A stretch of DNA of 64,000 nucleotides. It comes from an archaeon. GTDB taxonomy: Archaea; Nanobdellota; Nanobdellia; Pacearchaeales; GW2011-AR1. The position numbers were made by a program, and so were the translations under genes. Location: NCBI GenBank assembly GCA_021107855.1, contig JAIORZ010000002.1, positions 64,148-128,147 on the forward strand, given 5' to 3'. The notes beneath the pieces are model-generated. The model ran no database searches. It saw only the letters and a list, made by a program, of their open reading frames with translations, and was not told where the DNA came from. Below are positions 1 to 64,000 of this stretch, one piece after another; the stretch's first letter is position 1; each line of letters opens with the position of its first letter.

Positions 1-1897
1 GATAATCTGAACACGGCTTCCATGGGTCTCCGTTACACTTCTCACAATCGGCACCACCAGCAGGAGGAGTCCACGGACTACAAGTGAAATAGACATATTT
101 TTCTTTTACATCTTTGAACACATACCACCCAATAGGGTCTAAAATTGCTGCAAGAGTTTTACCTATACCAAGCTCGAGAAAAAGTGAATATGATGTCGCC
201 CGCATAAGATAATCACCCCACCCCGATGCCGCATCAGGATTTGCCATACCCGTATCCTCCCACCTATCCTTATCTGCTCCTTGTAGCACATTCAAATACG
301 TCCCAGTTCCCCCCAAAGAATAATTATCCGGACTAATATAGTCCCCCTCAACAACTGTCGTTTTCGATTTATATGCAGCAATCAAAGCAGCAGAAAGAGT
401 CTTAATTGGAAGACTCCTCTTATAGCCTCCAGTGACACTAAATCCCCCATCACTCCACCCCTCCTCAATATTCACATACGAACCACAATCCCCAAGACTC
501 CTACAAAAATCATGCATCTGGTCAGTAAAAGTCTGCTCTGCACAATCACAATTCTGAACACATTCCCACTTAAGTTTATGATTTTTTTTGAAAAGCATAA
601 GACAATCCTGACTAGCTATATCACAAGTAGTACTCGCAGCAGCCGCCGCTTCCGTATCATTCCAGTCAAACCCAGGCGGATACTCCGGCACACACACATC
701 AAATTCAAAGTAATCAACATCAACTTCCAATTCAAAACAATCACGAACACTATCACAACTCTCCCCACTACTCCCCGTATTCAAAGCAAGACACGCCGCC
801 CAACTATTATCAATACAAAGAGAACTTTTAAAACTCACATTAGTCCCATTCACCTCATAATTATTTGTTTGCACACATATCTCCCTCCTCGAATCCGCAC
901 AAGGCTCAACCAACACAGTCCCCTGCGAACAGACATATCTCCAATGCCTCGACCCAACAATATCATAACCATCCCCAATAGTCCCATCATAAACACACCA
1001 AGACTCTCCATTCTCATAACTTTCTCCTTCAAACACACACGCCGTATCCCGACAATAAAAATCCCCAATATCAACATTAAAATTATCCTCACTAGCAGAG
1101 GCACAAATTCCACCATCAAACCGATTACAATTCCCACAACTTGCACTATTAGCGTTCCCATTTGCATCACCATCCCCACAAATCTCTCCAGTCCCCACAA
1201 TAATCCTATTCCAATAACTCGCATCATCAACCCTCCCCGCATCATAAATATTCGCAATATTCCCACACGAATCAACAAAATAAACCCCATCTTTTCCGTC
1301 CACACACTGCGTCTGCCTCGTCATATTGCAACTCGTATTAAGCTCAAAAGAAGTGCAAAGATAGTCCTCAGCAAAATCTCCACCATAAGAATAGCAATCA
1401 GCCTCACTAGTAAATTTACAAGCCCCACCCTCCAAAACACAAGCTCCTTCCTTTTGCACACCAGCCAAAAGCAAACACTCCACCAAATTAAGGTCTCCTC
1501 TCCAATCAACATCCATTCCAGCCGCCAAACTATCTACCTCGCACTGCCCTACTGTCTCAAAAATACTAGTATCCCCCAAAACACAACACCCGAGATTAGC
1601 TCCAATCAAATTACAATACGGGTCATTGATCCAATCCATCGAACAACTTCCCTGTAAAACATTCTTATCATATATCCCACTAGAATCATCATAACAACAA
1701 CCCCTCTCACAAGAGGCGGTCTGATTACATTCCACTCCCTCGGCAAAAAGCGAGCCCTCAGCACAACCATCAATATCCGAAATCACACAATTATCCCCAT
1801 TAACACTCAAAAAACAACATCCCTCCCCAACACCCAACGCCAACACAAACGAAGCCATTAACACAAACCCAATCACTATTCCTATTTTTTTATTCAT
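1..1897 (-). CDS. Large Cys-rich secreted surface protein, paralogue of 2681..6349 (N-terminal ~632 aa; C-terminus beyond window start)
   Basis: The frame is open on the - strand from ATG 1897..1895 (MNKKIGIVIGFVLMASFVLALG, signal-like) to the window edge. It is missing from the ORF track only because no stop lies in the window. Hand translation of 1..540 gives ...FCRSLGDCGSYVNIEEGW...GGADCEKCNGDPWKPCSDY, collinear with CRGLGDCGGSVNIVGEY...GGADCEKCNDDPLKPCSEY of 2681..6349. Antisense track ORFs 512..1657 and 4946..5704 are near-identical over long runs, which confirms nucleotide-level paralogy. Confidence 0.8.
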   Translation of the reverse strand, partial: MNKKIGIVIGFVLMASFVLALGVGEGCCFLSVNGDNCVISDIDGCAEGSLFAEGVECNQTASCERGCCYDDSSGIYDKNVLQGSCSMDWINDPYCNLIGANLGCCVLGDTSIFETVGQCEVDSLAAGMDVDWRGDLNLVECLLLAGVQKEGACVLEGGACKFTSEADCYSYGGDFAEDYLCTSFELNTSCNMTRQTQCVDGKDGVYFVDSCGNIANIYDAGRVDDASYWNRIIVGTGEICGDGDANGNANSASCGNCNRFDGGICASASEDNFNVDIGDFYCRDTACVFEGESYENGESWCVYDGTIGDGYDIVGSRHWRYVCSQGTVLVEPCADSRREICVQTNNYEVNGTNVSFKSSLCIDNSWAACLALNTGSSGESCDSVRDCFELEVDVDYFEFDVCVPEYPPGFDWNDTEAAAAASTTCDIASQDCLMLFKKNHKLKWECVQNCDCAEQTFTDQMHDFCRSLGDCGSYVNIEEGWSDGGFSVTGGYKRSLPIKTLSAALIAAYKSKTTVVEGDYISPDNYSLGGTGTYLNVLQGADKDRWEDTGMANPDAASGWGDYLMRATSYSLFLELGIGKTLAAILDPIGWYVFKDVKEKYVYFTCSPWTPPAGGADCEKCNGDPWKPCSDY

Positions 1898-1899
1898 GT

Positions 1900-2643
1900 C
1901 TACCATTCAAACGCACAACTCCTCACAGCAAATTTAAACTCGCTTCCACTTCTACGGTCAATCACACTATAAATCTTACTATAATCATAATCGGCTCGCT
2001 GAATTTCATACTCAGGATAAACAAACGAATAAGTATCATAATTAAAATGGCAATATTCAGTTTCCCCATTCACAATCTCCCTCACCACCCTAACCAAATC
2101 ATAAATCGGCGACATAATCTCAACCCCGAAATCTTCAAAACTCCTCGTCCCTGTCTCTCCCGAAAGCTCAACACTCTTCTTCAAATTAACCGCAACATGC
2201 CCAGGCAATAAATCAACAGAATAACTCATCGCGCCCTCATCAACATCAAAACCCTCATCCTCAAAACTCTCCCTCATCTTATCAAAACAATCCCCTAACT
2301 CATCTTCTATATCCTCCTCTATCTCTCTCTCAATCTGTAACTCCAACAACGGATGGATATTATAACAAGGATAATAAGACTCATTAATATAACACAAATA
2401 ATTCCACTCTTCCCCTTTGTACAAAATTGTCTTCGACGCCTCTATCTCGCCACCATTCAACAATATCTTATCAATCGACTCCTCCACAGCCTCACGAACA
2501 CAAACCTTAACAAATTCTTGCGGGCTCAAATCACTAGGACTCAAAAATCCACCTTCCCCTTCCGTCAGAAAGAAAAATCCCAAAACAGAAGCAACAAGTA
2601 GAATACCCACTATAATAAAAATCGTCACCTGCCCTCTTTTCAT
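1900..2643 (-). CDS. Pilin-like protein with candidate class III (prepilin-type) signal peptide; paralogue of 6353..7123
   Basis: Track ORF 1900..2865 is trimmed to the internal ATG 2643..2641 (MKRGQVTIFIIVGILLVASVLGFFFL) because the longer version overlaps the end of 2681..6349. KRG-Q followed by ~20 hydrophobic residues resembles archaeal prepilin signals. The rest aligns with 6353..7123 (ILYKGEEWNYLCYI / ILYEGEEWNYLCYQ; FKFAVRSCAF / FRFAVRSCAF). Confidence 0.7.
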   Translation of the reverse strand: MKRGQVTIFIIVGILLVASVLGFFFLTEGEGGFLSPSDLSPQEFVKVCVREAVEESIDKILLNGGEIEASKTILYKGEEWNYLCYINESYYPCYNIHPLLELQIEREIEEDIEDELGDCFDKMRESFEDEGFDVDEGAMSYSVDLLPGHVAVNLKKSVELSGETGTRSFEDFGVEIMSPIYDLVRVVREIVNGETEYCHFNYDTYSFVYPEYEIQRADYDYSKIYSVIDRRSGSEFKFAVRSCAFEW

Positions 2644-2680
2644 CTTAATACCAACATTTTCATATTTATAAATCCCATCA

Positions 2681-5600
2681 TTATGTCGCCACCAGCTCGA
2701 CCAAGCATCCACTCGGCACATTTCCATGAACATCTTTACATCGAATAAAATATTTCTTTCCCTTAACAACCCCAAATTCAAATTCCTTACCCTCCCCAAT
2801 CGAAACACCCTCATCCCAAACAAACTTACATCCGTCAAGCGAATATTTACACTCCGCTCCCTCATTCAAAATCAAATTCACAAAACTTTGGTCCTGCCAA
2901 ATACGACTAACCTGAGGAATCGAGCTATCATGAATAATTTCAAACTCAGTAACACCCCTAGCAAAATCCCCAGTCTCATCCTCGCACTCAACAAAAATCT
3001 CATTCCTTCCGGCTGGACGATTAAAAATCTGCGTATGCATTCTATTTCCTCCCGTCTCAAACAACTCAATCATATTCTCATAACCCGAAAACGAATACGA
3101 ACAAAAATGCTCTTCTCCTCCACCAGAAGTCGCAATCCTCAATTCAACCGTCGTCATATCAGTACTCGTCTGAAAATCAGTCCCCGGCTCAACACTATCA
3201 ATCACAATCACACTCTCCGGCCTCCGAACCTCATAAACAAAACTCCTCAGATTAAAATTACGCTCACTATCATTCAACCACGGCTGGTCCCCACATCTAA
3301 TATAATAAGTATAATTCTGCCTCTGCTCCCCCAACAACAAAGTACTATTACAAACATAACCTAAAACATCCGACGGAGCACCGAAAGAATCCCCACAATA
3401 CATCTCATTCTCCATCTCCGAATGTATAATATCTCTCTCACTCCACCAACAAGTCGCCAACTCATTTGTCACAATCTCCAACTCAACCTCTCCAACAACA
3501 ACCCCAACCAACTCATCATTCTTAGGCGTCGTCTTAACAACCCTTGGCGCACTAATATCCTCACCCTCATTCACACACATCTCAATCTCATAAAATCCAT
3601 CATTCAATATTCCATAAACATCCTGACACCTCACAAACAAACTCAAATCCCCAGTCCAATTATAACCCTGACTCTGCCCGTGACTCGGATCCGGCAAACT
3701 AAAAACCGTCGTATGGTTTATCAGATAAGCATTTCCCCCCAAATCCTGACCCAAACTCTCAAAATCCGTCGCCTCAAAATCAAACTTACAATGCGCCAAC
3801 TCACTCGTCACGACACCAAACATCAAAGGAGTATAAGCATCAATACAGCCTCCCCCACTAGGATTCAAACTAAACCCAGAACTACTGACATCATCATAAA
3901 TAATCCCATCCGAAATCACATCATACTGCGGACTAAGCACAGGCGCCTTCCCATCATCCTCCATAGCACCACACAACTCATTATCAGTCCCAACATTCAT
4001 CAATTCACATGCCGCCCCCAAACTCTCGCACCGGTATTCCGAGCACGGCTTCAGCGGGTCATCATTACACTTCTCACAATCAGCTCCCCCAACAGGCGCC
4101 TCCCATGCCTTACATTCAAACTCAATCTCAATATCATCACAATCACCTGCCCCAAAAAGACTACCAAGAATCATTAATATTACACCTATTATAATTATAG
4201 CCCATCCAACTGGTCCTATCGAAGCAAGACCAGCCCCCAATCCATACCATCCAACAACCGCCCCAATCAAAGCTCCCCCAACTGCCATCAACATGGTCCC
4301 ACCCGGACTCAATTCTAAATAATTCGCCAACATAGTCCCTACAAGCATTCCAATAGAAGCACCCATAGCAGCACCACCAAAAGCACTCAGCCCGGGACTA
4401 CTTCCCAAAAGACCTCCTTCAATAACAGTCATCCCCAAAACCGAACCAGACGTAAGAAAGCTTATCGCCATCGAAACCCCACTCAAACCACTCGCAAAAT
4501 CTTGCATCTTATCCCCAGTATCATCAGCACTCGCATTCAATGACGTCGATGGTCCCCAAATCCCAGCCGCTTCCAAAAACACCGAATAATTTTCAACTTC
4601 CGCAAACTGCCCCGGAACAGGTTTCGCCAAATCTTTCAACTTATCAACCCAACTAGAAGAAAGAAAGAGACTACTATCCGTTACGCCATCCTTAGTAACA
4701 TCATAATTTTCACTATACTCCCCCACAATATTAACCGACCCACCACAATCCCCAAGTCCCCTACAAAAATCATTCATCTCCTCCGCAAAAACACTAGTCA
4801 AACAATCCTCATTCGCAACATATTCACACCCTCTTCCCCATTTCTCACCCTCTCTCACAACCGTGCATGTTTGAGTCCCCATCCCACAAAGTTTCGACGC
4901 CGTAGTCATAGACCTCTCCTCACTTAAACTAAATCCCGCCGGATATTGTGGCAAACAAATATCAAACTCAAAGTAATCCGCAACATCAACCGTCTCAATC
5001 CTACAATTCAACGCACTCTCACAAGCCGTCGTTCCATCTTCCTCGCTATTCAAATTAATACACTCTCTCCAATTATTTGCCACACACGCAGAATCCCGAA
5101 AAGGAACACTCTTTCCATTAACATCAAACTCATCAGCCTGAATACAAATCTGATTTCTATAATCCGCACAAGGCTCAACCACCACAACTCCCTGCGAACA
5201 GACATATCTCCAGTGCCTCGACCCTACAACATCATTCCCTTCCCCAATTGCCCCATCATAAACACACCAAGACTCCCCATTCCTATAGCTCTCTCCCTTA
5301 AAAAGACACGAAGTATCCCTACAATAAAAATCCCCAATATCAACATTAAAATTATCCTCATCAGCCGAACTACAAATACTCCCCGCAAATCGATTACAAT
5401 TTCCACATTCTTCGGAATTCGCATTCCCACCGTCTATATCTCTACTCCCACAAAGGTCTTCCAACTCAGCGACCCTATCCCAATAATCCACATCATCAAC
5501 TTTCCACACATTATAAATATTCGCAGGGTTCCCACAAGAATCAACAAAATAAACCCCATCTTTCCCATCCACACATTGCGTCTGCCTCGTCATCTCACAA

Positions 5601-6349
5601 CTCGTATTAAGCTCAGGAGAGGTGCAAAGATAATCTTCAAAAAAATCTCCACCATAATTATGACAACTCTCCCCTGTCACAAACTTACAAGCTCCACCCT
5701 CTAAAACACAAGCCCCTTCCTTTTGCTCCGTCGCTAAAAGAAAACACCCTGCCTCATTTACATCCTTCCTCCAATCCACACCACCACTATCCCCAAGCGC
5801 CAAAACAAAACTATCAACCTGACACTGCCCCTCGGTCTCATAACTGGTTTCTGCTCCTAAAATACAACAACCCAGAGCGGCACCAGGCAGATTACAATTC
5901 GGATCCTTAACCCACTCCGTCAAACAATCAACCGACAGAACATTCCTATCATAAATCCCAGATGCTTCATCATAACAACATCCCTTCCGACAAAACGCAG
6001 TATCCTTACAAAGCAATCCCTCGGCAAAAGGAGAATCCGCAACACAATTATCAGGAGCGGACGTGCCACACCTTTGCTCATCTTTAGAAATAAAACAACA
6101 ACCAAATCCCTCAGCGAGTGAAGAAATCTCATAAGTTGTCCGCGTCTCATTCCTAAACAAATGACTTCTCTGTGTCCTATTCCACCACTCCTCAAAACTA
6201 AACTCCTCTTCCTCTTCCGCCGAGACCAATGAGAAAACCACATCACTTAAACCAATAAAATAACAAAACGCAAAAAGCGAAACCATCATCAGCATCATCT
6301 CTACACCAGCCACAACCTTTCTACTCCTCACCTTCTTTTTTGTTTCCAT
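2681..6349 (-). CDS. Giant (1222 aa) Cys-rich membrane-integrated surface protein, family not recognised
   Basis: The ORF has an N-terminal hydrophobic anchor (VVAGVEMMLMMVSLFAFCYFIGL). About 600 aa of very Cys-rich sequence follow (GCCYD, GCCILG, CGNCNRF). Four Gly-rich hydrophobic helices lie at nt ~4147..4493. Four ~90-110 aa modules then follow, each bracketed by conserved Cys (A.CK[FY] ... Y.[IV]RC.D..GN). Confidence 0.85.
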   Translation of the reverse strand: METKKKVRSRKVVAGVEMMLMMVSLFAFCYFIGLSDVVFSLVSAEEEEEFSFEEWWNRTQRSHLFRNETRTTYEISSLAEGFGCCFISKDEQRCGTSAPDNCVADSPFAEGLLCKDTAFCRKGCCYDEASGIYDRNVLSVDCLTEWVKDPNCNLPGAALGCCILGAETSYETEGQCQVDSFVLALGDSGGVDWRKDVNEAGCFLLATEQKEGACVLEGGACKFVTGESCHNYGGDFFEDYLCTSPELNTSCEMTRQTQCVDGKDGVYFVDSCGNPANIYNVWKVDDVDYWDRVAELEDLCGSRDIDGGNANSEECGNCNRFAGSICSSADEDNFNVDIGDFYCRDTSCLFKGESYRNGESWCVYDGAIGEGNDVVGSRHWRYVCSQGVVVVEPCADYRNQICIQADEFDVNGKSVPFRDSACVANNWRECINLNSEEDGTTACESALNCRIETVDVADYFEFDICLPQYPAGFSLSEERSMTTASKLCGMGTQTCTVVREGEKWGRGCEYVANEDCLTSVFAEEMNDFCRGLGDCGGSVNIVGEYSENYDVTKDGVTDSSLFLSSSWVDKLKDLAKPVPGQFAEVENYSVFLEAAGIWGPSTSLNASADDTGDKMQDFASGLSGVSMAISFLTSGSVLGMTVIEGGLLGSSPGLSAFGGAAMGASIGMLVGTMLANYLELSPGGTMLMAVGGALIGAVVGWYGLGAGLASIGPVGWAIIIIGVILMILGSLFGAGDCDDIEIEFECKAWEAPVGGADCEKCNDDPLKPCSEYRCESLGAACELMNVGTDNELCGAMEDDGKAPVLSPQYDVISDGIIYDDVSSSGFSLNPSGGGCIDAYTPLMFGVVTSELAHCKFDFEATDFESLGQDLGGNAYLINHTTVFSLPDPSHGQSQGYNWTGDLSLFVRCQDVYGILNDGFYEIEMCVNEGEDISAPRVVKTTPKNDELVGVVVGEVELEIVTNELATCWWSERDIIHSEMENEMYCGDSFGAPSDVLGYVCNSTLLLGEQRQNYTYYIRCGDQPWLNDSERNFNLRSFVYEVRRPESVIVIDSVEPGTDFQTSTDMTTVELRIATSGGGEEHFCSYSFSGYENMIELFETGGNRMHTQIFNRPAGRNEIFVECEDETGDFARGVTEFEIIHDSSIPQVSRIWQDQSFVNLILNEGAECKYSLDGCKFVWDEGVSIGEGKEFEFGVVKGKKYFIRCKDVHGNVPSGCLVELVAT

Positions 6350-6352
6350 ATT

Positions 6353-7123
6353 TTAAATCCCCGGCGCGAACGCACAACTCCTCACAGCAAACCGAAACTC
6401 GTCTCCACTCCTCCTATCAATCAACCGATAAATCTTACTGCCCGAATAATCAATTCTTCTAATATCATACCTAGGATACAAAAGCATATACCCATTATAC
6501 TCAAAATTACAAAACTGCGACTCACTGTTCACAACATCCCGAGCCACACTAACCAAATCATAAATCGGCGACACAACTTCAATCCCAAAATCCTTAGAAC
6601 TCTGAGTCCCCATATCCCCAGAAATATCAACCTGCCTCGACAAATCAACCTTAACATACCCAGGCAACAAATCAACAGAAAAACTCATCACACCAATCTC
6701 AACATCAAAACCCTCATCCCTAAAACTCTCCCTCATCCTATCAAAACAACTCTCTACCCCACCCGATATATCCTCCTTAATCTCGCTCTCAATTCTCAAT
6801 TCCAACATCGGATGAATATTATAACATCCCTGATAAAAATCCGCCTGATAACACAAATAATTCCACTCTTCCCCCTCATACAAAATGGCCTGCGATGGCA
6901 CCGCCTCACCACCATTCCTCATCATCTTATCAACCGAATCCTTAACCAAATCAGAAACACATCCCCTAACAATAGTCCGCGGGTCCAAATTATCAGCCCT
7001 ATCAACACCAGTCTCTCCCAAAAGCAAAAACGACAAAAGAATCATAGCTACAATCACGATACTAACCATGAAAAAAATCGCCACCTGTCCTTTTGTTCCA
7101 ACACCCATTTTTTTATTTACCAT
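6353..7123 (-). CDS. Pilin-like protein with candidate class III signal peptide (256 aa)
   Basis: The N-terminus MVNKKMGVGTKGQVAIFFMVSIVIVAMILLSFLLL has a KG-Q motif plus a hydrophobic helix. It is a paralogue of 1900..2643. Its ATG shares one nucleotide with the stop of 7123..7824 (TAATG), which suggests translational coupling. Confidence 0.75.
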   Translation of the reverse strand: MVNKKMGVGTKGQVAIFFMVSIVIVAMILLSFLLLGETGVDRADNLDPRTIVRGCVSDLVKDSVDKMMRNGGEAVPSQAILYEGEEWNYLCYQADFYQGCYNIHPMLELRIESEIKEDISGGVESCFDRMRESFRDEGFDVEIGVMSFSVDLLPGYVKVDLSRQVDISGDMGTQSSKDFGIEVVSPIYDLVSVARDVVNSESQFCNFEYNGYMLLYPRYDIRRIDYSGSKIYRLIDRRSGDEFRFAVRSCAFAPGI

Positions 7124-7824
7124 TAATCGATTTCCACGTATAAATAATATACTACATTACCTCCAATACTTTCATTCCCATAATCTGGCACAATCATCTG
7201 AAAATCATAAATACCACCATCATAACCACCAACATCATCTTCAATCTCCGTAGCAAAAACAATATCAGTATCATCAAACAAAACAATTTCTTCAAAACTA
7301 GAATTCTGAGTAACATTATCAACATATGCATTTGAAGCAAAACAATCCCCAACGCCAACAGAAAAACTAGCGATAACATAAGTTTCAATATTTGTCCCGG
7401 AAAAAGTGGACGAGATATTATCACCTCCAGAATGTTGTAAGGCACTATCCTCACTATTAATCTGACTAGTATTAGCACAGCCAATATTCCCCCACTCAAT
7501 AGACCCAGAGCCACGAGTAGCGTAAACTTCCCCGCCAGTAGTGGAAGATGACCAATCATAAACCGTAGAACCCGTAGAATCATCCAAAGTAAATTTCCCA
7601 TTAACCCAACCAACAAAACCCTTCCAACGAGAATTCTGTGAAATCGAAGAGATATTCATTTTAGCAACATAAGCACCAGAAATATTGACCATCCAAGGAT
7701 TAGCAGCCCCAGCCCCAGTCTCGTTATACGTTATATTCAAAGAGCTAGGTCCGGTCGGAAGTCCAGCAACAATACCCAAAAATCCAACCAAAAAAATCAA
7801 AACAAATCCTATTTTAACATCCAT
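7123..7824 (-). CDS. Secreted/anchored protein rich in N-x-S/T sequons (233 aa), hypothetical
   Basis: The N-terminal signal or anchor is MDVKIGFVLIFLVGFLGIVAG. The protein carries about 10 N-glycosylation sequons. It is packed tightly between the wHTH gene and the pilin-like gene. Confidence 0.7.
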   Translation of the reverse strand: MDVKIGFVLIFLVGFLGIVAGLPTGPSSLNITYNETGAGAANPWMVNISGAYVAKMNISSISQNSRWKGFVGWVNGKFTLDDSTGSTVYDWSSSTTGGEVYATRGSGSIEWGNIGCANTSQINSEDSALQHSGGDNISSTFSGTNIETYVIASFSVGVGDCFASNAYVDNVTQNSSFEEIVLFDDTDIVFATEIEDDVGGYDGGIYDFQMIVPDYGNESIGGNVVYYLYVEID

Positions 7825-7994
7825 AAGTTCACCCCCGCTTTTTTAATTCTATCAACTTCCCCATCCAAAGCCAATTCCATCAGATGTTTCTCCGCAGTAT
7901 TCCAAGAAACACTAAACTTCTCCGCCACCTCGCTACTTGTCACAATTCTCTCTTTCTTAATCAAAGCAATAATCTTTTTACTATGTATCTTCAT
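7809..7994 (-). CDS. Small winged-helix/HTH DNA-binding protein (61 aa)
   Basis: Track ORF 7809..8096 is trimmed to ATG 7994..7992. The product MKIHSKKIIALIKKERIVTSSEVAEKFSVSWNTAEKHLMELALDGEVDRIKK... has a wHTH-like pattern. It overlaps the next gene by 16 nt. Confidence 0.55.
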   Translation of the reverse strand: MKIHSKKIIALIKKERIVTSSEVAEKFSVSWNTAEKHLMELALDGEVDRIKKAGVNLWMLK

Positions 7995-8110
7995 AATAAT
8001 ACACCTACTAATATACACACTAATACTCGCGCCAATACACTCATCAATATACCTATGAATATTCATATATAAATGTTCGCAAAATAAAAACTTCAAACTA
8101 TATACATCAA

Positions 8111-8149
8111 TTAATCGTTCTCAACCCTCGGAGTTAAGACAAAACCATA
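8111..8149 (-). pseudogene. Orphan fragment of a PCNA 3' end (YGFVLTPRVEND*)
   Basis: 8114..8146 matches the last codons of PCNA (9036..9068) at 29/33 nt. The fragment encodes ...YGFVLTPRVEND with its own TAA stop (8111..8113). No upstream ORF is attached. Confidence 0.7.
8115..8133. repeat. 19-nt perfect direct repeat core (copy 1) tcgttctcaaccctcggag
   Basis: The sequence is identical to 9037..9055. Confidence 0.9.
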
Positions 8150-9036
8150 AGAATCAACAACAAATTTAAGGACACGAACAACGGCACATCGTAGTTGTTA
8201 TTTCAAACCACTGCGAACCAAACCAAAAACCCCCACTACTCCAGCATTCTTCATGGTCAGCTGCCCCAGGCCAAAAACCAGTATAACTATTCACGCAACT
8301 ATGAGCGGTGCCAATCCCAATAGCATTTTCTCCCTTGCTTGCACAGAAATTAACACAAGTTCCCTCCCAATCATAATAATCATGATCTCCCGGAATACAA
8401 CAGCTCTTAGTTCCACTTACCGTCCTCGTCCTACCACAATTCGTCTGAACAACCGTATCCGTAGAACAAACACCATCCCTCGGAGGAGACCAAATAGTAT
8501 AAGCAAAATCCCCATCATCAATCGCCTTCTGCAAACTCTTCTCTCCATTAAAATCAACTAAAATATCATCTCCAACATGACCCAAATAATCGCTACCAGA
8601 ATAACCACCACTCCCCCCCCCTGATGAACAAAGCGATCCATCATTAATAGAATCTTGTAAACTCTTATCAAAACCATTAACATTAACAAAAAGCTCAGCT
8701 CCCCGATGTCCAATATCCACAGCACTCGTATACGTCCCCCCATTATAATCTATTCCAAACTGCCCCGAATTAATAGCACTCTGCAATTCCAATTCCTGCC
8801 CATTGATAAAAACAAAAACATCATCTCCTCCATGTCCAGGACTCGAAATACTTTGAGAATAACCAACAACCAAACCAACACTCAATAAAACAAAAACAAA
8901 AACAAACCTCACATTAACCATATTATTATTAAGAATAATTATTATTTAAATATTTCGAACTTTTTCCATTTTCCAAATCTAAAACTCAATTATAAAACCA
9001 TCAACAATCCCTAACCCAACCTCCGAACATACTCAG
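8134..9036 (-). mobile_element. Candidate integrated single-gene cassette (no integrase) bounded by the PCNA-end direct repeats
   Basis: The segment lies between the two copies of the 19-nt core. It holds only CDS 8166..8921, a TATA-like box (ATATTTAAATAA on the - strand, ~8943..8955) and the surrogate last codons of PCNA. Confidence 0.35.
8166..8921 (-). CDS. Secreted protein with three ~45-aa repeats and a Cys-rich C-terminal domain (251 aa)
   Basis: The signal peptide is MVNVRFVFVFVLLSVGLVVG. The three repeats read GHGGDDVFVFINGQELELQSAINSG / GHRGAELFVNVNGFDKSLQDSINDG / GHVGDDILVDFNGEKSLQKAIDDG. A C-terminal domain with ~12 Cys follows. Confidence 0.75.
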   Translation of the reverse strand: MVNVRFVFVFVLLSVGLVVGYSQSISSPGHGGDDVFVFINGQELELQSAINSGQFGIDYNGGTYTSAVDIGHRGAELFVNVNGFDKSLQDSINDGSLCSSGGGSGGYSGSDYLGHVGDDILVDFNGEKSLQKAIDDGDFAYTIWSPPRDGVCSTDTVVQTNCGRTRTVSGTKSCCIPGDHDYYDWEGTCVNFCASKGENAIGIGTAHSCVNSYTGFWPGAADHEECWSSGGFWFGSQWFEITTTMCRCSCP

Positions 9037-9755
9037 TCGTTCTCAACCCTCGGAGCCAAGACAAATCCAATCCCCATCTTCTCCCCAGGAAAATCCAATT
9101 TCAAAGGATAATCATCAGAAAAATTCACAACAACTCTCTCAGAAATCTTCACACCCTTCACAAACTTCATCAAATATTCCAACGAATACTTACTCTTTCC
9201 CTGCCCAAAAATCTCCAAATCTTTTCCTCCAAACTCAGCTCGTGCAGAATTCAAATTTCCGTTCCCCTCAACCGCAAAAACATCATCTTTCAAAACAAAC
9301 GCACAAGAATCAGCCACCACACTAGCATCCTCAACAGCCTGAGCAAAATCCCTCGACCCCATCTCAACCCGCGCCCCAAAATTCAACTCCGGAATATCCT
9401 TATCTTCCGCGCTCACCTCAATCAACGCCAAACTAAAAACCCGCTTAACCTTATCAAAAATCGTAATCCTCAACTTCCCCTCAACTTCCTCCAACGTCAC
9501 ACTCGCAGCCCCAGAAGCCCTCTTCAAAATTTTCTTCAAATCCCCCAAACTCACACCCCAAACCTCATCCCCAGCATCATACTGCGCAAAACTCTCCTTC
9601 GGCAAACGAAAAATAATCAACGCCACATTCGCTGGGTCAACCGCAACAACACTCAAACCATCCTCTAACAACTTAATCCGAACCTCCACAACAATATTAG
9701 AAATAATATCCACAGCGTCCCCAAGCAACCTCGGATCATCCAGTTTTAATATCAT
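9033..9755 (-). CDS. pcn: DNA polymerase sliding clamp PCNA
   Basis: The 240-aa product is collinear with archaeal PCNA, running from MILKLDDPRLL...AVDPANVAL through LEYLMKFVKG to PLKLDF...GFVLAPRVE. Confidence 0.9.
   Translation of the reverse strand: MILKLDDPRLLGDAVDIISNIVVEVRIKLLEDGLSVVAVDPANVALIIFRLPKESFAQYDAGDEVWGVSLGDLKKILKRASGAASVTLEEVEGKLRITIFDKVKRVFSLALIEVSAEDKDIPELNFGARVEMGSRDFAQAVEDASVVADSCAFVLKDDVFAVEGNGNLNSARAEFGGKDLEIFGQGKSKYSLEYLMKFVKGVKISERVVVNFSDDYPLKLDFPGEKMGIGFVLAPRVEND
9037..9055. repeat. 19-nt perfect direct repeat core (copy 2) inside the PCNA 3' end
   Basis: The sequence is identical to 8115..8133. Confidence 0.9.
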
Positions 9756-10117
9756 AAAGAAACTACCCCCGAAGGAAGAGCGTCATTATCAAAGCTCCTA
9801 ATCTCCCCCAAATAAAAACATTTATCCTCAACTTTAATTTCGAAAACAAGCCCATCGACTCCCCTATATTTTTGAACAGGAAATCCCCTTTTATTTAAGC
9901 GATCCATTTCTAGATAAGAAATCTCATCTTCTTTTAAAGTAGGAGCCACGAGATAGTGACCTTCCCCTAACGAAGAAGACTTAACAACACAAAGGTCAAC
10001 ACCATTTCCCAGTTTACTTTTTACCTTAATATCCAACATCTCAAGACATCCAGAAACCTCTATACGCTCCTCTTGATCCATCAAAAATCTCATACTTCCG
10101 CCATTCCCAATTTCCAT
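9752..10117 (-). CDS. Hypothetical protein (121 aa) co-transcribed upstream of PCNA
   Basis: The ORF overlaps the PCNA start by 4 nt (ATGA-type). I recognised no motif. Confidence 0.55.
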   Translation of the reverse strand: MEIGNGGSMRFLMDQEERIEVSGCLEMLDIKVKSKLGNGVDLCVVKSSSLGEGHYLVAPTLKEDEISYLEMDRLNKRGFPVQKYRGVDGLVFEIKVEDKCFYLGEIRSFDNDALPSGVVSL

Positions 10118-10172
10118 AGAGGAGAAAACCCAGCTTCTTATTTAAAGATTATTGCACCAGAGTAACACATCA

Positions 10173-10180
10173 TTTATTAA
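10173..10180 (+). promoter_or_regulatory. TATA-like box for primase gene
   Basis: tttattaa ends 22 nt upstream of ATG 10202. Other + strand genes in the window show the same spacing, which suggests leaderless mRNAs. Confidence 0.4.
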
Positions 10181-10201
10181 CAAAAACACCCTATATCAAC
10201 C

Positions 10202-11785
10202 ATGGTAGAAACTCCATCAAAAGTCCAAAACATCGCCCAGTCCCACTACTCTCGCCCAGACATCCAAAAAGCCATGTTCGACTTCTGCAAACACAGAGAA
10301 ACCGTCGCCAATTTCAACAACAAATTCTTCGCAAAACGCCCAGACACATTCGACTACCCATCAGACATCCTCAACCAAGCCAAACAAGGCGCAACATCAT
10401 TCCACTGCTCCGAAGAAATCTGGACAAACCCACTCGACATCAACACGGACATGACACCCCAACAATACAACGAAATCAGAACGGGCTGGGACCTAATCAT
10501 AGACATCGACTCTCCCTACCTCGACTACGGAAAAATCGCAGCCCACCTCCTAATTAAAGAACTCGAAAATCACGGCATCCAAAACATCGGAATAAAATTT
10601 TCAGGCTCAAAAGGCTTCCACATAATAGTCCCATTCAAAGCATTTCCAGAATCCGTCGACGGTGTTAAAACAAAAGACCAATTCCCAGACTGGCCACGAG
10701 CAATCGCCCAATACCTATTCAACAAAATCAGAAACCCAATGAACGAAGAAATCCTCAAACTCTCAAGCAAAGAAAAACTAAAAGAACAAGGCGAACTAGT
10801 ATCAGAGCACACTTGCCCAAAATGTAGTCAACCAACAATAAAAAAGAAATTCTGGAAATATAGGTGCCCAGACATAAAATGCAAAACAGAAATTGAAAGC
10901 CCAATAAAAAAGAAGGTCGTAATGTCTTGCCCATCCTGTAACGCAAAAATGAAATTAGAAGGCAAAAGAGAAGTAGACTTCTGCAAAGTCTGTAAAATCA
11001 ACACCGCCAAACTAGAAGCCACAAGTTCATATGGAGGAGTCCAACAACAAAATCTCCAAGAGCAATTCAAAGAAGAAATCACAATCAAATCAACAGAAGA
11101 CTCCGTCGACATAGTCCTAGTTTCATCCCGCCACCTCTTCCGCGCCCCATACTCCCTCCACGAAAAAACCGCCTATGCCTCAATCCCAATCGACAAATCA
11201 CAAATCCAAACCTTCAGTCCCTCAGACGCAGAACCCATCAAAATCACAAAAATAAAATCCTTCATGCCAAACTCAATCAAAGACGAAGCCACAAAACTCC
11301 TGACAAAAGCCCTAAAAGAAGCCGAAAAAAACAAACCAAAAGAAACCCAAAAAAAATACGACGGCAAAGGAATCGACCTAAAAGGACTAACAATAACAGA
11401 AGAAATGTACCCACCAATCATAAAAAAACTCCTCCTAGGCATCCCAAACGACGGCAGAAAACGAGCCCTGTCCCTAATGCTGGCATTCTTCACCTCCCTA
11501 GAATTTCCCCAAGACTACATCGAAGAGAAAATAGAAATATGGAATAATAAAAATTACGCCCCACTAAAACAAGGCTACATCAAATCCCAAATCGCATGGT
11601 CACTAAAAAACAAAAGATTACCCCCAAACTACGACAAACCAATCTACAAAGAATTTGGAATAACCGCACCACCAATCCCTGGCATGAAAAACCCAATTAA
11701 TTATACCATAAAAAGAGCATTCGCAGCAAAACCCAAAACTTCAGAAAAGTTCTACATAAAAGCAAAAAACAAGGGAGAAATATAA
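10202..11785 (+). CDS. priS: DNA primase, fused PriS catalytic domain plus PriL-CTD-like helix bundle
   Basis: AEP primase motifs are present: WDLIIDIDSP (DxD), KFSGSKGFHIIVPF and SRHLFRAPYSLHEKT. An inserted Cys4 x2 zinc-ribbon region reads CPKC..CPDIKC..CPSC..CKVC. The C-terminal part (YPPIIKKLLLGIPNDGRKRALSLMLAFF...LPPNYDKPIY) resembles a PriL/PriX-type bundle but lacks the usual Fe-S cysteines. Confidence 0.85.
   Translation: MVETPSKVQNIAQSHYSRPDIQKAMFDFCKHRETVANFNNKFFAKRPDTFDYPSDILNQAKQGATSFHCSEEIWTNPLDINTDMTPQQYNEIRTGWDLIIDIDSPYLDYGKIAAHLLIKELENHGIQNIGIKFSGSKGFHIIVPFKAFPESVDGVKTKDQFPDWPRAIAQYLFNKIRNPMNEEILKLSSKEKLKEQGELVSEHTCPKCSQPTIKKKFWKYRCPDIKCKTEIESPIKKKVVMSCPSCNAKMKLEGKREVDFCKVCKINTAKLEATSSYGGVQQQNLQEQFKEEITIKSTEDSVDIVLVSSRHLFRAPYSLHEKTAYASIPIDKSQIQTFSPSDAEPIKITKIKSFMPNSIKDEATKLLTKALKEAEKNKPKETQKKYDGKGIDLKGLTITEEMYPPIIKKLLLGIPNDGRKRALSLMLAFFTSLEFPQDYIEEKIEIWNNKNYAPLKQGYIKSQIAWSLKNKRLPPNYDKPIYKEFGITAPPIPGMKNPINYTIKRAFAAKPKTSEKFYIKAKNKGEI
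11641..11785 (+). repeat. 145-nt imperfect direct repeat, copy 1 (functional 3' end of primase)
   Basis: The copy aligns without gaps to 11959..12103 and begins with an identical 15-nt run, aatctacaaagaatt. Confidence 0.85.
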
Positions 11786-11797
11786 CTCCCCAAGTCC

Positions 11798-11858
11798 GCA
11801 AAATAAAATTTTAGGCGCAGGTGTCCATTGGACGGCGCCGTAAAAAATTTTATTTTGC
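11798..11858. repeat. Long hairpin / inverted repeat
   Basis: gcaaaataaaatttt (11798..11812) pairs with aaaattttattttgc (11844..11858). The stem extends inward through ggcgc/gcgcc and gtcc/ggac. Confidence 0.8.
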
Positions 11859-11866
11859 ATTAAACA

Positions 11867-11914
11867 CTATATCAAAAAATCATTTTTCTATGGAAAATTA
11901 ATTTTTTGATATAG
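11867..11914. repeat. Perfect 14-bp inverted repeat with 20-nt loop
   Basis: ctatatcaaaaaat (11867..11880) pairs with attttttgatatag (11901..11914). Confidence 0.85.
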
Positions 11915-11937
11915 CTAATTAAGAGGGTACACATCTG

Positions 11938-11953
11938 AGGGAGATATCTCCCT
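11938..11953. repeat. Perfect 16-bp palindrome agggagatatctccct
   Basis: Read directly from the sequence. The palindrome is centred on an EcoRV-like gatatc. Confidence 0.85.
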
Positions 11954-11958
11954 GGGAT

Positions 11959-12103
11959 AATCTACAAAGAATTCGGCATTACATCACCCCCAGCTCCAGG
12001 CATCAAAAACCCAATCAACTACACTATAAAAAAAGCCTTCGCCGCAAAATCAAAGACATCACAAGATTTCTACGTAAAACAAAAAAACAAACACGAAATA
12101 TAA
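11959..12103 (+). pseudogene. Orphan copy of the primase 3' end (48 codons, IYKEFGITSPPAPGIKNPINYTIKKAFAAKSKTSQDFYVKQKNKHEI*)
   Basis: The fragment is in-frame with no internal stop but is cut off upstream by TGA at 11936..11938. About three quarters of the nucleotides match 11641..11785. Its TAA (12101..12103) abuts the stop of convergent gene 12104..13084. Confidence 0.75.
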
Positions 12104-13084
12104 CTACTTCCCTTTCTTCTTAACCTTCTTCCTGGCAGGCTTCTTCCTCATTAAAGCTTTCTTCCTTGCTAAGGCCTTCTTCTTTTTAGCAGCCGCTTCC
12201 TTAGCAGCCATCTCTTTTCTAGCAATAAAAAATATAAACAAAATCAATCCAAGTAAAACTAAAGCAAACAGCCAACTTCCAGCACCACCACCAATAACTG
12301 CACCAGTTATCATAGACAAAAATCGATTAGCCTCAACATTTTCAGGTTCAACATCCGAACTCGAAACAATGGTGTCATCATCAGAACTAACATTTACACT
12401 CTCAGCCACATAAGTCCCATTAGAAACTAAAGAATACGCTCCTCCACTAGAACTGCCACCACTCGATCCCCCTCCACTACTACCTCCACCACTGCCACTA
12501 CTACCACCAGAGCTACAAGCACCACAATCAGCAGCACAACTTGAACAATCCTCTCCACTATTACAAGCACCATCTCCACAAAAAGGAGCAGTACAATTAG
12601 AATAATCAAAAGTACAAAAACCCGTACAAGACAATGTCCCAGTAGCACCTAAAATCCCCAAAACATTTTCACAAGTTCCAACTCCGAGCATAGACCCATC
12701 ACACTGTTCACCGGGCTCCTGAATACTATTCCCACAAACAGCATACAAAGGTTCCTCATCAATTATCAAATCCAATTCACTAAAATCACCCGCCTCATAG
12801 ATAGCAGTCGGATGCGCCTCAATACCTCCAATATAAAAAGTAATCTCTCCCGTTCTCCCCTGAGGATCAATCATCACACTATAAGAATTCCCGGAATCAA
12901 CATTACCAACAACACCCAACCCATAACCATCTATCGAGGCACTAATTTCTGAGTCAGTTAAATCCCACAAAGGGTCTTCAGAATAAGTCGCATTCCCCGA
13001 AAAAGCATTAGGTATACTCGGGATAGCAAAAACAAAACCTAACAACAACAATCCCACCACAACAAACAGCACTTCCTTTCTCAT
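12104..13084 (-). CDS. Anchored surface protein with Cys-rich repeats, Gly/Ser linker, C-terminal TGAV-type anchor and Lys-rich tail
   Basis: A signal peptide is followed by CGNSIQEPGEQCDG and CGDGACNSGEDCSSCAADCGAC motifs and a (GGS)n linker. The C-terminus reads FLSMITGAVIGGGAGSWLFALVLLGLILFIFFIARK plus a poly-Lys tail. Confidence 0.75.
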   Translation of the reverse strand: MRKEVLFVVVGLLLLGFVFAIPSIPNAFSGNATYSEDPLWDLTDSEISASIDGYGLGVVGNVDSGNSYSVMIDPQGRTGEITFYIGGIEAHPTAIYEAGDFSELDLIIDEEPLYAVCGNSIQEPGEQCDGSMLGVGTCENVLGILGATGTLSCTGFCTFDYSNCTAPFCGDGACNSGEDCSSCAADCGACSSGGSSGSGGGSSGGGSSGGSSSGGAYSLVSNGTYVAESVNVSSDDDTIVSSSDVEPENVEANRFLSMITGAVIGGGAGSWLFALVLLGLILFIFFIARKEMAAKEAAAKKKKALARKKALMRKKPARKKVKKKGK

Positions 13085-13182
13085 TTCAATAAGTAGGACA
13101 TTTCATTTATAACCTTTCTTATAATATAATATACTATTTCATAAAGACATAGAAAAAACAGCAAAAGTTACCACCAAAGATT

Positions 13183-13213
13183 AAAAAAATAAAAAAATAA
13201 AAAAATAAAAATT
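13183..13213 (-). terminator. Oligo-T terminator-like tract downstream of 13221..15263
   Basis: On the - strand the tract reads TTTTTATTTTTTTATTTTTTTATTTTTTT, about 10 nt after the stop. An 18-nt run, TTTATTTTTTTATTTTTT, is shared with 51541..51566. Confidence 0.4.
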
Positions 13214-13220
13214 TGTTGAT

Positions 13221-15263
13221 TTATTTAGGACAGCCGTTACAAAAAGACAAGTCTTCTCTATAATATTCGTCCAATGGAGCGTATCCGTAATCGTCATGAT
13301 CTCCGAATCTTTCATCTTCAATCCATAGCCAATAGCCTTCATTATTGAAAAGTCTATTTACGTCAACCATATGTGCATCATCGTCAATGTCAAAGACATG
13401 TAGTTCATTGTCTCTACCCATCGTCAAACTCTCTAGCGCAGTCCGCTTAGATATTGCTCCAGCGTCCCAACAAGTTTCTCCTTCAAAAGGACCATCGTGT
13501 CCAAGGATACCATACCTTCCAATTAAGGACCAGCTATTGCCAGGAACCTCAATTTCTGGTGGCATACCAGGAACCCCATTTTGTCCAATCTGAGTACCGA
13601 AACCCTTAATCTGAGCGGCTTCATCCATATCCAACCAGTAACCTCTACCAGGAACTATTTGCTCCAACTTAGTATCTGTACCAGAGCAAAAAGCCGTAGA
13701 CCAGGAACCATCATCAGTTTTCCTACACTTCCAGGAACTCACATCCCCATTAGCGTCATACTCATAAGACCAGATAGAAGCAAGCTCATCCTTAATCTGA
13801 ACAATTCCGACACCCTCGTCATTAATACTAGAATCTTCAGGGACATAAGGTATAGAAACTAAATTCCAACCTTCATCTAAGTCAATTATCCAACTATAAA
13901 CCATTATGTTGAATGAAAAGTACTTAGTCTCCCATCCATTTGAAACTCTAATAACCACGAAATGGTTTCCTTGTTCATCATTAGTCGGATTCTCGCTTAA
14001 TCCCCATGGAGGCGGACTATCATTATCCCATCTAACTCGGCATTCTCCGTCATCAAAAGATCGAGACCTTAAATTATCAGGACCAATATAGACCCCGCAA
14101 CTTTTAAAGCTCATACCTGTCAATCCAGTTTCAAAAGATCTCCAGTGGTCACCAGCATCCTCGCCGAAATCAACCATCAAAGGATAGTACGCAGCAACTT
14201 CTTGAGGACCACCATCCAATGGAATTGGCTCAATCACTTCAATCATGTGCATACAGTCTTCACTCACTCCGCCGTCTTTATCTTCAACAGACAAAACAAC
14301 TTCGTAATAACCAGGACTAGTATATGTGTGCGTAACACTTGGATTACCACTATCAGAACTAGAGTCACCGAAATCCCAATTGAAAATCAATGGAACTAAT
14401 TCGTCGACTTTATCAGAAGCATCGCTAGCATATCCAGTGAATGTTGCATCCGCTTCACCACCAATCAATGGAACCTCAGAAGGCCCATCAATTCCTTCGC
14501 AAACTGGTGCAACGTTAATTTCCTCAATCTCCGCACTATCAGAACCTTCATTACCAACATTATCAGTAACGATTAGCTCAACATCTAAATTTGCAGGTCC
14601 GTCAAGACATTCGTATTCCAGCGTCTCTCCCTCGCCAACGAAAACTCCGTCGACATACCAATCCCAACTATCAATTTCACTTGGAAACTGACCAGGGTCG
14701 TAAGAATCACCACCATCAAGAGTGATAGAATCACCCTCAAAACAGGTATAAAGTCCTAGAACACAATTAGCTTGACAACAAGGATCATCACACTCATCAT
14801 CACAATCTGGTGTCCACCAATATCCATCACAATAACAAGTCTCTCCATTTGCGTCAACAATTGGATCCCTATTATCAATGTAAACTGGACCTTCCATATC
14901 ATCATCACAGCACTCTCCTTCCACTATGACACAAACCTCAGCCTCGCTGAAGCCCGATATGTCCCATTGATATTCAGTGTCTACATGAACCTCGTTTAAC
15001 CAAGCTTCCAATTCACAATCTCCGTCATCCCAGAAACCGTAATAGACATCCCAATCATTTCCACAATCGTCTCCGGTAGCAGTCCAATCAATCAACATGT
15101 CTCCCTGAGCAGTGCTATAATAATCACCCTCCGAAGGGTTCACTATATTTACATTACAATCTCCGCAAATCTCCGCAACTTCAATCTCCTCAGCAACGAC
15201 AATCCCACTAGTAGTCAGCATAATTCCTAACATGAATATTACACTTAACATTATTTTTCTCAT
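13221..15263 (-). CDS. Secreted PKD-domain surface protein (680 aa)
   Basis: The signal peptide is MRKIMLSVIFMLGIMLTTSGIVVA. A classic PKD motif reads FNWDFGDSSSDSGNPSVTHTYTSPGYYEVVLSVEDKDGG, and a second PKD-like unit lies upstream. The mature N-terminus is acidic and Cys-rich. Confidence 0.8.
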   Translation of the reverse strand: MRKIMLSVIFMLGIMLTTSGIVVAEEIEVAEICGDCNVNIVNPSEGDYYSTAQGDMLIDWTATGDDCGNDWDVYYGFWDDGDCELEAWLNEVHVDTEYQWDISGFSEAEVCVIVEGECCDDDMEGPVYIDNRDPIVDANGETCYCDGYWWTPDCDDECDDPCCQANCVLGLYTCFEGDSITLDGGDSYDPGQFPSEIDSWDWYVDGVFVGEGETLEYECLDGPANLDVELIVTDNVGNEGSDSAEIEEINVAPVCEGIDGPSEVPLIGGEADATFTGYASDASDKVDELVPLIFNWDFGDSSSDSGNPSVTHTYTSPGYYEVVLSVEDKDGGVSEDCMHMIEVIEPIPLDGGPQEVAAYYPLMVDFGEDAGDHWRSFETGLTGMSFKSCGVYIGPDNLRSRSFDDGECRVRWDNDSPPPWGLSENPTNDEQGNHFVVIRVSNGWETKYFSFNIMVYSWIIDLDEGWNLVSIPYVPEDSSINDEGVGIVQIKDELASIWSYEYDANGDVSSWKCRKTDDGSWSTAFCSGTDTKLEQIVPGRGYWLDMDEAAQIKGFGTQIGQNGVPGMPPEIEVPGNSWSLIGRYGILGHDGPFEGETCWDAGAISKRTALESLTMGRDNELHVFDIDDDAHMVDVNRLFNNEGYWLWIEDERFGDHDDYGYAPLDEYYREDLSFCNGCPK

Positions 15264-15330
15264 TATTTATTCAAACCCCCTTTCAAATATTTTAGTATAA
15301 GAATGTTTGAGTGAACCTTTTCCAAAGGTA

Positions 15331-15385
15331 CTCTCAAATTTTTCAGTATGACAAAATTTGCGTAAGGATTCCCCAATCCACCTCT
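15331..15385 (-). promoter_or_regulatory. Conserved ~57-nt 5' leader motif, copy A (with GGATT-N4-AATCC hairpin at 15366..15379)
   Basis: The - strand sequence GAGGTGGATTGGGGAATCCTTACGCAAATTTTGTCATACTGAAAAATTTGAGAG matches 52520..52575 at ~50/57 nt. It lies in a long leader upstream of 13221..15263. GGGGGT sits 11 nt before the ATG. Confidence 0.55.
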
Positions 15386-15506
15386 TAATTTTTTTGAGAA
15401 ATATTCATTATAATAAAAACAATCACCTTCCATAAAAATCATTAGACAGCGACGATTATAAACTTTTCCCGTCGGTTTTCACTACTGAATTACAATACTA
15501 AAAATA

Positions 15507-16196
15507 TCAAACTTTTTTCTTTCTAATCTTAATCGCAACAAATCCTAAAATCACCAAAATAAAAAATGCACCACTCGCCATTCCTGCCGTCGTTCCAGCA
15601 GCGCCGACAACAGCACCCGTCACCATAGAGAAAAATCCCTCCTCGACAATTTCTTCTTCCTCACTACCAGTTGACTCAATAAAATTATCACTTTCATCAG
15701 AACTAGAATTTAAAACATCATCATCGTCGGAAGATGCAGCACTACTAGACCCACCAGAACTTCCGCCACCACTGGAACCTCCACCACTAGAGCCACCATT
15801 GCCAGGGTCAGCAGGAGGATTATTATCGCTCAAAGGAAAAACAACTTCCTTAATAGCCCTCTCTCCCTTATTCCCAGCCCTATCAACAGCACTCACCTCA
15901 AAAACATAAAGCCCATCACCCAAAGCATCCCCAGAATAACTCAACCCCGACGAAGTCCCAATCAAAACCCCATCCAAATAAATATTATAATACTCAATAC
16001 CAAAAGTGCAATCTGGTGTAGATTCGGGAGAATCAGGAGCCGCGCCCCAATTCAAAACGACGTTCCCAGAAGCAGAAAGGCTACCAGGCGCTTCAGGAGC
16101 TTGTTTATCAATACAAATATTCCAATCAAGAGCAAAAACACTACCCATTAAAGAAACAATAACTATCAAAACTAGAAAAGAACCAAAAAATTTCAT
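15507..16196 (-). CDS. FN3-like anchored surface protein with TGAV-type C-terminal anchor (229 aa)
   Basis: The track ORF is trimmed to ATG 16196..16194 (MKFFGSFLVLIVIVSLMGSVFA), 1 nt after the stop of the giant gene. An FN3-like pattern is present (PEAPGSLSASGNVVLNWGAAPDS...YNIYLDGVLIG...VSAVDRAGNKG). The C-terminus reads FFSMVTGAVVGAAG...FFILVILGFVAIKIRKKKV. Confidence 0.75.
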   Translation of the reverse strand: MKFFGSFLVLIVIVSLMGSVFALDWNICIDKQAPEAPGSLSASGNVVLNWGAAPDSPESTPDCTFGIEYYNIYLDGVLIGTSSGLSYSGDALGDGLYVFEVSAVDRAGNKGERAIKEVVFPLSDNNPPADPGNGGSSGGGSSGGGSSGGSSSAASSDDDDVLNSSSDESDNFIESTGSEEEEIVEEGFFSMVTGAVVGAAGTTAGMASGAFFILVILGFVAIKIRKKKV

Positions 16197-16197
16197 C

Positions 16198-19100
16198 TTA
16201 AATAGGGTTAGATGTTCCTTGAGTAGGAGTCGAGAATATATAAAAGTCAACACTGTCTACATCGGTATCATGCCCGTCAGGAGAACGACCAGCCGACTCT
16301 CCCTCAGAAGGAGCAGGTGCATTATCCCCAACATTCCCATCGTCCCTATCTCCATAAGTAACCTCATCTACTAATCCATCTGAATAATCATCCAGTTTAA
16401 TTGTATCTCCCTCATCATCCAATTCATCACTACCAAAACCATCAAACACCCTAAATCCATAAGCATCAATATCCCCACCTAAAACTAAAGTCCAAGAAGC
16501 ACCATCATTCAAAGTCCAATCAGTTAAGTCAACAGAATAAGCATGAGGATTATACAATTCAATCCACTCACAATCGTCACATTCAGGATAAGAAACAAAC
16601 TCATTTATCTTGATATTTTGCTCCTCAATCATGCAAGTTGAAGAACACCCATCTCCATCCTCGACATTACCATCATCACATTCTTCACCCTCTTCCAAAT
16701 TACCATTACCACAAACAGGCATTTCCATTTCATCATCATCCGAAGCATCATCACACCCATAATCTTCAGGATAATCAATATCCCCATCTAAATCATTATC
16801 AATACCATCATCACACTGTGGCCTTGGCTCTTCAACAACCTGCCCGTGCAAACTAATCATTCTACAATGCGCGTCAGTCCTAGAGTTACCCATAGAGAAG
16901 CCCAAGTCAGTATCACTTTCCGCAACATAAAGATTATCACAAGCAACCGCATTAAACATATATCGACCCTCTCCACTAATATCATACTCAGTCAAATTAA
17001 CAGTAATAGCATATAACCCGTTATTTTGCTCATTCAAATTAACCCATCCAGTATCCTCACAGCCACCAAGAGACCAGCATATACCTAACACTCCAGGAAC
17101 CTCTGAAATTTTAAACATAACAGTTTCATCAGCAATCGGCGACTGACTATCCTCAACATTCAACGAAACAGGGAACATCTCACCATAAACTTCTCCTTCC
17201 ATAGGTGCAACAACACTCATAGTAGGTCTAGTATTATCAACAATCATCGGGATGACTACGCTTCCAATATTGAACAACTCATCTCTCACATTAACCTTCA
17301 CGAAGTAATCTCCAGACGCTAAACCATCAGGAACAGCCCCATTAATTCTACACAAATTATATTCCGGCTCAGTCCCAATAATGTCCGCCACCCCGACATA
17401 CTCTCCCACTTCCCCTCCATCATCTTCATATACTTCCGCCCAGCAACTATCAAATCCAGAAGCATACTCAATTACTTCTACTTCTACAAATACATTATCC
17501 CCGTCTCCACTACTCGTCAAAGGACCAGGTAAATTACTATCATCAACAGCAACTATAGGACCATCATTATCAATATTCATTGTAATCGGACTAAACCAAG
17601 GATTCAAAGCCAACTGCAAGTGATAACCGAACAATTCATTTCCCCGATTTCCAGCTTTATCAACATAATCTATCCCCAAAAACACCGTATCAGTCATACC
17701 ACTACCCAAGGGCAAAGCAGCAGTTCCCTTACAAACACCATCCTCATATGGAACCTGCCCCAAATAAACTACATTAGGATTAGCACCAACCTGCTGGAAG
17801 TAAGTCCACAAGTCCCTATAGCACTCCTTAATTTCAGACTGATTCATCCCCTCAAAGTTATAATCAATAGCATATAAGTCACAATAATCCACACCCGAAG
17901 CAGGGCAGTCATCTTCATATCCATAATAACATAACGAGCAGAAATCTCCACCGAAGTCTACAGCAGGCGCGTAAACCTGGAAAGGAATCTCATCTCTATA
18001 ATAATTACCAGCATGAGGGTTCAAAACCACTCCCATAGGAGGCACGTTATCCACGATAATCTCAATACCATTTGTCCACTCACCAACATTACCAAGCAAA
18101 TCTATACCCATAACCTCGAATCTCCACTTACCACATTCTCCCATCCCACATCCTTCCCTAATCTCGCCACCAGTCATCTCAATACAATAAGCATTCTCAA
18201 TAGGATCCCAAATCAACTCAGGGTCGTCCAATCCAACAAACTGATACCAGACCTCACCAATCCCAACACCAGGGTCGCCAGTTTGTTTAAAATCAACAAG
18301 TTCAGCACAAAGCTTAATGCTATCTTCACTCTGAATAGCGATAACAACCTCATCTCCAACACTTCCACCCTCGATAACTTCCCCACCATTAACCATAGCA
18401 AACTTCCTAGTCACATTAGGGCCCTGACTATCAACAGTATCAAGTTCCGACTTAACTACTTCCTCATTCCCAAAATTATCAACACAATACCATTCAAGAG
18501 TGTGATTCGAGTCTTCACCAAAAGTTATTGGTCCATCGTAGGGCATCCAACTACCAAATCCTTCTCCATCTAAATCATATCTCCAAAAGATTTCATCAAC
18601 ACCACTTGGATGAGGACCAAAGTCTTCACAAAATAACGAGATTTCAGTTCCCTGAGTAATCCAATAATCACAGATTTCAACCTCTGGGTTACAATCAGGA
18701 TCAACCAATATACTTGGGTCCCCCATTTCTTTCCAACTCTCCGGAGGAGTTAAATCAACCGCATCAAGTTCAAATGTATGTTCTTCTTCATTCCCAAGAG
18801 CATCAACACACCAGTATTCAACCATGTGATATGAGGATTCATGGAAAGTTATTGGCGACCCGTCATACACAATATCTTCACTCCAAGGAGTCCAGTCCAC
18901 ACCAAATTCACTATACTTCCATCTCCAATACATAGTTACTTCACCAACAGGATGTGGATCAACATCATTACAATCAAATGTAATCTCTGTACTCCCATTA
19001 ACTAACCATCCCTCGTCATAAGGAATATCCAATTCCTCTTCTAGCGGGATTTTTGGCTCCCCAACAGTCTTAATAGTTTCAGGCGCCTCTGTATCAACAA

Positions 19101-22100
19101 AGACACATTGCCTCTTAACTTCTTCAGTTTTATTAACCATATCAACACTATAATACTCAATCACGTGACATGAATCTTCAGTCACCGTAAAAGGTACATC
19201 ATAAGTTTGCCACGGAGTTGGCACGTTCATTTCTAAATAATCTGGAACACCATCCCATCCTTCACAGCCATCATAACAATACTGCCAGTTATTTGGATTG
19301 TTCAACACTCTCACTCTATAGAATGTATCAGCAAGTCCCGAATCATGATTTGAACCAAAGTCGTCAGTCGCAGTCAAAATTATAGATGTTTGTTGCGTTA
19401 TCCATTTAGGGTATGCACCCACAACAGGTTCATACAACGGCTCACCGTATGTTTTTATAGTAACAGGTTTTGTATGGTCAACATAAAAGTCAGCCGTATT
19501 AGCCACCTCTTCGTTCCCGAGGCTATCCACACAATAATATTGTAATTCATGATGTGATTCTTCTGGGAATACAAATGGATTGGTATAATTAGTCCACGCA
19601 GTCCAAGCGCCAAATCCTAAACCTTCATCAACTCTATATCTAAACAACATATATTCTTCACCAACAGGATGAGGTCCAAAATCTTCACATTCAAGAACTA
19701 ATTCAGTTACTCCATCAATATAAAGTTCATCAAATTTGCCAAGATGTGTTGGTCCTTCAAAATGATGTTCTGATTCAGGAGGAAGCGTATCCACAATATC
19801 AAGCTCGTAATGTGTCTCTCCTTCATTCCCAAGAGCATCAACACAATAATAATACAATTCATGATATGTGTCTTGATTATACGTAAAAGGATCCATACAT
19901 AATTGCCAGTCCTGTATCAACACACCATCATTAAAGTATGTACACCAAATTTCGACATCATTAACAGGATGCGGCTCGACATCAACACAATTCAAATCAA
20001 TAAGAGTATTTTGCGTAACAAAAACAGCTTCATCCGAAACATCATATTCTTCCTGTGGATGAGTAAAAAGATATTCAAAATCATAATACTCAGAACTAGC
20101 ACCAGTCCAAACCTTAGGTTCTCCCACGATTTTACTAACCAAAGGTGCCTCGGTATCAACAATATCCAGCTCTACATGACTAACCTCGGTATTACCAAAA
20201 GCATCCACGCACCACCAAGTCAACTTATGAAAAGAATCTCCTTCATAATAAAATTCGACAGAATTTCCCCCGTTCGGACTTATAGGTCCAAGCTGCCACT
20301 CATCAGCCCAATTCAACTTCCAATCAATAGTATAATAAATTTCCTCTCCGCCGATAGGATGCGGTTCAACATCAGCACAAGTCAAAGTAACAAGTGTATC
20401 TTGTGTAACATAAGCACAGTCCGGGTAACCAGGGTATTCGCCCGTTTCACAAAGAACAAATGCCCCTGCTTCAAGTTCTTTTTCACTTACAGGCGCCTTC
20501 TCATCAATAATATCCAATTCCCAATAATGCTCACTCTCCCATCCACAACCATCAACCGCCCAAAATTCAACCAAGTGATATGAGTCCCCAGTTAGCGTAA
20601 AAATTAATTCTTCATCAGGAGCACTCTGCCCCGAATCATTAAGACTCCAACTACTTCCATCTTCACTCCACCAAACCCTATAATAGATAATCACTTGTCC
20701 CGCAAATTCATGGTCATCAACAAATGTCGAATCATCAGCCCACAAACGAATCTGAGTTCCCGACTTTACATATTGACATCCATGAGTAATAGTCTCTCCC
20801 ATCATTTCAGAAATACCACACTGGAGTACAACATCTCCAAACGGCAAAAGCTCCTTGTAAACAAGAGGCGCTTTCGTATCCTTAATAAAAGAATAGTTCA
20901 AATTCTGACTCCAAATCTTCCCCCAATTCTCAACAATATCCTTTCCTCTTATCTGATTAATCCAATGTGTCCCTTCCACCAAATCTGGATGAGATGGCTC
21001 TGTCCACTGATGCCCAAAAACATCGTGATCAACAGGATCTGTATAATTAAGTGGAACATATCTTTCCAAATCAGCACAATGCCACCCATCACTATAATAC
21101 TGATCTTCTATTGGAGGAGCATCCATCCAATAACCAGTCCAAGGAGCCGGGATATCTTCTGGAGGAATCCACATATTAAGAAAAAACTCCCCACCCTGAA
21201 GCCATGATTCCGAATCACAAACAGTTAGTTTTAACAAAGGGTCATCTCCACAAATTAAAAGTTCATTAGGATTTTCCACCCCATTTAAAGTCACGTCAAA
21301 AACTCTTTCTGGGGGAACAGTATCCGACTCAAAATATTTACACGAACAATCACCCAAATTTCCTAAACTATCATACGATTGTATACAAAGAAAATTCTGC
21401 CCATCCTGAATTGTAACCGGCGTATTATAATGGTGCTGTTCTAAATCCTCAATCAATTCATCAAAAGACATATCAACCGCATCCATAGGATGAGGGTTTC
21501 CAAAACAACCAGCAGTTCCCTGCCCAACAAAGTATTCCGCCGACGCAACAGCCGAGCATTCATCAGTTGCAGTTCCAGAAACATCAAAGTTACCATTATT
21601 ATATATAGGGTTAACATCAACATCCGAAGTCACAGGTCCCAAAATATCATCAATATCATAAGTACAAGAGTCATTATTTTCATAACAAACATCAAAACAA
21701 CTATCTCCATCATCACAAGGGTTCCCAGGATTTGTACAAACTCCCTCTCCCTCACAAGTTTCTTCCCCATTGCAAAAATCCCCGTCATTGCAATTTGCTG
21801 TTGAAGATGCCGCTACACAATGAGCCGTTCCATCATTAACACATTCTTCAGTAGCATGAACCCAAAAGTCCCCATTACAAGAATTAACATTCCCATCATT
21901 ACAATCATCAATTACATAAGGATCTCCTAATTCACAATTTAACGAAATACAAACACCATCCCTATAAACAACATAACCATCTGCACAATAATCATCATCT
22001 GGACAATCCTCATCATACTCACACTCAACAGCACCAACAAAACCAACCACAAAACTGAAGATTAAAACCAAACTTAAGAAGCTAAATACACTTTTCATAC

Positions 22101-22113
22101 AAACTAATAACAC
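16198..22113 (-). CDS. Giant (1971 aa) multi-Ig/HYR-like repeat adhesin-like protein with Cys-rich repeats and C-terminal lamin-tail (LTD) domain
   Basis: The protein has a signal peptide and a Cys-rich N-terminus. About 11 modules of ~100 aa each end in [YF]H.[LV].[YW][YW]CVD..GNEE...ELD.VD...P. Further motifs are DNDLDGDIDYPEDYGCDD and CGNGNLEEGEECDDGNVEDGDGCSSTC. The LTD signature is INEFVSYPECDDCEWIELYNPHAYSVDLTDWTLND. The start may instead be the MKSVFSF Met, 5 codons downstream. Confidence 0.85.
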   Translation of the reverse strand: MLLVCMKSVFSFLSLVLIFSFVVGFVGAVECEYDEDCPDDDYCADGYVVYRDGVCISLNCELGDPYVIDDCNDGNVNSCNGDFWVHATEECVNDGTAHCVAASSTANCNDGDFCNGEETCEGEGVCTNPGNPCDDGDSCFDVCYENNDSCTYDIDDILGPVTSDVDVNPIYNNGNFDVSGTATDECSAVASAEYFVGQGTAGCFGNPHPMDAVDMSFDELIEDLEQHHYNTPVTIQDGQNFLCIQSYDSLGNLGDCSCKYFESDTVPPERVFDVTLNGVENPNELLICGDDPLLKLTVCDSESWLQGGEFFLNMWIPPEDIPAPWTGYWMDAPPIEDQYYSDGWHCADLERYVPLNYTDPVDHDVFGHQWTEPSHPDLVEGTHWINQIRGKDIVENWGKIWSQNLNYSFIKDTKAPLVYKELLPFGDVVLQCGISEMMGETITHGCQYVKSGTQIRLWADDSTFVDDHEFAGQVIIYYRVWWSEDGSSWSLNDSGQSAPDEELIFTLTGDSYHLVEFWAVDGCGWESEHYWELDIIDEKAPVSEKELEAGAFVLCETGEYPGYPDCAYVTQDTLVTLTCADVEPHPIGGEEIYYTIDWKLNWADEWQLGPISPNGGNSVEFYYEGDSFHKLTWWCVDAFGNTEVSHVELDIVDTEAPLVSKIVGEPKVWTGASSEYYDFEYLFTHPQEEYDVSDEAVFVTQNTLIDLNCVDVEPHPVNDVEIWCTYFNDGVLIQDWQLCMDPFTYNQDTYHELYYYCVDALGNEGETHYELDIVDTLPPESEHHFEGPTHLGKFDELYIDGVTELVLECEDFGPHPVGEEYMLFRYRVDEGLGFGAWTAWTNYTNPFVFPEESHHELQYYCVDSLGNEEVANTADFYVDHTKPVTIKTYGEPLYEPVVGAYPKWITQQTSIILTATDDFGSNHDSGLADTFYRVRVLNNPNNWQYCYDGCEGWDGVPDYLEMNVPTPWQTYDVPFTVTEDSCHVIEYYSVDMVNKTEEVKRQCVFVDTEAPETIKTVGEPKIPLEEELDIPYDEGWLVNGSTEITFDCNDVDPHPVGEVTMYWRWKYSEFGVDWTPWSEDIVYDGSPITFHESSYHMVEYWCVDALGNEEEHTFELDAVDLTPPESWKEMGDPSILVDPDCNPEVEICDYWITQGTEISLFCEDFGPHPSGVDEIFWRYDLDGEGFGSWMPYDGPITFGEDSNHTLEWYCVDNFGNEEVVKSELDTVDSQGPNVTRKFAMVNGGEVIEGGSVGDEVVIAIQSEDSIKLCAELVDFKQTGDPGVGIGEVWYQFVGLDDPELIWDPIENAYCIEMTGGEIREGCGMGECGKWRFEVMGIDLLGNVGEWTNGIEIIVDNVPPMGVVLNPHAGNYYRDEIPFQVYAPAVDFGGDFCSLCYYGYEDDCPASGVDYCDLYAIDYNFEGMNQSEIKECYRDLWTYFQQVGANPNVVYLGQVPYEDGVCKGTAALPLGSGMTDTVFLGIDYVDKAGNRGNELFGYHLQLALNPWFSPITMNIDNDGPIVAVDDSNLPGPLTSSGDGDNVFVEVEVIEYASGFDSCWAEVYEDDGGEVGEYVGVADIIGTEPEYNLCRINGAVPDGLASGDYFVKVNVRDELFNIGSVVIPMIVDNTRPTMSVVAPMEGEVYGEMFPVSLNVEDSQSPIADETVMFKISEVPGVLGICWSLGGCEDTGWVNLNEQNNGLYAITVNLTEYDISGEGRYMFNAVACDNLYVAESDTDLGFSMGNSRTDAHCRMISLHGQVVEEPRPQCDDGIDNDLDGDIDYPEDYGCDDASDDDEMEMPVCGNGNLEEGEECDDGNVEDGDGCSSTCMIEEQNIKINEFVSYPECDDCEWIELYNPHAYSVDLTDWTLNDGASWTLVLGGDIDAYGFRVFDGFGSDELDDEGDTIKLDDYSDGLVDEVTYGDRDDGNVGDNAPAPSEGESAGRSPDGHDTDVDSVDFYIFSTPTQGTSNPI

Positions 22114-22308
22114 CCAAACTATTTAAGCTTTTTCTCGATTTTTCACCACTTCAACATAGATAAATTTCAGAAACATTTCAAAAAACAAAAATCACCGACG
22201 ACAAAACCAAAACCAAAAAATTACAACCCAAATTAAAATTTCAAAACTGAAAAAAGACTCAACTCAAAAATCATTTTTTATTTGTACCACAACAAAATTT
22301 AAAGCACC

Positions 22309-23565
22309 TTATTTCTTCTTACTCCAAGCAAACAAAAACAATCCAATAACTACAAGTATAAATAAGACAACAGCTATCCAACTACCCATAACACCACCAA
22401 TAACCGCACCAGTAATAAAACTCAAAACCCCAGCAAAGAAGCCTTTATCCTCTTCACCCTCATCTTCAACCCCACTATCTTCCGAAACATTCAATTCCTC
22501 CAAAGAAACATTCAATTCCTCAACAACATCCGGAACACAAACGCTACTACCCTCCTTCAAAAAATGAAATCCATCAGCACACATAGTTACCCTTCCCCCA
22601 CTACTACCACTTTTCTTAGATCCACCACTATTTTCTTCCTCCTCTTCTTCAGCGGCTTTCGAAATAACCAAATCATAAACATTATCAGAATCAACAACAA
22701 AACTCAAATCTCCACTAGTCCCACTATACTCTCCACTAACCGCATCAACAACATAAACCAAACTCCCATTGCACTCACTTTCCAAAAACTCAAAACGATA
22801 ACTTCCATTAACATCACTCAAACCACTCTTAACAATTCCACAAGTCAAACTAACATCCGCACCAGAAACAAACGCACCACCAATCGTAGTGTTATATATA
22901 GTTCCAATGAAAACAATAACAGCATCTTCAGAACTTTCTTCTTCAATAGCCAAATTCATAACCGCCCCAAACAAATCATTAATATCATTATGCTCTCCAC
23001 TCTCCCCAGAATAATTTCCCTTCTCAGCACTAACCGAATAAACATGCGAACTATTACATTCACTCTTCAAAAAACTCACACCATAACTCCCATCACCATT
23101 ACTAATAGCACTTACTGGTATACCATTACAAATTACCTCAACATCAGCCCCCTCAACAACCTCTCCGCCCAAAGTCGTATTATAAATTATACCCGAAATA
23201 GAGATACTCTCCTCGACATCTTCTTTCTCAACAGCCAAATTCATAACCGCCCCAAATAAATCATTAATATCACTATGTTCCCCACTCTCCCCAGAATAAT
23301 CATCTTTCTCGGCGCTGACAGAATAAACATGCGAACTATTACACTCATCACTCGGGAAACTCACACCATAAGATCCGTCAGACTCACTAACATCACTCAT
23401 CGGTATACCATTACAAATCACTTCAACATCAGCTCCCTCAACAACCTCTCCCCCAATACTCGTATTATAAATTATACCCGAAATAAAACTATCAGCAGAA
23501 ACAAAACCTAAAGCAAAAACAAATATTCCCAACAAAAATATAAAACCAAAATTTTTTCTTACCAT
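22309..23565 (-). CDS. Surface protein with three tandem CarboxypepD_reg-like domains and TGAV-type C-terminal anchor (418 aa)
   Basis: The protein has a signal peptide and three ~95-aa repeats (ISGIIYNT.[IL]GGEVVEGADVEVICNGIP...DGSYGVSF...ECNSSHVYSVSAEK). The C-terminus reads FFAGVLSFITGAVIGGVMGSWIAVVLFILVVIGLFLFAWSKKK. Confidence 0.8.
   Translation of the reverse strand: MVRKNFGFIFLLGIFVFALGFVSADSFISGIIYNTSIGGEVVEGADVEVICNGIPMSDVSESDGSYGVSFPSDECNSSHVYSVSAEKDDYSGESGEHSDINDLFGAVMNLAVEKEDVEESISISGIIYNTTLGGEVVEGADVEVICNGIPVSAISNGDGSYGVSFLKSECNSSHVYSVSAEKGNYSGESGEHNDINDLFGAVMNLAIEEESSEDAVIVFIGTIYNTTIGGAFVSGADVSLTCGIVKSGLSDVNGSYRFEFLESECNGSLVYVVDAVSGEYSGTSGDLSFVVDSDNVYDLVISKAAEEEEEENSGGSKKSGSSGGRVTMCADGFHFLKEGSSVCVPDVVEELNVSLEELNVSEDSGVEDEGEEDKGFFAGVLSFITGAVIGGVMGSWIAVVLFILVVIGLFLFAWSKKK
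22630..23484 (-). repeat. Three tandem ~285-nt coding repeats (units 1 and 2 highly similar)
   Basis: The conserved Tyr of IIYNT recurs at residues 33, 128 and 224. Units 1 and 2 are about 85% identical at the protein level by eye. Confidence 0.75.
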
Positions 23566-23567
23566 GT

Positions 23568-23996
23568 TTATTTCCTAACAACAAAAAATATTCCCAGAGC
23601 CGACAACATAGTCAATATGCCCATAAAGAATCCGAACTCAGGAACAATCGCAACATTTACAACACCCAAATCCCAGTTATTCATTATAGCGTCCTCATGA
23701 ATTATACCAGAAGCGGAACCATACATCCCATCTTTTTCAGCAACAACAATCAAAGAATCCCCAGCATCACAAACATCCTGACTATAGATAACATTATACT
23801 GCCCATTAGCCTCACTCACAACATTCTGAATATCTCCATTACAGCTAACTTCAACATCAGCTCCATCAATCACAGCCGTAAAATCAACATTATAAATTTT
23901 CCCAGCAATCAAAGTACTACCATCGTCGGCAACTACAATTCCTGCAAACGAAAATAACAAAACTGTTACCATTATGAAATTAATTATATTCTTCAT
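23568..23996 (-). CDS. PEF-CTERM-type sorting-signal protein with CarboxypepD_reg-like domain (142 aa)
   Basis: The ORF is trimmed to ATG 23996..23994 (MKNIINFIMVTVLLFSFAGIVVA). The domain reads GKIYNVDFTAVIDGADVEVSCNGD...NGQYNV. The C-terminus is VPEFGFFMGILTMLSALGIFFVVRK. Confidence 0.75.
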   Translation of the reverse strand: MKNIINFIMVTVLLFSFAGIVVADDGSTLIAGKIYNVDFTAVIDGADVEVSCNGDIQNVVSEANGQYNVIYSQDVCDAGDSLIVVAEKDGMYGSASGIIHEDAIMNNWDLGVVNVAIVPEFGFFMGILTMLSALGIFFVVRK

Positions 23997-24045
23997 GTAA
24001 ACTTTAGAAAAAATCACTTTAAAAACCTTTCGATTATTAAATTTT

Positions 24046-24510
24046 CTAGACAACAACCTCATCAACCCAAAAATGCACATCAATCTCCGTCGGATAATTC
24101 GGATCCGGCCACCACAACTTCGTCTTAAACTCCGGCGTAATATTCATATGATCCTTTTTTATCAAAACTTTTATCTTCGCCCTCTCAAACGACTCAGCAA
24201 ACAAAAACCCTTCCTCGACAGTCCGACTCTCATTATGCTCTATAACAAAATCCCCAAACCCAACACTCTTCACAAAAGAACCATTAACATCAAACACACT
24301 AACGTTATAATAATACCTCATATCCTGATACTCCAAATTATTCGTCGTAAAAGCAAAATTATAAATCTCATTCAACGAAACAGAACTAGGCAATTGCGTA
24401 TGTTCTTCAAAATACAACTCAGTCAAAGGCTCAATCCCCAAAGGAATCTGCGACAATACAGCCAAGAAAACAACCAAGATAACGGCGGCTCCGATTGCTA
24501 CATACTTCAT
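24046..24510 (-). CDS. Membrane-anchored DUF1616-like protein (154 aa)
   Basis: The ORF is trimmed to ATG 24510..24508 (MKYVAIGAAVILVVFLAVL). LTELYFEEHTQLPSSV...FVIEHNESRTV resembles the extracellular domain of archaeal DUF1616 proteins, which are often found near glycosylation genes. Confidence 0.45.
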   Translation of the reverse strand: MKYVAIGAAVILVVFLAVLSQIPLGIEPLTELYFEEHTQLPSSVSLNEIYNFAFTTNNLEYQDMRYYYNVSVFDVNGSFVKSVGFGDFVIEHNESRTVEEGFLFAESFERAKIKVLIKKDHMNITPEFKTKLWWPDPNYPTEIDVHFWVDEVVV

Positions 24511-24554
24511 AATATTGCTTTGGATAGTTTGGTTATAAGGTTTTTGGGCAAACC

Positions 24555-25364
24555 TCAAGCAACGACATCACTAAGCTTCCTCCTTACCCTATCAAAACTA
24601 GACTTAAAATCTCCTCTCAAAACATCCTTCAAAACAAACACATAAACTTTTTCTAAAAATCCAGTATAACTCTGATGATGTCCCAAAACATTTCCATTCA
24701 TAACGGCATTCTTGATAGCCTGAGAATCTTTCCCTAAATCCCCAACCAAATCAACATCCAAAATACTATGCGCTCTTCCGGGTTTTCCGTTATGATCATC
24801 CGAATTACTTAGACCCACATATCCCCTTTCCTTTACAAACTCCGTAGCCATATCATTATATTTCTTCTCACTACAAGAATTAAAAGACTCAACAAAATCA
24901 GCATCTCTAGCCAACCTCTCCAAAGTCTCAGCATCAGCCCCACCAAAATCAACAAAATAAGGATGTGCAACACCAGCCAAAGCTCCCTCGTCGTGCGCGT
25001 ATTTTATCCTATCTCCGAGACCTCTACTTTTATCATATTCAATTTTCCTCTCTCCACCAATCTGCAAAATGTGCCCACCACAATCATCGTGATGCTCCAT
25101 CCCCCTCAATAAATGTAAATTATATCCACCTTTCTTAAAAACAGCAATTTCCTTATTTTTATCCAGCAACTCAATCCCCTCTAAATATTTCTCAGGACTA
25201 CCACTAACCCTATCAAAAAACAAATCAGCCCTAGCGTCAGTCACAGCCAAAACATCTAAATCATTATCAAAAGCATAATCAAACATTTTCTGCGGAGTTA
25301 TATCTCTAAGATAAGCATCCCCTGAATATTTACTATGCGAATGTAAATCCATTTTAATTGCCAT
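24555..25364 (-). CDS. PHP-family metal-dependent phosphoesterase
   Basis: The N-terminal MDLHSHSKYSGDA (HxH) motif is present, with later His/Asp motifs (GVAHPY, SNSDDHNG). Confidence 0.7.
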   Translation of the reverse strand: MAIKMDLHSHSKYSGDAYLRDITPQKMFDYAFDNDLDVLAVTDARADLFFDRVSGSPEKYLEGIELLDKNKEIAVFKKGGYNLHLLRGMEHHDDCGGHILQIGGERKIEYDKSRGLGDRIKYAHDEGALAGVAHPYFVDFGGADAETLERLARDADFVESFNSCSEKKYNDMATEFVKERGYVGLSNSDDHNGKPGRAHSILDVDLVGDLGKDSQAIKNAVMNGNVLGHHQSYTGFLEKVYVFVLKDVLRGDFKSSFDRVRRKLSDVVA

Positions 25365-25408
25365 ATTATTTAGTGTTTTGTAGCTTTATAAGGTTTTGCC
25401 ACTTTTAA

Positions 25409-25437
25409 ATAGTATCAAAACGCAAACTTTATAAATA
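25409..25437 (+). promoter_or_regulatory. Conserved BRE/TATA promoter module, copy 1 (upstream of galE)
   Basis: atagtatcaaaacgcaaactttataaata matches 26436..26464 at 26/29 nt. The TATA box ends ~20 nt before ATG 25457. Confidence 0.55.
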
Positions 25438-25456
25438 AAATTCCCCGCTAAAATTA

Positions 25457-26407
25457 ATGAAAAACATTTTAGTAACAGGAGGAGCAGGCTATATTGGGAG
25501 CGTCTGTGTAAAAAAATTAATTGAAAAAAATAAAAATGTTATAGTTATTGATAATTTATCAAAAGGATTAAAAGAATTAGTTGATAAAAAAGCTAAATTT
25601 TATGAAGGTGATTTATGTGACAAAAATTTTATTGATAGAATTTTTAACGAAAATAAAATTAATGAAGTTATCCATTTTGCAGGATACAAAGCAAGCAGAG
25701 AATCAATGAAAGATGTAATTAAATATTCTCAAAATATCACCGGGACAATTAATCTTCTAGATACTATGATTAAATACAAAGTTAAATTAATTGTCTATTC
25801 CTCATCTGCCGGTGTTTATGGCAACCCAGAAAAGAAAATTATTGACGAAAATTGTAATACAGATCCGATCAATTATTATGGATATACCAAACTCGCATGC
25901 GAAAACCTAATAAAATGGTACTCCAAAATTTACGGCTTAAAATATTGTTTCTTAAGATATTTTAATGTAGCAGGAGATGGCGGACTCGATTATATTGATC
26001 CAGATGCCCAAAACATTTTCCCTATAATTATGGAAGTTATTTTTGGGATAAGAAAAAAATTAGTTATTTTTGGAGAAGATTATAATACTAAAGATGGAAC
26101 ATGTGTTAGAGACTATGTTCATGTATTAGACTTAGTAGATGCCCACATTTCTGCTTTGGATATTAAAAAAAATTGTGCATTAAATTTAGGTAGCGGAGAA
26201 GAATTTTCTCTCAAAGATTTAGTTAATACAACCGAGAAGATTACAGGCAAAAATTTTAATTTTGAATTTGGAGAAAGACAAGATGGTGAACCTGATTTTT
26301 TAATGGCCTCTAATTTGAAAGCTAAAGAAGTTTTGAATTGGACACCCAAATATTCTCTTAGAGACATGATTGAATCTACTTATGAAGTTTATAAGAAAAA
26401 AACTTAA
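25457..26407 (+). CDS. galE: UDP-glucose 4-epimerase (SDR family)
   Basis: The Rossmann motif ILVTGGAGYIGS and the catalytic YGYTK (YxxxK) are present. The product is 316 aa. Confidence 0.85.
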   Translation: MKNILVTGGAGYIGSVCVKKLIEKNKNVIVIDNLSKGLKELVDKKAKFYEGDLCDKNFIDRIFNENKINEVIHFAGYKASRESMKDVIKYSQNITGTINLLDTMIKYKVKLIVYSSSAGVYGNPEKKIIDENCNTDPINYYGYTKLACENLIKWYSKIYGLKYCFLRYFNVAGDGGLDYIDPDAQNIFPIIMEVIFGIRKKLVIFGEDYNTKDGTCVRDYVHVLDLVDAHISALDIKKNCALNLGSGEEFSLKDLVNTTEKITGKNFNFEFGERQDGEPDFLMASNLKAKEVLNWTPKYSLRDMIESTYEVYKKKT

Positions 26408-26435
26408 AGATTCTAATAGTTTTTATTACTTTAGG

Positions 26436-26464
26436 ATAGTACCAAAACACAAACTTTATAAACA
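26436..26464 (+). promoter_or_regulatory. Conserved BRE/TATA promoter module, copy 2 (upstream of GT2 gene)
   Basis: The sequence is atagtaccaaaacacaaactttataaaca. A third, partial copy (cgcaaaactttatatt) lies at 31567..31583 upstream of 31610. Confidence 0.55.
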
Positions 26465-26490
26465 GGATTTTCTCTCAAAATATATACAAA

Positions 26491-27207
26491 ATGGCAAAAA
26501 ACAAAACAAAACAAAAAAGCGTGTCTGTTGTTATCCCTGCACTAAATGAAGAGGAGGCAATCAGAACCGTAATAAAAGAAGTTCCCGTTAATAAAATTAA
26601 GAAAATGGGATATAAAGTTGAAATACTAATTGTTGATAATGGGTCTACTGACGAAACTGGACACATTGCAAAAAAGAACGGAGCGACAGTCTTTGTTCAG
26701 CCCGTAAGAGGTTATGGCAACGCATATAAAGCAGGATTCGCAAATGCTCATTCAGATATTATTATCACTGGAGACGCTGATTGTACCTACCCCTTTGAAG
26801 ATATTCCAAGATTTTTAAAAATAATGGAAGAAGAAAATTTAGATTTTATTAATACCGACAGATTAAGTACTGTCACTAAAGAAGCTATGCACACATCACA
26901 TATTTTTGGGAATTGGTTTTTGGCAACTATTATGAGAAATTTGTGGAAAGGAATTCCATTTAAAGATTCTCAATCTGGAATGTGGATATTCAAAAAAGAA
27001 ATCTGGAATAAATTACATGTTAAATCTTGTGGAATGCCATTCAGTCAAGAGTTAAAAATAGAAGTCTATAAAAAAGGGTTTAAGTGTAAAGAAGTGATCA
27101 TAGATTATAGGGCAAGAGTTGGTGAAGTTAAGCTTGATGGCTGGAAAGATGCTGTAAGAAATACAACTCATCTTTTTATTAAAAGAATGAGCCTAATGGG
27201 GTTCTGA
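26491..27207 (+). CDS. GT2 glycosyltransferase, dolichyl-phosphate sugar synthase-like
   Basis: Typical GT-A family 2 motifs are present: VSVVIPALNEEEAI, VDNGSTDET and GDADCTYP. Confidence 0.75.
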   Translation: MAKNKTKQKSVSVVIPALNEEEAIRTVIKEVPVNKIKKMGYKVEILIVDNGSTDETGHIAKKNGATVFVQPVRGYGNAYKAGFANAHSDIIITGDADCTYPFEDIPRFLKIMEEENLDFINTDRLSTVTKEAMHTSHIFGNWFLATIMRNLWKGIPFKDSQSGMWIFKKEIWNKLHVKSCGMPFSQELKIEVYKKGFKCKEVIIDYRARVGEVKLDGWKDAVRNTTHLFIKRMSLMGF

Positions 27208-27211
27208 GGGG

Positions 27212-28345
27212 ATGGCCAAAAAATTAGCATTAGTTTACGATGCAATTTATCCTTACATAAAAGGCGGAGGAGAAAAGAGATTCTACGAAGTTGCAAAGAA
27301 ATTAGCTAAAGATTATGAAATTCATTTCTATGGTATGAAATTATGGAAAGGAGAAGATGTTATACAAAAAAACGGGATTTATTACCACGGAATTTGTAAA
27401 AATATACCACTTTATACCGATGAAAAAAAAAGATCCATTAGTCAAGCAATTCGTTTTGGGTTTTCTAGTTTTAAATTAATTAAGGAAGATTTCGATGTTA
27501 TTGACTGCTGTGGATTTCCATACTTCTCTCTATTTCCTGCAAAAATCGCTTGTCTAATAAAAGGAAAACCACTAATCACAACTTGGCACGAAGTCTGGGG
27601 AAAAGAATACTGGAAAGAATATATCGGATGGAAAGGTGTCTTCGGATATTGGGTTGAAAAGATGGCTTCTAAGTTGCCAAATAAAATTATTGCAGTTTCA
27701 AGCCATACTTCACAAAGACTTCAAAAAATATTAAAAGTTCCAAAAGAAAAAATAATGATTATTCCAAATGGAATTGAACTAAAAGATTTTAATAAAATCA
27801 AGCCATCAAAAGAAAAATCAGATATAATCTATACGGGAAGGCTTCTTAAAAATAAAAATATAGATTTGTTAATTAGATCAATAAATAGAATAATTAAAGA
27901 TAAGAAATATAAAAGTATCAAATGTATGATTGTGGGAGATGGGCCAGAGAAGGAAAACCTCATTAATCTTACAAAGCAACTAAAATTAGAAAAAAATATT
28001 AAATTTAAAGGGTTCATAGAAAAACACAAAAGAGTTCTATCTTTAATTAAATCAAGTAAAGTTTTTATCTTACCTTCAACAAGAGAAGGATTCGGAATCG
28101 TAGTCATCGAGGCAAACGCACTCGGCACCCCAGTCATCACAATTAACCACCCAGAAAACGCCTCATCCTCTCTAATAAAAAAAGGAGTTAACGGATATAT
28201 CTCAGAATTCAATGAAAATGACTTATCAAAGAAAATAAAAATCGCAATTGATAATTCATATAAGATGGGAAACAAATGTATTGATATGGCTAAGACATAT
28301 GACTGGAATAATGTAATTAAGAAGTTTGAGGGGGTGTATAGATGA
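27212..28345 (+). CDS. GT4 (Glycos_transf_1) glycosyltransferase
   Basis: The C-terminal signature reads LPSTREGFGIVVIEANALGTPVI, in a 377-aa GT-B layout. Confidence 0.75.
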   Translation: MAKKLALVYDAIYPYIKGGGEKRFYEVAKKLAKDYEIHFYGMKLWKGEDVIQKNGIYYHGICKNIPLYTDEKKRSISQAIRFGFSSFKLIKEDFDVIDCCGFPYFSLFPAKIACLIKGKPLITTWHEVWGKEYWKEYIGWKGVFGYWVEKMASKLPNKIIAVSSHTSQRLQKILKVPKEKIMIIPNGIELKDFNKIKPSKEKSDIIYTGRLLKNKNIDLLIRSINRIIKDKKYKSIKCMIVGDGPEKENLINLTKQLKLEKNIKFKGFIEKHKRVLSLIKSSKVFILPSTREGFGIVVIEANALGTPVITINHPENASSSLIKKGVNGYISEFNENDLSKKIKIAIDNSYKMGNKCIDMAKTYDWNNVIKKFEGVYR

Positions 28346-29253
28346 AAACTTCATTTGTAATAATTGCATATAACGAAGAAAATACCATAGCCAATTGTAT
28401 CGATTCTATTCTAAAACAGAAGGGATTAGGTAGTTATGAAATAGTGATTGTAAACGATGCATCAAAGGATAATACAGCAAAAGTTGTAAAAGAGATTAGG
28501 AGTAAAAATATTAATCTAATAAGTTTGAAAGAAAATAAAGGGAGAGGGAACGCAAGAGACACTGGAGTAAGAAATACCAAAGGAGAATATATTGCCTTTA
28601 TTGATGCGGACATAGTTTTACCAAAAAATTGGCTAAAGACTTGCATGACTTATATTAGAAAATACGATGCGGTTGGTGGAATTGCAGTTCCTGATGGAGA
28701 CGTAGCATACCTCTACAATAAATTTAGACTAAAGCCAAAAACAGTATCACACACAACAGAGATCACAGGAAGTAATTCACTATACAAGAAAGATATTTTC
28801 AAAAAAATTAAATTTAATAAGAATTTGAGGGGCGGGGAAGACACAGATCTGAGTTGGAACATAGAGAAAAATGGATTTAAAATTAAAGCTATTCCAAATT
28901 TAATCGTAGATCATAGAGAAGATATAACCTATCGAAGATCGCTGGAGAGGATCAGTTCTTTTGGAAGAGGCGCAACAAAACTCTTAGCAAACAACAGGAA
29001 AATTCGTTTAGCAGATTTGGCATTCTTTGGATTTTTATTCTTATTAATCGGAAACTTAATTTTACTTTTGATTGGAGAAACAAAATATCTCATACTAATT
29101 ATTCTATATCCTCTTCTGACAAGTTTCTTACATATATCCTCTAAATTTAAAATAACTAATATCTCTGGGTTTATATTTGCAGGTCTTTTTAATTACATTT
29201 TTATCTTAGCCTATTACTCAGGAAGGATTGTAGGATTTTTTAAAAATGAATAA
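28342..29253 (+). CDS. GT2 glycosyltransferase with C-terminal membrane helices
   Basis: Motifs SFVIIAYNEENTIANCIDSIL, VNDASKDNT and FIDADIV are present. Two or three TM helices lie at the C-terminus. The start overlaps the previous gene by 4 nt. Confidence 0.75.
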   Translation: MKTSFVIIAYNEENTIANCIDSILKQKGLGSYEIVIVNDASKDNTAKVVKEIRSKNINLISLKENKGRGNARDTGVRNTKGEYIAFIDADIVLPKNWLKTCMTYIRKYDAVGGIAVPDGDVAYLYNKFRLKPKTVSHTTEITGSNSLYKKDIFKKIKFNKNLRGGEDTDLSWNIEKNGFKIKAIPNLIVDHREDITYRRSLERISSFGRGATKLLANNRKIRLADLAFFGFLFLLIGNLILLLIGETKYLILIILYPLLTSFLHISSKFKITNISGFIFAGLFNYIFILAYYSGRIVGFFKNE

Positions 29254-31549
29254 AATGAAAATTTTAGGTAATCAGATGGACATTACAATAAATAAGATTT
29301 TCTATAGCATGCTAACATTTATGATTCTAATGGATATCTTGATTATTTCTAATTTAAATGTGTTTTATTTTGGAACAATTTTATCATTTTTATTTATAAT
29401 AATTATCCCAGGACTTTTAATCATGTTAGCACTAAAAATCCGAGGGGTTGGGTTTTGGGAATACATTTTATATATTGTTGGACTTAGTATTTCATTTATC
29501 ATGCTTGCAGGATTAACCATTAACTGGATTTTACCATGGCTAAACATTACAGATAAACCTTTAGCGACTTGGCCAATATTAATTTGTTTTAATTTATTCT
29601 TAATCGTTTTATGGATTATTGCGAAGAAGAGAACCCGAGATATTAAATCATTTAAATTTCGACCTAGGAGATTAGATATATTAAATACAGTTATGTTTAC
29701 GGTTCCAATACTCTTCCCTGCCCTTGCAGTTCTTGGAGCACTTCTATTGAATAATGATGGATCGAATATTTTGTCGATGACGATGTTAGCGGGAATAGCG
29801 ATTTATGTCTTTGCGGTTATTTTCTTTAGAGAAAAGTTAAATCCGAATATTTATCCCTGGGCCATCTTAATGATAAGTATATCTTTGTTACTTATGTTCA
29901 GCTTAAGAAGTTGGAATATCAGCGGATTTGATATACACGAAGAATATCATGTATTCCAGCTAACAAAAAATACTCTTCATTGGAGCCCTTCAAATTTGCC
30001 AGGACACGCCTATAATACGTGCCTAAGTATTACAATATTGCCAACAATATTATCATGGTTTTTAATGATTAATGACCAATTCCTTTTCAAAATATTTTTC
30101 CAGATTATTCTTAGCTTTGTCCCCGTGGGAGTTTACTTAATAGCAAATAGATACATAGAAAAGAAATGGGCATTTTTAGCAAGTTTTTTCTTTATGTCCC
30201 AATGGACATTCATTAATGAGATGCCTGCATTAATTAGAGAAAATATAGCAATCTTATTTTTTACTCTTGTCATACTAATATTTTTTAATAAAGATAATAT
30301 AAATCCCTCTATAAAAAAAGCATTTTTTCTCATCTTTGGAATTAGTGTGATTTTTTCTCATTATAGCACCTCCTATCTAATGAACGTAACTTTTATTTTA
30401 GCTCTTTTATTTTTGATTACAGTAAGTTTTTATAAAAGATTCTTGAAGAAAGAAAGAACAAAGAAAGAACAAAATCATAAGATTATAAAATTTGGCACTA
30501 TATTAATTCTAATATTATTCTTATCGACATTCGTATGGAATATTCAATTAACAGAATCTTCAGGAGGATTGGTTAAGTTAGTCAAAGAGGTAGTTTATGA
30601 CACAAAAAATATTCTAAGTTATGAAGCCATGGCAGGGGAGTCCCAAAAAATATTATTAAAAATTATAGACAAAAATCAAGAGACAACAAAAAATTTCAAA
30701 AACTTCATTAGCGATACGGAAAATGACTATTTTTATAAAAAAATAAGTAGAGAGGATTATCAAAGATATACCTCCAATTTGATAACTCGAGAATACAAGG
30801 AACCTATCAATAAGAGCTTTTGGAAGATTTCTGCAAAGACATTATCTTTAATAACAATAGCTTCATTCCTATTCTTAATTCTTGGGTTAATTTCAATGTT
30901 ATTTTCCAAGAAGATAGATATAGAGTATAAGATGCTTTCAATGGTTTTAATGTTCATGTTGTTTCTGGTTTTGTTATTACCGACGGCATCATCATACTAC
31001 AATCCAATAAGGCTATATCAACAAATATTAATAATGGTATCAATTGCAGAAATAATTGGGATAATTACTTTCTTTAAGATTATTAAAGTAAAACCGAAGG
31101 CACTTGTAATAGTAGGATTTTTTATTTTTTATTTTTTATTTTATTCAGGATTTATGCAAGAGTTGACTGGGGGGAATTCCTTAACCGCAGATTCTTATGC
31201 ACTTAATAGCAATAGCGATTATTATTATTTTTATTATTCTCATAATTCGGAAGTGGATTCAGCAATATGGTTATCTCAAAATAGGGATAGTTCCATGATT
31301 TTTGCAGACGAGGTCGCGAGTCTAAGATTGTATTCTTTTGGCGGCATGCGGGGATTTAAGTTCGATGTCATTCCCCAAACTATAGAAAAGAAGTCATATG
31401 TATATCTTGATGTTCGTAATAAATTTAAGGAAGAAGCCTACAAAAGATATCTAAGTAAATATGGCTTTAGGTACAACTTCCCAACGGATTTTCTCAATGA
31501 AAACAAAAACCTTATTTACTCCAATGACGAAAGTGATATTTTTAAATAA
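29246..31549 (+). CDS. Large polytopic membrane protein (767 aa), DUF2206-like; possible glycan polymerase or GT-C-type transferase
   Basis: The protein has more than 15 predicted hydrophobic helices plus a soluble C-terminal domain. It sits in a glycosyltransferase cluster. The family assignment is from memory of archaeal DUF2206 architecture only. Confidence 0.5.
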   Translation: MNKMKILGNQMDITINKIFYSMLTFMILMDILIISNLNVFYFGTILSFLFIIIIPGLLIMLALKIRGVGFWEYILYIVGLSISFIMLAGLTINWILPWLNITDKPLATWPILICFNLFLIVLWIIAKKRTRDIKSFKFRPRRLDILNTVMFTVPILFPALAVLGALLLNNDGSNILSMTMLAGIAIYVFAVIFFREKLNPNIYPWAILMISISLLLMFSLRSWNISGFDIHEEYHVFQLTKNTLHWSPSNLPGHAYNTCLSITILPTILSWFLMINDQFLFKIFFQIILSFVPVGVYLIANRYIEKKWAFLASFFFMSQWTFINEMPALIRENIAILFFTLVILIFFNKDNINPSIKKAFFLIFGISVIFSHYSTSYLMNVTFILALLFLITVSFYKRFLKKERTKKEQNHKIIKFGTILILILFLSTFVWNIQLTESSGGLVKLVKEVVYDTKNILSYEAMAGESQKILLKIIDKNQETTKNFKNFISDTENDYFYKKISREDYQRYTSNLITREYKEPINKSFWKISAKTLSLITIASFLFLILGLISMLFSKKIDIEYKMLSMVLMFMLFLVLLLPTASSYYNPIRLYQQILIMVSIAEIIGIITFFKIIKVKPKALVIVGFFIFYFLFYSGFMQELTGGNSLTADSYALNSNSDYYYFYYSHNSEVDSAIWLSQNRDSSMIFADEVASLRLYSFGGMRGFKFDVIPQTIEKKSYVYLDVRNKFKEEAYKRYLSKYGFRYNFPTDFLNENKNLIYSNDESDIFK

Positions 31550-31609
31550 TATTAACAAATTAAATTCGCAAAACTTTATATTATTGAATAAACATTAATT
31601 CTCATAAAA

Positions 31610-33217
31610 ATGGAAAAAATTAATTCAACAAAACAAATACTTAATTTTAGAATATTTATTTTTTTAATTTTAGTATTTACTATCTTCAATATTTCTATAA
31701 TTCTTGCATCAGAAACATCAGTCCAAACATGCAATCAGTCCTGGTTAGATTTTGATGGAATTAATGACGGGGTTGTTATTCCTTTTATAAATACCTCTTC
31801 TGAATTAACTTATACTTTTTGGTTTAAAAGAAATAATATAACAATAACTCAAGATCCCTTTGCTGAAATGAATGGTTTAATTAGAACTACCTCTACACAA
31901 ATTTTATATTGGCCAAATACTGATAATGGGAACAAAGCTTTAGATTATACTCCTGATAAAAATTGGACTTTTATAGCAGTTACGCATCAAGGAAATAAAT
32001 GCTCAATTTATAAAGATAATTCTAGTGTGGCTAGTTTTGCAGATTGTAGTACTATAAATACTAAAAATGCTGTAAATAATCTTGGTTCATATGGAATTTT
32101 TAATCATGTAAATGGTTCTATTGATGATGTCAGAATATTTAATCGTTCTTTGGGCTCTGAGGCAGTTATGGACATTTATTATAAACAAAGAGATCCTATT
32201 CCCTTACAATCTGGGGTTGTTGTTGTTAGTTATCATAATGTAGATAATATTGACACTACTTATTATGTTAATTTGACTAATTTTGATGCTCAAATGAGTT
32301 GGCTTAATAATTCAGGCTACACTTCTATAACTTATAGAGATTTTGTAAAATATACTCAAGGAAAATATATTTTGCCTGAAAAGCCTATTATTATTAGTTT
32401 TGATGATGGAAGCCTAAATGTTTACACAAATGCTTTTACAATTATGAAGAACTATGGATTTATTGGTTGTGCAAATATTATTTCTAGTCTTGTCGGAAAT
32501 GCTGGGAAAATGTCTTATACCCAGATTCAAGATTTATCAGATTCAGGTTGGGAGATAGTTTCTCATTCACAAACTCATTGTAATTTTATAACTTCCTGCA
32601 ATACCCCTCAAGATTGGATAAATGAATTTAATAATAGTAAAAGTTCTCTTGAAGGAAATTTAACAGGTGTTAATATTACAAGTTTTATTTATCCCTTTAC
32701 AACTTATAATGATACTTCAAATAGTTATGCAGATGATTATTATACTTTTGTTGGAGGTTATGATTGGTATAATCCTATTACAAAAATATTAGATTATGGG
32801 TATAAACATACTAATCCTATTGGAGGTTTAGATAGATTTGGATTAACTAATACTACCACCTTAAATATGTTTCAACATGCAGTTCTCCAAAATAATGATT
32901 TAAAAATGCAATTAAACTTTGATGAAAACTCTAGCACAATTGCCTATGATTCTTCAGGCAATGAAAATCATGGCATAATTTCAGGGACCACTTGGAATAG
33001 TGAAGAAACTTGTACAATAGAATACCCCATTGATCAAAGACTTTCAATATTAGAGTCATGGAAACAAACTATTGATATATGGAGAACAACAATAACTAAC
33101 ACTATAAATGGGCTAATAACAAAAACAGACAACCAACAAGAAGAAATTAATATTCTTAAATCAAGAGTTTCTGATTTAGAAAATCAAACCCTCTTGATTA
33201 TTAATGGGACTCTTTAA
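31610..33217 (+). CDS. Secreted LamG-like plus polysaccharide deacetylase (NodB) protein
   Basis: The LamG/concanavalin-like part reads LDFDGINDGVVIPF...GSIDDVRIFNRSL. NodB motifs IIISFDDGS and VSHSQTH are present. A second LamG-like fragment reads LNFDENSSTIAYDSSGNENHGII. Confidence 0.65.
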   Translation: MEKINSTKQILNFRIFIFLILVFTIFNISIILASETSVQTCNQSWLDFDGINDGVVIPFINTSSELTYTFWFKRNNITITQDPFAEMNGLIRTTSTQILYWPNTDNGNKALDYTPDKNWTFIAVTHQGNKCSIYKDNSSVASFADCSTINTKNAVNNLGSYGIFNHVNGSIDDVRIFNRSLGSEAVMDIYYKQRDPIPLQSGVVVVSYHNVDNIDTTYYVNLTNFDAQMSWLNNSGYTSITYRDFVKYTQGKYILPEKPIIISFDDGSLNVYTNAFTIMKNYGFIGCANIISSLVGNAGKMSYTQIQDLSDSGWEIVSHSQTHCNFITSCNTPQDWINEFNNSKSSLEGNLTGVNITSFIYPFTTYNDTSNSYADDYYTFVGGYDWYNPITKILDYGYKHTNPIGGLDRFGLTNTTTLNMFQHAVLQNNDLKMQLNFDENSSTIAYDSSGNENHGIISGTTWNSEETCTIEYPIDQRLSILESWKQTIDIWRTTITNTINGLITKTDNQQEEINILKSRVSDLENQTLLIINGTL

Positions 33218-33220
33218 AAA

Positions 33221-35296
33221 CTAGTTAAATTTTCCCAGCCAACCATTTCTTCTGCTCCAAACATACAAAATAATTAATAAAACCACTGTAATTCCGATAA
33301 CTAATAAAACTATTATTCCGGAAACATATTTCTCCAATTCTCCAAGTATTGCTTTTCCTGTTCCAGCATTTTTCCCTATTTTTATCTCATCTTTTTGATT
33401 CTTGACTTCTTCTTCTATCTTTGGGCGCACATCAATATTTCCGCTATTGTTATCTTGGTTAGTTAGGTTGGTGTAAATATTATTTGTGGCGTTTGCGTTT
33501 GCATGGGGATTACTTCCATCCCCTCCCCCACTACTTTCTGAAGATGAATCTTGTGGAGGAATATCTGTATCAGGAAGAAGGGTAGAACCTTCAGCAGTAT
33601 TAATTAAATATTTAATTTCATATTCATCTAAAACTCCAATATTAATTATGTTATTATTATCTGAGAGATAAACTTCATTAGTTTCTAAATCTTTGAGATT
33701 AGAATAAGAATTTCCAGATAAAACTAAACTTACATTGGTTTTATTTCCAGTATTGATTATTGTAATATATTGGACATCATCTTGTTTTTTGCTTGCAACA
33801 ACTTTAATGCTGTTTGATGAAGAATTACTTCTAACAACCATGCTCCCTGCAGAATGGTATGTGGCGAAATTTTTAGGAATTGTATAAGCTGGATAGTAAG
33901 TTTGCACTGGATTGTCTAAGCCCGCCTCGCTCACACTTGAATAAATTGCAGGATATTCGGGATAATTACTTGGACAATTAAAGTATGAAACTGGATCATC
34001 CCAATGATAAGGCATCTCTGTAATTTTCTCTGGATAATGATTTAAAATATCTTGTAAAAAGTAAGCTATGTTTGCCTTGTATTCATCACTTTGTCCTAAA
34101 GATTGATTTTTAAGTATATTAGCAGCTGTTGTCCCGTGTGGTTGCCACTCATCTAAATAAACATGAGAACATTCTGCATCATATACGGCACATTGAGTAA
34201 AAAGATAATTTAATTCAGAAGAAACCATGGGATAATTAATATAGTTTTCATAATATGGATGATAACTAAAACTTTTATGTTGAGAACTTAAATTACTTAA
34301 CATCATTCGTGTAAATGCACTTATACTTGAAGTTGTTACTGCATCTTGCGCCCCCCTCCAACCAACTATTTCTATATTTGAATTATAATATTTGAAAGTA
34401 TTGAAAGTATTATTAAATAAAATAACAAAATCTGTTTTAGCTGAATAACTTGGCAGTTTACCTTCAAAGAAAAAAATGTCGGGCTCATTCCAAATTTCAA
34501 TTTTTGTTACATTCCTATATCGGTCTACTCTCTTATAAAAATCTAAAACAATATTATTCCATTTAGTATAATTACTTGCAGGACAATATCGTAAGTTTAG
34601 ACAATTTCCACTCGAATTATCAGCTAACCAAGGCGGCATATAACCCATAATAATTATAGAAGTTATATTATTCTCATAGTCCCAAATTAATTGATTTTGG
34701 ATATCCGTTAGGTCTCCTTGCATATTTATTCCAGAATCTTCTGAAGTATTAAAATAATAATTTTCTAAATAAGTATCATAATAAGTAATTTTAGCTCCAC
34801 TATCTAAAAAAGTCTCTTGTTGCCAAGTATAATTTCTTGGAGTTTCATAAACTCCGTCACAATTTGTGTCTATCGAACCACTTACTAATATTGGAGATTG
34901 AAGTCCTACACCATAAAAATCACCCCTTATCACCCCAATCTCCGAAGAGAAATCCACACTAATTAAAACCCCTGGATCTTCCGACCCAAGAATAACATAC
35001 CCATTCATAAAATTTCCTGGACTTAAAATAAAGAAAAAAGTAAATATAGAAACACAAACAAACAAAAGGATTGCACCAATTATTTTTATAGGATAACCCT
35101 TATGGCGATGGGTTACTTTTGAAGAAAAACGTATTAGCCTATTGTCGTCTTCAAGCCCATGATTAATTAAGATATTTCTTAAATGAGAAAGACTGTGTCG
35201 CTTTCTTAAACCATCACTAACCCAATTCGCAAGTTCCTTATCGCTAATATCGGGCTTTGATTTCTTTTTTACAAAAATATTTCTGGGCCTCCTCAT
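33221..35296 (-). CDS. Membrane-anchored clan GH-A-like glycoside hydrolase (691 aa)
   Basis: The protein has an N-terminal cytoplasmic segment, a TM helix, and a catalytic-type IEIWNEPD motif (the NEP acid/base of GH5/GH39-type enzymes). A C-terminal TM helix is also present. Confidence 0.5.
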   Translation of the reverse strand: MRRPRNIFVKKKSKPDISDKELANWVSDGLRKRHSLSHLRNILINHGLEDDNRLIRFSSKVTHRHKGYPIKIIGAILLFVCVSIFTFFFILSPGNFMNGYVILGSEDPGVLISVDFSSEIGVIRGDFYGVGLQSPILVSGSIDTNCDGVYETPRNYTWQQETFLDSGAKITYYDTYLENYYFNTSEDSGINMQGDLTDIQNQLIWDYENNITSIIIMGYMPPWLADNSSGNCLNLRYCPASNYTKWNNIVLDFYKRVDRYRNVTKIEIWNEPDIFFFEGKLPSYSAKTDFVILFNNTFNTFKYYNSNIEIVGWRGAQDAVTTSSISAFTRMMLSNLSSQHKSFSYHPYYENYINYPMVSSELNYLFTQCAVYDAECSHVYLDEWQPHGTTAANILKNQSLGQSDEYKANIAYFLQDILNHYPEKITEMPYHWDDPVSYFNCPSNYPEYPAIYSSVSEAGLDNPVQTYYPAYTIPKNFATYHSAGSMVVRSNSSSNSIKVVASKKQDDVQYITIINTGNKTNVSLVLSGNSYSNLKDLETNEVYLSDNNNIINIGVLDEYEIKYLINTAEGSTLLPDTDIPPQDSSSESSGGGDGSNPHANANATNNIYTNLTNQDNNSGNIDVRPKIEEEVKNQKDEIKIGKNAGTGKAILGELEKYVSGIIVLLVIGITVVLLIILYVWSRRNGWLGKFN

Positions 35297-35428
35297 TTAT
35301 TTTTATCGTCTTTTTTCTTGCCCCTTTTTATCTAATATTATGTAGCTCTTCGTTTATAAAAATTCATAGGCTTAAACATCTATATAAAATTATGTCGATT
35401 TGTTCTAAATATAAAGATATCTGTAGAA

Positions 35429-36676
35429 TCACTTTCTTTTCAACCCTAACACAACTATAAAATAAACCAAACTAGTAAGAACTGTCCCTATAAGCCATCC
35501 AACACCGACGCCGAATAAACCTTTGTCAATCAAGAAATAAATTAATCCAATCATTAGAACAGCCTGAATCAAACCCATAAAAATTAATTTACCTATTTTT
35601 TTCTTAATTTGCAATATTCTTCCAAAAACCTCATTCACCCCAACAAAAATCCCACTAACTGTCAAAACTCTTAATAGCCCAAACCCCTCAACAGCATATT
35701 CCGCCCTAAACAACCCCAGCACCAAATCCCCAAAAAAGAAAACCAAAACAATAGCAGGAATCAAAATAATTCCAATAATCTTCACCGCCTTCCAAACTAA
35801 CTTCCTCAAATCCCTCTCACTATAACTCCCCTCAGCAAACAAACTCTGACTAACAGCCTGCGGAATCACAAACAACAACCCCGCAATCATCATCGGCATC
35901 CAATAAAACGCAACCATTTCAGCCCCCAACCTATTCAAAATCATAATCGGCAAAATCATCAAAGGCAACCCCCCAATAAACCCAGCAACATAATTCCCAA
36001 AACTATACTTCCCCATCTGCTTAACAATAGAATTATAAAACACCAACTTCGGCTTATAATCAAACTTAACCACCAAAATCCAAAACAAAATTCCCAAAGC
36101 AACAACAAGCGACAACATCCAAGAAACAAAAATCCCAAAAGCCCCCAATCCAACAAACAAAAACAAACCCCCAATCTTCAAAAAACTAAAAACACTATTC
36201 TTAACCAAAATATACTTAGTACTCCTAAACGCAATAAAAACACTATCCATCAAACTCCCAATCCCAGCAAAAGCCATAAAGAAAATAAACGCAAAAGCAA
36301 AAATAGCATTCTCCCTAATAAAAACCAACTCAGGCGAAAAATAAGAAATAAACATAACATAAGCACTAGCCACCCCAATACTAAACAAAAACACCAAACT
36401 AAAACAACTATTTATCTTATTACTCTTATCCCGACTCTTAGGCAAATACCGAATCAACCCAACATTAAGTCCCAAAACCGAAAGCCCAGTAATCAACCCC
36501 ATAACCGAAATAATCGTCGTAGCAAGCCCAATATCAACAGTCGAATAAAGCCGCGCCGCAAGCATCCAAAAAACAAACCCAAACAACGACATAACCGCAG
36601 TCGAAGCAATCATAAAAATCGAATTCCGATACAAACTATCTTTCATAATCTTCCTTAAATTTTTAATTAATTTCAT
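35429..36676 (-). CDS. Polysaccharide/oligosaccharide flippase (MOP/Wzx-like)
   Basis: The 415-aa product has ~12 hydrophobic helices in a typical Wzx-like layout and sits next to the glycan cluster. Confidence 0.6.
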   Translation of the reverse strand: MKLIKNLRKIMKDSLYRNSIFMIASTAVMSLFGFVFWMLAARLYSTVDIGLATTIISVMGLITGLSVLGLNVGLIRYLPKSRDKSNKINSCFSLVFLFSIGVASAYVMFISYFSPELVFIRENAIFAFAFIFFMAFAGIGSLMDSVFIAFRSTKYILVKNSVFSFLKIGGLFLFVGLGAFGIFVSWMLSLVVALGILFWILVVKFDYKPKLVFYNSIVKQMGKYSFGNYVAGFIGGLPLMILPIMILNRLGAEMVAFYWMPMMIAGLLFVIPQAVSQSLFAEGSYSERDLRKLVWKAVKIIGIILIPAIVLVFFFGDLVLGLFRAEYAVEGFGLLRVLTVSGIFVGVNEVFGRILQIKKKIGKLIFMGLIQAVLMIGLIYFLIDKGLFGVGVGWLIGTVLTSLVYFIVVLGLKRK

Positions 36677-36678
36677 TA

Positions 36679-37248
36679 TTATCTAAAATCCCCAGATTTT
36701 AATTTAACCCACTTAGAGCAAGACTGTTTTAAGTAATTTGACGTAGAAAATTTCGAATTCCGAACTCTATCAAAATAGGTATACAAGATTATCTTTATAC
36801 CTTTATCCTTCATCCGCTTTATCACAGGAACAAAATCGGAATCAGAAGCAATTAAAATTATCTTACTTACATCCGGAAAAGTTTCTCTCAAATCATACAT
36901 ATCCATAATAACCAAAGCATCAACTCCCTTCTGATAAAAATGAAAATCACCATTCGAATCAATATTTTTCAAACATCTTCCTTCTCTCAACGTTATCCAA
37001 TTTTTCTTCTTAAGCATTTTAACCATCCTTTGATAATTACTCATTAAACGGGATTCTAATTTTGTAGGATTCTTACTTTGATATGGCGGCGCCAAATAAA
37101 TAAAAATATGTTCCAAGTCAAGATTTTCCTTATCACAAATATTTCTAAACGTTTGCAAATATTTATTTTTCTTTCCAAATTCTTTTTGAAAATGATTTTT
37201 AACCAATCCAAAAAATCCATCATCCACAAAAATCACAACTTTATCCAT
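36679..37248 (-). CDS. NYN/LabA-like domain protein
   Basis: The ORF is trimmed to ATG 37248..37246 (MDKVVIFVDDGFFG). ILIASDSDFVPVIKRMKDKGIKIILY matches the NYN (DUF88/LabA) acidic motifs. Confidence 0.6.
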   Translation of the reverse strand: MDKVVIFVDDGFFGLVKNHFQKEFGKKNKYLQTFRNICDKENLDLEHIFIYLAPPYQSKNPTKLESRLMSNYQRMVKMLKKKNWITLREGRCLKNIDSNGDFHFYQKGVDALVIMDMYDLRETFPDVSKIILIASDSDFVPVIKRMKDKGIKIILYTYFDRVRNSKFSTSNYLKQSCSKWVKLKSGDFR

Positions 37249-37394
37249 AAAATTCCTCCAATAAAAAAAGACATCCAGCAACCAAAAGATTACTGGGGCT
37301 CATACTCACAATCCGAAAATTGCTAATAACCCCAAGGTCACCCAGTTTATAAAGTTTACTTCTCCCAAAACTATTCATCTTCTTCTCGCTCCCC

Positions 37395-38396
37395 TCATTT
37401 CCCAACCCTCGCCCAATCATAAAACAAAAACCAAAACACCGAAAAATAAACCAAAAAGAAAACCATCCCAACATAAGAATGATACAACCCAATAGCAATC
37501 TCTTCAGAAATATAAGCCCCAATAACAAATAACAAAAACACCCTAAAAACATTAACAAAAAAAGCCCCAACAATAGCCGGAACAAAAACCAAAACAACCT
37601 TCAACCTATCCAGCTTCCCCCAATCCAAAATCACAGCGAACAAATAAAGAGAACTAAAAATAAAAATCGAATAAACCCCAGAACAAGCCTCCCCAATCTC
37701 AGCAGCAAAACCCCCAAAACTAAAAGTATACTGATTAATAACGACAACATCCCCAACAAGCCCCAACAAAAAAGAAGTAACCCTAACAACAATCAAACTA
37801 AGAAACGGCCAAAGCCTCCAAACATAATACATCAAAGAATAAACAATAACACCGAAAATAAAGAAATACAAAAGCTCCCTCTTAAACTTCCTAAAAAAAT
37901 CACGCAAAAAATTCAAACCAAAAATCCCAATAATCAAAAAAACAAAAATAGCCAAAAACAACAAATGAAAAAGAAAAATCCCAAGAACACTAGGTGAAAA
38001 CTTCCCAATATTCAAATTCAGGCCCACCAGGGTCATGCCGTTTGAGGCCAAAATATAAAATCCAATAACACATAAAAGAGACAACTCCAACATCAAGAGA
38101 CTCACTTTCTCACGCTTAAAAAAACTCAACTTCAACAACCTATCCCGATAAAACAAAACAAACCCAAAAATCGAAAACAACAAAACCTTCCCCATCCCCC
38201 CATAAATAAAAAACTTAAACCCATAAAGCAAAGACGAAGCAACAATCCTCTGCCCAATCGCAAAAGATATCAAAATAAACAAACCCAAAAAAACCCCAGT
38301 CTTAACAAGAAACTGCCGAAACCCTTTCTCCAATACCATAACAAAACATAAAAAAATCAATATATAACCCTTCCTAAATCCAAAAACTCTTCTCAA
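37395..38396 (-). CDS. Archaeosortase/exosortase-family transpeptidase
   Basis: The protein is a polytopic membrane protein. EIGEACSGVYSIFIF (Cys), NVFRVFLLFVIG (Arg) and GLYHSYVG (His) occur in the order expected for the catalytic triad. Three PEF-CTERM-type substrates lie in the window. The start may be the MVLEKGF Met (38339). Confidence 0.65.
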   Translation of the reverse strand: MRRVFGFRKGYILIFLCFVMVLEKGFRQFLVKTGVFLGLFILISFAIGQRIVASSLLYGFKFFIYGGMGKVLLFSIFGFVLFYRDRLLKLSFFKREKVSLLMLELSLLCVIGFYILASNGMTLVGLNLNIGKFSPSVLGIFLFHLLFLAIFVFLIIGIFGLNFLRDFFRKFKRELLYFFIFGVIVYSLMYYVWRLWPFLSLIVVRVTSFLLGLVGDVVVINQYTFSFGGFAAEIGEACSGVYSIFIFSSLYLFAVILDWGKLDRLKVVLVFVPAIVGAFFVNVFRVFLLFVIGAYISEEIAIGLYHSYVGMVFFLVYFSVFWFLFYDWARVGK

Positions 38397-38772
38397 TAAT
38401 AAAATAATCCATAATCAAATGAATCACAATAGCAACAAGAAAACTAACATTAATAAAAATCCACATCCTAAAATTCTTCCAACTAACCCACTTAACTTTA
38501 TACAAGCAAAACAAAACAAAAACAACAAAAACACAAAGCACAACCCAAGTCCAAATACTATGCGTATAAACATGCAAAGGACCGTAAAACGGATCCGTCA
38601 TCATCTCCCCAAAACTCGCCGTCTTAAGCCGAACAGCAGGAATCCCAAACTTAATACTATCCGGTATCAAAGTTCCAACAACAAACCCATACCCATACTT
38701 CCAATTAAACAGCAACCAAACTACAACAAATCCTACAACTGCAACAGTCAAATGAGATAATACGCCAGGCAT
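38374..38772 (-). CDS. DUF457/YdjM-like membrane-bound metal-dependent hydrolase (132 aa)
   Basis: The protein shows MPGVLSHLTVAV...GTLIPDSIKFG motifs and four hydrophobic helices. Confidence 0.4.
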   Translation of the reverse strand: MPGVLSHLTVAVVGFVVVWLLFNWKYGYGFVVGTLIPDSIKFGIPAVRLKTASFGEMMTDPFYGPLHVYTHSIWTWVVLCVFVVFVLFCLYKVKWVSWKNFRMWIFINVSFLVAIVIHLIMDYFIIEKSFWI

Positions 38773-38801
38773 AAATCAACATCCCACAACTTCTATATAA
38801 A

Positions 38802-39428
38802 CTATTCCCCAAAAAACCCTAAAATAAAATCCATAAACCCACCCTTCTCCCGAATCTCCCCACCATCAGAATACACAAGTTCCCCCAAAACCAACGGCTC
38901 CTCATCCACACAAGTCCTCACCTCGTCGATATTAACCTCACAATTAGAAGAACACGTCCTCATCTCAATCCCATCAACACAACTACTCCAAAGCCCACAA
39001 TCCAAAAACAACTCCTTACAATCCCCACCCCTACGAATCTCCTCCTCTTCCTCCTCCCTCACCATAACAACATTAAAAACTTTATTCCGCAAAATCTTAT
39101 CCCTCAAATCAATAGTCCACATATCCGAATAATCCACAACCCATCCAAAACTCAAGTCCTCAAACCCATCCTTAGAAAACCGCATCTCCAAATTCCCCCC
39201 ATCCACACAATCCTCACCAGAAAAACTAACACCATAAGCACCATCAGCATAAGTCGTATCCAAAGCAACAACCCCACAACTAAACCAAACATCAACATCT
39301 CCAATAACATCCCAACCAATATGGTCCTCATAAACAATCCCAGCAAACGAAATCTCCTCAGGAACCTCACAAGCATGCACCAAAGAAACAACCAAAAACA
39401 AAACCGCCACCAAACCAAATTTTCTCAT
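38802..39428 (-). CDS. Secreted protein with CarboxypepD_reg-like domain and Cys-rich C-terminal region (208 aa)
   Basis: A signal peptide is present. FAGIVYEDHIGWDVIGDVDVWFSCG...ADGAYGVSFSGEDC is homologous in pattern to 22309, 23568 and 39923. No C-terminal anchor is visible. Confidence 0.7.
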   Translation of the reverse strand: MRKFGLVAVLFLVVSLVHACEVPEEISFAGIVYEDHIGWDVIGDVDVWFSCGVVALDTTYADGAYGVSFSGEDCVDGGNLEMRFSKDGFEDLSFGWVVDYSDMWTIDLRDKILRNKVFNVVMVREEEEEEIRRGGDCKELFLDCGLWSSCVDGIEMRTCSSNCEVNIDEVRTCVDEEPLVLGELVYSDGGEIREKGGFMDFILGFFGE

Positions 39429-39491
39429 CCCACCAAAAACCCAGTATTTTTTATAAGCTTTATCGTGATAAGAAATATATTATAGAAACAC

Positions 39492-39926
39492 TCAATCCCT
39501 TCTAACAACAAAAAATATCCCAACCGCACTCAAAGCAGTCAACATCCCAATAACAAATCCAAACTCAGGAACAACATGATAATTATCAAACTTATTATTA
39601 AAGTCAGCTTTATACACCCCACAATCTCCTTCCGCAACCTCATAAGCATCAAAACAAAAATACCCAGAATCATCAACAACATAACTTCCAAAAGCAACAA
39701 TATCATTAGGATCACAAGAAGCCTCTCCCGGCTGACCCTTTATTTCCCAATCATATTCCCCAGGAACAAAACCATCTCCCCTAATATAAACATGCTCCCC
39801 AATATCATACTCATTCGCATCTTGCGGAACACAACCCACCTTCGTAGTCCAAATAGCACCAGTCCCAGCACTAGCAAGACCAACAAAAAACATTCCCATC
39901 AACAACATAACAAATAATTTTCTCAT
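39492..39926 (-). CDS. PEF-CTERM-type sorting-signal protein (144 aa)
   Basis: The protein has a signal peptide and the C-terminus VVPEFGFVIGMLTALSAVGIFFVVRRD. It overlaps the upstream gene by 4 nt. Confidence 0.75.
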   Translation of the reverse strand: MRKLFVMLLMGMFFVGLASAGTGAIWTTKVGCVPQDANEYDIGEHVYIRGDGFVPGEYDWEIKGQPGEASCDPNDIVAFGSYVVDDSGYFCFDAYEVAEGDCGVYKADFNNKFDNYHVVPEFGFVIGMLTALSAVGIFFVVRRD

Positions 39927-40474
39927 TCTTTCCTTACCACAAAAAATATCCCAACCGCACTCAAAGCAGTCAACATCCCAATAACAAGCCCAAACTCAGG
40001 AACCATAGGAACACAAATACAAACAACATTCCAACAATCCAAAATCTTATCCTTAACTTCCTTAGGACCTCCAGTGCCAACCAACCCATCTTTCTCAGCA
40101 TTAACAGTCACAAAATCCCCAATAGTACAATCCGAGTCATCAAACTTAACAACATAAAAACCACCAATCAAACTCTGAGTATACATAGTAGTCAACGCCC
40201 CATCATGGTCACAGATAATCTCAACATTAGCTCCAACAATCCCAACACCAGACGCCTCATCAAAAACTATCCCCTTAACAATCGTCTTCACAGGATAACA
40301 ATCATTACACATAGTACCAAACGTCCCAGCCTCAGCCTCGACATACTCACAAGTCACATCATCATCCCCAACCGCACAAACAATATCCTCATCCTCATAA
40401 ACATAAGACTCAGCACCAACAAAGCCAAGGGCTAAAACAAACATTCCAACAAGCATCAAAGTCATAACTTTCAT
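39923..40474 (-). CDS. PEF-CTERM-type sorting-signal protein with CarboxypepD_reg-like domain (183 aa)
   Basis: The ORF is trimmed to ATG 40474..40472 (MKVMTLMLVGMFVLALGFVGA). The C-terminus is MVPEFGLVIGMLTALSAVGIFFVVRKE. Confidence 0.75.
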   Translation of the reverse strand: MKVMTLMLVGMFVLALGFVGAESYVYEDEDIVCAVGDDDVTCEYVEAEAGTFGTMCNDCYPVKTIVKGIVFDEASGVGIVGANVEIICDHDGALTTMYTQSLIGGFYVVKFDDSDCTIGDFVTVNAEKDGLVGTGGPKEVKDKILDCWNVVCICVPMVPEFGLVIGMLTALSAVGIFFVVRKE

Positions 40475-40538
40475 AGAAAACCCACGAAGCTCATCTTTAA
40501 ATAAATTGTGGCAAAAAAACACTACCTATTAGAGACAA

Positions 40539-41231
40539 TTAAATAAGACTAGGAACAACAAAAATAAAAACAGAAACAGGCAAACTAAAAGCTATACTCA
40601 AAAGAATATTTCTCGTAGACGAATACAACAAGCCAGAAAATATTCCAATAAAGAAAAACAGAACAGCCAATCCAGCCCCAAGATAAAGAGACAGTGCCCC
40701 ATAAACCATAGCAGGAACAAGAACAGAATAAAAATTACCACAACATTTCCTAACCGAATTCTGCATCAACCCCCTAAAAAAAATCTCCTCAGAAAAAACA
40801 ACCAAAGGCAACAGCATAATCAAAGCCAACTCCTTATCAACAGCAAACACAAAATTACCCAAAACACCAACAAGAATCCCAGAAAGAACAACAATAGGTA
40901 AAGCCCAAAGAAACTTCCAAACCCCCCCAAGATTAATATTAAACTTATACAAATAATACATCCCCAAAAACAACAAAACCCCATAACCCAAAAACATCTT
41001 CCAAATATAAGAAATATCCATAAACAACCCCGCAACTCTCACCAACGGAACAACCAAAAAAACAACAATCATCCGATCAACATCAATCAACCTCTCCCTC
41101 CGAAGAACCACAAGCAACACAATATTCATCAATACCAAATACATAAACGCCCCAGCATTCTCACTAACCCCCATAATAATTTCATTCAGCAAAACAAACA
41201 ACGCAAAACCCAAAGCGATAAGCCTTTTCAT
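40539..41231 (-). CDS. CPBP/Abi-like intramembrane protein (possibly degenerate protease)
   Basis: The ORF is trimmed to ATG 41231..41229. The EExxxR motif is present (SEEIFFRG), but the canonical FxxxH and HxxxN histidines are not seen. Confidence 0.45.
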   Translation of the reverse strand: MKRLIALGFALFVLLNEIIMGVSENAGAFMYLVLMNIVLLVVLRRERLIDVDRMIVVFLVVPLVRVAGLFMDISYIWKMFLGYGVLLFLGMYYLYKFNINLGGVWKFLWALPIVVLSGILVGVLGNFVFAVDKELALIMLLPLVVFSEEIFFRGLMQNSVRKCCGNFYSVLVPAMVYGALSLYLGAGLAVLFFFIGIFSGLLYSSTRNILLSIAFSLPVSVFIFVVPSLI

Positions 41232-41277
41232 AAATAAACCTCTTTTCCTGAATATATAAAATTTAGGGTAACAACAA

Positions 41278-41478
41278 TTACCATTTCGCCGCAATATTCT
41301 GAACAAAAACAATAACAAAAAGAATCATAAGGACAGCAATAATAGGAGTCAACAATTTCCTCACCTTAAGACTCCCAAGCTCAACAGTCATCAAATAAAT
41401 TATCAACAACACAGACAACGCAATAGGAGAAATAATCCCACCAAATCCATCAATTATCATAACCCAAAACACCAACAA
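41278..41478 (-). CDS. Small two-helix membrane protein (66 aa), hypothetical
   Basis: This is a hydrophobic ORF on the coding-dominant strand in an otherwise empty gap. Confidence 0.35.
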   Translation of the reverse strand: MLVFWVMIIDGFGGIISPIALSVLLIIYLMTVELGSLKVRKLLTPIIAVLMILFVIVFVQNIAAKW

Positions 41479-41514
41479 CTTTATTTAAAACTTCCTAACA
41501 AACAATTCTAAATA

Positions 41515-41522
41515 TTTATAAA
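41515..41522 (+). promoter_or_regulatory. TATA box for 41544..43388
   Basis: tttataaa ends 22 nt before the ATG. Confidence 0.45.
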
Positions 41523-41543
41523 CAACACATCCCTACATCAACC

Positions 41544-43388
41544 ATGAAAAAGAGCGTGACATTCCTAGCCCTACTACTAATCCTATTCACATCAACCCTA
41601 ATCCTATCCGACAACGCAACAAACTCAAGCTCCACGACAACAACCACAAATCCCGAAACAAACAAAGAAAAAATCCAACTAGCCTTCGAGTGCCTAGAAG
41701 AAAAAGCCTCCGACTGCTCCGGTCTAACAACCCAAGAAATCGCGCTAACAATTCTCGCAACACCAGATAACATCTTCGACGATTGCGTAGACGAATTAAA
41801 ATCCAAAGAATCCTCAAACAACTGGGGAAACGTCCGTGACACCGCCTTAGCAATCCTAGCCTTAAAACACGCAGGCGAAGATACCGAGCCCTCCGAAGAA
41901 TGGCTGATAAAACAAAACCGAACCCCAACAAGCCTAGAATGGTTCATCCAACAAGACTCAATAGCAGCAGCCGAATGCCACCTCGCATACAACACACAAG
42001 ATTACACAATCAATATAGGGGAAAACAAGAAAATCGACATGAACGCCGGACCGTGCCTAACCCGAGCCCAACTAAACTTCTGGCTAGAAATATCCCCAGA
42101 CTGCTACAACACCAGATTCCAAATAGAATGCGACCAAGATTTCATCGCAAACCTCCTCTACAAAAACAAACAATCCCCAACAATCTACGTTCTAGACCAA
42201 ACGATGTCATCCCCAGCATACGGCTCAATAGACCTATACGTAAGATCAAAATGCTTCGGAGAAAGTTCATGCGAATATGAAGCAACAGCCTGGGCAGCAG
42301 CCGCACTACAAGAAACCGGACACAACATCGAAGAATACATCCCATACATAATCGCAGCGTCGGAAACAAACCAAAAATACCTACCTGAATCATTCATCTA
42401 CATCGTAACAAACTACGAAGACTACGCAGGCAAACTAATCGCAGAACAAAAACTCGGAAACTACTGGGAAGCACCATCAAGCGCATACAACAAATACTAC
42501 GACACAGCTCTAGCCTTAATAGCACTAGGCTCCTCATCCTCAGAACAAATCACAAAAGCCCGTGACTGGCTATACTTCTCACAAGGCGCAAACGGCTGCT
42601 GGCATAATTCAATAAAAGAAACAGCAATAGTCTTATGGGCGCTAGAAGGAAGGGCAGGAAAATCAGGCGGCGGCGGAAGTAGCGTAACACATTGCTCCGA
42701 AGCAAATTACTTCTGTATCCCATCAAGCGAATGTCCAAGCGAAGAAGATGTCGGAGATAGCTATTTCTGCCCATCCCTATCAGACACATGTTGCATAAAC
42801 GAAAACCTACTAATGTGCTCCGAATATGCAGGAGAAGTCTGTTCATCAAACCAAGTCTGCACAGGCAACGAAAGAAAAGCATCCGACACGGACAACTGTT
42901 GCACCGGCTCATGCCAAGAAAAACCCCAAGAAACCGAATGCGAATCAAATTTCTACACATGTATGAGCAGCTGCTCCGAATACCAAGAACCAATCTCAAC
43001 ATATTCATGTAACCAAGGTCAATCCTGTTGCCGAACAAAAACCACAGACGACGGTGGCTCAGCATGGTGGATATGGCTATTAATAATCCTAATCCTAGCA
43101 GCCCTAGGAGCAATAGGCTACGTATACAGAGACAAACTCAAACTATACTACTTCCAGTTAAAAACAAAATTCAAAAAAGACGGCGGCAAAGGCAAAGGCA
43201 AAGGACCCTCAAGAGGTCGTCCAGGATTCCCCCCAAGACCAGGCATGCCACCACGTCCAGGATTTCCCCCAGTAAGAAGAGCACACTCCGCCCCATCCAA
43301 ATCCGCCCCACCAAAAAAACGCTCCTACGACAGAAGAGACAAAGCAATGTCAGACACCTTCAAAAAACTCCAAAGCATGTCTAGTTAA
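41544..43388 (+). CDS. Anchored surface protein with prenyltransferase/terpene-cyclase-like alpha-alpha repeats, Cys-rich stalk, TM helix and Pro/Arg-rich cytoplasmic tail (614 aa)
   Basis: A signal peptide is present. Repeat motifs WGNVRDTALAILALKHAG, YYDTALALIALG and GCWHNSIKETAIVLWALEG occur. The TM helix reads WWIWLLIILILAALGAIGYVY. The tail reads GKGKGKGPSRGRPGFPPRPGMPPRPGFPP. Confidence 0.7.
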   Translation: MKKSVTFLALLLILFTSTLILSDNATNSSSTTTTTNPETNKEKIQLAFECLEEKASDCSGLTTQEIALTILATPDNIFDDCVDELKSKESSNNWGNVRDTALAILALKHAGEDTEPSEEWLIKQNRTPTSLEWFIQQDSIAAAECHLAYNTQDYTINIGENKKIDMNAGPCLTRAQLNFWLEISPDCYNTRFQIECDQDFIANLLYKNKQSPTIYVLDQTMSSPAYGSIDLYVRSKCFGESSCEYEATAWAAAALQETGHNIEEYIPYIIAASETNQKYLPESFIYIVTNYEDYAGKLIAEQKLGNYWEAPSSAYNKYYDTALALIALGSSSSEQITKARDWLYFSQGANGCWHNSIKETAIVLWALEGRAGKSGGGGSSVTHCSEANYFCIPSSECPSEEDVGDSYFCPSLSDTCCINENLLMCSEYAGEVCSSNQVCTGNERKASDTDNCCTGSCQEKPQETECESNFYTCMSSCSEYQEPISTYSCNQGQSCCRTKTTDDGGSAWWIWLLIILILAALGAIGYVYRDKLKLYYFQLKTKFKKDGGKGKGKGPSRGRPGFPPRPGMPPRPGFPPVRRAHSAPSKSAPPKKRSYDRRDKAMSDTFKKLQSMSS

Positions 43389-43418
43389 ATTTATTAACAT
43401 TCCAATCTCTCACACTTC

Positions 43419-44711
43419 ATGAAAAGAGGACACATTTTATTTATCACCTGCCTAATGTTAACATCCCTAACATCCGCCATCCCAACACTAAACTTCCAAC
43501 ACGAGCAAACCCAAGTCGGAGAAACCATCATAGCAACAATCACAACCCCAGGCGAATTTACAAAACAAATCGAACCCGAAGACCTCGAATTCTACCAAGG
43601 CCGCAAAAAAACCTCATTCGAATCAGACATCATATACTACCACGGAACACACTACCTCTACATCTACACAACCCGAGTCGGGAACTTCACAATACAAATC
43701 GAAGACATCCTCTACAAAGAACTAGACATGCTCAAATCCACAACAATCATAAAAGAACTAAACATCACAGAAAAAACAAACCAAACCCTCACAATCAAAC
43801 CCGGCTTCATCTTCACCACCCAAACACCAACAATTAAATTCCTAAACACCGGAATCTCCCAACTCAACCTAACCTACAACGACAACGAAACCTCCCTCCT
43901 CCCATCCCAAACCAAAGAAATAACACTAGACCCAGAAGAAGTATTTTCCTATCTCACCATCTCAACATACAAAGAGTTCTCCATCCCAATAATATATTTC
44001 AAAGCAGACGAGAACACAACATTCATATCACCCTCAGTCAAAGCCGACCTAAGGTCAAACCCAAAACTCCTCTTCCTCGAACTCTTCACAGAAAACGAAA
44101 CCCAAAGCATAATTGAAGTCTTCAACTTCGGAGACCAAAACATAACAGACATCAAAGCAACACACAACATGTCATTCTTAACAATGGAAGAAATTCAAGA
44201 CCTCCCACCAAGAGGAATCCAGAATCTAACCCTAACCTTCCAACCAGAAATCCCAGGACACTTCCAGGACGAAATCAACATAACCTACACACAAAACCAG
44301 ACCCAACAAGAACTCCAAATCTCACTAAGCATCTTCGTCCTACCCAAAGGAGAACCAATAGAAAATTTCGAAGTCAAAGAAGAAACATGTCAAGAAATGT
44401 CAGGAAAAGTCTGTGAAGATGGATACCTCTGTAACGGAACAGCGACCTTCACGAAAAACTCCGAATACTGCTGCCTAGCAACATGCGTCGAACTAGAAAA
44501 CACAGAACCATCAGACTCAAGCGGCTTCGGGTGGTTAATCGGAATAGTAATTCTAGCAATCCTCGGCATAGGAGGATACGCTCTCTACAAAAAACAAAAA
44601 ACTTTCAAGCCCCAAACATCAAAAGACAAACTCAACGAAGTCTCAAAAAAATTCGAAAAACGTCTATCAGGAGAATCAAACAGAATCGCCGGCGGACTAA
44701 CAAAATCCTAA
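43419..44711 (+). CDS. Anchored surface glycoprotein-like protein (430 aa), hypothetical
   Basis: The protein has a signal peptide and many N-x-S/T sequons. The juxtamembrane Cys motif CQEMSGKVCEDGYLCNGTATFTKNSEYCCLATC is shared with 41544..43388. The TM helix reads GWLIGIVILAILGIGGYALY. Confidence 0.7.
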   Translation: MKRGHILFITCLMLTSLTSAIPTLNFQHEQTQVGETIIATITTPGEFTKQIEPEDLEFYQGRKKTSFESDIIYYHGTHYLYIYTTRVGNFTIQIEDILYKELDMLKSTTIIKELNITEKTNQTLTIKPGFIFTTQTPTIKFLNTGISQLNLTYNDNETSLLPSQTKEITLDPEEVFSYLTISTYKEFSIPIIYFKADENTTFISPSVKADLRSNPKLLFLELFTENETQSIIEVFNFGDQNITDIKATHNMSFLTMEEIQDLPPRGIQNLTLTFQPEIPGHFQDEINITYTQNQTQQELQISLSIFVLPKGEPIENFEVKEETCQEMSGKVCEDGYLCNGTATFTKNSEYCCLATCVELENTEPSDSSGFGWLIGIVILAILGIGGYALYKKQKTFKPQTSKDKLNEVSKKFEKRLSGESNRIAGGLTKS

Positions 44712-45323
44712 TCACTTCTTAGATTTCTTCTTGATCTTCTTAACAATCTTTTTCTTGCCCGATGAAGCCGGAACTTTAGTTCCCTTTTTAGAGGGTACAC
44801 TTTTATGTGTAGAAACCTTTTTGGCTACTTTCGCTACTTTCCCCTTCTTCAACTCAGCAATCTCCTTATCCTTAGCATCTAAAATCTTCTTAGCCAAAAC
44901 CAACTGCGCCTCCATCTGCTTATGCCTCTCCCCCAAAACCTTCGCAATCTCATCATACCGATGCAATCTCCCAGAAATATTATTCAACAAATCCGTCGCC
45001 TCAGTCATCCCCAAATTAACACTACTAGGCTCAATCACCTCAACCGAACTCGGCATAAAATCAAACATCGTCTCACTCATTCTAGCAAAACTAGGAATCT
45101 CAATATCACACTCCGCAAAAGCCGTAAACATCTCCTCTCCCTTAACTACCTCTTTCCCCTCCTCCTGAACAATGATCCGAGGCTCACTAACCTTTATCTC
45201 ATGAATCTCCACATCCTTCACATCCCTCAAAACCCCAACATGCTTCTCCAAACTCTCCGTCAAATGCACCGCAGGCCGACCCGCCATCTCAACAATCATG
45301 ATTATTCTCACCATCTCCAACAA
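44712..45323 (-). CDS. Hypothetical cytoplasmic protein with coiled-coil and Lys-rich tail (203 aa)
   Basis: The ORF lies on the dominant strand and I recognised no motif. Its stop abuts the stop of the convergent gene 43419..44711. Confidence 0.55.
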   Translation of the reverse strand: MLEMVRIIMIVEMAGRPAVHLTESLEKHVGVLRDVKDVEIHEIKVSEPRIIVQEEGKEVVKGEEMFTAFAECDIEIPSFARMSETMFDFMPSSVEVIEPSSVNLGMTEATDLLNNISGRLHRYDEIAKVLGERHKQMEAQLVLAKKILDAKDKEIAELKKGKVAKVAKKVSTHKSVPSKKGTKVPASSGKKKIVKKIKKKSKK

Positions 45324-45337
45324 AAAACATTCCCATT

Positions 45338-45964
45338 TTAAAACTTATCTAAAACCAAAATTCCAACCAAGAAAATCATAAACAAACAAAACCCATAAAG
45401 CAACCAATCAACAATCCACCCATCCTTCGAAACATAACCCCATCCTTCATCCTCGATAACGACATCCCCATTCAAAGAAATAACAGCAGGCTCCAATCTC
45501 TCCAAAACAACAACCTCACTCTCCAACCTCTCAACCTTCTCCACCTCCTCACTTTCCTCTTCCTCTTCCTCATCCTCTTCCTCCAAAACCAAAACCTTCA
45601 ACCTCCCAACATCAAACTCCTCCCGATAACTCCCCTGCCTCAATTTCAAAATCACATCATACCTCCCCTTCTCCAAAATCTTCAACTTAACATCTTCCTC
45701 GTCCCCATCCTCGATAAACTCCTTCAAATAATAATACCCAGACTTCCAATCACCAGAATCAAAAATTCTCAAAATCGAACTCCGCTCCTTATCAACCTCG
45801 ACCTTCACATCATAAACCCCGTCCCCATCACTCACCTCCAACGAACATTCAAATTCCTCACCGACATAAATATCATCAGGACAATCAAAATCAACCTCAA
45901 CCGCAGAAACAAAACCCATCAACAAAACCAAAACCAACCACTTCATAAAACTAAATAATTTCAA
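45338..45964 (-). CDS. Anchored acidic surface protein (208 aa), hypothetical
   Basis: The protein has a signal peptide, a poly-Glu linker and a C-terminal TM helix (LLYGFCLFMIFLVGILVL). Confidence 0.65.
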   Translation of the reverse strand: MKLFSFMKWLVLVLLMGFVSAVEVDFDCPDDIYVGEEFECSLEVSDGDGVYDVKVEVDKERSSILRIFDSGDWKSGYYYLKEFIEDGDEEDVKLKILEKGRYDVILKLRQGSYREEFDVGRLKVLVLEEEDEEEEEESEEVEKVERLESEVVVLERLEPAVISLNGDVVIEDEGWGYVSKDGWIVDWLLYGFCLFMIFLVGILVLDKF

Positions 45965-45979
45965 ACCTTATATTTTTAC

Positions 45980-46309
45980 CTAATATATCAAAGACCCGAC
46001 AAGAACAGTTGCGTTAGCAATAAACGAAAGCGAATAGGCAATAATAATAGGCTTATATTTATGAACAAGACCGTAAACAAACCAAGGAATATTAAAAAGA
46101 GCATAAAGACCCCAAGACAAACTAGACACCCCCATAGCATTCTTAAAAATAAAAATCTGCAAAATCTGAGGCAAGGCAATCAAAGGACCAATAACAGCGA
46201 CGACAATCAAAAACCTATCCAAAAACCTAACCCATTCATTCTCATGCGGATACGCTTCCAATTTAGAATGCACCCTCTTCCGTCTATGCAAATGATGAAA
46301 CCCACCCAT
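45980..46309 (-). CDS. SemiSWEET / PQ-loop sugar transporter (3-TM)
   Basis: IGPLIALPQILQIF (PQ motif), WFVYGLVH and PIIIAYS align with bacterial SemiSWEET signatures. The product is 109 aa and has a basic N-terminal extension. Confidence 0.65.
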   Translation of the reverse strand: MGGFHHLHRRKRVHSKLEAYPHENEWVRFLDRFLIVVAVIGPLIALPQILQIFIFKNAMGVSSLSWGLYALFNIPWFVYGLVHKYKPIIIAYSLSFIANATVLVGSLIY

Positions 46310-46392
46310 GAAAACTTTTACAAAACTTTCTTTAAATAATTAACTTCTCCCAAAAATATCATCCGATCAATTATTATCCAACAACCTAAAAC

Positions 46393-46400
46393 TTTTAAAA
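46393..46400 (+). promoter_or_regulatory. TATA box for glycyl-tRNA synthetase gene
   Basis: ttttaaaa ends 22 nt before ATG 46422. Confidence 0.4.
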
Positions 46401-46421
46401 ACAACTTTTCTTGAACAAACA

Positions 46422-47942
46422 ATGACAGAAAACCTAACAATCAAAGATATCGCAGCATTCTGCAAACAAAAAGGATTCATATTCCCAAACTCAGAAATTT
46501 ACGGCGGACTAGCAGGATTTTTCGACTACGGACCAGTCGGCTCCGAAATGAAAACAAACCTAAAAAACGACTGGTGGAAATTCCACGTCCAGCAACGTGA
46601 CGACATAGTAGGAATCGACGGAACTATCATTACACACCCAACAGTATGGGTAGCCTCCGGACACGCAGCCAGCTTCCAAGACCCAATGCTAGAATGTTCC
46701 GAATGCAAAGAAAAAACAAGAGCAGACACCTTCATCGAAGAAAAACTGAAAATCGCAGCCGACGGGATGAGCACAGAAAAAATAATGGAACTAGTAAAAG
46801 AAAACAACCTATCCTGTGAAAAATGTGGTTCAGAATTCAAAGATATCGAACAATTCAATCTAATGTTCCAAACCCAAGTAGGACCAAAATCAGGCAAAGA
46901 AAGCATGGCATACCTTCGACCAGAAACAGCCCAAGTAATATTCGCAGACTTCAAACAAGTAGCAGAAACCTCAAGACTAAAACTCCCGTTCGGAATCGCC
47001 CAAATGGGAAGAGCCTTCAGAAACGAAATCTCACCAAGAAACTTCATCTTCAGATGCAGAGAATTCGAACAAATGGAAATCGAATACTTCATCCACCCAA
47101 AAGACACAAACAACTGCCCATACATCAACGAAGTCCTCGACTACGAAGCGACCATATACTCCGAAGAAATGCAAGTGAAAGGAGAAAACACAGAAGGAGA
47201 AAAAATGACAATGAAACAAGCTTTAGAAAAAGAAATTATTAAAACCCAATGGCACGCTTATTGGTTATCAACAGAACTAAAATGGTTCGAAAGGCTAGGC
47301 GCAAAAAAAGAAAACTTCAGATTAAGACAACACGTCACATCAGAAAAAAGCCACTACGCACTAGACACATGGGACCTAGAATACAAATTCCCATTCGGGT
47401 GGAAAGAACTCCAAGGAATGGCGAACAGAACAGATTTCGATTTACAACAACACATCAAACACTCCGGAAAAGACCTAAGCCTATTCGACGAAGAATCTAA
47501 AGAAAAAATCGTCCCACATGTAGTAGCAGAACCTTCCCAGGGTGTAGACAGGGCATTCCTAGTTTTCCTTTGCGACGCATATAACAACGACGAAGAAAGA
47601 GGAAATATCGTATTAAAATTACACCCAAAACTCGCCCCAATAAAAGTATCAATATTTCCACTAGTCAAAAAATTAGAAGAAGACGCAAAAAAGATTTACG
47701 ACGAATTGAAAATGGAATTTAATTGTTCTTACGATAAATCAGGTTCAATAGGAAGAAGATACGCAAGAGCCGACGAAATCGGAACACCCTACTGCGTAAC
47801 AATAGATTTCGACACCCTAAGCACAGGCATCGTAACAATCCGAGACCGAGACACAACGAAACAAATCAAAGTCCACAAAGACAAATTGACAGATACAGTC
47901 CAAGATTTAATCAAAGGAAAAACAGAATTCTCAAGAATTTAA
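46422..47942 (+). CDS. glyS: Glycine--tRNA ligase (archaeal/eukaryotic alpha2 type)
   Basis: The 506-aa product carries FPNSEIYGGLAGFFDYGPVG, GRAFRNEISPR, class II motifs and a C-terminal anticodon-binding domain. Confidence 0.9.
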   Translation: MTENLTIKDIAAFCKQKGFIFPNSEIYGGLAGFFDYGPVGSEMKTNLKNDWWKFHVQQRDDIVGIDGTIITHPTVWVASGHAASFQDPMLECSECKEKTRADTFIEEKLKIAADGMSTEKIMELVKENNLSCEKCGSEFKDIEQFNLMFQTQVGPKSGKESMAYLRPETAQVIFADFKQVAETSRLKLPFGIAQMGRAFRNEISPRNFIFRCREFEQMEIEYFIHPKDTNNCPYINEVLDYEATIYSEEMQVKGENTEGEKMTMKQALEKEIIKTQWHAYWLSTELKWFERLGAKKENFRLRQHVTSEKSHYALDTWDLEYKFPFGWKELQGMANRTDFDLQQHIKHSGKDLSLFDEESKEKIVPHVVAEPSQGVDRAFLVFLCDAYNNDEERGNIVLKLHPKLAPIKVSIFPLVKKLEEDAKKIYDELKMEFNCSYDKSGSIGRRYARADEIGTPYCVTIDFDTLSTGIVTIRDRDTTKQIKVHKDKLTDTVQDLIKGKTEFSRI

Positions 47943-47944
47943 AT

Positions 47945-48178
47945 TCATGAAGCATCCACAGAATGCCAATATCCATTAGATCTCTCCTGAACTTCGTCAT
48001 ACCTTTCATCGGTATAACCATAAATCTTTTCTTTATTTGTATCAGACCACCCAAAACGAATTACAGGACGATTATCCTCGCTCCTCCTACCATATTCTAT
48101 CGACAATTCATCCGGAGCTTTCCCCAAAGAAACCAATACATCGAAAAGCCGAGCCAACAAATCATCCGCCATAATCAA
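47945..48178 (-). CDS. Hypothetical protein (77 aa)
   Basis: The ORF overlaps the upstream gene by 4 nt. I recognised no motif. Confidence 0.45.
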   Translation of the reverse strand: MIMADDLLARLFDVLVSLGKAPDELSIEYGRRSEDNRPVIRFGWSDTNKEKIYGYTDERYDEVQERSNGYWHSVDAS

Positions 48179-48780
48179 CTCCTCATCCTCTTCCCAATCT
48201 CCAAAAAATCAACGTACTCAACCCGCACCTTATTCTTCTCTTTCACCTTAGAAGCAACCAAAATCTCCGAAAAAATCCCATTCTCCAACAACCACGAACA
48301 CTTCAACTTCTCCTCACGACTAAGCTTCCCATTCATCTTAACCTCAACCCCAATCACCTTATACAAATCTCTCCTCTTCTCAAAACACACAAAATCCGGA
48401 AACCCAGTCCCAATCGTCATCACACCCTTACCCGGACCAAACGGTCTAAACACCCGCTTGCACGGAACAACTCGCCCCTCATCTAAATCAACATTATTAG
48501 ACCACTTATCAACAACCCAGCCCTTCTCCTCCAAATCCTTCCGAGTTCTTAATTCAAACGCCCCGCCACTTGCCTTACTCTTAGACCCTCGCTCAATATT
48601 AACCTTTTTCTTCTGCTCCCCAATCTTCCCCTCACTATCCCACTCAGTCTCATACTTCTCACTAGAAGCCCTCTTAATCTTCCCCAATATTTTCTCCCTC
48701 TCAACACTCTTCAATTCCACATTAACCAAAAGCATCCAACAATTATAAACCCTCTCCCAATTCGCGCGGACGAACCACAC
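48175..48780 (-). CDS. PD-(D/E)xK nuclease, Hjc/restriction-endonuclease-like
   Basis: GGAFELRTRKDLEEKGWVV is followed by GFPDFVCF and then IGVEVKMNGKLSREEK, giving E...PD...E.K spacing as in archaeal Holliday junction resolvase-type nucleases. The N-terminal extension is uncertain. Confidence 0.5.
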   Translation of the reverse strand: MWFVRANWERVYNCWMLLVNVELKSVEREKILGKIKRASSEKYETEWDSEGKIGEQKKKVNIERGSKSKASGGAFELRTRKDLEEKGWVVDKWSNNVDLDEGRVVPCKRVFRPFGPGKGVMTIGTGFPDFVCFEKRRDLYKVIGVEVKMNGKLSREEKLKCSWLLENGIFSEILVASKVKEKNKVRVEYVDFLEIGKRMRS

Positions 48781-48821
48781 AACAAATACTATCCCCTACC
48801 GCCTAACCCCTCGTGAAGTGG

Positions 48822-48986
48822 CTATAGGTCACGAGCGTAAACAGTCCGCCTAAAATTCTTCTTCGCCCTCTCACTCGCCTTCTTCAAAATCCCCTCAACC
48901 CGCCTCTCCAACTCAACAGCCAAATCCTCACCCAAATTCAATCCATCAAGCATCTTCCGAATATTACTTCTTACAATAATTCCCAT
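48822..48986 (-). CDS. Small histone-fold-like protein (DUF1931-like, 54 aa)
   Basis: The ORF is not in the track because it is shorter than 60 aa. Hand translation gives MGIIVRSNIRKMLDGLNLGEDLAVELERRVEGILKKASERAKKNFRRTVYARDL*. The pattern ...V..L...A..RA..N.R.TV...DL is typical of DUF1931/histone-fold proteins. Confidence 0.5.
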   Translation of the reverse strand: MGIIVRSNIRKMLDGLNLGEDLAVELERRVEGILKKASERAKKNFRRTVYARDL

Positions 48987-49028
48987 ACTACATATAACAA
49001 ACTACACTTTAAATATATTACACAAAAT

Positions 49029-49613
49029 CTACTCAAGCCCAACCTCATCCCTTATCCTATCAACCGCACCAATAGAAATCTCAAAAAACTCACCCAACTC
49101 CAACCCAGTCTTCTCAATCTCCCTAATCAACTCCCGATTACAATTCGCCGCAAAAGCCGCACTCTTAAATTTCTTCTTCAAACCCTTAACTTTCATATCA
49201 CTAATCTTCCCACCCCTCATCAAAGCATAAGCATAAATCAACCCAGTCAAACTCTCCGCCGCGACCAAAGCATGTTCAATCTTCTTCGTTCTCTTTCCCT
49301 CTTTTAGAGTAGGAATTATATCAAGTCCACACCCATGCGACTGCACAATTCCGATAAACTCATCGTCAAATCCCTTCTCCCTCAAAATTCCCTTAGCCTC
49401 GACACAATGCCTTCCCAAATCATCCTTCGTCAAAGACCAATCAATATCATGCAACAACCCAACCATCCCCCAATATTCAACATCCTCACCGAATTTCTCA
49501 GCCAAAGCCCGCATAATCGCCTCACTCTCAAGATAATGATTCATGTCAGATTTCTCCTGCGGCATACTCTTCAAAAACTCTAAAGCTTCATCTCTGTTTA
49601 TTGGAAGCTCCAT
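49029..49613 (-). CDS. HD-superfamily phosphohydrolase
   Basis: The ORF is trimmed to ATG 49613..49611 (MELPINRDEALEFL), 1 nt after the lysS stop. The motif reads H...MRALAEKFGEDVEYWGMVGLLHDIDW. Confidence 0.65.
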   Translation of the reverse strand: MELPINRDEALEFLKSMPQEKSDMNHYLESEAIMRALAEKFGEDVEYWGMVGLLHDIDWSLTKDDLGRHCVEAKGILREKGFDDEFIGIVQSHGCGLDIIPTLKEGKRTKKIEHALVAAESLTGLIYAYALMRGGKISDMKVKGLKKKFKSAAFAANCNRELIREIEKTGLELGEFFEISIGAVDRIRDEVGLE

Positions 49614-49614
49614 T

Positions 49615-51159
49615 TTAATTTTTCTTAAATTCAATTTTTTCTTTAAGAGATATGTCTTCTTTGATTTCTACCTCATGACTAATTGCGGGCCGCATAAACG
49701 GAAAAAAAATCACATCCCGAATCGAATCCTTCCCAGTCAAAATCATAGCCAACCTATCTATCCCCATCCCAAATCCAGCAGTCGGCGGCATCCCATACAT
49801 AAGTGCATCAACAAAATCCTCATCCATCGGCATCGCCTCATCATCTCCCTCTCCTTTAAGTTTCTCCTGCTCCTCAAACCTCGTCTTCTGGTCAATCGGG
49901 TCGTTCAATTCATCATACGCCTTCACAATCTCAGCACCATCAATAATCAACTGCACCGAATTAACCTTAGAAGAATCATCTTTATTCCTCTTCGCCAAAG
50001 CAACCATTTCAACCGGATAATGAGTCAGAAATGTGGGCTGAATGATATTAGGTCGGACAATCTTCTTGTAAACCTCGTCGAGCAACCCTCCATAATGCTT
50101 ACATCCCGAAACATCAACACCAATTTTCTTCTCCTCCAACGCCGACTTAAAACTATCAAAATCTTTAGCTACATCAATATCAATCCCAATTTTATCAAGC
50201 AACAAATCCCTAAAACTAACCCTGGCAAAAGGCGTCTTAAACGAAATCTTATTCCCACGATACTCAATAGAAGGCCCAAGCTTCAATTCTTTTCTAAGCC
50301 CATTAAAAAATTTCTCAATAAACTTAACATGATACTCAAAATCTTTATACGCAACATAATATTCCATCATAGTAAACTCAGGGTTATGTGCATAATCAAT
50401 TCCCTCATTTCTAAAGTTCTTACAAATACTAAACACCCTTTCATACCCACCAACAATCAACCTCTTCAAATAAAGTTCAGGAGAAATCGACAAATAAGCA
50501 TCCATGTCCAAAGCATTAATATGCGTCACAAAAGGTTTAGCCGAAGCGCCCCCATAAACAGGCTGAATCAAAGGCGTCTCAACTTCCATAAACCCCTCGC
50601 TCTTCAAAAATTTCCTCAAATAAGAAACCAACTTCGACTTCACGACAAAAACATCCCTTACCTCTTCGTTCATAATCAAATCCAAATACCTCTTCCGATA
50701 CCGCTCCTCCTTATCCTGAATACCATGCCATTTCTCAGGCAAAGGCTTAATCGACTTCGACAACAAAATAACCTCACTAGCCAAAACAGATAATTCCCCC
50801 CTCTTCGTCCTCATGGGGCTACCCTTCACCCCAACAAAATCCCCAGCATCCAAATTCTTAAAACTCTTCATAACCTCATCCGAATTCTGAACCAAAATCT
50901 GAATCTTCCCCCCATCATCCTGAATCGTTCCAAAAGCAATTTTCCCCATCGCCCTTTTCAACATCAATCTGCCGGCAGTCACAATCTTGTCTTTAGAAGT
51001 TTTCTCATTCTTCAACTTAGAATACTTCTCCTGCAAATCCTTACACCAATTTTTCTTAACAAAATTCTGCGGATACGGCTCAACTCCCTCGCCTCTCAAC
51101 CTATCTATCTTCTTAATTCTCTCCTCAACAATCTGCTTCTCACGACCTTTAAGCTCCAT
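49615..51159 (-). CDS. lysS: Lysine--tRNA ligase, class II
   Basis: The 514-aa product has an OB-fold N-domain, FMEVETPLIQP, FRNEGIDYAHNPEFTMMEYY and a GMGIDRL motif 3. Confidence 0.9.
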   Translation of the reverse strand: MELKGREKQIVEERIKKIDRLRGEGVEPYPQNFVKKNWCKDLQEKYSKLKNEKTSKDKIVTAGRLMLKRAMGKIAFGTIQDDGGKIQILVQNSDEVMKSFKNLDAGDFVGVKGSPMRTKRGELSVLASEVILLSKSIKPLPEKWHGIQDKEERYRKRYLDLIMNEEVRDVFVVKSKLVSYLRKFLKSEGFMEVETPLIQPVYGGASAKPFVTHINALDMDAYLSISPELYLKRLIVGGYERVFSICKNFRNEGIDYAHNPEFTMMEYYVAYKDFEYHVKFIEKFFNGLRKELKLGPSIEYRGNKISFKTPFARVSFRDLLLDKIGIDIDVAKDFDSFKSALEEKKIGVDVSGCKHYGGLLDEVYKKIVRPNIIQPTFLTHYPVEMVALAKRNKDDSSKVNSVQLIIDGAEIVKAYDELNDPIDQKTRFEEQEKLKGEGDDEAMPMDEDFVDALMYGMPPTAGFGMGIDRLAMILTGKDSIRDVIFFPFMRPAISHEVEIKEDISLKEKIEFKKN

Positions 51160-51191
51160 AAAAAACTAAACTAAACCCAATTTATATATCT

Positions 51192-51470
51192 TTAGAATCT
51201 CAAAACCTTAAACTCATCAAAATCCCCACTCCACTTCCTCTCCTCAACAACAACATTCCTAATCTGCGCATGCTCCGGACCCTTTCTCAAAAACCCAGCC
51301 AGCCTCTTCAACCCCTCATCCTCACCCTCCGCAACAACCTCAACCTCACCACTCTCCAAATTCCGCACAAATCCCCGCAACTTCAAATCCTCAGCATGCC
51401 CCTTAACAAACTGCCTAAAAAAAATCCCCTGAACCGTTCCCTGCACAATAAATTTCGCCGCCTTTTTCAT
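51192..51470 (-). CDS. acyP: Acylphosphatase
   Basis: The 92-aa product carries VQGTVQGIFFRQFV...LRGFVRNLESGEVEVVAEG. Confidence 0.85.
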   Translation of the reverse strand: MKKAAKFIVQGTVQGIFFRQFVKGHAEDLKLRGFVRNLESGEVEVVAEGEDEGLKRLAGFLRKGPEHAQIRNVVVEERKWSGDFDEFKVLRF

Positions 51471-51540
51471 AAGATATAGACCAACATCCAGTTTTTATAA
51501 TTATGCCTAAAAAATAAAAAATAAGAAGGATTTCCACCTT

Positions 51541-51566
51541 CCTAAAAAATAAAAAAATAAATCAAC
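51541..51566 (-). terminator. Oligo-T terminator-like tract downstream of 51571..52506
   Basis: The - strand reads GATTTATTTTTTTATTTTTTAGG, followed by the hairpin GAAGG-N7-CCTTC (51525..51541). Confidence 0.4.
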
Positions 51567-51570
51567 TTAT

Positions 51571-52506
51571 TTAGCCTCTCTTCCAGAAAGCAACCCTTCC
51601 CCAAAAAGATTTCCTCTTCTCTTCAATCAGGTTCTTAATCTCAGCTTTCTGCTCATCAGTCAATTCCGCAATAGTGTCCACTCCAGCTCCATCAAGAACA
51701 TCATTCTTAAGCTCAGCTTTCTGCTCATCAGTCAATTCCGCAATAGTATTAACCCCAGCTTTCGCAAGAACCTCAGACCTTGCCGCACGAATTTCCTGAA
51801 CTCCTTTAACTACAGGACCAGGGACATTCTGCCGAACTCTCTTAAGAGTTGTTGCAAATTCTACATCCCATTCTCCGGACAAATCACCAGAATCAAGAAC
51901 AAGAAGACCTTTCCATGTAGTCAAACCCACATAAGAAGCCTTCTTAGTCAAAGTAAATTTCCCAACAACCTCACCTGCAAGCATTTCACCACTAGCCGAA
52001 GTTGCTCCCTCAACAGCATCCTCCGCATCACTATAGGGAGGATATTTATCATTCAAAGAAATAACCTGAAAGTCCACGCTATCCTCAGAAGTTAAGTCAT
52101 CATTATACCTGACAAGCTTATAATTACCAGCACCAGCAACATGAAGTCTTCCAAGAGTTCTCCCAGTCCTAGTATTTTCAACACTAGCCATATCAGCATC
52201 AAGAGCCGCGAATTTTTGAACAGCCCAAAAGCCAGTTATATGATAACCGCTCTCGCCATTCTCAATCCATCCATGACCCCTCCAAGTATTGGCAAAACCA
52301 ACCCTCTTTAAATTAGGAGACATGCTTTCTCCAGTCTCAATCAAAACACTATTGATATCATCGGTACCAATCGATCCAACAACCACCTCAGAAGCATCAA
52401 CTACTTCATTAGTAGCCAAACTCGCACTCTCAGGCAAAACAGCCGAAGTCGCGAAGACACCAGAAACAAGAAGCAACATCAAAAAAATTCCATTTCCAAT
52501 ATTCAT
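51571..52506 (-). CDS. Secreted protein with C-terminal tandem TIAELTDEQKAE repeats (311 aa)
   Basis: The signal peptide is MNIGNGIFLMLLLVSGVFA. A 35-nt perfect direct repeat (51641..51675 = 51713..51747) encodes GV[ND]TIAELTDEQKAE[LI]KN twice. Confidence 0.75.
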   Translation of the reverse strand: MNIGNGIFLMLLLVSGVFATSAVLPESASLATNEVVDASEVVVGSIGTDDINSVLIETGESMSPNLKRVGFANTWRGHGWIENGESGYHITGFWAVQKFAALDADMASVENTRTGRTLGRLHVAGAGNYKLVRYNDDLTSEDSVDFQVISLNDKYPPYSDAEDAVEGATSASGEMLAGEVVGKFTLTKKASYVGLTTWKGLLVLDSGDLSGEWDVEFATTLKRVRQNVPGPVVKGVQEIRAARSEVLAKAGVNTIAELTDEQKAELKNDVLDGAGVDTIAELTDEQKAEIKNLIEEKRKSFWGRVAFWKRG

Positions 52507-52519
52507 TTTAATATACCTC

Positions 52520-52575
52520 CTTTCAAATTTTTTAGCATAACAAAATTTGCGTAAGGATTTCTCAATCCGCCTCTC
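52520..52575 (-). promoter_or_regulatory. Conserved ~57-nt 5' leader motif, copy B (hairpin GGATT-N4-AATCC at 52555..52568)
   Basis: The - strand sequence is GAGAGGCGGATTGAGAAATCCTTACGCAAATTTTGTTATGCTAAAAAATTTGAAAG. GGAGGT follows, 9 nt before ATG 52506. Confidence 0.55.
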
Positions 52576-52723
52576 AAAAAGTTAAATTTGATAAAATCTA
52601 CATAACAAATCCCCGATTCTCCCTTCACTTGTTCAAGCGTCTTATTCATACTTTCCACAAGAATAAAAACTATATAACCCCCACCTGGAACCAAAACGGA
52701 ACAAAAATGGAACCAAAACGAAA

Positions 52724-53404
52724 CTAAACCAACTCAAGAAACTTATTTCTTCCCTCGCCAGTTCTTTTCAAAAGCCCCTTCCGTTCCAACTCCTGAATAT
52801 GCCGCGAAAACGACGCCTTAGGAATATCACAAATTTTCTTCAACTGCGAACTCTTCACTCGTCCCGTTTGCTTCAATTTATCAAGAATCAAATTTTCCCG
52901 CTTTCCAAGAACATTCCTAATTAATTTCTCCTTTCCTCCAACTCTCTTCCCTAACTTGCCCCAACCATAAAACAAAAACCCAAAAAGAACAAAAACAAAA
53001 ACACCCACAGATACCCACAAAACCAAGTTACTAGACTGCTCCCCAATAATATAAGTCAATTCTATCTCCCCAAAACCATAAACACGAATTTTATTACCCT
53101 TAACAAAAATCTCACCTTCCTCAATAGACTTTATCGTCGCTCCCTTCGGAAGAACCAAAGTAATCTCAGCACCATCAAGAAAATAAGAAAAACTCCAAAC
53201 TTCCCCCGCCTTACTCGTTAGCACCTGCGTCTTCCCAATCACATCCCCATCCTCAACCACCACTCCCCCCGGAAAAGAAACATTCTCATCAGTCCCTCCC
53301 AAAAACAAAGCCGAACCACCACCATCCAAATAAATATCAACAAAAGTATATGCCGAAACATTCCCCAGCAAAACCAACCCCAGCAATAAAAAACACAACC
53401 TCAT
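52724..53404 (-). CDS. Membrane-anchored wHTH regulator with extracytoplasmic domain (226 aa)
   Basis: The protein has a signal or anchor, a ~110-aa outside domain, a TM helix (LVLWVSVGVFVFVLFGFLFYGW) and a C-terminal wHTH (ILDKLKQTGRVKSSQLKKICDIPKASFSRHIQELERKGLLKR). Confidence 0.65.
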   Translation of the reverse strand: MRLCFLLLGLVLLGNVSAYTFVDIYLDGGGSALFLGGTDENVSFPGGVVVEDGDVIGKTQVLTSKAGEVWSFSYFLDGAEITLVLPKGATIKSIEEGEIFVKGNKIRVYGFGEIELTYIIGEQSSNLVLWVSVGVFVFVLFGFLFYGWGKLGKRVGGKEKLIRNVLGKRENLILDKLKQTGRVKSSQLKKICDIPKASFSRHIQELERKGLLKRTGEGRNKFLELV

Positions 53405-53428
53405 AAATTACCAACCTAAATATTACTT

Positions 53429-54004
53429 TTATAACTTCCTATCTAACTCATTATGAATCAAAACAGCAACCTGACTCGCGAACAAAACCCGCGGTCCCAC
53501 ACTCAGCCCATCAACCCTCTTCAAAAATTTCTTCATCCCAGAAGGAAACCCCTCATGGTCCCCAATAACAAAAACAACATTATCCAAACTTCTCCCCCGC
53601 ACATCCTCACCCTTTCCATCAAGCAACAAAACATCCCTACCCTCCTTATCTAATTCCTTAAGCAAAACCTCAAAACCCTTCCTCTCAATCCAACACCCCG
53701 GCACAATCTCCCGCAACCCCTCCTCATCCTTCGCCTTATACAACATCCTCTTAATCAACCCCGCAACATTCTTCTTCGAAATCGGCATATCCTCATTACT
53801 CTCCAAAACCAAATGCCGTGGATTATTCGGCCCCCCATCGAAAATCAAATGCAACCTCACATCATCCCGCATCGCATTCGAAACAAAAAAAACAGACACG
53901 ATAAAATTACAAACAATATCCAGCCGCCCCGCCTTCTTCAAATCATCCTTAATCAAATTCCCAGCAGTCACAGCATTTTTCGAATAATAAACAAATTCTC
54001 TCAT
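53429..54004 (-). CDS. trmY: tRNA (pseudouridine54-N1)-methyltransferase TrmY (SPOUT, DUF358)
   Basis: The 191-aa product carries GRLDIVCNFIVSVFFVSNAMRDDVRLHLIFDG and a C-terminal knot region (VFVIGDHEGF...GPRVLFASQVAVLIHNELD). Confidence 0.75.
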   Translation of the reverse strand: MREFVYYSKNAVTAGNLIKDDLKKAGRLDIVCNFIVSVFFVSNAMRDDVRLHLIFDGGPNNPRHLVLESNEDMPISKKNVAGLIKRMLYKAKDEEGLREIVPGCWIERKGFEVLLKELDKEGRDVLLLDGKGEDVRGRSLDNVVFVIGDHEGFPSGMKKFLKRVDGLSVGPRVLFASQVAVLIHNELDRKL

Positions 54005-54035
54005 CTCTAAACGAATCTATCACACTTTATAAATA

Positions 54036-54323
54036 TCAGGGAGTCCAACGGTATTCAAAAGCAGTATATTCCTTATCTTCATATCTTTTAGTAATTAAAA
54101 GCTTTTTAGCCCCATCACGGGTTGCAAAATACAAAACAGGAACTACCTCAGTTGACTCATTAGTAGACTTCCAAGTCTCGTTCCTCGTCACTCTATCAAT
54201 CTTAACATCATCTAAAAGATAACCCATATCCACCAAAGATCCAACCAAATAATGCAAACTAGCTTCAAGCACTTTTTTCTCAAGACACGCCTCCCCGTCC
54301 CGAACATCAATTTCAGTTTTCAT
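54036..54323 (-). CDS. Hypothetical protein (95 aa) in RSH-like island
   Basis: The ORF is co-directional with and downstream of 54390..54755. I recognised no motif. Confidence 0.5.
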   Translation of the reverse strand: MKTEIDVRDGEACLEKKVLEASLHYLVGSLVDMGYLLDDVKIDRVTRNETWKSTNESTEVVPVLYFATRDGAKKLLITKRYEDKEYTAFEYRWTP

Positions 54324-54389
54324 AATTAAAAAAACAATAAAGATTATTTATATTTTATTGTCATCCAAACTCTATATTCTCTCCAAAAA

Positions 54390-54755
54390 TCAAATATAAC
54401 TTTTCTCTAATCTATGATTATTTTTCCACACCACATCCCAAATCCTCTCCCAAGACATCCCAATCAAACCCTCAATATATCCTCCAGAACCCTTCCCATT
54501 CTCTTTTTCATATTTTTCAATCAATCCCCTTCTCCTTACTTCTCTTACCGTTGAATTAGGAAAAGAAAACTTTCCTAAATCCCCAAAATTAAATTTCACA
54601 TCCCTTATATCCCAAACAATTTCCTGAAGAATTTTCCCAGTACTAATTTTCCCTCCAGTATACCAAATCCCATCATAATTAATTCCCCCTAAAGTAAAAA
54701 TATCTAATTTATGAGCAATACATATCCCGTTGACATATTCTATTCTCTCGTTCAT
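54390..54755 (-). CDS. Hypothetical protein (121 aa) in RSH-like island
   Basis: The ORF is trimmed to ATG 54755..54753 (MNERIEYVNG), because the longer track ORF overlaps the upstream gene. Confidence 0.5.
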   Translation of the reverse strand: MNERIEYVNGICIAHKLDIFTLGGINYDGIWYTGGKISTGKILQEIVWDIRDVKFNFGDLGKFSFPNSTVREVRRRGLIEKYEKENGKGSGGYIEGLIGMSWERIWDVVWKNNHRLEKSYI

Positions 54756-54801
54756 AAATATCAAACTAAAAAAGTCTTTATAATAATTATTGTGATAAAT
54801 T

Positions 54802-55761
54802 CTAATCCGAAAAATCAGGACAAGCCTTTTTCCCGTGCCCCTCATAAAAACGAGAACACTTTTTACCAACCAAATTAAAACACTCATCCTTAATACTTCT
54901 AAATTGAACTTCAACTGGATAAGTCCTAAAAGCCTTGTCTTTCAATGTATAATGAACCCCGCCAGGTCGACATTCTTCATTCCTATCTCGATGATCCCTA
55001 ATATCAACAACATCAAAATGACGAAAATCAATTGACAGACCTTTATCTACCAGATACTCCATATTTTCTTCCGATTTTTTCTGAGACATCTCAACAATTT
55101 TAACCCCGAACAAATCATAAGGAAGCATATCAGTAACTTTCTTCCCGTATTTTTCCCTATAATGCCTAAAATCACACAAATATGAATAATTATTTTCAGC
55201 CGCATCCATAACAAAATCCCAAAAATTGATTTCCCCCCCATCAGTCAATTTAGCAAAATTAGTTTTAAGTTTAGAGATTATGGATTCAGTCTCTTTATGT
55301 CTATAGCTAACCATATGATTACTTCCTTTGCTAAAAGAATGTTTAGACCATTTCGCATATTCATAAGGCATTCTCTCTTCACTAAACAATGCCGCAGCGG
55401 TAATCTCATCTAGCGCAAATTGACCCCCATAAGAAGCTCTCAATTTTCGCCTAATCACCTCGGGACTCTTTTTGGAAAAATATCCACTTAGTCCTTCATG
55501 TCCATTAGAGAGCCTAATCCCCCCACGAGTCATAGCCACAATAAGATTCTCAATCTTTGGAAGAATATCAGTATTGTAAAATTTTCGAATCTTACCCTCA
55601 TTTTTCTTTAATATTTTCAGATTATCGCTACTAATAATTCTCTTGTCTATAGGACCATGCAATATAAGATTTGTCAAAGACGGATTCGTATTACTTCCAG
55701 ACTTTGAAAGAGCGCTATTTAATCTCCTAACAATATTTTTCGGATTTCTCATCCCAATCAC
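54802..55761 (-). CDS. RelA/SpoT-homologue (RSH/SAS)-like nucleotidyltransferase (319 aa)
   Basis: The motif order matches the (p)ppGpp-synthetase fold: HKETESIISKLK (cf. R.KS.ESI..K), PYDLFGVKIV (cf. DIAGIRI), DIRDH...RPGGVHYTL (cf. DYI..PK.NGYRSLH) and PVEVQFRS (cf. VEIQIRT). The ~150-aa N-terminal region is unassigned. Confidence 0.55.
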   Translation of the reverse strand: MIGMRNPKNIVRRLNSALSKSGSNTNPSLTNLILHGPIDKRIISSDNLKILKKNEGKIRKFYNTDILPKIENLIVAMTRGGIRLSNGHEGLSGYFSKKSPEVIRRKLRASYGGQFALDEITAAALFSEERMPYEYAKWSKHSFSKGSNHMVSYRHKETESIISKLKTNFAKLTDGGEINFWDFVMDAAENNYSYLCDFRHYREKYGKKVTDMLPYDLFGVKIVEMSQKKSEENMEYLVDKGLSIDFRHFDVVDIRDHRDRNEECRPGGVHYTLKDKAFRTYPVEVQFRSIKDECFNLVGKKCSRFYEGHGKKACPDFSD

Positions 55762-55821
55762 AATAAATATCCATTTATAAAATTACCTATTATAACTACT
55801 ACATAATGACATTAAAATTGA

Positions 55822-57105
55822 CTAAAACCGAACCTTTCCCCAATGCCCCATCGCATCCATCAATTCCCGATGCGTCCTCCCATAATGCTCCAAACTCTCA
55901 CCAGCAACAACAGCGTCGACTGCCTGCCTCATAGCTCTCGCTCCCTTAGCCGTCCCTTCAGGATGCCCATGCACACCACCCCCAGCCTGAATAATAATAT
56001 CCTCCCCAAAATTCCTCATCAAATACGGAACATGCCCAGGATAAATTCCCCCCGAACAAACCGCAAAAGTAGGCTTCAACCCCTGCCAGTTCTGCTCCAA
56101 CCTATGCGATGTTTTCCCAACCTTCATCGCCTCAATCTCCTGCGCAATCTCCCGAACCTCACGCTTCCCTCCCCGCATCTTCCCAATCCCAGTCCCAATA
56201 TGCAAACTATCACTCCCAGCCATCCGAGCAAAATCAGCGACACACATCATCGACAAGCCATGTTTCGGATTCTCGGTGAACGCCCCATGCATCGCCCTAT
56301 GCGAATGAATCCCAAGCTTACAATTCTGCCTCAAACTCTCAAGACTCGAAAACCCAGCAGTAATCACATCATGCATCACAAACTTCCCACCCAACTCTTT
56401 CACCAAATCAGCCCTCTCCAACATCAACATCGCCTCCGCCGTCACATTAACCAAATAACCCTTCCTCTCCCCACTTTCCTCCGCAGCCTTATCGCACATC
56501 TCCAAAGTTTTCGCCGCCCTTTTCTCAAACGGATTAAATTTCTGCGACGCCAAATTCTCATCGTCCTTCACCAAATCACAACCACCAACCCAAGCATCAT
56601 AAGCAACCTTCGCATGATCTTTCGTCCTCAACCCCAACTTCGGCTTAACAATCGTCCCAACAAGTGGCCTATCTTTCACCCTCAAAATCTTCCGATAACC
56701 CTCAATCCCATAACGAGGTCCAGGAAAACTCTTCAACAATTTCGCCGGAATCTTAACGTCCTCCAGCCTCAAACCCTTAACACATTTCATCCCAAAAACA
56801 TTACCAGCGACGGAACTCAAAATATTCGAAACACTACCTTCCTCAAACAACTCCTGCGGATAAGCAATCTTCACCCAATCACCAGAAATCGCAAAAGCCT
56901 TCGCTCCAAGTTTATTCACATATTTCTTATTCGAAGAAACAGGCGTCCAAGTCCCAGTCGAACTTTCAAGCGCAACATTGTTAATCGCCTCCATCAAACC
57001 CATCCCGTCCGGCGCCACACGAAACAAACAAATCAAATCATTCCTCGTCGGCCGATAGCTCTGATTAACAAAAGGATAATTCACCATCTTAACCATCAAA
57101 AGCAC
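55822..57105 (-). CDS. rbcL: RuBisCO large subunit, form III-like
   Basis: Motifs GTIVKPKLGL, GGCDLVKDDENL (carbamylated-Lys region), SLHIGTG and IIQAGGGVHGHPEG are present. The product is ~420 aa and the start codon is uncertain among M1, M4 and M7. Confidence 0.9.
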   Translation of the reverse strand: MLLMVKMVNYPFVNQSYRPTRNDLICLFRVAPDGMGLMEAINNVALESSTGTWTPVSSNKKYVNKLGAKAFAISGDWVKIAYPQELFEEGSVSNILSSVAGNVFGMKCVKGLRLEDVKIPAKLLKSFPGPRYGIEGYRKILRVKDRPLVGTIVKPKLGLRTKDHAKVAYDAWVGGCDLVKDDENLASQKFNPFEKRAAKTLEMCDKAAEESGERKGYLVNVTAEAMLMLERADLVKELGGKFVMHDVITAGFSSLESLRQNCKLGIHSHRAMHGAFTENPKHGLSMMCVADFARMAGSDSLHIGTGIGKMRGGKREVREIAQEIEAMKVGKTSHRLEQNWQGLKPTFAVCSGGIYPGHVPYLMRNFGEDIIIQAGGGVHGHPEGTAKGARAMRQAVDAVVAGESLEHYGRTHRELMDAMGHWGKVRF

Positions 57106-57153
57106 AAACCATATTTAAAACTTCCTCCATTTTATATGTTCTCAGTAACAGCA

Positions 57154-57165
57154 ATATTTATAAAG
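57154..57165 (+). promoter_or_regulatory. TATA box for 57186..57976 operon
   Basis: atatttataaag ends 21 nt before ATG 57186. Confidence 0.4.
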
Positions 57166-57185
57166 AAGAATACATTACAAAAAAT

Positions 57186-57392
57186 ATGCAAAATAAAAAG
57201 AGAGTGACAGTCCTCGTAACAATAGCTTTAATTCTAGCCATAACTGCAATCGCTCTAAATTCTATAGACTCCGAAATTTCAACCACAAGAACTCAAACCC
57301 AAGACCACGCAGGTGGCGGACAAATCGGAATAGACATTCAGCCCCCCCAAGTAGAAGATAAATTATTAGAAGAAGAAATCCCACAACAATGA
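57186..57392 (+). CDS. Small membrane-anchored protein (68 aa), hypothetical
   Basis: The N-terminal TM helix reads VTVLVTIALILAITAIAL. The ORF overlaps the next gene by 4 nt. Confidence 0.45.
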   Translation: MQNKKRVTVLVTIALILAITAIALNSIDSEISTTRTQTQDHAGGGQIGIDIQPPQVEDKLLEEEIPQQ

Positions 57393-57976
57393 AATACGAC
57401 ACACTAGAAATCACAAGCTACGCTTCAATAGCGGTAATCGCAATATCATTATTCTTTATCGGAACAGAATTAACAGGAATGGCAACAACAAATGATACAG
57501 GTGATGTCAACGTAACGATTACAGATTCGGCTGGAATAAATTTCACAACAGATTTATTAGATTTCGGGTCAGGAGCAGTAACACCAGGACAGACAGCAGT
57601 ACTAGAGAGTAATGGAACAGGGACAAACCTATCCTGGAGCGGAGCTAAAGTAACAGGCGAACTAGTTCTAGAAAATATAGGAAACAATAATGTAAGTATA
57701 ATGCTACAGACAGATAAATCCGCACAAGAGTTTATCGGAGGATCATCAGGCGCAACATTTGAGGCAATGGTAAGTAATGATAGTGAGCCGCTCTCATGTG
57801 TAGGAACAAATACATTCACAACTTTCGCCCCTATCAACACCACTCCCCAATTAGCATGTGGCTCATTCAACTTTTCGGATGCAGCGGACGAACTAATAAT
57901 CGACTTCAGAATAAACATCCCAGATGATGCAACTGGGGCAAAGACAATCGAGATTAAAGCGATAGGCACATATTAA
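57389..57976 (+). CDS. Secreted beta-rich protein (195 aa), hypothetical
   Basis: The N-terminal anchor reads YASIAVIAISLFFIGTEL. The mature part is Thr/Asn-rich with sequons. Confidence 0.6.
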   Translation: MKYDTLEITSYASIAVIAISLFFIGTELTGMATTNDTGDVNVTITDSAGINFTTDLLDFGSGAVTPGQTAVLESNGTGTNLSWSGAKVTGELVLENIGNNNVSIMLQTDKSAQEFIGGSSGATFEAMVSNDSEPLSCVGTNTFTTFAPINTTPQLACGSFNFSDAADELIIDFRINIPDDATGAKTIEIKAIGTY

Positions 57977-58035
57977 CTCTTCAAAAAATTAAAATACTCC
58001 TAAATTTTGTTATATATACAATCTCTATCAAAACC

Positions 58036-58043
58036 CTTATATA
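58036..58043 (+). promoter_or_regulatory. TATA box for GGDEF gene
   Basis: cttatata ends 23 nt before ATG 58066. Confidence 0.4.
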
Positions 58044-58065
58044 ACAATAAAACGTTAAAACAAAA

Positions 58066-58767
58066 ATGGAAAAGAAATTATCCAATTTAATAGAAAAACT
58101 ATCAACTGGCAAACTAACTTTCAAAACCGTCATCAAAGAAGTCAGTTCATGGGATGATCCACATAAAGAAGTCGAAGCATATTTTGCTCTCATAGATTCC
58201 ACCTGTAAAGATAGAGACATCGAAACTTTATCAAAGATGAACAAAGAAGCATACAACAAAGTATTAATTCTCGAGGACATGGACACACTAACTAGACTAC
58301 CAAAAAGAAAAACTTTTGAAAAAATCTTCAAAAGAGAATATTCTAGATTTGAAAGAAGTGGCGACCCATTTAGTATCGTAATAATAGATTTAGACTATTT
58401 CAAAAAAGTCAACGACACCTACGGGCATCTGGCAGGAGACGCCGTCCTAGAAAAATTTGCAAAAAACATAAGAACTTGGATACGAAAAATTGATTTCGCC
58501 TGTCGTTATGGAGGCGAAGAATTTGCCCTAATTTATTCAAGTATTTCCGGAGAAAACGCCGTAGGGGCAATCGATAATTTGATAAAAAGAGTTTCTAAAT
58601 CTAAAATTAATATTGGGAAAGGAAAAAAAATAAAAATTACTTTCAGCGCTGGGGTCTATGAAATAAAAGAAAAAGATTCATTAAACGACGCTTTTGAAAG
58701 AGCCGATAAAGCATTATACAAAGCAAAAGAAAACGGAAGAAAACAATCCGCCTTATACAAGGACTAA
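58066..58767 (+). CDS. GGDEF-domain diguanylate cyclase (stand-alone, 233 aa)
   Basis: Motifs DTLTRLPKRKTF, IIDLDYFKKVNDTYGHLAGDAVL, RYGGEEF (intact active site) and RADKALYKAKENGRKQ are present. RKID lies 5 residues upstream of GGEEF, which is an RxxD I-site. Confidence 0.85.
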   Translation: MEKKLSNLIEKLSTGKLTFKTVIKEVSSWDDPHKEVEAYFALIDSTCKDRDIETLSKMNKEAYNKVLILEDMDTLTRLPKRKTFEKIFKREYSRFERSGDPFSIVIIDLDYFKKVNDTYGHLAGDAVLEKFAKNIRTWIRKIDFACRYGGEEFALIYSSISGENAVGAIDNLIKRVSKSKINIGKGKKIKITFSAGVYEIKEKDSLNDAFERADKALYKAKENGRKQSALYKD

Positions 58768-58806
58768 TTTTTATCATCTCAATCTAGACAGAAATTTTTA
58801 TAAAGG

Positions 58807-58826
58807 ATAGTTAACGATAGTTAACA
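58807..58826 (+). promoter_or_regulatory. Tandem 10-nt direct repeat (gatagttaac x2) between TATA box and iscS start; candidate operator
   Basis: The repeat gatagttaacgatagttaac is perfect. The TATA box ttttataaa lies at 58796..58804 and the ATG at 58839. Confidence 0.4.
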
Positions 58827-58838
58827 TATTCATTAAAA

Positions 58839-60002
58839 ATGGAAGAAATTTATTTAGATAATGCTGCCACCACAAAAGTTGATGATGCTGTAGCAAAGAA
58901 AGTTAAAGAAGTTTTTTTAGAGAGCTATGGGAATGCGTCGTCACTACATACAAAAGGAAGAGAGTCCAGAGAAAAAATGGAATCAGCCAAAAAAAAAATT
59001 GCCACATATCTTAATTGCAACCCTAAAGAAATTATTTTTACAAGTGGAGGAACCGAATCAAATAACCTAGCAATCCGAGGACTAGCCAAAGCAAACCCAG
59101 AAAAAAAACACATCATAACCTCTGTAATCGAACATCCATGTATTCTAGAAACCTGTCAAGACTTAAAGCGAGAAGGCTATGAAGTTGATTACATCAAAGT
59201 CAATAATGATGGGCTCATAGAAGTTGAGGATATTTCTAAAAAAATTAAAGACAACACATTATTAGTCTCAATAATGCACGTTAATAATGAAATCGGGACC
59301 ATACAACCAATCGAAAAAATTAGCCAAATTTGTAAAAAACAAAATGTATACTTCCACACAGATAACGTGCAAGGATTTTTGAAAAAAGATTTGCCATTAA
59401 CTTCAATTGACATGATGTCAGTTTCCGGACATAAATTTTGCGCCCCAAAAGGCGTTGGATTTTTGTATGTAAAAAAAGGAATAAAAATTTTACCAATTAA
59501 CACCGGAGGAGGACAAGAAAACGGATTAAGAAGCGGAACAGAAAACGTTCCCGGAATTGTAGGGCTGGCTGCAGCTTTAGACATCGACTTTAAAATTAAC
59601 GAAATAGAAACTAGCCGAGATAAAATCATCGAAGGTTTAAAAAAAATCAAAGGAGTAAAAATCAATGGGTCTATAAAAAATCGTATCTACAACAACATCA
59701 ACATATCATTTTATGGAATTGAGGGCGAAAGCTTAATGCTGATGTTAGACGAACAAGGAATTTATGTTTCAACCGGCTCCGCTTGCGCATCAACAAAATT
59801 AAACGAGAGCCATGTCTTGAAAGCTTTAAGCATAGATGAAATGTATATCCACGGAAGTCTAAGATTATCACTCGGAACTGACGCAATCGGAAAAGAAAAT
59901 TTCATCATTGAAAAAATAACTAATGCCGTTAAAAAACTGAGAGAGATGAGCCCATTTAAATTAAATTTGGAGGAAGAAAATGACAAAGAAAAAAATAACT
60001 AA
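58839..60002 (+). CDS. iscS: Cysteine desulfurase (NifS/IscS class)
   Basis: Motifs NASSLHTKGRE, FTSGGTESNN, the SVSGHKF PLP-lysine motif and GSACAS (the catalytic Cys loop) are present. Confidence 0.9.
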   Translation: MEEIYLDNAATTKVDDAVAKKVKEVFLESYGNASSLHTKGRESREKMESAKKKIATYLNCNPKEIIFTSGGTESNNLAIRGLAKANPEKKHIITSVIEHPCILETCQDLKREGYEVDYIKVNNDGLIEVEDISKKIKDNTLLVSIMHVNNEIGTIQPIEKISQICKKQNVYFHTDNVQGFLKKDLPLTSIDMMSVSGHKFCAPKGVGFLYVKKGIKILPINTGGGQENGLRSGTENVPGIVGLAAALDIDFKINEIETSRDKIIEGLKKIKGVKINGSIKNRIYNNINISFYGIEGESLMLMLDEQGIYVSTGSACASTKLNESHVLKALSIDEMYIHGSLRLSLGTDAIGKENFIIEKITNAVKKLREMSPFKLNLEEENDKEKNN

Positions 60003-60180
60003 AGATATGACTTTTGCAGAAATTATGAAGTTAGACAAAAATGTCGCTGAAAAATTAGCCGATAAGGGATTATTTTGCGGCGGATGCCCAATGGCACAGT
60101 TTGAAAAATTAGAAGATGGAGCGAAAGCACATGGAGTTGATGCAGATAAATTAGTGAAGGAGTTAAACAAGAATGAATAA
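59980..60180 (+). CDS. DUF1858 / hybrid-cluster-protein-associated redox disulfide domain protein
   Basis: The 66-aa product reads MTFAEIMKLDKNVAEKLADKGLFCGGCPMAQFEKLEDGAKAHGVD. Confidence 0.65.
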   Translation: MTKKKITKDMTFAEIMKLDKNVAEKLADKGLFCGGCPMAQFEKLEDGAKAHGVDADKLVKELNKNE

Positions 60181-60598
60181 TGTTGATTATAATGCAAATA
60201 TCTTAGACCATTTCAAAAATCCACGAAACATGGGAGAACTAAAAAATGCCGACGCCGAAGCAACAGTCGGAAATCCAAGCTGTGGAGACGTTATGAAAAT
60301 AATGATTAAAGTTTCTAATAATAAAATTGAGAATATTAAGTTTCAAACGATGGGTTGTGCTGCTGCAATTGCCACGAGCTCCATGGCAACAGAACTAGCG
60401 AAAAGAAAAACATTAGATGAGGCTGAAAAGATTACAAATAAAGACGTATCATTAGCTCTAGGCAAACTGCCACCAATAAAAGAACATTGTTCAAATTTAG
60501 CCGCAGATGCTTTAAAAAAAGCAATTGCAAATTACAAAAAAAACTATAATGAATCTCCCAAGCTCCCTAACAAAGGAGATTCATTGAATATGATTTAA
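60173..60598 (+). CDS. iscU: Fe-S cluster scaffold, NifU N-terminal/IscU-like
   Basis: The three cluster-ligand Cys occur in NPSCGDVM, FQTMGCAAAIATSS and HCSNLAADALKKAI. Confidence 0.85.
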   Translation: MNNVDYNANILDHFKNPRNMGELKNADAEATVGNPSCGDVMKIMIKVSNNKIENIKFQTMGCAAAIATSSMATELAKRKTLDEAEKITNKDVSLALGKLPPIKEHCSNLAADALKKAIANYKKNYNESPKLPNKGDSLNMI

Positions 60599-60626
60599 TA
60601 AAAAATAAAAAATTTAAATTGAAGAT

Positions 60627-60821
60627 TTACTTCTTCTTTTTCTTCTTGACTACTTTTTTCTTAACTGGCTTCTTCTTAGCAACTTTCTTCTTCACTGCTT
60701 TCTTCTTCTTCTTCTTTCCACCTCGAGCCATTTTAGCCTCGCAAACGTTACCCTTTCCGTCTACATAATATAGAAATCCAGATTTTCGCTCAACAACGCC
60801 TTTTGCAATAATTTTTCCCAT
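60627..60821 (-). CDS. Small basic protein with poly-Lys tail (64 aa)
   Basis: The product reads MGKIIAKGVVERKSGFLYYVDGKGNVCEAKMARGG, followed by 30 residues that are mostly Lys. Confidence 0.55.
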   Translation of the reverse strand: MGKIIAKGVVERKSGFLYYVDGKGNVCEAKMARGGKKKKKKAVKKKVAKKKPVKKKVVKKKKKK

Positions 60822-60880
60822 TTTTTTTAACCTCCTTTTTGCCTTTTAATAGTTCTACTTTTCTAGAGTGGATTTTATAT

Positions 60881-61210
60881 TTAAATGTTTCTATTCCCAA
60901 CAACAGATTTTACCGACGAGAGGGGAACTTCCAAAAGGTATCTCCCACGACCAGATATATTAAGTTTCCATGTTTTAACGTCGGTAACTTTCGTTGAGTG
61001 AAATTTGTCGTCGAGCCAGACCGCACGAAATGGTTTACAGAAAAAAGAATGTATTGAAAGAGTCTTATTTTTATTGAAAATAAAAAGCAAAGGCGAAGAA
61101 TTTTTTTGAAACATTAACCCCATAAATTTTTTAAAAAGAGTATCACAGACTTTCACCTTAATCATTCTCTTTTCCCCGTCGACATAATAACTAATTTTCT
61201 TTAAAGCCAT
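60881..61210 (-). CDS. DUF192 (COG1430) family protein
   Basis: The pattern CDTLFKKFMGLMFQKN...LLFIF...FFCKPFRAVWLD...RYLLEVP fits DUF192. Confidence 0.55.
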   Translation of the reverse strand: MALKKISYYVDGEKRMIKVKVCDTLFKKFMGLMFQKNSSPLLFIFNKNKTLSIHSFFCKPFRAVWLDDKFHSTKVTDVKTWKLNISGRGRYLLEVPLSSVKSVVGNRNI

Positions 61211-61581
61211 TCAATTTTATAATCTTCCTTTTTTAATTTACAATATCTTTTGTAAACCTCCTTAACAGATTTGTCATGGACTTTATTATGATGAATAAAA
61301 CCACCCCCAAAAGCTTTCGGTATGTGCATAAGCTCATGAATCAAAACCTTAGTTTGCTCTTCCCTTGAAAGTTTGTCAAATTTTTCAGATATAACCTCCA
61401 CCAAATAAAACCCCTTTTTCCTCCCCATCCCAATCTGCATAGCCTTCCCAAGAGCATGACATCTAGCGACGGTGTATCGAGCCTTAGACCCAGTACTCCT
61501 AAGAAAAGCGACGTGCTCCAAAGGGACATGAACCCAGCCCAATTTCTTAATTATCTCTTCTGCCCTTTCCTTAATGTCCAA
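61201..61581 (-). CDS. Small HExxH zinc-metallopeptidase-like protein (126 aa)
   Basis: The HELMHIP motif is present, and the size and layout match small archaeal predicted metallopeptidases. Confidence 0.5.
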   Translation of the reverse strand: MDIKERAEEIIKKLGWVHVPLEHVAFLRSTGSKARYTVARCHALGKAMQIGMGRKKGFYLVEVISEKFDKLSREEQTKVLIHELMHIPKAFGGGFIHHNKVHDKSVKEVYKRYCKLKKEDYKIEWL

Positions 61582-61598
61582 AGCCTGATGATATTTTA

Positions 61599-62015
61599 TT
61601 ACAATGATTCTACCTCAATTGTTTTTCCCATAACGATAATTACAACAAGGGCGATAAGACTTCCGACATCCACCACCATACAATATGGACAAAAGGCCTT
61701 TATGACGAAAGCCTGAAGGTAGATAAAATATAGAGAAGCCAAAGCAGATGCCGTTACCCCAAGAGCTAACGAAAGTTTCTTCTGCCGTCTTGGTTTTCGC
61801 ATATGAGATATCGTTAGGAAAATTAAAATCGCGAAAGCTACAAGCCCGAAATAACTATTACTTACACCAAGAGTTTCTTTATATTGAGAATTTTGAACAA
61901 TCGAACAGCTAGAACCTTCATCCCCACAAATTTTTTCAGTAGGAATAAAAGTTAAGATAGCCGAAGCAGCGAGACAGACAGCGAATATAACTAAAAGGAT
62001 TTTATATTTCATCAT
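61599..62015 (-). CDS. Vitamin K epoxide reductase (VKOR)-family disulfide oxidoreductase
   Basis: The protein has four hydrophobic helices, a loop Cys pair (CGDEGSSC) and a membrane CxxC (AFCPYCMV). Confidence 0.65.
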   Translation of the reverse strand: MMKYKILLVIFAVCLAASAILTFIPTEKICGDEGSSCSIVQNSQYKETLGVSNSYFGLVAFAILIFLTISHMRKPRRQKKLSLALGVTASALASLYFIYLQAFVIKAFCPYCMVVDVGSLIALVVIIVMGKTIEVESL

Positions 62016-62100
62016 CTTGTTGGGCTAACAACATATTAAAAGGTTATGGCAAAACTAGTTTCATTAAAAATTTCAAAAAATAAAAATAAAATTTTCTGCT

Positions 62101-62523
62101 TTATCTATTAAACTTAGCAAAAATCAACCCAGCAACAAGCCCATTAAAGAAACTCATCTCAGCCCAAGTCCCGACCATGGAAAGAGGAAGATTAAAACTA
62201 CTAGCATTAATAAAAAACGCAGGAATTGCAGCAACAACAAAATAAGCCCAGCCAAACTTCAACCCAGCCCAAAACGTCGCGTCCTCCTTTAGCAAATTTT
62301 TAGTTTTATCCCAAATCCAACTCAAACCAATTCCAATTGCCAAAGGATAAACCCAAAACATCATCATCAACGGGTCATCAAATGATCTAAAAATAGCAGT
62401 ATTCGCATAAATCTCAGCAAAACTCGGAAAAATCCAGCCATAAACAACATTCAACAACAGATTCACAACAATCATTACAACACCTGCCAAAACACCAATC
62501 CACAAAATCTTTTTCATATACAC
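62101..62523 (-). CDS. Four-helix membrane protein (140 aa), hypothetical
   Basis: This is a hydrophobic ORF with no recognised motif. Confidence 0.55.
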   Translation of the reverse strand: MYMKKILWIGVLAGVVMIVVNLLLNVVYGWIFPSFAEIYANTAIFRSFDDPLMMMFWVYPLAIGIGLSWIWDKTKNLLKEDATFWAGLKFGWAYFVVAAIPAFFINASSFNLPLSMVGTWAEMSFFNGLVAGLIFAKFNR

Positions 62524-62554
62524 CTCCTTACAATAAACCAGACATAGAAACTAT

Positions 62555-63049
62555 TTAATTCTTTTTAAAATTTGACAAATCACTAAAAGAATCCCAAGCA
62601 ATACCAAAAATAACAATAACCATAAATCCTATTACAGCTAAACCTAATAAATCATAAGCATTGACTACCCCGTCACTAAATTGCTTAAAATAAATAAATG
62701 CCTGAATAGTTGCTGCTAAAGCTAAAACAACCGTAGCCTTTGTAATTGCTCCATTCCTTTTTTCTTCCGCATCTAAACTTTTCATTCTTGATAAAAAATC
62801 TATCCCCTCTGGCGTTATCGTAATTTCATCCCATGAAATCAGCTTTTCTCTTCCCGTAGAAGCTATTCTTGTTTCTGGGAAGTGAACAATAATCTTATTA
62901 GTTGCCCTGAGATATTTAACAACCTTAAAAAATTCCCCATCGAGAGAAGGAAGTTTTAATCTCTTTCTTAATTTCTCTACATTATAATGCGAAGGATAAG
63001 CTTCTTCTAAAAATCCCAAAAAGGTTATCATCAATTTTGTCTTCATCAA
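62555..63049 (-). CDS. Hypothetical protein with C-terminal TM helices (164 aa)
   Basis: The ORF overlaps the thermosome stop by 4 nt. It has two C-terminal hydrophobic helices. Confidence 0.55.
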   Translation of the reverse strand: MMKTKLMITFLGFLEEAYPSHYNVEKLRKRLKLPSLDGEFFKVVKYLRATNKIIVHFPETRIASTGREKLISWDEITITPEGIDFLSRMKSLDAEEKRNGAITKATVVLALAATIQAFIYFKQFSDGVVNAYDLLGLAVIGFMVIVIFGIAWDSFSDLSNFKKN

Positions 63050-64000
63050 TCATACCCACTCATTCCCCCAACCTTCCCACCCCGCCCTTCCGACTTCCTC
63101 GCCGCAATAACATCATCAATCCTCAAAATCATAATCGCAACTTCCGTAGCACTCGCAATCGCCTGCGTCTTCACCCTCAATGGCTCAATCACCCCGTTCA
63201 CCAAATTATCCTCAATCCCACCATTAAACAAGTTCAACCCCATATCCTTATTCCCAGAATCATGCACAGCTCGAAGCTCCGTCAAAACATCAATCGGGTC
63301 CATGCCAGCGTTCTCAGCCAAAGTCGTCGGAACAAACTCCAAAGCAGACGCAAACTCCTCGACAGCCAACCTCTCACGCCCAGTCAAACCCTTAGCAAAC
63401 TCACGCAATCTCCGAGACAACTCAATCTCAACCGCCCCACCCCCAGCCACAATCTTCGAATCCTTCAAAGCAGCCGCAACATCTCCCAAAGCATCCTCAA
63501 CAGCCCGCTCAACCTCATCAACAACATGCTCAGTCCCACCTCTAATCAAAATCGTAATCGCCTTCGGATTCGAACAACCCATAACATAAGTCATCCCATC
63601 CTCACCGTCCTTCCGCTCCTCAACCAAATCAGCATTTCCCAAATCCTCCCTAGAAATCTCACTCAACTTAGAAACAATCCGCCCACCAGTCGCCTTCGCC
63701 AAATTCTGCATATCACTCCGAGGCACCCGACGAACCGCATAAATTCCCTCACGAGCCAAATGATGCTGCACCAACTCATCCACTCCCTTCTGAACAAAAA
63801 CAACATTCGCACCACTCCCCTTAATCAACTCAACCTTCTCTCTCAAAACAGAATCCTCCTGTCCCAAAAAACTCGTCAACTGCTCAGGCGTCGAAACCGA
63901 AATTCGCGCATCCATCTCCGGCGACCGAACCTCCAAGGCCTCCTCAATCAAAGCAACCCGAGCCCCCTCAACCTTCGCAGGCATATCCAGATTAATCCTT
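63046..64000 (-). CDS. ths: Thermosome / group II chaperonin subunit (C-terminal part; 5' end beyond window)
   Basis: Motifs VAGGGAVEIELSRRLREFA and IEPLRVKTQAIASATEVAIMILRIDDVIA are present, with a GGMSGYD tail. The frame stays open to position 64000 (upstream codons ...RINLD before the track Met). Confidence 0.9.
   Translation of the reverse strand, partial: RINLDMPAKVEGARVALIEEALEVRSPEMDARISVSTPEQLTSFLGQEDSVLREKVELIKGSGANVVFVQKGVDELVQHHLAREGIYAVRRVPRSDMQNLAKATGGRIVSKLSEISREDLGNADLVEERKDGEDGMTYVMGCSNPKAITILIRGGTEHVVDEVERAVEDALGDVAAALKDSKIVAGGGAVEIELSRRLREFAKGLTGRERLAVEEFASALEFVPTTLAENAGMDPIDVLTELRAVHDSGNKDMGLNLFNGGIEDNLVNGVIEPLRVKTQAIASATEVAIMILRIDDVIAARKSEGRGGKVGGMSGYD

Follow-up and report, generated by a model that had tools for sequence, protein, structure and literature searches.

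C-terminal displacement has been described at rhs loci and at type VI secretion toxin loci (Jackson et al. 2009, PMC2935791; Kirchberger et al. 2017, PMC5361080). At the type VI loci, effector-immunity modules are displaced, and homology-facilitated illegitimate recombination is the proposed mechanism (PMC5361080), a process for which that paper cites de Vries and Wackernagel 2002, Prudhomme et al. 2002, and Meier and Wackernagel 2003 (see also PMC3240628). A second precedent is the icd gene of E. coli, the site of e14 (and of phage 21), where the account in PMC13626634, which cites Hill et al. 1989, describes the C-terminal pseudogene icdC and a recombination between the two gene ends that restores a single gene. 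For a core replication gene in compact archaeal genomes, C-terminal displacement appears not to have been reported before.

The locus described here lies in a window of 64,000 nucleotides (the whole stretch of DNA analysed) from a Pacearchaeota-like (DPANN) genome. Its live DNA primase gene (10202..11785, + strand) is an intact ORF of 527 aa with a PriS-type catalytic domain (Pfam DNA_primase_S) and a lineage-specific C-terminal region, and the neighbourhood encodes PCNA, a secreted protein, and a PKD-domain protein. A protein search returned 2370 homologues of the primase, the best named ones from Pacearchaeota/Nanoarchaeota; a PDB sequence search covered the catalytic domain only and gave no match to the tail that is exchanged here. 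That tail is present twice. The copy used by the primase, S (11641..11785, + strand), comprises the last 48 codons and the stop, and the orphan copy, O (11959..12103, + strand), has an intact frame and stop and lacks a start. The copies align without gaps at 113 of 145 identical nt (78%), with the first 15 nt the same, and their starts are 318 nt apart and thus in the same frame. There is no entry in the ORF list for the O region; upstream, its frame is closed by an in-frame TGA (11936-11938), with no start codon between this TGA and O. The encoded peptides agree at 37 of 47 aa; of the codons that differ, 15 do so synonymously and 10 alter the amino acid. Differences at codon positions 1/2/3 number 8/4/20, a third-position excess (binomial p = 7e-4), and dN/dS is 0.12 (Nei-Gojobori) at a dS of ~1.2. 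The initial annotation had reported the two copies with their peptides, codon counts, and boundaries and three palindromes between them, all of which we confirmed; its reading, in which the copies are alleles from different lineages that diverged while under purifying selection, agrees with the low dN/dS and with the non-random spread of differences over codon positions.

The closest sampled relative, L001 (L001/P0002), provides an empty site. Its primase has an O-type end, the spacer is absent, and the primase stop lies 3 nt from the stop of the same convergent gene, followed by the same 19-nt gene end as in the window; the L001 contig ends 22 nt past the primase stop. In the window, the TAA of O (12101-12103) directly adjoins the stop of this convergent gene (12104..13084, - strand), which encodes a secreted or membrane protein; the 3′ flank of that gene falls inside O and includes a - strand T7 run read from the sequence. 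O matches the L001 end at 133 of 144 nt (92%) and 45 of 47 aa, with 9 synonymous and 2 non-synonymous differences (omega 0.05). Because the closest sampled relative has an O-type end adjoining the same convergent gene, O is the native end, displaced, and S together with the 173-nt spacer imported with it (11786..11958, + strand; 318 nt in all) is a foreign insert, as the initial annotation had supposed for both parts. S is identical to the L001 end at 112 of 144 nt, and its best match among 89 primase loci reaches only 81%. Its codon-3 composition is atypical for the primase gene (third-position C, 25%; GC skew, -0.27 in S vs -0.50 in O), and O has a native-like composition throughout. Neither the 89 primase loci nor a protein search with the S peptide, which returned only a 60-aa orphan ORF of L081, yielded the donor lineage. 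The insert (11641-11958) contains no ORF of at least 30 aa apart from frame artefacts.

The remainder of the primase gene is itself mosaic. The protein is 88% identical to that of L001 at the amino acid level, and the gene is 94-96% identical in nucleotides over most of its length except in two patches. The second patch (10790..11100, + strand), in the Zn-ribbon insertion region and without a duplication, is only ~60-70% identical to L001 between flanks of 94-96%, and its best match is L007 (79%). Its third codon positions are 27% C and 11% T, compared with 42-48% C and 4-5% T in native parts of the primase, and are therefore foreign-like. The presence of this second foreign patch shows that the gene does recombine with diverged lineages. 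Close to the start of S lies a 35-nt block (11621..11655, + strand) of PPNYDKPIYKEF codons, the same in the window and L001 and almost without variation across all primases sampled; the first mismatch to L001 after it is at 11656. The 15-nt run shared by S and O (11641-11655), which had been taken for a special core, is simply part of this block. We consider the block a likely homologous anchor or left crossover zone. The imported tract may already include six clustered mismatches to L001 at 11603-11620; the cluster comprises only three codons, including six-fold degenerate Arg and Leu.

The spacer is strongly structured. Its minimum free energy, -60.3 kcal/mol, compares with -31.8 +/- 3.7 for shuffled sequences (z = -7.7; 0 of 200 shuffles as good), and the opposite strand folds with similar energy. 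G makes up 31 of 173 nt in the spacer, 18 of 145 in S, and 13 of 145 in O; the spacer is richer in G because it is self-complementary, while the + strand is otherwise G-poor (G 11.9%, C 26.4%). Most of it is a conserved structured element (11796..11930, + strand) consisting of hairpin 1 (11798-11858), a linker, GCAUUAAACAC, hairpin 2 (11867-11914), and a short tail. Hairpin 1 ranks third in folding energy among all 64-nt segments of the 64 kb, and hairpin 2 has 22-nt arms that are 91% complementary. A third hairpin (11933..11958) contains the perfect 16-nt palindrome AGGGAGATATCTCCCT at 11938-11953, ending 5 nt short of the right junction of the insert; its conservation in homologues is loose (a YWGGGAR motif picked out by eye). 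A scan for bacterial-type terminators, not designed for archaea, returned only a small - strand hairpin at 11772-11791, and ARAGORN detected no tRNA in the window.

Homologues of the two-hairpin element, located with blastn, nhmmer, and covariance models, occur once each in four other Pacearchaeota lineages, mostly 3′ of primase (L010 6797-6944; L024 2723-2870; L086 5909-6047; L057 734-803, hairpin 1 only). The element is found in three different contexts without orphans; in L057 and L086 it follows a primase that has no orphan. Compensatory changes affect 19 of 44 base pairs, compared with 2-5 in slid controls, and 96% of cells are paired, compared with 43-58%, in a test that spans four lineages only and uses an alignment that had been fitted to the structure. 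Wobble pairs are U-G in 8 cases and C-A in 1, an excess that marks the + strand as the folding strand. With its ~135 nt, two long covarying hairpins, and conserved unpaired bases, the element has the look of a non-coding RNA gene or of a structured element that binds protein, rather than of a REP/MITE repeat. The initial annotation had offered a structured RNA as its alternative, and covariation across the four lineages lends weight to that choice. Its preferred notion of a multicopy, MITE-like element did not stand up: the window, 64 kb of a source contig that has another 325 kb, holds a single copy, as does each locus in the four other lineages, and exact-pattern scans of viral, genome, and metagenome collections for the hairpin-1 core returned no match. 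Nor are the insert ends (11641... and ...11958) complementary; the inverted repeats are internal hairpins only, and the repeat on either side, being a diverged gene end of 145 nt, is not a target-site duplication. Rfam gave no gathering-level match in the window (best sub-threshold E of at least 0.07, far under gathering scores) and none for the L086 element, and a blastn search of phages and plasmids with the 318-nt insert found nothing. The 3-4-nt bulge, 4-bp GUCC/GGAC helix, and variable apical insert of hairpin 1 resemble the bulge-helix-loop substrate of the archaeal splicing endonuclease. We discarded in-frame splicing or bypass of the 318 nt, whose only support is that the length is a multiple of 3, a one-in-three event by chance.

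Orphan primase ends are found elsewhere. They are present in 7 of 66 dereplicated primase lineages with at least 300 nt downstream of the primase, and in L081 besides; this sample was retrieved through primase C-terminal peptide patterns and is not unbiased. A related-locus search of the genome collection with the whole primase yielded only two loci. All orphan primase ends keep their frame and stop, and the third-codon-position bias of live-versus-orphan differences recurs in the window, L015, L017, and L056, the four tested besides L002, whose near-identical copies differ at only 3 of 57 nt. Across events the repeated ends are 57-171 nt long and 5-40% diverged. Against a single site-specific att core, the 8 independent events have 8 different junctions, at codons -59, -57, -48, -35, -34, -28, -24, and -18, with no motif in common. 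Between the live and orphan ends the cargo also varies: ParE/antitoxin, an ORF of HEPN-like type, a membrane protein, hairpin repeats, and a stretch of AT-rich DNA of 1.1 kb or more all occur. The L015 spacer is a single copy of a multicopy hairpin repeat of ~100 nt (family 2), strand-biased, with a short conserved motif in front, that also lies 3′ of the primase stop in L007 and L009/L014; a CCAAGT motif stands ahead of several hairpin elements. Comparison of L017 with L021 gives 86-87% identity for PCNA and primase and 93-96% for the orphan and the downstream gene, so that ancestry switches exactly at the insert. The orphan-end pattern was seen in just one gene other than primase, an ABC ATPase in L007, out of ~1250 ORFs in the 888 kb that these loci span. 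To judge from these sequences, replacement of the primase end has arisen independently in several related lineages. L004 and several other matches of the orphan scan were rejected as internal repeats or spurious opposite-strand ORFs, L039/L040 (6 terminal codons) was left out of the count as a weak candidate, and a direct repeat in the window (39491-39579 and 39922-40010) proved to be a C-terminal anchor that two neighbouring live paralogues have in common.

We lean, with somewhat better than even confidence, toward reading the locus as a C-terminal displacement scar left by homology-anchored, one-sided recombination with diverged relatives. What the sequences show is that DNA of a diverged Pacearchaeota lineage entered with its own primase 3′ end and the adjoining downstream structured intergenic element; the route is inferred. 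On the left, homologous recombination would have taken place in the conserved PPNYDKPIYKEF-coding block (~11603-11655); on the right, where there was presumably no homologous partner, an illegitimate joint would have formed 5 nt past the palindrome, at the recipient position equivalent to 11641. The primase would then read into foreign S, and native O would have moved 318 nt downstream, silent and still holding the 3′ flank of the convergent gene. The spacers look like the donor's own downstream DNA, given that the two-hairpin element follows primase in L057/L086 and the L015 repeat does likewise. Only 0-3 nt separate primase and its neighbour in these gene-dense genomes, and therefore both genes stay intact only if an insert supplies a gene end of its own, probably along with terminator-like hairpins. 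Under this constraint, a survivorship filter accounts for the surrogate end more readily than adaptation by a mobile element does. On this reading, events recur at primase because a variable region begins there, primase being the last conserved gene before it.

The geometry can also be produced by a circle. In such a Campbell-type integration, a circle of ~318 nt or larger, carrying a primase 3′ fragment from the IYKEF codons onward plus the hairpin element, would undergo a single crossover in the 15-nt run and duplicate the homologous segment, with S as the circle's part and O as the host's. The fit is exact: foreign sequence begins at 11656, just past the only long run identical between S and O, and O is native-like over its entire length. 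Homologous recombination with circular intermediates has, moreover, been proposed for C-terminal displacement by Jackson et al. (PMC2935791), and a single-crossover small circle of the kind in the rhs model predicts what tells against the one-sided model, namely that the foreign tract starts within ~40 nt of the equivalent of the orphan start. The hint of a longer tract at 11603-11620 rests on three codons, and recombination at 22-40% divergence is expected to be very rare. What the circle does not predict is that in L017 the entire left side (PCNA and primase) differs in ancestry from the orphan and the downstream gene. Several events would also need a crossover within 15-17 nt of identity between copies only 60-78% identical, and neither the viral, genome, and metagenome pattern scans nor the phage/plasmid blastn disclosed a free or second copy of the cassette. 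We consider a circle unlikely.

The enrichment at primase could, against the one-sided model, stem from a dedicated targeting mechanism. In one form of this idea, which we judge decidedly unlikely, the primase 3′ end would be a dedicated landing site in Pacearchaeota for small hairpin cassettes with surrogate ends, inserting into genomes that lack intergenic space, and the two-hairpin element a new ncRNA/ssDNA element functionally tied to the PCNA-primase replication locus. Such cassettes could include the two-hairpin element, the multicopy family-2 repeat, and GCGAAGC clusters, and the conserved CAGG(U)/GUAA bulges of the two-hairpin element could form a recognition structure for a recombinase or for primase itself. 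Another form, which we hold to be quite improbable, is a miniature integrative element, non-autonomous or left over from a larger one, inserted site-specifically at the primase 3′ end with the surrogate end in its attP and an integrase acting in trans. Archaeal integrated elements are often found at 3′-distal parts of protein genes (14 of 68 in Thaumarchaeota, PMC6563490), e14 at icd leaves icdC in the same geometry (PMC13626634), primase ends are affected far more often than other genes, the L015 spacer is a genuinely multicopy repeat, and the CCAAGT motif precedes several hairpin elements. However, the 173-nt spacer has no ORF, a recombinase is neither encoded nor adjacent, and the insert lacks terminal inverted repeats. 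The junction differs in each event with no shared motif, the window's element is single-copy per locus and occurs in contexts without orphans, and a scan of viral contigs for an attP mimic found none with a primase C-terminal fragment.

An assembly artefact joining two strain variants of the primase end is highly implausible: the source is a metagenome assembly, and the break of the closest relative's contig just past the primase stop hints at strain heterogeneity, but at 11958/11959 the spacer and primase have no k-mer in common and past that junction the sharing is limited to 15 nt, the spacer is itself a conserved element, and the same architecture recurs with other spacers in independent JGI, NCBI, and ENA assemblies. 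Tandem duplication in situ followed by divergence, conceivable in L002 with its near-identical copies, is hardly credible here, since the silent copy is the one conserved (92% to L001) and the expressed copy is 22% diverged, mostly synonymously and with a different codon-3 composition, the opposite of decay after local duplication.

A displacement scar at this locus implies that a gene-dense, reduced DPANN genome can still acquire foreign DNA, with incoming segments replacing the end of the gene they interrupt and the native end remaining as a scar that can be dated. About 1 in 10 sampled lineages have such scars at the edge of the PCNA-primase block, a recombination hot spot where the partners are 5-40% diverged; the scars could be used for measuring gene flow in uncultivated archaea. 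The analysis also brought to light two uncatalogued families of structured elements in Pacearchaeota, one low-copy and strongly covarying, the other multicopy (family 2).

Palindromic intergenic repeats of the REP/BIME and MITE types are hairpin-forming elements at gene 3′ ends. The family-2 repeat in these loci is similar to them, in a comparison by general description; the window's own element differs in being single-copy per locus and in having, over ~135 nt, two long covarying hairpins. Archaeal integrated elements (2019, PMC6563490) share with this locus the archaeal host, the 3′ end of a protein gene as target, the restored gene end, and the empty site in a relative. They are kilobases long, however, with integrases or Cas1, and their att or target-site-duplication repeats are short (~13-70 bp) and identical, unlike the diverged repeats of 57-171 nt found here. 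Homology-facilitated illegitimate recombination, as described in the sources cited above, places foreign DNA beside conserved sequence by one homologous anchor and one illegitimate joint. A candidate anchor block is present here and the ancestry break in L017 is one-sided; the right joint at 11958/11959 would be the illegitimate one. In those sources the experimental proof comes only from bacteria (transformation or conjugation) and the classic cases usually delete recipient DNA, whereas here recipient DNA is duplicated and the process is inferred from sequence.

At icd, as at this primase, the replacement 3′ end carried by the insert keeps the gene working, the native end persists as a C-terminal fragment on the far side, and the two ends differ mostly synonymously; the empty site in L001 and the intact live gene are what an insertion of this type would lead one to expect. 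e14 differs as a 15-kb prophage with an integrase and a fixed att, and the insert here is 318 nt, geneless, and bounded by varying junctions, with no recombinase and no common crossover core. The rhs, CDI, and T6SS loci resemble the primase locus in that a conserved 5′ gene part gains a lateral 3′ end in place of the native one, the old end remains as a downstream orphan 'tip' keeping a conserved stretch, and events recur, with cargo, in one gene family, with circles or homology-facilitated illegitimate recombination proposed as the route. Here an essential single-copy replicative primase takes the place of a polymorphic toxin, orthologous alleles and not functionally different tips are exchanged, no immunity gene is present, and each locus has one orphan and not an array, the cargo in the window being the structured element without a gene.

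The open reading frame at 10202–11785 encodes a 527-aa archaeo-eukaryotic primase (Pfam DNA_primase_S) with numerous close homologues from DPANN genomes of the Pacearchaeota/Nanoarchaeota kind; a divergent PCNA gene lies upstream. As described in the initial annotation, the last 145 nt of the gene (11641–11785, here S) recur at 11959–12103 (O). The copies align without gaps (113 of 145 positions identical), share their first 15 nt, and differ only synonymously in 15 codons and by amino-acid changes in 10; with starts 318 nt apart, they are in frame. O lacks a start codon, has an upstream in-frame TGA (11936–11938) that closes its frame, and ends in a TAA adjoining the stop of the convergent ORF 12104–13084. 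The 173-nt spacer between the copies (11786–11958) consists of three hairpins (−60 kcal/mol, z = −7.7 versus shuffles, on either strand) and, because it is self-complementary, is richer in G than the otherwise strongly G-poor + strand of the genome. The displaced end is real, and the annotation was accurate in every element it observed and half right in its interpretation.

The closest sampled relative, the primase P0002 on contig L001, is 88% identical in protein and 94–96% identical in DNA over most of the gene. Its end is of the O type: the peptide matches O at 45 of 47 residues and S at 39 of 47, and the DNA matches O at 133 of 144 positions but S at only 112 of 144. The L001 primase stop lies 3 nt from the end of the same convergent gene (CTACTTCCCTTTCTTCTTA), and the spacer is absent. 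This O-type end and spacer-free junction make L001 an empty site and O the native end; the inserted 318 nt are S together with the spacer. The earlier view of the copies as alleles diverged under selection was borne out, since 20 of the 32 differences between S and O fall at third positions (p = 7e-4), with a dN/dS of 0.12 and a dS of about 1.2. O differs from the L001 end by 9 synonymous and 2 non-synonymous changes. Together these divergences mean that O was under selection for almost all its history and that the insertion happened recently compared with the separation of the window from L001. GC skew is −0.27 in S and −0.50 in O; third positions hold 25% C and 12% T in S, compared with 42–48% C and 4–5% T in native parts, which O resembles. 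Three independent lines of sequence evidence (divergence, codon positions and composition) agree in pointing to O as native and S as foreign. S reaches at most 81% identity to any sampled primase end, so its donor is not among the lineages sampled. The window and L001 begin to diverge at 11656, directly after a 35-nt block identical in both; a six-mismatch cluster at 11603–11620 may indicate that the imported tract starts slightly further upstream. The L001 contig ends 22 nt past the primase stop (7584–7606), exactly at the hot spot, where strain heterogeneity may have broken the assembly.

Displacement of the primase end recurs in other lineages. We fetched 80 metagenomic primase loci by alignment of C-terminal regions, added them to the earlier loci, and scanned each for second copies of the primase C-terminus. 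Orphan ends, second copies downstream of the live gene, are present in 7 of 66 lineages (dereplicated, with at least 300 nt of downstream sequence). The orphan has 18 codons in L002, where a ParE/antitoxin cassette separates the ends; 28 in L015, with a 112-nt hairpin repeat between; 57 in L017, with 800 nt carrying a membrane-protein gene; about 35 in L024 (equivalent to L025), with a GC-rich spacer of about 90 nt; about 34 in L026, with a spacer of about 96 nt made of GCGAAGC mini-hairpins; and 24 in L056 (equivalent to L069), with 565 nt carrying a HEPN-like ORF. In an eighth event, in L081, a 60-codon orphan borders a stretch of AT-rich, unskewed DNA at least 1.1 kb long; elsewhere this contig shares 99.96% identity with L011 and L012, both with an intact primase gene. 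Frame and stop are intact in every orphan, and differences concentrate at third positions wherever live and orphan copies differ enough for testing (3/4/11 by codon position in L015, 3/0/14 in L017 and 3/3/10 in L056). The junctions all differ between events and share no common motif. Among about 1250 ORFs of at least 120 aa in the same 888 kb, one non-primase gene has the displacement pattern, an ABC ATPase in L007.

Several of these loci have further features. L081 (1–1325, against L011 from 10069 and L012 from 2022 onward) represents a strain-level polymorphism, the 99.96% identity extending over 4.5 kb. The primase body upstream of codon −60 is replaced by the AT-rich DNA, which carries a putative WecG/TagA-like gene (identified by eye in the translated ORF), and the orphan was called as an ORF (P0121). 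At the L007 ABC-transporter ATPase (11560–11865), an 85-nt GCGAAGC-hairpin spacer separates the live end from a 35-codon orphan, which has 69% protein identity and an intact stop. L021 has a possible older orphan of the primase end, now decayed, at 11330–11480: the stretch ...KPKPYYKTKPHN..., with an inserted gene on one side and the usual downstream gene on the other, and with two GCGAAGC hairpins after it. A window repeat at 39491–39579 and 39922–40010, an 88%-identical C-terminal VPEFG...IFFVVR anchor (PEF-CTERM-like), was rejected as a further orphan end, both copies lying in live genes for adjacent secreted-protein paralogues (39492–39926 and 39923–40522, − strand).

The spacer had been proposed to be either a MITE-like element or a structured RNA. 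It is not a multicopy MITE: the window has a single copy, a degenerate pattern for the hairpin 1 core (hairpin 1, 11798–11858) gave no exact match in viral, GTDB-genome or JGI-metagenome collections, and the insert matched no phage or plasmid record. The structured alternative is supported, the two-hairpin element being conserved and covarying across four lineages. Clear homologues of hairpin 1, the linker GCAUUAAAYAC and hairpin 2 (11867–11914) occur once per locus on other Pacearchaeota contigs: at L010 6797–6944, between the PCNA stop and a winged-helix gene; at L024 2723–2870, 1.3 kb downstream of the primase and upstream of the usual primase-following gene; at L086–L088 5909–6047, 325 nt past the primase stop and 27 nt before a convergent gene; and, with hairpin 1 only, at L057 734–803, 35 nt past the primase stop. 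In the model-fitted alignment of the four full-length lineages, compensatory changes occur at 19 of 44 base pairs and 96% of cells are paired, compared with 2–5 covarying pairs and 43–58% of cells in registers slid by 1–3 columns. The CAGG(U) bulge, GUAA loop and linker are conserved unpaired, and wobble pairs (8 U-G versus 1 C-A) identify the primase-sense strand as the folding strand. No Rfam family matches the element. A weak covariance-model match at L075 19704–19764 (19.6 bits), with the GCAGG-(N)GUCC...GGAC(N)GC-GAUAA core of hairpin 1 on a different lower stem, may be a distant relative. T runs in both descending arms and A runs in both ascending arms make a bidirectional terminator or insulator between convergent genes a plausible function to infer for the hairpins; the conserved bulges suggest something more specific.

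In most lineages the primase stop is followed directly by a TATA box and a co-directional secreted-protein gene, in others by assorted inserts, and the short spacers resemble the DNA that other lineages carry 3' of their primase genes. In L057 and L086, the window's element follows a primase that has no orphan. All of the L015 spacer corresponds to a single copy of a ~100-nt hairpin repeat. The repeat is multicopy (three copies within 12.8 kb of L007) and also lies after the primase stop in L007 and L009/L014. Most simply, each insert would be an uninterrupted piece of a relative's genome, a primase end plus whatever came after it. Between L017 and L021, PCNA and primase are 86–87% identical and the orphan and downstream gene 93–96%; ancestry switches exactly at the insert. 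The imported tract there reaches far leftward.

The multicopy hairpin repeat (family 2) spans roughly 90–110 nt and reads TCCAYRAGAAA, a GC mini-hairpin with a GAAG loop, TTTYTYRTGGAA, an A/C-rich tail of AACCAAAAAC units and a second small hairpin. Copies lie at L015 10256–10367 and 8375–8427; L007 1120–1207, 2883–2933 and 12421–12505; L009 1172–1241 and 3321–3383; L019 1817–1904; L008 8150–8219; L018 17270–17315; and L086 5747–5795 (− strand). Its stems covary between copies, CCAAGTG often precedes it, and it resembles REP or MITE elements. The GCGAAGC mini-hairpin heptamer occurs 101 times on the primase-sense strand and its complement 14 times (about 17 expected each in 888 kb). Some of these belong to a run of conserved codons in the primase; the rest form clusters of GGGCGAAGCCC or GCGCGAAGCGC hairpins in intergenic spacers, including those beside orphan ends (for example L007 11721/11748 and 12746/12770, L018 469/486, L021 11438/11477, L031 4615/4661 and L026 2045/2117).

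We infer homology-anchored, one-sided recombination as the favoured pathway. The left end of incoming DNA would pair within conserved primase sequence; the 35-nt PPNYDKPIYKEF block hardly varies between lineages, in part because so extreme a base composition leaves little choice of codons. Homology ends at the gene end because the downstream region is variable, and the right end must therefore be joined illegitimately. Hairpins are hot spots for breakage and template switching, and several right joints lie directly after small hairpins. The gap between primase and neighbour is 0–3 nt and the native primase end also holds the neighbour's 3' flank, which argues for a selective filter: survivors would be events in which the donor supplied a complete gene end, probably with a terminator, and the recipient's last 18–59 codons would stay in place. 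This scheme accounts for the surrogate end, the variable junctions and cargo, and the preference for primase, which is the last conserved gene at the edge of a variable region. The primase gene does recombine with diverged lineages, as a second foreign patch in the window primase, without duplication, indicates (10790–11100, Zn-ribbon insertion region; about 60–70% identical to L001 between flanks at 94–96%, with foreign-like codon-3 composition). The main rival, in which a small circle integrates by a single crossover (the proposal made for rhs tips, PMC2935791), fits the window geometry very well but does not fit L017. The site-specific mini-element of the initial annotation is unlikely: one spacer family is truly multicopy, but a recombinase is absent, junctions vary between events and the window's own element is single-copy.

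The window as a whole (1–64000) has extreme strand asymmetry whatever the gene orientation (+ strand G 11.9%, C 26.4%), and in most 2-kb windows GC skew lies between about −0.3 and −0.6. Pooled, the related primase loci are likewise poor in G on the primase-sense strand (G 14%, C 23%), but the composition of the L086 clade is ordinary. Two islands with GC of 0.28–0.33 and no strand skew, a glycosylation cluster at 25400–35300 (epimerase, GT2, GT4, DUF2206, polysaccharide deacetylase) and 58000–62000 with a GGDEF protein and a class V aminotransferase, are probably recent acquisitions not yet drifted to genome composition. Direct repeats of 72–79% identity at 3–2209 and 4035–6668, spaced about 4.0–4.5 kb apart, indicate a diverged segmental duplication of part of a 1222-aa protein gene and its neighbours.

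A limited literature search found no description of primase-end displacement, which leaves its absence unproven. Two by-products merit follow-up, the uncatalogued covarying two-hairpin element and the multicopy hairpin repeat family in Pacearchaeota. The window's architecture is that of C-terminal displacement at rhs/CDI and type VI secretion loci (PMC2935791, PMC5361080) and of e14 at icd with its icdC fragment (PMC13626634), and archaeal integrated elements use 3'-distal parts of protein genes (PMC6563490). In contrast to these systems, no recombinase is seen here, the junctions are not fixed and the exchanged ends are orthologous; an insert need be no larger than one structured element, and the gene that is hit is the single-copy replicative primase of compact DPANN genomes.

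Follow-up and report, generated by a model that had tools for sequence, protein, structure and literature searches.

The closest structural matches to the protein described here are the bacterial enzymes RelQ (SAS1) and RelP (SAS2), housekeeping small alarmone synthetases (SAS) that belong to the RelA/SpoT homologues (RSH). In SAS enzymes, a tyrosine that stacks against the acceptor is highly conserved; it is essential in FaRel2 (Kurata et al. 2021 preprint). FaRel2 is a member of the toxSAS group, which comprises toxins from toxin-antitoxin modules (FaRel, FaRel2, PhRel, PhRel2 and CapRel; Jimmy et al. 2020, PMC7229694; Kurata et al. 2021 preprint). Archaeal 'divRel' SAS sequences, for example from Methanosarcina acetivorans, appear in the RSH classification (Atkinson et al. 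2011, PMC3153485), and 41.7% of Woesearchaeota and 21.3% of Pacearchaeota were reported to carry RelA/SpoT annotations (Li et al. 2021, PMC8407392). These archaeal reports are at the level of annotation, and the genes were attributed to transfer from Bacteria (PMC3153485, PMC8407392).

We analyzed a window of 64,000 nucleotides from an archaeon of marine sediment. Three ORFs (54802..55761, 54390..54755 and 54036..54323) lie on the minus strand between trmY and rbcL. An earlier note had recognized a synthetase-like ORF followed by two co-directional ORFs of 121 and 95 aa at these positions, and this arrangement holds. The locus contains the following features:

53429..54004, minus strand: trmY (Pfam Methyltrn_RNA_2, E 3.4e-43), the conserved downstream anchor.
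54036..54323, minus strand: ORF95, a small acidic protein (95 aa, pI 5.2; omega 0.08), with its own TATA-like box around 54343-54355.
54390..54755, minus strand: ORF121, a small protein (pI 8.7; omega 0.40), with its own TATA-like box around 54775-54785.
54802..55761, minus strand: the RSH synthetase-like gene, 319 aa when read from GTG at 55761.
55773..55782, minus strand: TATA-like box TTTTATAAAT, as read from the sequence, 21-30 nt upstream of the ATG at 55752.
55822..57105, minus strand: rbcL, an archaeal form III-type RuBisCO large subunit (RuBisCO_large, E 4.7e-88), the conserved upstream anchor in this clade.

The ATG at 55752, which gives a protein of 316 aa, is the first methionine kept in all homologues and is used in the NCBI call; it is probably the true start of the RSH-like gene. 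The position of the TATA-like box relative to this codon implies that the gene would have its own promoter and a leader that is short or absent, as judged by the archaeal TATA consensus. No paralogues of the three proteins were found within the window, and none of the RNA-seq runs searched for the RSH-like gene contains it.

RelQ and RelP (PDB 5DED, 6EWZ, 6EX0, 6FGJ and 6FGK) are the best structural match of the RSH-like protein, with a Foldseek probability of 0.99-1.0 and a target-normalized TM score of up to 0.48, and also its best profile match. Both sides share the strand order, the Syn1 motif RxKxxxSIxxK, a DxxGx(R/K) strand, a histidine, the glutamate of ExQxR and a C-terminal H/xxY helix. 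Despite these common features, identity is only about 14-17%. The window protein additionally has a basic domain of 135 aa at its N-terminus and an insertion of 35 aa, and lacks the GYxS tripeptide that bears the acceptor-stacking tyrosine. Unlike RelQ and RelP, its family is archaeal, restricted to DPANN, missed by NCBIfam and mostly under the Pfam threshold. Like the toxSAS enzymes, it is a stand-alone protein of the RSH synthetase (SYNTH) fold that does not have the long RSH architecture; it is basic, as are the tRNA-targeting members, and small unassigned ORFs adjoin it in this one genome. It differs from toxSAS in that we found no conserved bi- or tricistronic architecture, no overlapping partner, no association with mobile elements or phages, no PADLOC match and no equivalent of the essential Tyr128 of FaRel2. 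With the archaeal divRel and DPANN RelA/SpoT annotations it has in common that this locus contains a synthetase-only RSH-like protein without an obvious hydrolase partner. In contrast to those reports, most members of the present family are unannotated and escape Pfam, and the family is inherited vertically, in synteny, within DPANN.

Fold and active site of the RSH-like protein

The relationship to RSH enzymes is visible to fold search and profile-profile comparison, and not to sequence search of the PDB, where neither the single protein nor profiles of 5 and 40 sequences gave an RSH match. The sole Pfam signal of the 319-aa protein, RelA_SpoT (PF04607), scores 16.9 bits (E 0.008) and is thus below the gathering cut-off of 27. 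The same model matches 7 of 40 family members at E<=0.01 (best 1.1e-7), and one member (P0005) bears a precomputed PF04607 match. When the 40-sequence family alignment was compared by hhalign with a 9-sequence alignment of RSH SYNTH domains (RelP, RelQ, Rel, SpoT and RelA), we obtained an E-value of 2e-5 and a probability of 77%. After removal of the insertion 171-206 these values changed to 1.2e-7 and 94%, with Syn1, D216, H270 and E284 in register; RelA alone gave an E-value of 0.0024. An AF2 model computed from the 40-sequence alignment (pLDDT 92.1, pTM 0.90) superseded a first model from five sequences (pLDDT 66.6), the fold search of which had likewise returned RSH synthetases. With the Foldseek search that the earlier note had proposed, the top 28 PDB matches are RelQ, RelP, Rel, SpoT or RelA throughout, at modest E-values (6e-3), and matches in BFVD include RelA/SpoT proteins of phages. 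This resemblance exceeds chance, and the product of 54802..55761 has an RSH synthetase fold. The RelA/SpoT-type assignment of the earlier note is therefore borne out by hhalign, Foldseek and AF2; the ATP-binding motif is conserved, as are the catalytic Asp and Glu. All four motifs that it quoted (SYRHKETESIISKLK, PYDLFGVKIV, DIRDHRDRNEECRPGGVHYTL and PVEVQFRS) are present, as is an N-terminal region of roughly 150 aa. The domains and motifs of the protein map as follows:

55357..55761, minus strand: family-specific N-terminal helical domain (aa 1-135, pI 10.1), with conserved P27, L51, Y62, R104 and T121.
55270..55302, minus strand: Syn1 ATP-binding motif R154-x-K156-x3-S160-I-x2-K164, where a strand ends and a helix begins.
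55144..55251, minus strand: family-specific helical insertion of ~35 aa (aa 171-206), which separates Syn1 from the strand with the Mg-binding Asp.
55099..55116, minus strand: D216-L-F-G219-V-K221, counterpart of the RSH DxxGxR strand.
54943..54969, minus strand: R265-P-G-G-V-H270-Y-T-L, counterpart of RSH GYxSxH, with the histidine kept.
54898..54912, minus strand: E284-V-Q-F-R288, counterpart of EIQIRT, with E284 at the position of the catalytic Glu.

Syn1 has the spacing found in RelA, RelP and RelQ; R154 and K164 are 97% conserved, while K156 is invariant in the 40 family sequences, as are D216, G268 and E284. D216 aligns with D275 of RelA, with the DIAGIR strand of RelP and with the D90 position of FaRel2; the aspartate at this position coordinates Mg in RSH enzymes. 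E284 aligns with E335 of RelA. At the counterpart of GYxSxH, where the family has RPGG-x-H, a gap of three residues deletes the acceptor-stacking tyrosine (FaRel2 Y128 position) in every alignment, and no conserved aromatic residue stands at or beside that position. Since the stacking tyrosine is absent, it seems doubtful that the protein uses the canonical acceptor GDP or GTP.

The 319-aa protein contains no HD hydrolase, TGS or ACT/RRM domain. CapRel carries an antitoxin/sensor domain on the C-terminal side of its SYNTH domain. The window protein ends ~30 aa past the last SYNTH helix and so has no C-terminal domain of this type; its extra domain is N-terminal and all-helical, and has no detectable homologue.

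Distribution, synteny and allelic divergence

The family comprises about 59 clusters at 50% identity, and every placeable member comes from a DPANN (Nanoarchaeia-type) genome. Conservation of the ATP-binding motif, D216, H270 and E284 extends over these roughly 59 clusters. With this number of clusters, it may be patchy rather than core. A profile search with the 40-sequence profile added two usable proteins only, and scans for related loci with narrower alignments returned four genome loci and one metagenome locus. Most members are annotated as 'hypothetical protein'. NCBIfam and PADLOC returned nothing relevant for the three window proteins or for 40 family members, and the RSH-like protein has no relatives among the viral contigs of IMG/VR; for the three window proteins, PHROGs gave a weak match only, to an unannotated family. 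In a single cluster (P0057) a His_Phos_1 domain (E 1.5e-24) is fused to the full family domain. This fusion recalls the HD-SYNTH arrangement of Rel/SpoT, with a phosphohydrolase-type and a synthetase-like domain on one chain. However, its phosphatase domain is unrelated to HD and is not accompanied by TGS or ACT, and the window protein has no such domain.

The order rbcL-RSH-trmY occurs in all six independent relatives (L001/2, L003-5, L006/7, L008, L013 and L015), a count subject to ascertainment bias because these relatives were found via the RSH gene itself. The position is kept down to 79% rbcL identity, so that the gene is not newly wedged between its neighbours, as the earlier note had suggested. 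In a second lineage, the order MTase-TM-RSH-rad50 persists although protein identities are only 38-58%, and other members adjoin V-ATPase/cbf5, trm5/S2 or radA/nop10. More distant family members have no small partner gene; rad50 directly follows the RSH-like gene, or other housekeeping genes surround it. Hence, at least two lineages keep the gene at a stable chromosomal position, and no partner gene is conserved. With omega values of 0.14-0.39, the RSH-like gene is under purifying selection. It is best read as a resident of this locus that is inherited vertically and in synteny within DPANN.

Against this background, the comparison with the relative L006 stands out. Identity between the two RSH proteins is 46%, whereas it is 80-96% for neighbouring proteins, and the divergence is confined to a block:

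54807..55800, no strand assigned: hyperdivergent relative to L006, with nucleotide identity of 45-67%, compared with 84-97% in rbcL and 88-95% from 54306 downward.

The borders of the divergence are sharp, at about 55,800-55,900 and about 54,310. The dS of the RSH gene is 1.19 compared with 0.27-0.34 for the flanks, and because it too is raised about 4-fold, we can reject simple acceleration of protein evolution as the cause of the low identity. An assembly chimera can be rejected as well, since three independent runs assemble identical junctions; all junctions of the segment are continuous in each, at up to about 13x, with about 3-5x in the third run. High dS and sharp borders together indicate that, among close relatives, recombination has exchanged the RSH ORF for a deeply divergent allele. 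L013 holds a third RSH allele, which makes at least three deeply divergent alleles among three close relatives.

Just downstream of the RSH-like gene, small ORFs and a two-gene cassette vary between relatives. ORF121 represents an insertion when compared with L006; its sole homologue (L013/L014) stands beside a different RSH allele. A mobile-element origin of this insertion is unsupported: the repeats around it are AT-rich, promoter-like similarities, and neither a target-site duplication nor terminal repeats could be clearly made out. ORF95 was seen in no relative other than the closest one (L006/L007). At this spot, an unrelated 90-aa ORF occurs in L001 and none in L003. ORF95 is a real gene under strong purifying selection, and ORF121 is plausibly real. 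Neither has relatives in Pfam, NCBIfam, PADLOC, PDB, PHROG or viral contigs.

The compositional islet described in the earlier note stands only in part. GC content (34.4%) and GC3 (0.29-0.32) of the segment are indeed lower than in trmY (GC 43.6%) and rbcL (48.3%; GC3 0.51-0.53 in the two genes), but the GC content is within one standard deviation of the window mean (38.1 +/- 4.7%; 21st percentile). The reported excess of T on the plus strand is seen as an AT skew that falls to about 0, while the reported absence of a C>>G skew was wrong: the GC skew is -0.44 over the segment and -0.71 over ORF121. In all relatives, too, the RSH gene has a low GC3. The islet-like appearance is thus explained by this persistently low GC3 and by the replacement of the RSH ORF, and the real content of the islet is a bounded RSH allele replacement plus a variable insertion spot just downstream.

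Candidate activities

We consider the RSH-like protein to be a resident, DPANN-restricted and very divergent pyrophosphokinase of the small-alarmone-synthetase type, with a possibly non-canonical acceptor, and assign this reading a probability of roughly 0.55. R154, K156, S160 and K164 together with D216 would bind ATP-Mg, and with the help of E284 the beta,gamma-pyrophosphate would be moved to the 3'-OH of a ribose acceptor. A purine nucleotide is the most likely acceptor, and the predicted product would then be an alarmone-like messenger. The one-off fusion to a histidine phosphatase in P0057 would fit a cycle in which such a nucleotide is made and broken. Because the stacking tyrosine is deleted, recognition of the acceptor must differ from that in known RSH enzymes, and the basic N-terminal domain and the insertion 171-206 probably supply or regulate the acceptor site. 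Y62, F249 and this insertion are conserved candidates for taking the place of the missing tyrosine. ORF121 and ORF95 would be independent, separately promoted passengers of the variable spot on the trmY side of the RSH gene. With this locus there is an intact and concrete candidate, supported by a confident structural model, from a family that is apparently native to DPANN archaea. Small and easy to express, the protein has clear sites for catalytically dead controls (D216 and E284), and its differences from the bacterial enzymes (loss of the stacking tyrosine, a new N-terminal domain) are defined. At stake is whether reduced, host-dependent archaea use an alarmone-type nucleotide, a modification of RNA ends or a new application of this fold.

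Allele replacement beside a variable spot is also the pattern expected of a conflict or defence gene. The protein could be a self-contained immunity gene of the toxSAS type, with the RSH domain as a latent toxin (for example through pyrophosphorylation of tRNA 3' ends or depletion of ATP) and the fused N-terminal domain as restraint and sensor. Fused CapRel-type systems are a functional analogue of such a gene. The divergent alleles, the sharp recombination borders and the raised dS fit this proposal, as does the neighbouring spot where small ORFs and the two-gene cassette come and go. The family is also narrow, fast-evolving and as basic as RNA binders would be (median pI 9.0; 10.1 for the N-terminal domain). 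Nevertheless, we regard the proposal as unlikely. The gene keeps its position among housekeeping genes over deep divergence in two lineages and is under purifying selection throughout; 0 of 40 members match PADLOC, and IMG/VR holds no relatives. Furthermore, the extra domain is helical and N-terminal, no CapRel chain is among the top 50 fold matches, and the tyrosine needed by the tRNA-targeting FaRel2 is missing.

Loss of a nucleotide-stacking residue and gain of a basic domain would also suit a housekeeping enzyme in which the RSH fold has been retooled to modify the 3' end of tRNA or rRNA, or another ribose, during RNA maturation. RNA-modification genes are recurrent neighbours in the family (trmY, a UPF0020-type methyltransferase, cbf5/truB, trm5/tyw2 and nop10). 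However, the adjacent gene differs in every lineage, and these neighbourhoods may arise by chance because DPANN genomes are dense in such genes. No RNA-binding domain was recognized in the protein, and turnover of a small molecule is a better fit for the His_Phos_1 fusion. We therefore consider an RNA-directed role quite improbable.

We are equally sceptical of a combined scenario, in which a pyrophosphokinase of RSH fold peculiar to DPANN acts on a non-canonical acceptor as a self-regulated conflict or immunity effector; this would be the first archaeal toxSAS-like system. Because the tyrosine was lost and the N-terminal domain gained, the acceptor would be an RNA 3' end or an unusual nucleotide or ribose-phosphate, and the role as a self-regulated effector would account for divergent alleles being swapped between co-occurring strains.

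In every member of this clade the RSH-like gene follows rbcL on the same strand after a gap of about 60-100 nt, which could point to a metabolic helper in nucleotide salvage through the form III RuBisCO, acting for example on a ribose-phosphate intermediate. This idea is very unlikely, considering that the adjacency is absent from all other family lineages, that the RSH-like gene has its own promoter-like box, and that its allele was exchanged independently of rbcL.

Finally, the new subtype of toxin-antitoxin or defence module that the earlier note envisaged for the three genes, although suggested by co-directional, closely spaced genes, by the constraint on ORF95 and possibly ORF121 and by the small partners of bacterial toxSAS modules (PMC7229694), is highly improbable: the small ORFs vary independently, each occurs with different RSH alleles and is missing from most relatives, distant family members have no small neighbour, T-runs separate the three genes, each of which has its own TATA-like box, and neither antitoxin-like, defence nor phage families are matched. 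By any comparative criterion, the neighbouring small ORFs would not qualify as antitoxins, which corrects a tempting over-reading of this locus.

A gene resembling GGDEF diguanylate cyclases lies 2.3 kb from the RSH-like gene. The presence of RSH-like and GGDEF-like genes suggests that nucleotide signalling of the bacterial style may be more extensive in DPANN archaea than is assumed.

The locus between trmY and rbcL

As the earlier note described, three co-directional minus-strand ORFs sit between trmY and rbcL:

53429..54004, minus strand, trmY (Methyltrn_RNA_2, E 3.4e-43)
54036..54323, minus strand, ORF95 (95 aa)
54390..54755, minus strand, ORF121 (121 aa)
54802..55761, minus strand, RelA/SpoT homologue (RSH)-like ORF (319 aa counted from GTG)
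55822..57105, minus strand, rbcL, archaeal RuBisCO large subunit (E 4.7e-88)

Identical junctions were assembled from three runs of a marine-sediment metagenome (at most ~13x, the third run ~3-5x, with few SNPs), and we can therefore reject a chimeric arrangement. Homologues of the RSH-like protein all start at the Met of ATG 55752, and the NCBI call is 316 aa. Alternative TTG or GTG starts would lengthen ORF121 to 151-174 aa and overlap the upstream gene; its homologue starts with the same MNERIEY. ORF95 is clearly a real gene, since its omega is 0.08, and ORF121 (omega 0.40) is probably one as well.

A TTTATAAA-like box lies 20-30 nt 5' of the ATG of the RSH gene, ORF121, ORF95 and trmY on the minus strand, and T-runs separate the genes of the RSH-trmY segment. 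Judged by known consensus, these are putative archaeal promoters and terminators. The promoter-like regions directly 5' of ORF121 and the RSH gene contain a direct repeat of 36 nt (54754..54789 and 55763..55798, 72% identity), and the same TGATATTTAT(A/G) element stands, in shorter form, ahead of trmY (54026..54038). This repeat may represent a promoter/initiator element common to these genes, or homology used in cassette exchange.

The RSH fold and its active site

All RSH-type motifs quoted in the earlier note are present in the protein. Alone, it matches Pfam RelA_SpoT with E 0.008 (16.9 bits, cut-off 27), and PDB sequence searches returned no match. An exhaustive profile search yielded a family of 59 clusters at 50% identity, and 7 of 40 aligned members match RelA_SpoT (best E 1.1e-7). 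Profile-profile comparison with a reference alignment of the RSH synthetase domain (E. coli RelA with Listeria, Staphylococcus and other RelP/RelQ/Rel/SpoT sequences, which came from mislabelled 'phage' records) gave E 2e-5. In this family, a ~35-residue insertion (171-206) separates the first motif from the Asp strand. When this insertion was deleted in three different ways, E was always ~1e-7 with a probability of 93-94%, and every motif block came into register: R154-x-K156-x3-S160-I-x2-K164 with RvKsleSIgaK, D216-LFG-V-K221 with D-IAG-I-R, H270 with the His of GYRSLH, and E284-VQFR with E-IQIRT; the C-terminal xH/xxY helix aligned too. K156, D216, G268 and E284 are invariant in the family, and conservation of R154, K164, H270 and Y306 is at least 93%. 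AlphaFold2, supplied with the 40-sequence alignment, produced a model with pLDDT 92.1 and pTM 0.90. Foldseek placed only RelQ, RelP, Rel, SpoT and RelA among the model's best 28 PDB matches, and a structure search of a viral library led to phage RelA/SpoT proteins. Based on this model, the exclusively RSH matches and the profile evidence, the predicted fold is secure despite the modest E-values.

RSH enzymes contain G-Y-x-S-x-H, whereas the family shows RPGG-x-H in every alignment, and a three-residue gap deletes the acceptor-stacking Tyr. The equivalent position in FaRel2 (Y128) stacks on the pyrophosphate acceptor, is highly conserved among small alarmone synthetases (SAS) and is essential for activity (Kurata et al.). 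Because the motifs are kept, the ATP/Mg side of the active site looks intact; because this Tyr is missing, the acceptor side looks non-canonical. A basic helical domain (pI 10.1) makes up residues 1-135; it has conserved positions of its own (P27, L51, Y62, R104 and T121), and no homologue of it was detected.

RelQ and RelP are nearest to the family in both structure and sequence, and the family does not belong to the long RSH. It departs from the defining architecture of toxin-antitoxin SAS (toxSAS) modules, and lacks the C-terminal domain that fused CapRel-type proteins possess. Its members are mostly unannotated and missed by Pfam. The RSH survey of Atkinson et al. (2011, PMC3153485) described archaeal SAS ('divRel') as only sporadic and read them as bacterial transfers. 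In the DPANN comparison of Li et al. (2021, PMC8407392), RelA/SpoT annotations occur in 41.7% of Woesearchaeota and 21.3% of Pacearchaeota, annotation-level figures that may include the present family. We rate the family as a variant within the known RSH kind and not as a new kind of system.

Neighbourhood and allele exchange

The RSH-like gene holds a stable position at the rbcL/trmY locus in six independent relatives, although this constancy is ascertainment-biased, since all relatives were recovered via the RSH gene itself. Where the flank is on the contig, the gene lies directly downstream of rbcL (relatives' loci L001/2, L003-5, L006/7, L008 and L015) and upstream of trmY (L001/2, L003-5, L006/7 and L013). 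The interval towards trmY varies:

Contents of the RSH-trmY interval
Window: ORF121 and ORF95
L006/L007: ORF95 alone, 94.7% identical
L013/L014: ORF121 homologue (~80% identical), followed by a pair on the opposite strand (a secreted-looking protein of 258 aa and a 193-aa HTH protein)
L001/L002: unrelated 90-aa Cys-rich ORF
L003: nothing but a duplicated 5' fragment of trmY

The proposed three-gene module thus falls apart: ORF95 and ORF121 vary independently, each beside different RSH alleles, and the RSH-like gene has no conserved partner gene. The trmY fragment in L003 (7002..7082, a 29-aa ORF between the RSH gene and intact trmY at 7338; 89% identical to window 54004-53924) is the footprint of a junction rearrangement. 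The opposite-strand pair, encoding the ~258-aa protein and a ~195-aa ArsR/MarR-type HTH protein, recurs with 73% nt identity between ORF121 and trmY in L013 (898..2252) and upstream of rbcL in L001 (1945..3317), and appears to be a cassette that relocates around the locus. Another pair upstream of rbcL (68-aa and 195-aa ORFs) is single in the window (57186..57976) and tandem in L006 (2765..3555 and 3787..4577); the 195-aa proteins share 80% identity and match nothing in Pfam.

The segment had also been described as a compositional islet. Its GC content (34%) and GC3 (~0.3) are indeed below those of the flanking genes (44-48% and ~0.5), but unremarkable within the window (mean 38 +/- 4.7%), and RSH GC3 is below that of its neighbours in every relative. 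The claimed loss of C>>G skew is contradicted by a strong coding-strand G>C bias that continues through the segment. Coding strands throughout the window have an extreme excess of G over C: plus-strand GC skew is -0.38 overall, -0.65 to -0.72 over minus-strand genes (e.g. 48000..54000), and shifts towards zero or above it over plus-strand genes.

Between the close relative L006 and the window, protein identity is 94% for rbcL, 96% for a GGDEF protein, 95% for acylphosphatase, 91% for trmY and 95% for ORF95, but 46% for the RSH protein. At the nucleotide level, identity drops from 84-97% to 45-67% across the RSH ORF and is back at 88-95% from 54306 onward. Merely faster protein evolution was rejected, since synonymous divergence is raised too (dS 1.19 versus 0.27-0.34 for five flanking genes); the RSH gene therefore has a different history. 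Congruence is seen between the window allele and that of the more distant L001 (RSH 62%, rbcL 86%); the L006 allele is equally far from every other, and a further distinct allele is present in L013. Since alleles differ between conserved flanks, the RSH ORF behaves, on these comparisons, as an exchangeable cassette among close relatives. It is under purifying selection (omega 0.14-0.39).

Predicted function

We favour the reading that the protein is a resident, SAS-like predicted pyrophosphokinase restricted to DPANN, the labels of relatives being 'archaeon' and 'Candidatus Nanoarchaeia archaeon' only. Such an enzyme would transfer the beta,gamma-pyrophosphate of ATP to a ribose 3'-OH; more tentatively, the acceptor may be a purine nucleotide and the product a signalling molecule. 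One protein of the family, P0057 (L020 5001..6749, on a single 36-kb contig), is a 582-aa fusion with His_Phos_1 (E 1.5e-24) ahead of a complete family domain. By analogy, the fusion recalls the pairing of a hydrolase with a synthetase and would favour small-molecule turnover. Two points count against a canonical alarmone role: the Tyr is missing, and archaea examined so far reportedly have no (p)ppGpp.

The main rival, a self-regulated toxSAS-like conflict gene, would account for the allele swapping and the adjoining variable spot. It is hard to reconcile with the long-maintained synteny amid housekeeping genes: a second lineage keeps methyltransferase, membrane protein, RSH and rad50 at 38-58% protein identity, with ~45 nt from the RSH stop to the rad50 start. 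Nor is there a defence or virus signal; PADLOC, NCBIfam and PHROG gave no match to any family of known function, and IMG/VR held no relative of the RSH-like protein, ORF121 or ORF95. Housekeeping RNA-end modification, the second rival, is suggested by the basic N-terminal domain and the recurrence of RNA-modification genes as neighbours; other family members lie beside V-ATPase A and cbf5, trm5 and ribosomal protein S2, or radA and nop10. A link to RuBisCO salvage is unlikely because rbcL adjacency is limited to one clade.

In two unrelated lineages, a minimal nucleotidyltransferase and HepT/HEPN-type toxin-antitoxin pair occurs within 1.5-3 kb of the RSH-like gene (L003 8554..9338 and L017 4171..5080), probably by coincidence, since such pairs are common in archaea. 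In L017 (1.09-Mb contig), a 332-aa ORF (6972..7970) located 31 nt upstream of the RSH-like P0052 gives a weak match to the family profile (stretches RRRKaSleSK and DFAGV) and may be a degenerate tandem paralogue. Finally, this DPANN archaeon has a putative bacterial-type c-di-GMP synthase gene (58066..58767, plus strand) situated 2.3 kb away from the RSH-like one. Its 233-aa product, the GGDEF protein shared with L006, contains a full diguanylate-cyclase domain (Pfam E 2.9e-43) with an intact RYGGEEF signature; according to a review, DPANN and Asgard supply many archaeal GGDEF matches (PMC8646023).
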